DNA from: a bacterium | GTDB lineage: Bacteria; Eisenbacteria; RBG-16-71-46 | NCBI GenBank assembly: GCA_043779265.1 | Contig: JAYWEM010000077.1 | Span: 1-23,353 of the forward strand | Length of the DNA stretch: 23,353 bases | Direction of reading: 5' to 3' | Shown here: positions 1 through 23,353 of the stretch, one piece after another | Layout: each line of letters begins with the position of its first letter | Position numbering within the stretch: the stretch's first letter is position 1 | Program-made: the position numbers and the translations under genes | Notes under the pieces: generated by a model | What the model was told of the DNA's origin: nothing | What the model saw: the letters and a program-made list of their open reading frames with translations, nothing else | The model's database searches: none

Positions 1-584
1 ACCAGCGAGACGCCCTGCTCGCGATTGAGCCGGTGCAGCAGTTCCACGATGTCATTGCGGGACGCCGGGTCCAGGCCCTCGAAGGGCTCATCGAGCACCA
101 GCAGCTCCGGCTCCATCACGAGTGCCCCGGCCAATGCGACCTTCCGCTTCTCACCGCCCGAGAGGTAGTGACACACCTTGTGCTTGAGATGCGCGATGCC
201 GACGCGCTCGAGCGCCGCGCCCGCTTTGGCGTCCACCTCCGCCGACGTGTAACCGTAGTTCCTCGGACTGAACGAGACGTCGTCCCACACCGTGGGAGCG
301 ATGATCTGCTCGTCGGCGTTCTGCAGCAGGACGCCGACCCGCTCGCGGATCTTGCTGAACTGCTTGGCGGGATCGACGCCGAAGACCGAGACCTCACCCT
401 CCTGCGGCGCCAGAAGCCCGAGGATGTGATAGAGGAGCGTGCTCTTGCCGCAGCCGTTCGGTCCGAGGATCACCACGCGCTCGCCGCGGTCCACCACGAA
501 GTCCAGACCGCAGAGATGGACCATCGTGCGATCGGGATACGTATGCCGGACACAGGAGACGCGGACGATCGGCGGCGCGCTCAC
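1..584 (-). CDS. cbiO: ECF transporter ATPase (CbiO/NikO-like), 3'-truncated by the window edge
   Basis: Absent from the ORF track because it has no stop in the window. Hand translation from GTG 584 (GTGA overlap with the cbiQ stop) gives MSAPPIVRVSCVRHTYPDRTMVHLCGLDF. Walker A GPNGCGKST, Q-loop LLQNADEQIIAPTVWDDVSFSP, signature LSGGEKRKVA, Walker B LLVLDEP. Confidence 0.92.
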   Translation of the reverse strand, partial: MSAPPIVRVSCVRHTYPDRTMVHLCGLDFVVDRGERVVILGPNGCGKSTLLYHILGLLAPQEGEVSVFGVDPAKQFSKIRERVGVLLQNADEQIIAPTVWDDVSFSPRNYGYTSAEVDAKAGAALERVGIAHLKHKVCHYLSGGEKRKVALAGALVMEPELLVLDEPFEGLDPASRNDIVELLHRLNREQGVSL

Positions 585-1306
585 ACCTGCCCCTTCGTCC
601 ACAGCAGCCACGTGCACAGGCCGGCCCAGAGCGCCGCACCGAGAACGAAACCGTCGTCCCTCGTGAATTCGAGATAGTGGCGACAGCCGCAGATGCGGCC
701 CGAGTGCCCGCGCAGCAGCATGGTCTGATAGAGGCGCTGACTGCGATCGAAGCTCGAGAGCACCATGGTGCCGACCGCCTCGCCCATCACCGCATAGCGC
801 CGCGTGCCGCCCTGCCCAACGGCGCCGCGCAGGATGAGTGCGCGCCACAGCCGCTCGGTGCGCGACATCAGCGCGAAGACCGCACGGTAGGTGAGGAACA
901 GGCTGTCCGCGATGACGCGCGGCAGCGCACGCGACAGCGGCGCGAACAGGTCGGGATAGGGCGTCGTGCTCACCAGCCAGACAGCCGTCAGACTCGCCAC
1001 CATCGGGCGCATCATCCGAACGAAGGGTCCGTGGACCGTTCCAGCCCAGGTGGCGATCACGAACACCAACGAGAAGAAGAAGGGCGCGGCCGCGGCCGCC
1101 AGCATCAATCGCGGCGGAACGCGAGCACTCAGACCCAGCACCAGGACCGTGGCCAGCAGCGCGAGCAGCAGCATCCATGAGGTCGTGAACACCGCAAGAC
1201 CCACGAGGAGCGCGGCAAGCAGCAACTTGCCAAGCGCGCTGGCGCGGTGCCAGGGCGAGCGGCCAGAGCTGGCGAGGAAGTCGATCTGCGCGAAGGTGTT
1301 GATCAC
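581..1306 (-). CDS. cbiQ: ECF transporter transmembrane T component (CbiQ/NikQ-like), ~241 aa
   Basis: C-terminal part of ORF 581..1591. Likely start is GTG 1306, in a GTGA overlap with the cbiM stop. SPWHRASALGKL start, several TM helices, and two EcfT-type x-R-G motifs (ILRG, MLLRG). Confidence 0.88.
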   Translation of the reverse strand: MINTFAQIDFLASSGRSPWHRASALGKLLLAALLVGLAVFTTSWMLLLALLATVLVLGLSARVPPRLMLAAAAAPFFFSLVFVIATWAGTVHGPFVRMMRPMVASLTAVWLVSTTPYPDLFAPLSRALPRVIADSLFLTYRAVFALMSRTERLWRALILRGAVGQGGTRRYAVMGEAVGTMVLSSFDRSQRLYQTMLLRGHSGRICGCRHYLEFTRDDGFVLGAALWAGLCTWLLWTKGQV

Positions 1307-2004
1307 GCCGACGTGGTCTCCATGGAGGGCTTGGGCGACGCGGGGCTCGGCAGCAGATCCGGGCGCACGCGCGCGAGGAACCCGCCCAGACCATACGCGA
1401 GCAGTGCCTCGACAGCGACCGCCGCCGCGAGCGAGGGAAGCAGCAGCGTGCCGAGCACACCGAGTTGCAGGAACTGCAGCATGTCCTGCACCTCGTGATT
1501 CAGAAGCGCCTGCGGGCGCAGCCGGACACTGGCCCACAGGATCGCCACCCAGACCGCGGTCGAGAGCAGTTGCGAGATCGCCGTGGCCCACGCCATCGCC
1601 CGAGCGGGCCCGAGCCCTGTCACCATCCGCAGGTAGAACCAGCGTGCGAGCACGGCGCCGAACGTCAGGACCACGGCATTGAGCCCGATCACGGTGAAAC
1701 CGCCCTGCCCGAGCAGGGCGAGGATCACGGTCACCACCAGGCTCACCTGCACCGCGGACGCCCAGCCGAGCAGCACACCCACCGGACCGGCGAGCGTCAT
1801 GCAGTAGTGCAGCCCGACCACCGGTACCGGGATGGCCATGACGGCGAGCATCAGCCCACCCAGCGCACTCTGGTACGCGATCATCTGCGGCCCGAAGCGC
1901 CGCGACGCCACGACCGAGACCCCAGCGAACAGGGCCGCGAGCGCCAGACCGAGCAGCCAGAGCAGCGGGGGCAGGATGCCATCGGGGATGTGCAGGTGGG
2001 ACAT
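1303..2004 (-). CDS. cbiM: ECF substrate-binding S component, CbiM/NikM family (Co2+/Ni2+), 233 aa
   Basis: N-terminal HIPDG motif, GQGGFTVIGLN motif, about 6-7 TM helices, and synteny with the T and A components. Confidence 0.88.
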   Translation of the reverse strand: MSHLHIPDGILPPLLWLLGLALAALFAGVSVVASRRFGPQMIAYQSALGGLMLAVMAIPVPVVGLHYCMTLAGPVGVLLGWASAVQVSLVVTVILALLGQGGFTVIGLNAVVLTFGAVLARWFYLRMVTGLGPARAMAWATAISQLLSTAVWVAILWASVRLRPQALLNHEVQDMLQFLQLGVLGTLLLPSLAAAVAVEALLAYGLGGFLARVRPDLLPSPASPKPSMETTSA

Positions 2005-2056
2005 GGGGAGCGCGCCCGATCAGGAGGAGGAGCCGTGGGAATGCCAGAGTGAGGGC

Positions 2057-2065
2057 AATCTATCA
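2057..2065 (-). promoter_or_regulatory. Candidate extended -10 promoter (TGnTAGATT) for cbiMQO
   Basis: Minus strand reads TGATAGATT about 50 nt upstream of the cbiM ATG, in a GC-rich background. No convincing -35. Confidence 0.4.
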
Positions 2066-2184
2066 GCGTGCTCGCGAAAACGCTTGCCCGAGCCGGGTGC
2101 CCCTCCCCACACTGCCGCCGGTCGAAGAACCGCGCGGATGCACATCATGGTCACTTTCGTCAGCTCTTTCCGGATCGGGCTCGC

Positions 2185-4236
2185 ATGACTCACCGATGGC
2201 CCCGCCTCGCGCTGCTCGCGCTGCCCGCCAGCCTGATGATCGCCTGCTCGCCGGAGCGTGAGTCCTCGCCCAATTGGGACCCGCTTGCTGTCGAGGCTTT
2301 CGTCCACCCGACGGCGGCGCTGCTTGTGCCGGGCGCGAGTCGGGCGTTCCTGCTCCAGAGTCCGCCTCGGATCTTCAATGGCGAGTGGCAGCTCCGCTTC
2401 GAGTGCGATGATCCGAGTTGGACGAGCGCGAAGAACGCGCCGATCCGGTGGTCGGGGCAGCGTGGGAGTAGCGCAGGATGGGAGTTCGGCGACGATCGCC
2501 TCACTTGGACGATCTCTGCCGTCGTGCCACCCGGTCCAGGCACCGCGAAGAACCCACTCGTCTGCTCGATCGAGGTGCAGGTTCACAACCGGGGAGCCGA
2601 GGCCGCGACCGCGGACCTGACGGCGTGTCTCGAGCGTCCTTCCCCCATGCCATTCGTCGCCCGAGATGCACACCTGCTCTTCGCACGACCGCTGCGGTGG
2701 CGAGCAGCTGGAGGCACGGAGTTCCTCGCCGGGGCAGGTCCCGTCGCCTCGTCAGATTCGAGCCTGCGAGTGCTCCAGCAGCTCCCCTCCGGTTCCTCGG
2801 CGCGGTGGCGATTCGCCATGCCCTCTCATTCGATGAACGCGAGGGCGCTCGGCTCGGCGCTGAGCGAGCCCCATCTGAAGGCGAGCGCGCGAGCCTCGGC
2901 CTACTGGGCGCGCGAACTCGGAGCGGGGGCACGCATCGAGATCCCGGATCCGATCTTGGAGGCGGCATGGGACGAGGCGTTGATCGTGCTGCTCGGATGC
3001 TCGGAGGGCACCGCGGGCGAGGCCGTGCCGATCGGAGGATCATTCCACTACCGGGACACGTGGATTCGCGACGGAGCCCGGCAGATCAGCGCGCTCGCCG
3101 AGGCCGGCCACCTCGAAATCGCCCGGTCGATGGCCAGGAGCCTGCTCGAGTATCAACTTCCGGGAGGCGCGCTGATGAGTCAACGCGGGCAGTTGGATGG
3201 CATCGGTCAGGCGCTCTGGGCGATCCGGGAGGTCCAAGTTCGAGCCCCCTCGTCGGCGGCGATCGCACCGGTCAACGCGATCGTGGAGGCATGGCAGTGG
3301 TGCGAGCGACAGCGCGAGATCGTGCGCCGGGTCGAGTCTCGCGCGGCGGGACTGATGCCGCCTGCCGATCCGCGTGACGCTGAACTGCTCTCGGGCTATC
3401 ACGTGGGAACCGACCTCTGGACCCTGATCGGATATCGTAGCGCTCGTGAACTGCTCACGCTTGCGGGCGAACACACCGCAGCCGCGCGGGTGGAGTCGCC
3501 GCGCGTCGACTACGAGCGTGAGGTCCTGCGCCACCTCGCTGACGCTCGCGAGCCCGGTGTTCCAGCAGCGTGGTTCGGCAGGGCGCGACCATGGGGGAAC
3601 CTCATCGTCCAGTACCCCGCGGCTCTCCTGACCGCCCGCCACTCGAGGGTCCACGAACTCCTGCGCGAACACTGGAGCAACGGGCTCGGGCGCATCCACT
3701 ACGGCACACCCGATTCGCTTCACGGCTATCTTGGGATGGATCTGGCGGTCACCGCGCTGCTCCAGGGATCCCCGGAGGGCTGGGATTCGACGCTCGCACG
3801 GACCATCGCCTGGCGGACCGCCACGGGGGGCGGGGCGGAGATCTACTCGGACTCGCTCCGGGACTTCGGTACCAATCTCGCGCCCCACGCGACAAGCGCA
3901 GCCGCGGTGATGAGCCTTCTGCGCAAAGGCCTCGTGCTCGAGACGGATGACACACTGCGGATCACCACCGGCACGCGCGAGGCCTGGTGGGACTCCGGCT
4001 TCGGGATCCGCAGCACGCCCACCCGATGGGGCCCGATGGAACTGAGCGCTCGCCGCCGTGGAGTGGATCTGCGCTGGGAGTGGACGGCGCTGAACGCACC
4101 GGCTCAATTGTCCGGACCGCCCGGCACCATCATCGAGTCGGTGATCTCGCCATCCGGCGCGCGGCTGCTCGATGGGGTCATCCACGTTCCAGCGACCACG
4201 GGCATGGTCCACGCGCGCGCGAGAGTCACTCGATGA
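2185..4236 (+). CDS. Putative lipoprotein with a six-hairpin (alpha/alpha)6 glycoside hydrolase-like domain, ~683 aa
   Basis: Start reassigned to ATG 2185, which gives MTHRWPRLALLALPASLMIAC, a signal peptide with a lipobox-like Cys. FHYRDTWIRDG resembles the Y-x-x-x-W-x-R-D motif of GH15-like/six-hairpin glycosidases. The C-terminal TPTRWGPMELS resembles the terminal beta domain of GH65/78/95-type enzymes. Family not assignable. Confidence 0.65.
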   Translation: MTHRWPRLALLALPASLMIACSPERESSPNWDPLAVEAFVHPTAALLVPGASRAFLLQSPPRIFNGEWQLRFECDDPSWTSAKNAPIRWSGQRGSSAGWEFGDDRLTWTISAVVPPGPGTAKNPLVCSIEVQVHNRGAEAATADLTACLERPSPMPFVARDAHLLFARPLRWRAAGGTEFLAGAGPVASSDSSLRVLQQLPSGSSARWRFAMPSHSMNARALGSALSEPHLKASARASAYWARELGAGARIEIPDPILEAAWDEALIVLLGCSEGTAGEAVPIGGSFHYRDTWIRDGARQISALAEAGHLEIARSMARSLLEYQLPGGALMSQRGQLDGIGQALWAIREVQVRAPSSAAIAPVNAIVEAWQWCERQREIVRRVESRAAGLMPPADPRDAELLSGYHVGTDLWTLIGYRSARELLTLAGEHTAAARVESPRVDYEREVLRHLADAREPGVPAAWFGRARPWGNLIVQYPAALLTARHSRVHELLREHWSNGLGRIHYGTPDSLHGYLGMDLAVTALLQGSPEGWDSTLARTIAWRTATGGGAEIYSDSLRDFGTNLAPHATSAAAVMSLLRKGLVLETDDTLRITTGTREAWWDSGFGIRSTPTRWGPMELSARRRGVDLRWEWTALNAPAQLSGPPGTIIESVISPSGARLLDGVIHVPATTGMVHARARVTR

Positions 4237-4784
4237 TTCCGTATCGCGCTCGGACTGCGTTGCTCGTCGGACTACTCGCAATCGCGAGTCCGGAATCCGC
4301 ATCGGCCGCCGCGGATCCCTCGCTCGAACTCCCGCTACGCGAGTTGCATGCCCGAGCCCTCGCACTGAGTGACGCGGACCTTCACAGTGAGACACTGCCT
4401 CTGTTCCGGGAGCTGGCGGGGCGAATGCCGTCGAACGCCTCGGCGCATCTTGCCCTCGGAATGGCATGCTTCAGTGCCTCTTCCGAGATGGAGCTCCGAT
4501 CCGGTTCGATTCGGTTCGTCGTGCCCTCGAGTCAGGAACGCAGCCGCATGCTCCGTGAGGCACTGGTCGAGATGCGCCGCTCTCTCGAACTCGCACCCAA
4601 CGTCCAGGAGCGCAATACCGCTCGGATCTGGATCGCCCGCACGTGGCTACTGGTGGGCTACCCGGGCGAGGCGCTGGCGGAACTCTCGCTCGCTCGCGCG
4701 CAGGCTCCCGAGGATCCGCGGCTGGACAGCGAGATCGCGCGGGCAACGCTCCGGCTTCGCCTCGCCACGACCCCCAAGCGCTGA
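4233..4784 (+). CDS. Secreted TPR-like helical repeat protein, 183 aa
   Basis: ATG 4233 in an ATGA overlap with the upstream stop. Signal peptide MIPYRARTALLVGLLAIASPESASA. TPR-like segments PSNASAHLALGMA, ALVEMRRSLELAP and GEALAELSLARAQAPED. Confidence 0.65.
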   Translation: MIPYRARTALLVGLLAIASPESASAAADPSLELPLRELHARALALSDADLHSETLPLFRELAGRMPSNASAHLALGMACFSASSEMELRSGSIRFVVPSSQERSRMLREALVEMRRSLELAPNVQERNTARIWIARTWLLVGYPGEALAELSLARAQAPEDPRLDSEIARATLRLRLATTPKR

Positions 4785-4810
4785 CCCGCGCATGATCGAA
4801 GGGCCAGCCC

Positions 4811-5572
4811 TCACGGCGCCCACGCCAGCGCCACGCCCCGAGCCTCCGCCCCCGCCTCCCGCAGCGCCCCGAGGGCCGCCTCGAACGTGGCGCCGGTGGT
4901 GATCACGTCGTCCACCAGTAGCACGCGGCGGCCCCGCACAGCGCCAGGCTCGGCCACGTGGAACGCCCCGGTCATCGCGCCCCGCCGCTCTCGTTCGCGG
5001 CGGCCCGCCTGCGGCGGGGTCGCCCTGGTCCGGATGAGCGCTCCGTGGATGCGAGGTGCGCCGAGGCAACGCGCGAGCGCATCGGCCAGCGCGGCACTGG
5101 CATCCGTGCCGCGCTCTCTCGACCTCGAGCGATGGTGAGGCATCGCCAGCACCAGGTCGGAGCGATGCCGAGCCCTCGGGATCGCCGAGGCGAGGGATGT
5201 CCCATGAGCCGCCGCGAGGCGCTCGCGCGCCTCGTACTTGAGCGCATGGATGAACGCCTGGGCGCGCGTGTCGAACAGCCAGGCAGCATGGACGGTCATG
5301 CCGGCATGCCGGCGGCAACCGTGGGGATCGCGCTGTTCGAGCAGACAGCGAGCACAGAGGGCGCGATCGATGCGGACGATCGCGGCGAGGCACGTCTCGC
5401 ACAGCGCGCGCTCGGCGGGTGCGGGGACACCGCACCCCGGGCAGCGCTGCGGCAGCAGCAGATCGAGCGCGTCCTCCGCGGCACATCGGAGGGCACGAAT
5501 CAGGATCGGGATCGGGCCGGGTCCAGGGCTTCGGGGCGTCGGGCGGGGGCGCCCTCGGCTCAGCGCGGCCAC
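4811..5572 (-). CDS. comF: ComF family protein (zinc ribbons + phosphoribosyltransferase domain)
   Basis: LLLPQRCPGCG..LCETC..LCARC Cys pairs, HALKY, RTRATPPQAG, and the PRPP-binding motif VLLVDDVITTGAT. Start uncertain; GTG 5572, overlapping the aroE end, was chosen. Confidence 0.88.
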   Translation of the reverse strand: MAALSRGRPRPTPRSPGPGPIPILIRALRCAAEDALDLLLPQRCPGCGVPAPAERALCETCLAAIVRIDRALCARCLLEQRDPHGCRRHAGMTVHAAWLFDTRAQAFIHALKYEARERLAAAHGTSLASAIPRARHRSDLVLAMPHHRSRSRERGTDASAALADALARCLGAPRIHGALIRTRATPPQAGRRERERRGAMTGAFHVAEPGAVRGRRVLLVDDVITTGATFEAALGALREAGAEARGVALAWAP

Positions 5573-6369
5573 CCGACGGCAGCCGCAAGTGGCTCGAACG
5601 GGACCTCGCGCCCGAACCACAATGACAGGGCGCGTCTCGCCTGATGCACGAGCAACCCGAGGCCATCCACCGCTTCGCGGCCATCCGCGCGCGCCATGCG
5701 CACCCAGTTCGTCGGCTCGGGTCCGTACACGAGATCCACGAGGCAGGCACCGCGATTGACCCGCTCGAGCGGCACCGGGAGCTCGTTCTCGCCGAGCGGC
5801 GTGCAGTTGACGACGATGCTCGCCTCGGAGAGCGCATCACTCTCCTCGTCGCTCCTCCAGCCTAGGAAGCGCGAGTCCAACCCCTCACCCCACGCGAATC
5901 GCGAGTCCTCGGGTCGTCGCGAGCTCACCGTGACGTTGCGGCAGCCGGCCCACTCCAACGCGATGGCAAGACTGCGTGCCGACCCACCGGCACCCAGCAA
6001 TACGACGCGTTCGCGTTCGGGCTCTCGGTGGAGTTCGCGCATCAGGTCGACGAACCCGGGGCCGTCGGTCGTCTCGCCGAACCAGCCACGCTCCTGGAAC
6101 ACGATCGTGTTCACCGACCGCGCACGCTCGGCCGCGATCGAGGCACGTGAGACGGCATCCCGCGCCGCTTCCTTGAGCGGATGCGTCACGTTGCACCCGA
6201 CGAATCCCTGCTCGGCCAGGGAAGCGAGCCGGGCGGGCAGTTCGGCGATCGAGGTGCGAATGGCATGCGACTCGACCGCGATGCCGAGCGCCGATGCGCC
6301 CGCGCGATGCAGATCCGGGGAGCGCGTATAGGCGAGCGGATCGCCGAGCACGGCGAGCCGGATGGTCAT
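5560..6369 (-). CDS. aroE: Shikimate dehydrogenase family protein, 269 aa
   Basis: ATG 6369 (ATGA overlap with the lgt stop). Motifs LGDPLAYTRSP, GCNVTHPLK, SVNTI, TTDGPG, LLGAGGSAR, VNCTPLG, DLVY and DGLGLLVHQA. Confidence 0.9.
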   Translation of the reverse strand: MTIRLAVLGDPLAYTRSPDLHRAGASALGIAVESHAIRTSIAELPARLASLAEQGFVGCNVTHPLKEAARDAVSRASIAAERARSVNTIVFQERGWFGETTDGPGFVDLMRELHREPERERVVLLGAGGSARSLAIALEWAGCRNVTVSSRRPEDSRFAWGEGLDSRFLGWRSDEESDALSEASIVVNCTPLGENELPVPLERVNRGACLVDLVYGPEPTNWVRMARADGREAVDGLGLLVHQARRALSLWFGREVPFEPLAAAVGWPR

Positions 6370-7163
6370 CGCGCCCCCGACTCCGCCGCGGCGCGCCGAC
6401 GCAGGCGCATGATCATGAGCACGCTGATCAGCACGATCGCGACGCTCGTCATCTGGCTCTCGGTGAAGCCGAACGCCCCGAGCTGGAGCAGGACGGCGTC
6501 GGTCTCCCACGACCTCGTCATGTCGATCGGGATCCGCACTGTCGCGAACAGCGCGAGGAAGGTCCAGAACAGGACGCCGGGCGCGCGCAGACGACTGCGG
6601 AGGAACCACACGACCAGGAACAGGAGCAGTCCGGCCGTCGCATTGTAGAGCTGAGAGGGATGGACCGGCACGGTACCGAACTCGAGGTGGGCGAACGAGT
6701 CCGCTGGGAACAGAACGCCGAAGGGTCCATCCGTCGGGCGGCCGTAGCAGCAGCCGTTCAAGTAGCAGCCCAGCCGTCCGAACAGGGTGCCGAGTGCCAA
6801 GGCCGGCGTCAGGGCATCGGCAGCGAGCCAGCGTGGCAGGCCGAATCGCGTCGCCGAGACGAGCGCCGCCAGCGTGCCGGCGATGATGCCGCCGTAGAGC
6901 GTCAGCCCTCCCTGCCACACCGCCACGATGCTCCCCCACTCGCTGCGGAACTCCTGGAGGTGCTCGAGCACATAGAGGGCGCGGGCGCCGAGGATCGACG
7001 CGATCAGTGCGATGAGGATCACGTTGACGAGGCGGTCCTCGTCGAGCCCCAGCCGCTTCGCCTCGCGCAAGGACAACCAGGTGCCGACGAGGAACGCGAT
7101 CGCCATCATCGCGCCGTACGAGCGCACGTGCAGGGGGCCGAAGCTCAGCAATTCGGGATGCAT
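6366..7163 (-). CDS. lgt: Prolipoprotein diacylglyceryl transferase, 265 aa
   Basis: ATG 7163 (TGATG overlap with the rodA stop). Motifs MHPELLSFGPLHVRSYG, GARALYV, WQGGLTLYGG, GRLGCYLNGCCYG and HPSQLY. Confidence 0.93.
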   Translation of the reverse strand: MHPELLSFGPLHVRSYGAMMAIAFLVGTWLSLREAKRLGLDEDRLVNVILIALIASILGARALYVLEHLQEFRSEWGSIVAVWQGGLTLYGGIIAGTLAALVSATRFGLPRWLAADALTPALALGTLFGRLGCYLNGCCYGRPTDGPFGVLFPADSFAHLEFGTVPVHPSQLYNATAGLLLFLVVWFLRSRLRAPGVLFWTFLALFATVRIPIDMTRSWETDAVLLQLGAFGFTESQMTSVAIVLISVLMIMRLRRRAAAESGAR

Positions 7164-8386
7164 CAATACTCCCGGCGCCGCAGCGCCACGTTCTGGAGCA
7201 GTCCGATCTGCATGCAATTCACGATCAGCGCAGTGCCCCCATAGGACAGGAACGGCAGAGGGACCCCGGTCACCGGAGCCCAGCCGATCGTCATGAGCAT
7301 GTTGACCACGACGTGGAAACAGAGTGCCGTGGTGACGCCGACCGCGACCAGGCTGGCGAATCCGTCGCGTGCGACGGTGGCCAGCCGATAGCCGCTCAAG
7401 ATGACGGTCACATACAGTAACAGCACGAAGGCGGCGCCGAGCAGTCCCATCTCCTCTCCGACGACCGAGTAGATGAAGTCCGTGTGCCGCATCGGCAGGA
7501 ACGCGAGCCCCTTCTGGGTCCCCTTGAGGAACCCCTTGCCGGCCAGCCCGCCCGAGCCGATCGCGATCTTGCTCTGGATCACCTGATAGCCGGCGCCGGA
7601 GGGGTCGCCCTCGGGGTTGATGAACGTCTCGATGCGCCGTTTCTGGTAGTCGTGCAGGTGGTTCCACAGATAGGGCATCGACGCACCCACGCCGATGTTC
7701 AGCGCGAGCATCACGAGCAGTGTCGACATGCGCGGGCGGAACACGGCGACGATCAGCGCGAAGAGGCCGACGAACCACCACAGCGTGCCCGTCACGAAGA
7801 ACAACCCCATGTTCAGGATCGGCGAGAGGCCGAGGAGCAACTGCCCCGCCGGCATGCCCGCCCAGAAGTACATGGCGATGAGCATGGCGGGGAACGAGGA
7901 TGCGGTGCCGAGATCCGGCTCCTTGGCGACCAAGACGAACGGGACCATCGTCAGGATCAAGGGCGGCAACCACCACCGCATGCGCGTGAGATCGAGCTTG
8001 GCATGATCGAAGAAGCGGGCCAGCACGAAGCATGTCGCGATCTTGGCGATCTCGGAAGGTTGGAACTGGAGCGGTCCGATCTCGATCCATCGCTTGGCGC
8101 CCATGCGCTCGACGCCGATCAGGAAGACCAACACGAGGAGCACGAGCGAGATGCCGTAGAGCGGCCAGGACAGTGAGTCGTAGACGCGGTAATGGATGCT
8201 CGCGACGACGACCGCCGCGACCAGTGCGAGCCCGAACCACACGAGCTGCTTGATCCACAGCCCCTCGTGGGCGCCCGGAACGGACGTGGCGCTGTACACC
8301 GTGAGAAGGCCGATGACCACCAGCCCGAACGTCGCGAGCGCGAGTGGCCAGTCGACCGTGATCGGCCGCCCCGGGACCGGGCTCAT
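7163..8386 (-). CDS. rodA: Rod shape-determining SEDS glycosyltransferase RodA, 407 aa
   Basis: Motifs GAKRWI, FQPSEIAK, EPDLGT, GYQVIQSKIAIGSGG, HTDFI and GVPLPFLSYGG. Lies downstream of mrdA. Confidence 0.96.
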   Translation of the reverse strand: MSPVPGRPITVDWPLALATFGLVVIGLLTVYSATSVPGAHEGLWIKQLVWFGLALVAAVVVASIHYRVYDSLSWPLYGISLVLLVLVFLIGVERMGAKRWIEIGPLQFQPSEIAKIATCFVLARFFDHAKLDLTRMRWWLPPLILTMVPFVLVAKEPDLGTASSFPAMLIAMYFWAGMPAGQLLLGLSPILNMGLFFVTGTLWWFVGLFALIVAVFRPRMSTLLVMLALNIGVGASMPYLWNHLHDYQKRRIETFINPEGDPSGAGYQVIQSKIAIGSGGLAGKGFLKGTQKGLAFLPMRHTDFIYSVVGEEMGLLGAAFVLLLYVTVILSGYRLATVARDGFASLVAVGVTTALCFHVVVNMLMTIGWAPVTGVPLPFLSYGGTALIVNCMQIGLLQNVALRRREY

Positions 8387-8398
8387 CGCAGCCCCCGC

Positions 8399-10264
8399 TC
8401 AGTCACCGATCACCCCCAGAGAATCCGATCGAAGCGTGCGGGGAGGCGCCGGACGCGCCGGAGCGACGCGCGTGCTGTCGCCCAGCAATACGCGACGCAG
8501 CACGTGTCCGGCGACGGGCGCCGCGACGCTGCCGCCATGTCCACTGTTCTCGGCGACGACCGCGAGCGCGATCCTCGGCGCATCGGCCGGGGCATAGGCG
8601 ACGAAGAGTGCATGGTCATCCCCATGGGGATTCTGCGCGGTGCCCGTCTTCCCCGCGACGGCGACGCCCGCGACGCGGGCCGCACGAGCCGTACCGGCAT
8701 CGACCACGAGGCGCATCGCCTCGTGCACGACGTCCCAATTCGACTGGGCCGTCTGCACGCCCGACTCGATGGGCTTGCTGATTCGGAAGGACGGAACCCC
8801 CTCGACCTCGCGCACGACATGGGGCCGGATGGGCGTGCCTCCGTTGGCGATGATCGCGGTCATGGTCGCCAGTTGCAGCGGCGACGTCAGCAACTCGCCC
8901 TGTCCGATACTCAAGTTGAGCAGGATGCCGCGCGGCCATGTGCCCCGCTTGTAGCGCTTGTCATACCAGGCCCGATCGGGGACGAGTCCGCGCGTCTCAG
9001 CTGGCAGGTCGATCCCGGTCTTCTCGCCGAGGCTGAATGCACGCGCGGTGGACTCGATCCTGTCCAATCCCAGCTTGAGGCCGAGCTGATAGAAGTAGAC
9101 GTCGCAGGAGTGCTGCAGCGCCCCGACGGTGTTCACACTGCCGTGCCCGGTCCGGAGCCAGCAGCCGAAGCGCCGACCGCCGAAGAAGTAGCCTCCCGAG
9201 CACCCGACCGGGAAGCGCGTCTCGCCGTCGATGAGATCGTCCCGCAACCCCGCCATGATGGTCACCATCTTGAACGTCGAGCCGGGCGGATAAGCGCTCT
9301 GGATGGCGCGATTGAGCAGCGGGTAGGCGCCGTCGCGATTGATCTCCTTCCACCTCGCGCTCGAGATGCCCACGGCGAACTCGTTGGGGTCGAACGCGGG
9401 CTTGCTCACCATGGCCAGGACGCCGCCATCGCGCGGATCGAGCACGACCGCTGCGCCGCGTTCGATGCCCGACATCGCCGCCTCGAGCGCCATCTGGATG
9501 TCGACATCGATCGTCAGCGTGAGGCCGTGTCCGGGAACGGGAAGCCGCGGCGGGCCCTCGGAGAGCGTCGCGACGCGCTTACCCATCGCGTTCACCACCA
9601 CGAACTCGGCGCCGTCGACTCCGCGGAGCACATCCTCGTAGCGTCGCTCGAGCCCGGTCTTGCCGATCAGGTCACCGCTGCGATAGCCGCGGTCGGGACG
9701 GTCCGCAAGCTCGCTCTCATTGATCTGCCCGGCATAGCCGAGCAACTGGGCCATCATCGTGCCCGCGGGATAGTGGCGGATCGGCGAGACCAGCACATCG
9801 ATGCCCGGCAGATCGCTGCGGTACTCCTCGACTGCCGCCATCACCCCATAGGGCGCGGCGCGACGCAGCACGGCCGTCTGTCCGGACCGATTGGCCTCGC
9901 GGACCCGGCGCCTGACGCCGGCCGTGTCGTCCTCGATCAGCGCCGCAACGCGCGTCAGCCACTCGGGTGCGATCACCGAGCGAGCTCGCGTCAGACTCTC
10001 GGCGGGAAGCGGCCGGAACACGATGTCGAAGCTCGGCTGACTGTCGGCCAAGAGGCGGCCGCTTCGATCGCGGATCACGCCGCGCGGGGCACGCAGGATG
10101 TCGAGCCGGATACGATTCTGATCGGCGAGCCGAGCCAACTCCTCGTGCTCCACGACCTGGAGCCGGAGCAGCCCGAGCAGGATGAGCGCGAAGCCCGCGA
10201 GTGCGATCGCACCGAGGGCTGCATGTCGCTGATCGCGGTCGTTAGGAAGAGGACCTTGAGGCAT
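8399..10264 (-). CDS. mrdA: Penicillin-binding protein 2 (class B transpeptidase), 621 aa
   Basis: N-terminal TM helix, APRGVIRDR, RHYP and GKTGLE. Catalytic motifs STFK, SCD and KTGT. mreBCD-rodA context. Confidence 0.96.
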   Translation of the reverse strand: MPQGPLPNDRDQRHAALGAIALAGFALILLGLLRLQVVEHEELARLADQNRIRLDILRAPRGVIRDRSGRLLADSQPSFDIVFRPLPAESLTRARSVIAPEWLTRVAALIEDDTAGVRRRVREANRSGQTAVLRRAAPYGVMAAVEEYRSDLPGIDVLVSPIRHYPAGTMMAQLLGYAGQINESELADRPDRGYRSGDLIGKTGLERRYEDVLRGVDGAEFVVVNAMGKRVATLSEGPPRLPVPGHGLTLTIDVDIQMALEAAMSGIERGAAVVLDPRDGGVLAMVSKPAFDPNEFAVGISSARWKEINRDGAYPLLNRAIQSAYPPGSTFKMVTIMAGLRDDLIDGETRFPVGCSGGYFFGGRRFGCWLRTGHGSVNTVGALQHSCDVYFYQLGLKLGLDRIESTARAFSLGEKTGIDLPAETRGLVPDRAWYDKRYKRGTWPRGILLNLSIGQGELLTSPLQLATMTAIIANGGTPIRPHVVREVEGVPSFRISKPIESGVQTAQSNWDVVHEAMRLVVDAGTARAARVAGVAVAGKTGTAQNPHGDDHALFVAYAPADAPRIALAVVAENSGHGGSVAAPVAGHVLRRVLLGDSTRVAPARPAPPRTLRSDSLGVIGD

Positions 10265-10748
10265 GTCGACTCGGGCGGCGCCCGAAGAGGAGATGGAACA
10301 CGCTCAGGACGAGCGTGCCGACGACCGTCGAGACGATCGTGGCCACGAGCATCCTCGCGGCGAGGAACATCGGGCCCGCGGTGCCCTCGGCGAGGTCGAA
10401 CACCGACACCCAGCCCTGATGCACCGCCGTGGCTGCGGCCACCAGCACGAGTAGCGTGCGGGCGCTGTCGCGCACGAACGTGTTGGAGAGTCGCCCGACG
10501 GCGTAGCCGATGAGCGAGAGAGCGAGCGCGTGGCGCCCCAGCCAATGAGCCGTGTCGAGATCGGCTGCCAGCCCGAGCAGGAATCCGAACGTCGCGCCCC
10601 AGGCATCACCATGCCGCAGCGCCCACGCCACGGTCGCGATCGCGAGCACGTCGAGCACGATGCCTCGCGCCGAGAGCATCGGGAGCATGGTGGAACGAAG
10701 CAGCAGCACGACGAACGACAGCAGCAGCAACCCGGCCACGGGTCTCAT
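10242..10748 (-). CDS. mreD: Rod shape-determining protein MreD, 168 aa
   Basis: Small, very hydrophobic protein with a GFLLGLAADL motif, between mreC and mrdA. ATGA overlap with mreC. Confidence 0.88.
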   Translation of the reverse strand: MRPVAGLLLLSFVVLLLRSTMLPMLSARGIVLDVLAIATVAWALRHGDAWGATFGFLLGLAADLDTAHWLGRHALALSLIGYAVGRLSNTFVRDSARTLLVLVAAATAVHQGWVSVFDLAEGTAGPMFLAARMLVATIVSTVVGTLVLSVFHLLFGRRPSRHASRSSS

Positions 10749-11599
10749 CGTGTCCCCTTCACGGCGTCACGCGCGAGCCGCGGGGCCGGGGCGGCGTCCT
10801 CACCGGGCGCCATGGGGCCCGGTGCCACGAAGGCGTGTCGCAGCCGCGCGAAGCGGGCGGCCGCCTGCACCTCGATCTCCTGCATCAGCCCGGTCGGATC
10901 GGCCGAGACGCGTACGACGGTTCCGACGGGGAGGCCGCGCGGGAAGCGGACCGAGAGATCCGAGGTCACCACACGCTCGCCCACGCGCACGGTGTCCGAG
11001 AGCGGGACCGCCGTCATGAGCAGGCGCGGCAGCGGATCCTGCGAATAGCGCAGCACACCGTAGACCCCGGTCGTCTCGATCTCACAGGCCACCGCGAGAT
11101 TCGGGTCGGACAGCAGCGAGGCTCGCGCCCGCACCCCCCAACTCTCGGTGACTCGACCGATCAAGCCATCGCTCGTCAGCACGGCGTCGCCCACCGAGAT
11201 CCTGCGTCCGCGGCCTGCTCGCAGCGTGATCGTCGCGGGCGGCGCTTCGCCGGAGAACGCGAGCACCTCCACGGGCGTGAGCGGCAGACCATGCCAGACA
11301 TCGAGGTCGAGTTGCGTGCGCATCACCTGATTCTCGGCACCGGCGCTGCGCAACCTCGCGTTCTCCGTCTCGAGCTGAGCCACTCGGGCGTGCAGCGTCG
11401 CGTTCTCGGTCCAGGCGCGCAGGGCGTTCGCGCCTGTCATCACGACACGATCGAAGGGATCGAAGATCGCGGCGCCGGCACCTCGCAACCATCCGGTCGG
11501 GAGTCGCTCTCCCACCACCAGCAGGAACAGCGAGAGCGCCGTGTAGGTCGCGACCATCACGACGCTGCGGCGCTCCGCGGGTGGCAGCAGGCTGGGCAA
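10745..11599 (-). CDS. mreC: Rod shape-determining protein MreC, 284 aa
   Basis: TM anchor, coiled coil (ENATLHARVAQLETENARL), GLIGRV and VVTSDLSVRFPRGLPVGTV. TTG start 3 nt after the mreB stop. Confidence 0.92.
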   Translation of the reverse strand: MPSLLPPAERRSVVMVATYTALSLFLLVVGERLPTGWLRGAGAAIFDPFDRVVMTGANALRAWTENATLHARVAQLETENARLRSAGAENQVMRTQLDLDVWHGLPLTPVEVLAFSGEAPPATITLRAGRGRRISVGDAVLTSDGLIGRVTESWGVRARASLLSDPNLAVACEIETTGVYGVLRYSQDPLPRLLMTAVPLSDTVRVGERVVTSDLSVRFPRGLPVGTVVRVSADPTGLMQEIEVQAAARFARLRHAFVAPGPMAPGEDAAPAPRLARDAVKGTR

Positions 11600-11602
11600 T
11601 CG

Positions 11603-12640
11603 TCAGTCCCGGTGCGCGCTCAGGATGACCTTCTCGTAGACCTCGAGGCTCTCGAGGATCTTGCCGGCCCCACGCACGACGCACGTGAGCGGATCCTGGG
11701 CGACGCGGATGTTGAGGTTGGTGACCTCGCGAAGCAGCAGATCGAGGCCACGGAGGAGCGCACCACCGCCCGTCATGTAGATGCCGCGATCGACGATATC
11801 AGCCGCCAGTTCCGGCGGCGTCCGCTCCAGCGACTCCCGGAGCGCATTGACGATCTGGCCCACCGGCTCCTGAAGCGCCTCGCGGATCTCGACACTGGAG
11901 ACGCGCAGCGTGCGCGGGATGCCGCGCACGAGATCACGTCCCTTGATCTCCATGTCCATCTCCTCGGGGAGCGGGAACGCGGAGCCGATCTCGATCTTGA
12001 TGCGCTCGGCGGTCTGCTCGCCGATGAGCATGTTGTAGGCCTTCTTCGCATAGTTCGCGATCGCCTCATCGAGCTCGTCGCCACCGGTGCGGATGCTGGT
12101 CTTGGTGACGATGCCGTTCAAGGCGATGACCGCGATCTCCGTCGTGCCACCTCCGATGTCGACGACCATGTTGCCGGTCGGCGTGTCGACGGGCAGGTCG
12201 ACACCGATCGCGGCGGCGATGGGCTCGGGAACGAGCAGCACCTCGCGGCAGCCGGCGCGCATCGCCGAGTCGATGACCGCTCGCATCTCGACCTGCGTGA
12301 TCCCCGAGGGGACGCAGATGATGATGCGGGGACGCACCAGGAACTTGTGCTTCTGCACTCGGTGCACGAACGTCCGGAGCAGGTGCTCGGTGACCTGGAA
12401 GTCGGCGATGACGCCGTCCTTGAGCGGACGGATCGCGTTGATCTCATCGGGAGTGCGGCCGAGCATGAGCTTGGCTTCGCTGCCCACCGCGAGGACGCGG
12501 TTGGTGGCCTTCTCCACAGCGACCACGGAGGGCTCGTTGAGAACGATGCCGCGGCCCTTGACCCACACGAGCGTGTTCGCCGTGCCCAGGTCCATGGCCA
12601 CATCCGTGGAGAAGAACCCCATCAGACTGTCGAGGAACAT
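11603..12640 (-). CDS. mreB: Actin-like rod shape-determining protein MreB, 345 aa
   Basis: Motifs DLGTANT, EPSVVA, RPLKDGVIADF, EPIAAAIG, VDIGGGTTE and TGGGALL. Confidence 0.98.
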   Translation of the reverse strand: MFLDSLMGFFSTDVAMDLGTANTLVWVKGRGIVLNEPSVVAVEKATNRVLAVGSEAKLMLGRTPDEINAIRPLKDGVIADFQVTEHLLRTFVHRVQKHKFLVRPRIIICVPSGITQVEMRAVIDSAMRAGCREVLLVPEPIAAAIGVDLPVDTPTGNMVVDIGGGTTEIAVIALNGIVTKTSIRTGGDELDEAIANYAKKAYNMLIGEQTAERIKIEIGSAFPLPEEMDMEIKGRDLVRGIPRTLRVSSVEIREALQEPVGQIVNALRESLERTPPELAADIVDRGIYMTGGGALLRGLDLLLREVTNLNIRVAQDPLTCVVRGAGKILESLEVYEKVILSAHRD

Positions 12641-12762
12641 CCTTGCCTCTCGTCGGGTCGGGTGACGCGCTGCGGTGAGGCCTCATCGAGTCGGTGTCGA
12701 AAGCGACGGACGAACGATGCAGAACCAGCGGGGTGGCGTCCGTGCACTCCCGGAACCGCCGC

Positions 12763-12792
12763 AAGCTAGCACCCCAACGCGGCGCGCGGCAA
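12763..12792 (-). promoter_or_regulatory. Candidate sigma70-type promoter of the mreB operon
   Basis: Minus strand TTGCCG-N18-TAGCTT with an extended TG (TGCTAGCTT), about 120 nt upstream of mreB. Confidence 0.5.
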
Positions 12793-12991
12793 CCGATTGG
12801 GCGAGTGAGCCGGGCCGCTCCCCGGCTCGCGAGGGCGAGCCTGGCCCGCCGCGATCCGCCTCAGTCCTCCTGGAACGGGAGCGATGCGCCGATGAGAGGG
12901 GTATGACATAGTGCGAGCCGCGCTGCAGGCCCGCCCAATGGGCGCCGTTGCGCCCTTCCGACGACCCCGAGGCCAGAGGCACTCTCCCGGC

Positions 12992-15130
12992 ATGTCGCGT
13001 CCTGGACGTCTTGTAGCGCTGTTCCTGCCGGTGTTGGTCTCACTGGGCGTCCACTCCAAGCCTGGACGAGCCCAGAGCCAACCCTCGGGGCGCTTCGCAT
13101 TCGCCGACACCACGCTGCTGAGGGACACCCTCGGAATCGGCTTCGACGGCCTGTTCCAGGTGGCTGACAGCCTGCAGGTGCTCCCGGATTCGGTGCGCGC
13201 GCTGATGATCCGCTACCGGCTCTCGATCCCCCGGCTCGTCTTCATGGTGGATAGCCTCGGGATGCCGATCGACTCGCTGGGCCCGGCGATCGAGCGCGAG
13301 CGGTTCAACCCGTTCGCGCAGCGACGCGAGGGCATGGCGCTCGCGAGGCGGAACTTCCGCTACTCGAGCGGCTACACGATCCAGCGGACGAGCACGTCCT
13401 GGACGAATGGCGGCGATTTCGATGTCACGCAGGGGGCCCTGTTCGTCCGCAACTTCACCAATACCCTGGTGGACCGCTATCGCGCCGGCGGAGTCGAGAG
13501 CATCCGGCAGACGAGGGACTCCAACACCGAGGCCGGCTGGTTCCTGAATCGCGAGATCTCGCTGGGAGGAAAGCTCAATCTGTCGCGCTTCTACACCAAG
13601 GATCCCTCGAGCACGTCCAACGAAGGCGAGGTGAAGAACGAGTTCCTCTTCTCATCGCGCTACAAGAGCGGGCCGGGTCGCAAGCTCGGTGCCGAACTCA
13701 ACGCGTCCGGCGGCTATCTCGACCTCTCCAACCGGCAACTCATCAAGCGTGGGCTCTCGGGCAGCATCGATGGTCGGCTGCGATTCCAGCGCGGCAGCGT
13801 CTTCTCGCATGACCTCTCGGGTAGCGTCAACGGCAACGCGTCCGCGACGAGGCGGCCCGAGGTCGCGGTCGGTCAGTTGGAGACGCGCGACCTCTCCACC
13901 AGCCTGCGCGGCGCCATGAACGTCTTCAGCAACAAGCCCGTCAGTCTCATCGTCAACTACAACCTGCGCCGTACACGCGTCGAGACGCCGACCGAGACGC
14001 TCAGCGTCAACCAGATCCTCACCTCCGGGCAGGGCGCGGATGCGACGGTGCGGATCCGGCAGGCGAACGACCGCTACGTCAATCTGACCGCCAATCTCGG
14101 ACGGAGCGGCCAACAGACCGGCACGCGAAGCGACCTGTCGATGAAAGCGGTGGGACGCTACGCGCTGGCCGGCTTCCAGATCGATGCCGACTACGGCGAC
14201 ACGCACGCCGAATCCGACTTCCCACGGCAGCGTCGCTCCTACGGCTATGTCGAGACCCAGGACGGCAACAGCGCCAACAGCACCGTGACCCGGCCCTTCG
14301 GCCCCAAGCTCGTGAGCAAACTCACCAGCGCCATCAGCCTGACCCGATACCGCTATGCGGCGACGGCCGATTCGGCAACGCCACCCGCGCCGAGGGACTC
14401 GTATCGGCAGAACTATCGCATCGAGCTGCTGTACAACCGGAGTCAGCGCCTCAACACGAGAGTGGCGCTTGACATCGGGCTGACACGATCGATCAACCTG
14501 CTGCCGCAGAGTGTCACGTCGAACAACGACACGCGTTCCTATCGCAGCGAGTGGAGCTGGAGCTACCGGATCCTGCGCGGGCTCACGGTGACGCAGACCA
14601 ACTCGCTCACGGCCGACTATCGCTTCTATCCCTTCGCCGAGTCGCGCAACGACGTTTCGCTCGACTACAACACGATCACCAACTTCTCGACCGTGCTCAC
14701 CCCCCGACTGACACTCGACCTGCAGCACGTGGCGCGCGCCCAACCGAGGGGCAGCTATGTGCGCGAGGCCGATGGGTTCGAGTACTTCCAGCCGGCCGAT
14801 GAGAACCTGAGCTACACCCTGCGGGGTAACATCACCTACGCACCCAGCCCGGCACTGTCGCTGTCGCTGCGTCCCGAGTATCTGGCCACCGACCGCAACG
14901 GCACGCTGAACGGCGTGGAGACGCCCGAGCGCGCCAATCGGCGACTCAATTTCTCGGGTGGAGCGAATCTGAATGTGCCGGTGGGGGCCAAGGGCCTGCT
15001 CACGGGCAGCATCCAGCGCAGCTACAACGCCGATCGTTCGATCACCTTCGAGGGGGGGCGTCCCATTCCCAGCCCCCGCTCGGAGACCGACTTCTGGAAC
15101 GGGAGCCTCCAGTTCTCATGGCAACTCTGA
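12992..15130 (+). CDS. Uncharacterised large outer-membrane beta-barrel protein, ~712 aa
   Basis: Likely start ATG 12992 (MSRPGRLVALFLPVLVSLGVHSKPGRAQ, signal-like). About 590 residues of S/T/N/G/Y/R-rich amphipathic strands, ending in a beta-signal-like strand FWNGSLQFSWQL. Codon usage is host-like. Confidence 0.7.
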   Translation: MSRPGRLVALFLPVLVSLGVHSKPGRAQSQPSGRFAFADTTLLRDTLGIGFDGLFQVADSLQVLPDSVRALMIRYRLSIPRLVFMVDSLGMPIDSLGPAIERERFNPFAQRREGMALARRNFRYSSGYTIQRTSTSWTNGGDFDVTQGALFVRNFTNTLVDRYRAGGVESIRQTRDSNTEAGWFLNREISLGGKLNLSRFYTKDPSSTSNEGEVKNEFLFSSRYKSGPGRKLGAELNASGGYLDLSNRQLIKRGLSGSIDGRLRFQRGSVFSHDLSGSVNGNASATRRPEVAVGQLETRDLSTSLRGAMNVFSNKPVSLIVNYNLRRTRVETPTETLSVNQILTSGQGADATVRIRQANDRYVNLTANLGRSGQQTGTRSDLSMKAVGRYALAGFQIDADYGDTHAESDFPRQRRSYGYVETQDGNSANSTVTRPFGPKLVSKLTSAISLTRYRYAATADSATPPAPRDSYRQNYRIELLYNRSQRLNTRVALDIGLTRSINLLPQSVTSNNDTRSYRSEWSWSYRILRGLTVTQTNSLTADYRFYPFAESRNDVSLDYNTITNFSTVLTPRLTLDLQHVARAQPRGSYVREADGFEYFQPADENLSYTLRGNITYAPSPALSLSLRPEYLATDRNGTLNGVETPERANRRLNFSGGANLNVPVGAKGLLTGSIQRSYNADRSITFEGGRPIPSPRSETDFWNGSLQFSWQL

Positions 15131-15798
15131 TCAAGCGCCTCTTGACGCTCGGCTGCGTGGCACTCGCCTCGCTGACCGCGTCGTGCACGAATCCGTTCCG
15201 ACCGGCCGATCCGCCGCCGCCCTCGGGCAACGCCGTGGTCGAGAACTTCGCGACGCCGGCGGCCGTGCTCGAGACGATCGCCGACGCCATCCGCAACAAG
15301 GGTCCGAGCGGGCAGACGGCCTACGCCAATGCGTTCGCGGAGTCGACCGCGACCCGGCTCACGAGCCGGGCGTTCTACGCGTTCCACTTCCCCGCCGTGG
15401 TCGCCAATTGGCGTACGATCTCCCAGCGCGAACCCCCGAGTCCCTGGGATCTGACGCTGGAGCGCAACTTCTACAACTACCTCGTCGGCGTCTACGAGAC
15501 GTTCGACTACACGTTCGTCTGGGAGCGCGATTCGGGCTCTCCGAACGACGAGATCGACGACGCTTCGGGAACCGCACTGCTGCACCGCAAGTACACGCTC
15601 GTCGCCAGTTCGGAGAGCACGCTCGAGGTGAAGGTCATCGCCATCGGCTTCGTGGACCTCTTCCTCTACAAGGACAGCGGCCGTTGGGCGATCTACCGCT
15701 GGCAGGACCGGATCGACCCCCAGGTCGGGGTGACGCCAGTCGATCCCGATGAACTCTCGATGGGCGCGAGACGTCTCAACTCGCAGTCCGCACCGTAG
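15118..15798 (+). CDS. Uncharacterised lipoprotein (possible NTF2/SnoaL-like fold), 226 aa
   Basis: Signal peptide ending LTASC (Cys23), then TNPFRP and a Pro-rich tether. C-terminal WAIYRWQD. 13-nt overlap with the barrel gene. Confidence 0.72.
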   Translation: MATLIKRLLTLGCVALASLTASCTNPFRPADPPPPSGNAVVENFATPAAVLETIADAIRNKGPSGQTAYANAFAESTATRLTSRAFYAFHFPAVVANWRTISQREPPSPWDLTLERNFYNYLVGVYETFDYTFVWERDSGSPNDEIDDASGTALLHRKYTLVASSESTLEVKVIAIGFVDLFLYKDSGRWAIYRWQDRIDPQVGVTPVDPDELSMGARRLNSQSAP

Positions 15799-15806
15799 GA
15801 GGGGTG

Positions 15807-16646
15807 ATGGGAACGACCTCGAATCGAGCCTCGAGCACGAGGCGCCTGCTCGCCACGCTCGCATTGGCGCTGGCCGCCTGCGGCCTCGCGGGCTGTTTCA
15901 ACCCCTTCCAGCCCCTGATCTCCTCGAGCCGCGGCGTCTCGTCCCCGGCTCCCGTCCCGAACTCGCCGGCCAATGCGGTCAAGCTGATCGAGTGGTGCTT
16001 CAACAATCGCGACCCGGATGTCTATCGTGAGGTGTTCACGGATGACTACGTGTTCGTGTTCGGCTTGGCCGACACGGCCGGCAACGCGTATCGCGACCGG
16101 CCCTATCGCCGCGAGGACGAGCTGGCCTCGGCGACGAACCTTTTCGTGGGCGGCGGCGGCAGCCCGCCGGCCTCGCGCATCTCGCTGACGTTCAATCGGA
16201 CGCTGATCGCACTGGGTGACTCGCGTCCCGGCTCCAATCCCCGCTGGCATAAAACGATCCTGACCGACGTGAACCTGAGCGTGCAGATCAGTGAGGGTGA
16301 CAACCAGAGCAGCCTCGAGGTGACCGGCAAGGCACGCTACTACGTCGTCCGCGGCGATTCGGCCAGGATCCCCGACGAACTGGTCCAGAGAGGATTCCGC
16401 CCCGATTCGACGCGCTGGTGGGTGGAGCGCTGGGAGGACGAGACCCTTCCTTCGGGCTCGATCGTGTTCGACCCCGGAACCGTGCGTGTGAGGGCCGGGA
16501 ACAGCCCATCAGCGGCCGAGTCGGATGTGGTCATCCGGATGAGCATGGGAGAGTTCAAGGACCGCTACCGGTCGTTCCCGTTCGCCCAGGCGGCCGTCAC
16601 GGCGCTGGAACAGGCGAGACGCCAGCGAGGTCCACGCACTCGCTGA
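15807..16646 (+). CDS. Uncharacterised lipoprotein, paralog of the upstream gene, ~279 aa
   Basis: AGGAGG at 15797-15802 precedes ATG 15807 (GTG 15804 is also possible). Canonical lipobox LAGC, then FNPFQP, and WWVERWEDE near the C-terminus. Confidence 0.75.
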   Translation: MGTTSNRASSTRRLLATLALALAACGLAGCFNPFQPLISSSRGVSSPAPVPNSPANAVKLIEWCFNNRDPDVYREVFTDDYVFVFGLADTAGNAYRDRPYRREDELASATNLFVGGGGSPPASRISLTFNRTLIALGDSRPGSNPRWHKTILTDVNLSVQISEGDNQSSLEVTGKARYYVVRGDSARIPDELVQRGFRPDSTRWWVERWEDETLPSGSIVFDPGTVRVRAGNSPSAAESDVVIRMSMGEFKDRYRSFPFAQAAVTALEQARRQRGPRTR

Positions 16647-16653
16647 GTGCCGG

Positions 16654-16682
16654 TTGAGGGTGTCCGGAGTGCCGCCTATACT
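16654..16682 (+). promoter_or_regulatory. Sigma70-type promoter for gdhA
   Basis: TTGAGG (16654-16659), 17-nt spacer, TATACT (16677-16682). Confidence 0.65.
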
Positions 16683-16790
16683 GCGCCCCGCCTCACTCAG
16701 TCGGAAGTGCAGCGCCCTCTCCGCCAGTCGGCGACCCGGAGGGCCGTGTCAGGTCATCGGCGCGCCACGATCGCGCGCCCGGAGGATTCC

Positions 16791-18056
16791 ATGGCCGCCA
16801 TCGGCGCCAATTCCCAGTTGAACCCGCTCGAGAACGCCGAACTCCAGTTCGAGGAAGCCGCCGACCGGCTCGGTCTGGATGCCGGTGTCCGCGAAACGCT
16901 CAAGCAGCCGAGGCGCTCCACGATCCAGTCGCTTCCGATCATGATGGACGATGGGACGATCCGGGTGTTCACCGGCTATCGCGTGCAGCACTCGATCGCG
17001 CGCGGCCCGGCCAAGGGCGGCATCCGCTACCACCAGGACGTGACGCTCGAGGAGGTCGAGGCGCTCGCCTCGTGGATGACCTGGAAGTGCGCCGTGGCCG
17101 ATCTCCCGTTCGGTGGCGGCAAGGGCGGTATCCGGGTCGACCCGCGCCAGCTCTCGCTCAGCGAGCTCGAGCGACTGACCCGCCGCTATGCCGCCGATCT
17201 CTCCGACCTGTTCGGCCCGGAGAGAGACGTCCCCGCCCCCGATGTGAACACCGGCGAGCGCGAGATGGCATGGTTCGTCGATACCTACTCGATGCACGAG
17301 CGCCGCACCGAGTTGGCGGTCGTGACCGGCAAGCCGCTCGAAGTGGGCGGTTCTGCTGGCCGGCGTGAAGCCACGGGCCGCGGTGTCATGATCTCCGTGG
17401 CCGAGATCTGCCGTCGCCTCGGCATCGAACTCAAGGGCGCCCGCGTCGCAGTGCAGGGCTTCGGCAATGTCGGCGGCGTCTCCGCCGACCTGCTCTCCAA
17501 GGAGTGCGGCGCCAAGATCGTCGCCATCTCCGACGTGACCGGGAGCTATGCGGACCCCGACGGCATCGACATCAAGGCCGCGCTGGCGCACGCGGCCAAG
17601 CACAAGGGCCTCACGGGTTTCGCGGGTGCCAAGCCGCTGACCAGCTCGATCATCGAAGTGGATTGCGACATCCTCGTGCCGGCCGCCCTCGAGCACCAGA
17701 TCACCAGCGACAATGCCGACCAGGTCAAGGCCCGCATCGTCGCCGAGGGCGCGAACGGCCCGACGACGCCGAACGCCGACAAGCTCCTCGAGGCTCGCGG
17801 CATCTACGTGATCCCCGACATCCTCGCCAACGCGGGCGGTGTGACGGTGAGCTACTTCGAGTGGGTCCAGAACCGCATGGGCTTCTACTGGCCGGAGAGC
17901 GAGGTCAACGAGCGTTTGCACCAGAAGATGACCAAAGCGGTCTCGGACGTGTGGGACATGGCCCAGAAGGAGAAGGTGAGCCTGCGTGTCGCCGCCTACA
18001 TGGTGGCGATCCAGCGCGTCCTGCGAGTGCATCAGTTGCGCGGGATGTACGCCTGA
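16791..18056 (+). CDS. gdhA: Glu/Leu/Phe/Val dehydrogenase family, most likely glutamate dehydrogenase, 421 aa
   Basis: GGAGG at 16781-16785 before ATG 16791. Motifs GPAKGGIRY, MTWKCA, GGGKGG, DVPAPDVNT, VTGKP, GRREATGRG, QGFGNVG, EGANGP and NAGGVTVSYFEWVQN. Confidence 0.95.
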   Translation: MAAIGANSQLNPLENAELQFEEAADRLGLDAGVRETLKQPRRSTIQSLPIMMDDGTIRVFTGYRVQHSIARGPAKGGIRYHQDVTLEEVEALASWMTWKCAVADLPFGGGKGGIRVDPRQLSLSELERLTRRYAADLSDLFGPERDVPAPDVNTGEREMAWFVDTYSMHERRTELAVVTGKPLEVGGSAGRREATGRGVMISVAEICRRLGIELKGARVAVQGFGNVGGVSADLLSKECGAKIVAISDVTGSYADPDGIDIKAALAHAAKHKGLTGFAGAKPLTSSIIEVDCDILVPAALEHQITSDNADQVKARIVAEGANGPTTPNADKLLEARGIYVIPDILANAGGVTVSYFEWVQNRMGFYWPESEVNERLHQKMTKAVSDVWDMAQKEKVSLRVAAYMVAIQRVLRVHQLRGMYA

Positions 18057-18084
18057 GCTGGTTCGTACTCGGCGCAGAGCAATG

Positions 18085-18128
18085 CCAAGGGCCCGAGGAT
18101 CGCAACCCTCGGGCCCTTGGTCTTGCTT
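18085..18128. terminator. Probable bidirectional intrinsic terminator between the convergent gdhA and porV-like genes
   Basis: Perfect 14-bp stem CCAAGGGCCCGAGG (18085-18098) / CCTCGGGCCCTTGG (18107-18120) with an 8-nt loop. Followed by TCTTGCTT on + and CATTGCTCT on -. Confidence 0.85.
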
Positions 18129-18143
18129 GCAGGTGTGCGGCGA

Positions 18144-19220
18144 TCAGAACTTGAGCTTGAGTCCGATCTCGACCGTGTCGTCGAAGAAGTTCCGGACCGG
18201 CCGGAAGGCCACGTCCACGGCGAGCGTCGTCGAACCCGTCTTGACCTTGGCCCCGGCGCCGAACGCGTAGCCGGAATAGAGGTCGTCACCGGTGTCGAAC
18301 GAAAGCGACTCGTCGCCTGTCAGCCCGTCCAACTCGCTCGTCACGGTTCCGAACCACGAACCGCGCAGCGCGAACATGTCCCGGTAGTCCCACTCCGCGC
18401 CGGCGATGTAGGAGTCGCCGACGAAGTTGTTGTTCTGGAACGCGCCGAGCAGTTGCAGGCGGTTGTCCGCCCGCTGATACAGGTTGTAGGTCGCGGCGAG
18501 CGTGAAGAACGAGGGCATCTCGAACGGAGCGGTCGAGAAGCTCAGCGTGCGGTTCGCGGCGGACGGATCGGATCCCGGAGGCAGCGTGTTGATCTCCAGG
18601 TTCTCACCACCGAACTCCATCGAACCACCGAAGTTCTTCATCACCATGCCGAGCTTGAGTCCGCGCCAGCCGGTGTCGTACTGCACGCCGAGGTCCATCG
18701 CCACGCCCGTGGCGGAGACGCTGAGCACGTTCTCATTGACGATGTTGATGGTGCCGCCGAAGTTGACGCGATCGGTGAACTGCTTCGCCCAGGAGACACC
18801 CAGCACCGTGAACGTGGGCTGGATGATCTCGCCGGTGCCATCCGGGGCTTCCTCGGTCGTGACCAGCACTTCACCGATGGAGAGCACCTTGGCGTTGAAG
18901 CCGAGCACGCCGAGTCCGCCCGCGCGTGCCGCGACCGCGGCGTAGTTCACCTTCATGTCGGCGATGTACTGCGTGTGGCTGAACAGCGCCTCGCTGCCTT
19001 CCAGCCCGGCGAGACCCGCCGGGTTCCAGAAGATCGCGTCGACGCCTGTGACGTCACTGGTGATACCGCTACCCAGCGCCGAGCCTCTTGGCCCGACACT
19101 CAGCAACAGCTCGGTGGCTCCGCCTGTTCCCTTGCGCTCGTCCGAACCCGCCCATGCGCTGGACGCGGCCAGCGCGAGCAGGGTCGTCAGACAGAGCGCA
19201 CGCAGGATATGCCGGCTCAT
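18144..19220 (-). CDS. PorV/PorQ-family (FadL-like) outer-membrane beta-barrel, ~358 aa
   Basis: SD GGGAGG, then ATG 19220. Signal peptide MSRHILRALCLTTLLALAASSAWA. Family-typical N-terminus GTGGATELLLSVGPRGSALG..AIFWNPAGLA, plus MDLGVQY and LGMVMKNFG. C-terminal IGLKLKF. Confidence 0.82.
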   Translation of the reverse strand: MSRHILRALCLTTLLALAASSAWAGSDERKGTGGATELLLSVGPRGSALGSGITSDVTGVDAIFWNPAGLAGLEGSEALFSHTQYIADMKVNYAAVAARAGGLGVLGFNAKVLSIGEVLVTTEEAPDGTGEIIQPTFTVLGVSWAKQFTDRVNFGGTINIVNENVLSVSATGVAMDLGVQYDTGWRGLKLGMVMKNFGGSMEFGGENLEINTLPPGSDPSAANRTLSFSTAPFEMPSFFTLAATYNLYQRADNRLQLLGAFQNNNFVGDSYIAGAEWDYRDMFALRGSWFGTVTSELDGLTGDESLSFDTGDDLYSGYAFGAGAKVKTGSTTLAVDVAFRPVRNFFDDTVEIGLKLKF

Positions 19221-19267
19221 ATTCCGTCCTCCCTTGAAGTCGTTCGCGTTCATGGTCGTGTCCTCCA

Positions 19268-22200
19268 TCAGAAGCTGTTCAGGCGTTCCTTCTCCATGAA
19301 GATGACCAGACGGCTCGTGTGGGCGCCGACTCCGGGGACTTCGACGTGATAGATGTACACGCCGCTGCCGACCGGAAGGTCATTCTTCGTCTGGAGATCC
19401 CAATCGAGGATCGAGGTCGAGGCGTCCGTCTTCTCGAGGGTCCGCACGAGTTGGCCGGCCAGGTTGAAGATCCGAACGGTGCAGTTCTCCGGCATGTTCA
19501 TGAATCGGAGCCTGCGATTGAACTGGTTGAGTTCGTAGGTCGAGCGCGCGTAGTACGGATTCGGCACCGCACGGATCCGATCGAGCTGCGACTTGGCGAG
19601 CGAGTTGTTGCCGCGCACCAGCGCCTGCGTGTCGAACACGTAGATGTCGTTGTCCTTGGCGGGATTCGCCCACGTCCACTCGAACGCGTCGCCGTCATCG
19701 ACGATGTCGCCCGGTGTGCGCAGGCGGGCGGTGAGCGCCCACATGAACGGCCAAGTGCCCGAGAACACCCCGCCGTTCACCATGTACTGGGCCTTGGGCG
19801 TGTCGCTGTACGGACTCCGCAGCACTCCGAGGTACTCGCGGTCCCCGTCCGCCGCGTCGGTCGGGGCCCATGTGGAGTCCTGGGTCGCTGGCTGGTCGCC
19901 CAACGGCCGCAGCGTGCCATCGTTGTCCGCCATCGCGCGTTCCGAGAAGATCACGTCCAGTTGGACGTTGTTGATCTCGTCCCAAACCTGGAAGTTCACA
20001 TCGTGGAACCCGGCGTAGATGTAGCCGCGGCCCGCGGCCGGGGCTCCGCCTCCCGCGGGGAACAACTCCCTGCGGAAGTACCGGTAGGCCTTCTGCCGGG
20101 CCGTGGTGCTGAATCGCAACCGCACCGTGGTGAACGAGTCCGGATTGGACGAGGGGTTGATCGTGCTGCCGAAGAAGTCGTCCCCCGAGCCGGCACCACC
20201 ACCAAAGGCGGCCTGCCCGAAGTCCGCCCCCGTGTAGGCACGGCGATTCGCCGTGTTCAGATTCTGGTACGCCGCGTCCTGGAACTGCGCCGCGTATTTG
20301 CCGAACACCGTCACCTTGAGGCCGTCGACCACTCGGTAGTCATCGTCCCCATTGCGATTCAACTGCCCGGAGTACTTGACCTCGTTGAGCGTGCTGTCGA
20401 TCAGCGACCACGAGAAGTCGATCTGCGTGCTCGCGATCGTGCCGATCGGCCCGACATAGGGCGGTATCAGCGCATCGAACACGACCTTGTACACGTGCCC
20501 GGTCACGAGGTCCGGATTCACGACCTGGACGCTGACGACGTCGGTCGAAGGCGCCCGGGCCGTGTCCTTGCGCAGATACGTCACCGGGGTCGCCGAAGCG
20601 GTGGCCAGGTCGGTGCCCGCGGCCGCCCGCTGCGGGATGACGCGGATGACCGCCTGGGCGTTCTCCAGCACCTTCGGGAGACCCGTGGCGTTGTAGGCGT
20701 ACGACGTCACCGCGAAGTAGTACTCGGTGCCATTGCGGAGCGCCCCGCCCCTCACGGCGTCCTGCGTGATCGTGTGGTCGAACTTCACACCCACGTCCGA
20801 TCCGAAGGCGACCGGGAACTCGGGGATCAGCTGCCCCGTGTTCACGTCGAACACCTGATCGTAGATGACGCGCGTGCCGTTGATCTCATCGAACGTGCCG
20901 ACGCGCCTCCACGGACCGGCCACCGTTGCGCCCTGGTAGATGTTGTAGCCCTCGAACGCATAGCCGTCTTCCGTGTAGTCCGTGCGCGAACGGGCATCCC
21001 AACTGAGATGGACGCTCTGGTGGTCGACGCTCGCACTGACACGCGGCTGGCTCGGCGGGCTCGGCAGATCGAAGTTCGCATCGAACGCAGCCTGAGCGAA
21101 CTCGTCATTGAAGCGCAGCGCCGAAATCGAGGACAGCCGGTCGTTGCCCTGCCCGACCACGATCCCGACCACGATGATCTGCGTGTCGCCGGGCGCCATG
21201 GTGAACGGACCCGACGAGAGCATCATTCGGCGGTCGGCCGGGTTCGAATCGAGCCAGTCGAACGGACCCGGGCTGACAGGATCGCCGGCCACCTGGAACC
21301 GCGTCTCATTGCCATTCGGATCGAACACCGGGCTGCCGTCGGGGTTGAGACCCTTCATGTAGTTGTAGGTCTCAGCCGTCGAGTGCGGGTCGGTGCCGTT
21401 GATGTACTTGTTGAACGAGGAGAGTCCCAGCGTGTCGCCGCTGTCCCCGATCGGCCCCCGGAAGAAGTCGAACCCGAGCGCTGGCGGATTGCTGCCGTAG
21501 CCGCCGTCGTTGTTGTTCGAGTTGTACACATAGCCGAGCGACCGCGGCTTGCCGGTGTTGTCGGGCAGCGTGTCGCATCCCACGAGGTCATCCGTGAAGC
21601 CCGGGCCACCGCCCAGATCCGGATCCGACCACTGCGAGATGTACATGTTCTCGAGCAACTGGGCGCTCTTGTTGATCATCGTGTACTCGATGAACACCGT
21701 GTTGCCGAGCGCGCCCTGGCGATTGAACGCGAACGTCTTCTGCGTGATCTCCACGCCGAGCGCCAGTGAGCCACCGGCATCGTTCGTGTGATTGGCCTGA
21801 ATGGCGTCGTTGTAGACGCACCAGTTCATCATGTCGCCTGCGACATCTGGGCCCGGCACATCCACCGAGTCGCCCTCGGCTGGGGTCGACGTGTCGGGAA
21901 GGCGATACATCTTCCACGGCGCGCCCTTCGGCGCCGCACCCGACATGTACTCGCTCCACGAGTGGTGGACGAGTGGATCCTCGTACGCCGCCTCGTTCGG
22001 GACACGCTCGACACGCGAGGAGTCCTCCGGATTGCCGGTGTAGCGGATCATCTTGTAGACGATGTAGTCCGGATCGGTCGGATCATCGGGCAAAGCGCCG
22101 ATCATCTTCCCGGGGCCGTACTCCATCGAGTACTCGGCGACAACCGTGCGTTCCTGGCCGGCCACCGTCGCGCCCAGCCACATGCCGGCAGCGAAGATGA

Positions 22201-22471
22201 TCCCCTTGTCCGTGCCTCGCGGCCAATACATGCCCGTGTTGCCGGCTGCCTGGTCGAAGCCGAACGATCCATTGTTGGACACCCAGAGATTGGCGGTGTT
22301 GACGTCGATACGGCGGTCGATGTCCAGCGTCTGCACCCGCGTCGGTCGGTTCACCCCGAACGGGCTCACCTGGCGAAGCTGAGTGGGACGAGCAGCATCG
22401 ACCGTGCTCACGCCCGACGAGATCACGGCTGCTGCCGCGAGACACGCGAGTGCGACACGACGGAGATCCAT
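19268..22471 (-). CDS. Large secreted protein with an FnIII-like domain and a T9SS type-A-like C-terminal domain, 1067 aa
   Basis: SD AGGAGG, then ATG 22471. Signal MDLRRVALACLAAAAVISSGVSTVDA. FnIII-like PSPPSQP..VHLSWD..FEGYNIY..YYFAVTSY. CTD IRAVPNPY..VRIFNLAGQLVRTL..WDL..VGSGVYIYHV. Confidence 0.82.
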   Translation of the reverse strand: MDLRRVALACLAAAAVISSGVSTVDAARPTQLRQVSPFGVNRPTRVQTLDIDRRIDVNTANLWVSNNGSFGFDQAAGNTGMYWPRGTDKGIIFAAGMWLGATVAGQERTVVAEYSMEYGPGKMIGALPDDPTDPDYIVYKMIRYTGNPEDSSRVERVPNEAAYEDPLVHHSWSEYMSGAAPKGAPWKMYRLPDTSTPAEGDSVDVPGPDVAGDMMNWCVYNDAIQANHTNDAGGSLALGVEITQKTFAFNRQGALGNTVFIEYTMINKSAQLLENMYISQWSDPDLGGGPGFTDDLVGCDTLPDNTGKPRSLGYVYNSNNNDGGYGSNPPALGFDFFRGPIGDSGDTLGLSSFNKYINGTDPHSTAETYNYMKGLNPDGSPVFDPNGNETRFQVAGDPVSPGPFDWLDSNPADRRMMLSSGPFTMAPGDTQIIVVGIVVGQGNDRLSSISALRFNDEFAQAAFDANFDLPSPPSQPRVSASVDHQSVHLSWDARSRTDYTEDGYAFEGYNIYQGATVAGPWRRVGTFDEINGTRVIYDQVFDVNTGQLIPEFPVAFGSDVGVKFDHTITQDAVRGGALRNGTEYYFAVTSYAYNATGLPKVLENAQAVIRVIPQRAAAGTDLATASATPVTYLRKDTARAPSTDVVSVQVVNPDLVTGHVYKVVFDALIPPYVGPIGTIASTQIDFSWSLIDSTLNEVKYSGQLNRNGDDDYRVVDGLKVTVFGKYAAQFQDAAYQNLNTANRRAYTGADFGQAAFGGGAGSGDDFFGSTINPSSNPDSFTTVRLRFSTTARQKAYRYFRRELFPAGGGAPAAGRGYIYAGFHDVNFQVWDEINNVQLDVIFSERAMADNDGTLRPLGDQPATQDSTWAPTDAADGDREYLGVLRSPYSDTPKAQYMVNGGVFSGTWPFMWALTARLRTPGDIVDDGDAFEWTWANPAKDNDIYVFDTQALVRGNNSLAKSQLDRIRAVPNPYYARSTYELNQFNRRLRFMNMPENCTVRIFNLAGQLVRTLEKTDASTSILDWDLQTKNDLPVGSGVYIYHVEVPGVGAHTSRLVIFMEKERLNSF

Positions 22472-22505
22472 GGCGTTCCTCCTGCGATTCATCGCGCCCA
22501 CCACC

Positions 22506-23353
22506 CTAGAAGCTCGCCCGCACGCCGAAGCGCACGAGTCGCGGGTTCGAGTAGATATTGGGGTTGTTCTGAGCGAGGTCGTAAAGCTTGGCACCCTGCG
22601 CTCCGGTGTCATTGAGGAACGTCTGACCATCGGCGGTATGGAGCCAGCCGGTCGCGTTCGGCGATCCGGTTCCGGTGTAGACCGTGAACGGGTTCTTCGC
22701 GTCGAGCGCATTGAGCACCCAGACGAAGCCGTCGAACTTGGTTGTGCCCAGCGTGAAACCGCGGCTGGCCTTGATGTCGACTGTGGACGACCACGGGCCG
22801 GTGCGAGAGTTCAACGGGCCGATCGGCGACGAGTTGACGTTCGCCAGCGTGACCTCGTTGTAGATGCTCGTCGGTGTGTACGGCGTGCCCGAGCCGACGT
22901 TGTAGAGCACATTCACACTGGTGTTCTCCAGGATCGGCCACTCGCCCCACTTCGGGCCCTCACCCTTGCCGAGTTCCCAGTCCAGGTTCATCGAGATCTT
23001 GTGACGCTGATCGAAATCGAGCGGCGCCGTCTGCTTGGGCGGGTTGCTCGCCGTCCAAGCGATGTTGCCCTGTGAGTTCGAGACCGAGCCCGTGCCCTGC
23101 GCGTACGACAGGCTGTAGTTGATGCTGGCCGCCACGTGATTCGTGCGGCGCATCGTCCAGCCCACGTCCACGCCCTTGATCGTCGCGAAGTCGCGGTTGC
23201 GATACGACGAGAAGGCGTTCGGGAATGACGGGATGTTGGTGATCTCGACGAGGTCCTTCACGTCCTTGTAGTAGGCCGTGATGTCGATGCGGGCCCGATC
23301 GCCGACCATGCGCTCGAATCCGACCTCGTAAGCCGTCGTCTGCTCCGGCTTGA
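22506..23353 (-). CDS. TonB-dependent receptor, C-terminal barrel portion (5'-truncated by the window edge)
   Basis: Frame is open to the window end: KPEQTTAYEVGFE..ITAYYKDVKDL..NRDFATIKGVD..NYSLSYAQG..PLDFDQRH..GSGTPYT..VLNALD..PRLVRFGVRASF. These are typical TBDR motifs with a terminal Phe. Confidence 0.88.
   Translation of the reverse strand, partial: KPEQTTAYEVGFERMVGDRARIDITAYYKDVKDLVEITNIPSFPNAFSSYRNRDFATIKGVDVGWTMRRTNHVAASINYSLSYAQGTGSVSNSQGNIAWTASNPPKQTAPLDFDQRHKISMNLDWELGKGEGPKWGEWPILENTSVNVLYNVGSGTPYTPTSIYNEVTLANVNSSPIGPLNSRTGPWSSTVDIKASRGFTLGTTKFDGFVWVLNALDAKNPFTVYTGTGSPNATGWLHTADGQTFLNDTGAQGAKLYDLAQNNPNIYSNPRLVRFGVRASF

Follow-up and report, generated by a model that had tools for sequence, protein, structure and literature searches.

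In the FCB group, high-affinity uptake of polymers is understood chiefly from the SusC/SusD pair, in which SusD acts as a lid on SusC. The locus analyzed here, from a Candidatus Eisenbacteria genome, raises the question of whether a TonB-dependent importer could acquire a lid by other means. Three co-oriented genes on the minus strand (18144..23353 of the window, by which we mean the whole stretch of 23,353 nucleotides that was analyzed) encode, in this order, a TonB-dependent receptor, a secreted protein of 1067 aa, and a barrel of the PorV/PorQ family (Table 1). We give about an even chance to the reading that the three genes constitute one outer-membrane uptake machine, in which the secreted protein is tethered by the barrel and serves as a probably non-catalytic, substrate-capturing lid.

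Table 1. Features of the receptor-cargo-barrel locus
Feature	Position	Strand	Evidence and remarks
TonB-dependent receptor, C-terminal 281 aa	22506..23353	-	open at contig end; N-terminal 695 aa = C189:1-2085
AGGAGG ribosome-binding site of the 1067-aa protein gene	22478..22483	-	read in sequence; 7 nt ahead of ATG
1067-aa secreted protein	19268..22471	-	AlphaFold2 model, fold searches, family scans
Galactose-mutarotase-like beta-supersandwich and linker helix, invariant Asp cluster	21062..22339	-	fold search and conservation
Variable middle region	19610..20605	-	model pLDDT 96; FlgK/FlgL outer-domain-like small beta-sandwich and ~210-aa inserted domain
T9SS CTD, cassette-specific subtype, conserved C-terminal tail MEKERLNSF	19271..19600	-	family scans, orthologue comparison
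PorV/PorQ-family barrel, cassette-specific paralogue, ~358 aa	18144..19220	-	NF033709; alternative starts 19253, 19268
GC-rich hairpin, 14-16 bp stem, between barrel gene and convergent gdh gene	18085..18120	.	z -5.45

Gene layout and the receptor

The close spacing described in an earlier note on this DNA is confirmed: the ORF of the secreted protein begins 34 nt past the receptor stop, and the barrel ORF, ending at 18144, starts less than 50 nt from the stop of the cargo ORF. The same note had closed the cassette with a strong terminator, of which the strong hairpin stands but its role on the cassette strand does not. The terminator scan returned 0 sites and does not list the hairpin, which lacks a U-tract on the cassette strand; because the eight bases that follow include 3 T on this strand versus 5 T on the strand of gdh, we read it as, at most, a terminator of gdh or one that both sides share.

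The N-terminal part of the receptor is carried by contig C189, joined to the window through a unique, exact overlap of 98 bp, and intact orthologues match both parts. Comparable overlaps join many contigs of the same assembly. In total the gene product has ~944 aa and is a TonB-dependent receptor with a CarboxypepD-like extension, a plug and a barrel, the latter two being ordinary domains (PF07715 and PF00593 exceed their cut-offs both for the C189 part and for an orthologue with an intact gene). By the TIGR04056 cut-off of 368 bits it is not of the SusC/RagA family (67 and 79 bits, scored on the N-terminal part only). Its loops L7-L10, with boundaries set by eye, are conserved at 0.67-0.78, and the genome holds seven TonB C-terminal matches.

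Upstream of the receptor, C189 encodes a small barrel of 446 aa, an SH3+NlpC/P60 protein and a GWxTD protein. A SusD-like lipoprotein, which the earlier note had described as lacking downstream of the receptor, is also absent upstream, no SusD-family gene being found on either side in the window and C189. Searches with the SusD families PF07980, PF12771 and PF14322 gave no match in the source genome and 0, 0 and 1 matches across 121 genomes of the phylum, with a positive control in both cases.

The suggestion that the system might work without a full T9SS has to be narrowed: the source genome encodes SprA (467 bits, cut-off 200; present in 115 of the 121 phylum genomes), PorU (457 bits, cut-off 420) and a housekeeping PorV, together with ~107 type A CTD matches. 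It keeps some room for GldL, GldM and GldN, which were not found in this 92%-complete genome in a search where no positive control reached cut-off; an attempted GldN control in an 11-genome phylum gave 0/11, and the Gld absence is thus unproven. Because SprA, PorU and the many CTD proteins are present, the cassette is predicted to rely on the SprA translocon. With PorU in the genome, CTD cleavage and lipid anchoring of the cargo are possible.

Domain architecture of the secreted protein

The AlphaFold2 model of the 1067-aa protein (pLDDT 88.6, pTM 0.80) comprises a signal peptide recognized by eye, a supersandwich N-domain (residues ~45-470), an Fn3-like domain (~471-620), a variable middle region (626-955), and the CTD with its tail (960-1067). 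A PDB sequence search returned nothing below E 0.79, and the ESM Atlas matched residues 30-480 to three clusters at 0.91-0.92, all unnamed and none with a Pfam assignment. The family is large, with 3,859 clusters at E <= 1e-30. Column conservation is 0.36 in the middle region versus 0.62-0.67 in the N-domain and CTD. The small beta-sandwich of the middle region resembles the outer domain of FlgK/FlgL (best Z 8.9, rmsd 2.4, 91 aligned), while Foldseek gave no match for the region at E <= 0.001; a fold search with the inserted domain gave no clear match, which does not by itself demonstrate a new fold. A SusD fold was rejected, the model being all-beta.

The best matches of the supersandwich are the N-terminal domains of GH15/GH116/GH94-type enzymes (Z 19.4-18.3, rmsd 2.8-3.9, 234-274 aligned). 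In these enzymes a helical catalytic barrel follows the supersandwich domain, whereas the model continues with one linker helix and then beta domains, and a glycosidase identity of this type was rejected. The supersandwich fold alone reveals no function, and its invariant Asp cluster (D283, D285, D295, D322) could be catalytic.

Across 122 diverse homologues, these four residues, with E241, D413 and R415, show 98-100% conservation, as would be expected if the same three-part complex carried an enzyme as its cargo, the Asp-rich supersandwich cutting or modifying a polymer and feeding the product to the receptor. Some of the matched supersandwich proteins are indeed catalytic alone (mutarotase-like proteins and the GH174 fucanase; Z 13-14). 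We regard an enzyme as unlikely, given that the helical barrel that follows in the top-matching enzymes is missing, that no enzyme family matched the protein in Pfam, NCBIfam or PDB sequences, and that the DxD-G..DD cluster would also fit calcium binding.

The lid reading entails a contact between the N-domain and the receptor, and an interface of receptor and cargo had been anticipated. The orthologous receptor barrel modeled with the N-domain obtained a complex score of 0.37, a weak pass, versus 0.00 for the best of three controls; the pair came from an orthologue that is 35-49% identical and whose barrel had been shortened by two strands, the output being a score without contacts. The runs had at least 63% of contacts in common and a partner pLDDT of at least 79, with scores spread over 0.29-0.52. 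The mark applied is reached by 116 of 157 solved pairs and 2 of 215 mismatched pairs, and at scores of 0.60 or below just 18 of the 157 solved complexes passed, as did both passing mismatches. The modeled pair therefore lends weak support to a contact of the N-domain with the receptor.

The barrel and the CTD

The barrel scores 123 bits with the PorV/PorQ family model NF033709 (cut-off 90), and by equivalog scores it is nearer to PorQ (66.7 bits) than to PorV (31 bits). The housekeeping porV of the genome adjoins porU on contig C127 and reaches a PorV score of 137 bits. In a quick tree with five barrel clades (SH-aLRT 99-100), the housekeeping porV forms a clade of its own, as does the cassette barrel (SH-aLRT 100). 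Considering its score, its separate clade and the lack of a porU neighbour, we rejected the cassette barrel as the housekeeping PorV; the earlier description of it as a private paralogue was right. The PorQ-PorZ pair is a better precedent than the accompanying one, PorV shuttling of T9SS cargo, because the barrel scores nearer to PorQ and the CTD is similar to the PorZ one.

Assignment of the CTD to type A is borderline (TIGR04183, cut-off 23: 22.4 bits for the whole protein, 27.4 for the CTD alone), and only one of 17 cassette-type CTDs exceeds this cut-off. With the PorZ model all 17 give a match, with the type B model (TIGR04131) none does. Genome-wide, cassette-type CTDs account for 6 of 18 PorZ-model matches, an enriched but not exclusive set that misses the CTD from C154. 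The tail motif is present in 67 of 70 orthologues, and every cassette type has a distinct CTD ending. A type B cargo with a PorP/SprF shuttle was rejected on the 0/17 result and on the absence of a TIGR03519 match in the barrel. The protein also has a sub-threshold CHU_C trace (E 0.0095).

Might the operon encode no stable complex at all? The barrel would then be a private shuttle only, and PorU would release or lipid-anchor the cargo, which would act, say as a soluble scavenger, near the receptor rather than on it. PorV is described as carrying type A cargo transiently (PMC10994853), PorU is present, the predicted receptor complex is weak, and orphans exist, namely two cassette-type CTD proteins (C58, C151) with neither a barrel nor a receptor match nearby. 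Still, this arrangement seems rather improbable to us: the housekeeping PorV already serves ~100 type A cargoes, the CTD, with its conserved tail, resembles the one that PorZ retains, and the lasting association of one barrel clade with one receptor clade in different phyla is more easily explained by a lasting contact.

Conservation and partner matching

The order receptor, cargo, barrel is kept in 27 of 29 loci of a first set, in 52 of 68 related loci (14 further ones being cut by contig ends), and in all 40 loci of a hand-picked set that overlaps the others, which bears out the supposed conservation of the triplet. In a second phylum the receptor lies upstream in 28 of the 30 top loci. Against the reading of a single machine stand homologues without a receptor (2/68 and 1/29). 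Among 14 genomes we counted 32 receptor-then-PorV pairs within 9 kb, versus ~1 expected by chance, and 0 reverse or opposite arrangements.

As to the number of triplets per genome, the source genome holds four cassette types. In the 14 genomes, receptor and barrel are of the same type at 30 of 30 loci, and the housekeeping barrels lie beside porU in 8 of 8 cases. The partners are 35-52% identical to orthologues in other phyla versus 22-30% to paralogues of the same genome. On the co-phylogeny of the partners proposed earlier, pairwise orthologue distances correlate at just 0.47-0.73, a signal that reflects shared descent and was set aside as evidence of co-evolution. In type C loci, the best match of the cargo is the orphan C58 protein and not a type C cargo in 8 of 13 cases.

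A strong orthologue (E <= 1e-50) occurs in 83 of the 121 phylum genomes, with zero in nine families (counted by eye). The cassette type of the window is usually single-copy, highly conserved and set amid housekeeping genes without glycosidases; 60 chosen flanking ORFs were mostly housekeeping genes. SH3+NlpC/P60 genes lie upstream in 32 loci, all from Eisenbacteria or unlabelled, a neighbourhood that fits plain synteny, so that cell-wall recycling is a lead only. Isolated neighbours of the cassettes include an amidase and LD- and DD-carboxypeptidases. The small upstream barrel, weakly PopA-like (55 bits versus 150), was rejected as a fourth subunit and treated as optional, as it occurs in 23 of 40 loci, is followed by a terminator-like hairpin, and was not detected in loci of other phyla.

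This housekeeping-like setting, the PopA-like trace, the T9SS energy source left open by a GldL/M/N search without a positive control, and a precedent in the BAM complex of F. johnsoniae, where a FadL-family barrel next to a larger one holds up an extracellular canopy (as given in part of PMC12611786), would also suit a role other than nutrient uptake. The receptor would then serve as a scaffold, energised by TonB, in envelope biogenesis, export, adhesion or prey contact, and the cargo would be an adhesin or a canopy of the kind that BamG carries beside BamA. We find this quite improbable, as the patchy distribution ill suits an essential function, a paralogous cassette of type B adjoins a putative glucoamylase-family gene, and the plug and barrel of the receptor are ordinary ones.

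Proposed mechanism and significance

For the uptake machine with a tethered lid, we infer the secretion route, CTD retention, binding of the CTD by the barrel, and nutrient import. The 1067-aa protein would exit through the SprA translocon on its private PorQ-like barrel and likely stay there via its uncleaved, tailed CTD. The supersandwich domain, probably non-catalytic, would then lie over the outer loops of the receptor and capture substrate, a position weakly suggested by the modeled complex, and would play for the receptor the part that SusD plays for SusC. Because this cassette type lacks a glycosidase neighbourhood, peptides or cell-wall fragments are as plausible a putative substrate as polysaccharide. 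More broadly, and with slightly less than even confidence, we propose an old, multi-phylum class of SusD-free TonB uptake machines made from components of the T9SS. Tail of the CTD and private PorV/PorQ paralogue would together form an address code that brings every secreted lid to the receptor it belongs to, in bacteria where the T9SS seemingly operates without the known Gld motor.

The cassette would be a SusD substitute in the sampled Eisenbacteria genomes, which almost lack SusD, and, if true, a second, independent route to a lidded TonB importer. It would assign a function to a large unannotated family and mark uptake loci that would escape predictors based on SusC/SusD. The rule of the cognate shuttle as an address, which applies to type B adhesins, would come to cover PorV/PorQ paralogues and transport as well.

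Comparison with known systems

A literature search judged by titles and abstract starts returned no description of the cassette. One of the nearest likenesses is SusC/SusD (RagA/RagB) of Bacteroidota, where a CarboxypepD-extended TonB-dependent receptor is followed by a dedicated surface partner, in that case the surface lipoprotein SusD (described in part of PMC12611786), and in the cassette a partner that would cap the receptor. In contrast to SusC, the cassette receptor is far under the TIGR04056 cut-off; its partner is an all-beta T9SS cargo and not a helical lipoprotein, and a third gene, for a barrel, supplies the anchor.

In the P. gingivalis T9SS attachment complex, as far as part of the source goes (PMC5562754), PorQ, a paralogue within the PorV family, is the permanent holder of a single protein, PorZ, whose CTD is retained. 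Among the equivalogs, PorQ gives the best score for the cassette barrel and PorZ/PorU for the CTD, although both are far under the equivalog cut-offs. PorZ serves A-LPS delivery with no receptor involved in the portion of the source considered, whereas the cassettes are four parallel sets.

Dedicated downstream barrels also anchor type B cargo. For SprB-SprF and PG1035-PorP-PorE, the relevant parts of PMC12618676 and PMC9143113 describe a cargo gene with the gene for a 14-stranded barrel of its own directly downstream; the pairs are cognate, some cargoes are orphans, and the barrel anchors and addresses the cargo. The cassette differs in its CTD, in a barrel of the PorV/PorQ and not the PorP/SprF family, and in its destination, apparently a TonB receptor and not the gliding track or cell wall. 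The BamG-BamH-BamM canopy of the Bacteroidota BAM, in the part of PMC12611786 considered, is likewise supported by a small FadL-family barrel beside a large one, but there the canopy covers BamA and consists of lipid-anchored parts, and no CTD is described. Within the cassettes themselves, the four tail/barrel types allow a direct swap test of specificity.

Gene layout and genomic context

The window, all of contig C77, belongs to a 92%-complete genome (G000; 3.43 Mb, 68% GC) with close homologues labelled Ca. Eisenbacteria. Genes for a TonB-dependent receptor, a 1067-aa protein predicted to be a type IX secretion system (T9SS) cargo, and a PorV/PorQ-family barrel lie tightly spaced on its minus strand. 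The rest of the receptor is on contig C189, joined through a unique 98-bp overlap (total ~944 aa). An earlier note placed three close, co-oriented genes at a strong terminator. Their arrangement holds. With a z of -5.45 the hairpin beyond the barrel gene is indeed strong, but no U-tract follows it on the cassette strand and the terminator scan does not list it; it faces the convergent gdh. On C189, an SH3+NlpC/P60 gene separates a GWxTD-domain gene from a small outer-membrane barrel gene, which is followed by a terminator-like hairpin and occurs as a tandem duplicate in several relatives (L054, L061, L095, L096, L112). Two cassette types, A (that of the window) and C, each have a GWxTD-domain gene at one side.

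Features of the window and of related loci (C, contigs of G000; L, fetched loci)
Feature	Location	Strand	Remark
Receptor C-terminal part (last 281 aa)	window 22506-23353	-	
1067-aa cargo ORF	window 19268-22471	-	
PorV/PorQ-family barrel gene	window, end at 18144	-	
Three co-oriented genes without Pfam match	window 12911-16646	+	739-aa barrel-like ORF, two related-looking lipoprotein-like ORFs (starting CTNPFRP, CFNPFQP); beside gdh in some relatives too
Ordinary housekeeping block	window 584-12640	-	cbiM/cbiQ, shikimate dehydrogenase, lgt, rodA, PBP2, mreC, mreB
446-aa small outer-membrane barrel	L169:2436-3773 (C189)		upstream of receptor; weakly PopA-like, 55 of 150 bits
GWxTD-domain gene	L169:4043-6264 (C189)		upstream of type A cassette
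GWxTD-domain gene	L166:2302-3858 (C135)		downstream of type C cassette
Orphan cassette-type CTD protein	L167:3379-7926 (C58)		no receptor/barrel match adjoining
Orphan cassette-type CTD protein	L168:4778-5842 (C151)		no receptor/barrel match adjoining; after two lipoprotein-like genes
931-aa frame	G000:C179:39306-42098		best PorZ-model match (61 bits); amid glycosyltransferase-like genes
Supersandwich homologue outside cassettes	L095:10180-11940

Receptor, barrel and host secretion system

The receptor carries a CarboxypepD-like extension, plug and barrel across its two contig parts, and its profile scores identify it as a TonB-dependent receptor, not SusC (SusC score 79 of 368 bits, N-terminal part). 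The earlier note saw no SusD-like lipoprotein downstream of it; none is encoded upstream on C189 either, and SusD families were found in 0, 1 and 0 of 121 phylum genomes, with a positive B. thetaiotaomicron control. The cassette barrel passes the PorV/PorQ family cut-off (PorQ 66.7, PorV 31 bits) and is distinct from the housekeeping PorV, the C127 gene adjoining porU (PorV score 137), in agreement with the paralogue proposed earlier.

SprA is present in 115/121 phylum genomes and in G000, which encodes sprA on C46, porU-porV on C127 and ~107 type A CTD matches. Since SprA, PorU and the housekeeping PorV are present, the cassette would depend on the T9SS translocon. Earlier speculation about operation without a full T9SS narrows to motor and ring parts: GldL, GldM and GldN were not found in G000, in a search without a positive control. 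G000 thus has a T9SS without a recognised motor. It has seven matches to the TonB C-terminal domain. A preprint (10.1101/2025.01.14.632903) mentions that SprA shares an FCB operon with TonB-C-domain genes, which are a possible alternative energiser.

Conservation and matched partners

Strong cargo orthologues (E <= 1e-50) occur in 83/121 phylum genomes and in none of nine families, counted by eye. Conservation of the triplet was borne out. The order receptor, cargo, barrel is kept in 27/29 top loci (one exception is cut off, the other a lone paralogue) and in all 40 wider loci hand-picked from 150 listed matches, three with frameshifts. Among 68 genome-collection loci, a script counted 48 as complete and reading the rows raised this to 52 by adding 4; another 14 lie at a contig end with the other partner kept, and 2 have no receptor. 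Some records are titled Latescibacterota, Zixibacteria or Gemmatimonas, titles that are sometimes wrong; the taxonomic reach claimed is three checked GTDB phyla plus title labels. In a second phylum, the N-domain occurs in 144/201 genomes, and 28 of its 30 top loci have a receptor upstream.

Fourteen well-assembled genomes together contain 32 pairs of plug and PorV that lie within 9 kb and follow the cassette order, versus ~1 expected, and other arrangements number 0; one genome has no pair. This count rests on 125 of 132 PorV rows, since 7 were second fragments from split matches and were left out. We retrieved 25 of these pairs together with 15 further PorV loci of high score. Wherever receptor and barrel were both present, they were nearest the same one of the four G000 cassette types (30/30); eight housekeeping-type barrels all adjoin porU, and two barrels were unassigned. 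For types A, B and D the cargo type agrees in every locus; for type C it does so in 5/13, and in the other eight the cargo is nearest the C58 orphan and next nearest the type C cargo. In a quick tree, 61 barrels fall into five clades (SH-aLRT 99-100), whose labels come from best matches, receptor agreement being the independent fact. The type D cassette (L162, L163; C20/C156) departs from this order: a cargo gene comes first, then receptor, barrel and a lipoprotein-like gene, and another cargo gene last. Its cargoes are minimal, without the middle region.

Cargo architecture and CTD subtype

The predicted cargo model is confident (pLDDT 88.6, pTM 0.80). Residues 45-470 are modelled as a galactose-mutarotase-like supersandwich plus linker helix. 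The structure matches (Z 18-19, rmsd 2.8-3.9, 234-274 aligned) the domains at the N-terminus of GH15, GH116 and GH94-type enzymes. Next comes an Fn3-like domain, assigned on the basis of secondary structure and Fn3 rows in Foldseek. Beyond it lies a variable region that includes a small sandwich like that of FlgK/FlgL (Z 8.9) and an insert without fold match; the CTD is last. In the N-domain, conservation across 122 diverse homologues is 98-100% at seven acidic or basic residues. Supersandwich homologues outside cassettes (L047, L125, L157 and in L095), of which some carry an ordinary FlgD-like CTD, indicate that free T9SS cargo uses this domain too.

A profile of the cargo CTD ranks seven G000 proteins top (C77, C154, C151, C58, C156, C20, C135); five belong to receptor-barrel cassettes. 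Of 17 cassette-type CTDs tested, every one matches the PorZ model over that model's C-terminal part, none the type B model, and a single one exceeds the cut-off for type A; judged from sequence, they are a subtype of their own. Since cassette-type proteins make up 6 of 18 PorZ-model matches in G000 versus 107 type A matches, PorZ likeness is enriched, not exclusive. A tail like MEKERLNSF ends 67/70 orthologues; CTDs of cassette type B end in GKFA(V/I)xK (8/8) and those of cassette type D in KSDRE (8/11). The C58 and C151 orphans have a parallel in F. johnsoniae, whose type B cargoes also include orphans. The C179 frame is a possible PorZ counterpart.

Proposed mechanism

SusD serves as the lid of its receptor. 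From the observed linkage, partner matching, architecture, lack of SusD, and SprA and TonB presence, we propose that the cassette works alike, yet it differs from SusC/SusD in two defining features; nor is it PorQ-PorZ or a type B cargo-barrel pair. Our literature search, which covered titles and the openings of abstracts and few subscription papers, found no published description of it. By precedent, the cargo, borne on a carrier barrel, would dock in SprA (PMC10994853), use its own downstream barrel like type B cargoes (PMC12618676, PMC9143113) and retain its CTD, as PorQ-bound PorZ does (PMC5562754).

The supersandwich may then cap the receptor. The interface proposed earlier was modelled on an orthologous pair in the same gene order (L079; receptor 44-49%, cargo 35% identical), using the receptor barrel minus its first two strands and the cargo N-domain, trimmed for size, with 69-row alignments. 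It scored 0.37 (runs 0.52, 0.29, 0.37) versus 0.00 for three controls, with contact agreement of at least 63% and partner pLDDT of at least 79. The calibration mark was reached by 116/157 solved and 2/215 mismatched pairs, but at the level of the L079 score those reaching it were just 18 of the solved pairs, together with both mismatches. This weakly supports contact and, with gene linkage as prior, raises its odds modestly.

We give a binding lid about an even chance. That the cargo is an enzyme within the same complex is unlikely: GH15 and GH94 enzymes pair the N-terminal domain it resembles with a helical catalytic barrel, and the helical barrel of GH15/GH116/GH94-type enzymes is missing from the cargo model. 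Slightly less likely still, the barrel would be a transient shuttle rather than a lasting anchor as PorQ is for PorZ. A non-uptake role of the cassette is the least probable. As possible substrate cues, type A flanking genes are mostly housekeeping plus a lineage-limited NlpC/P60 neighbour, unlike the type B paralogue cassette, which adjoins a putative glucoamylase-family gene.
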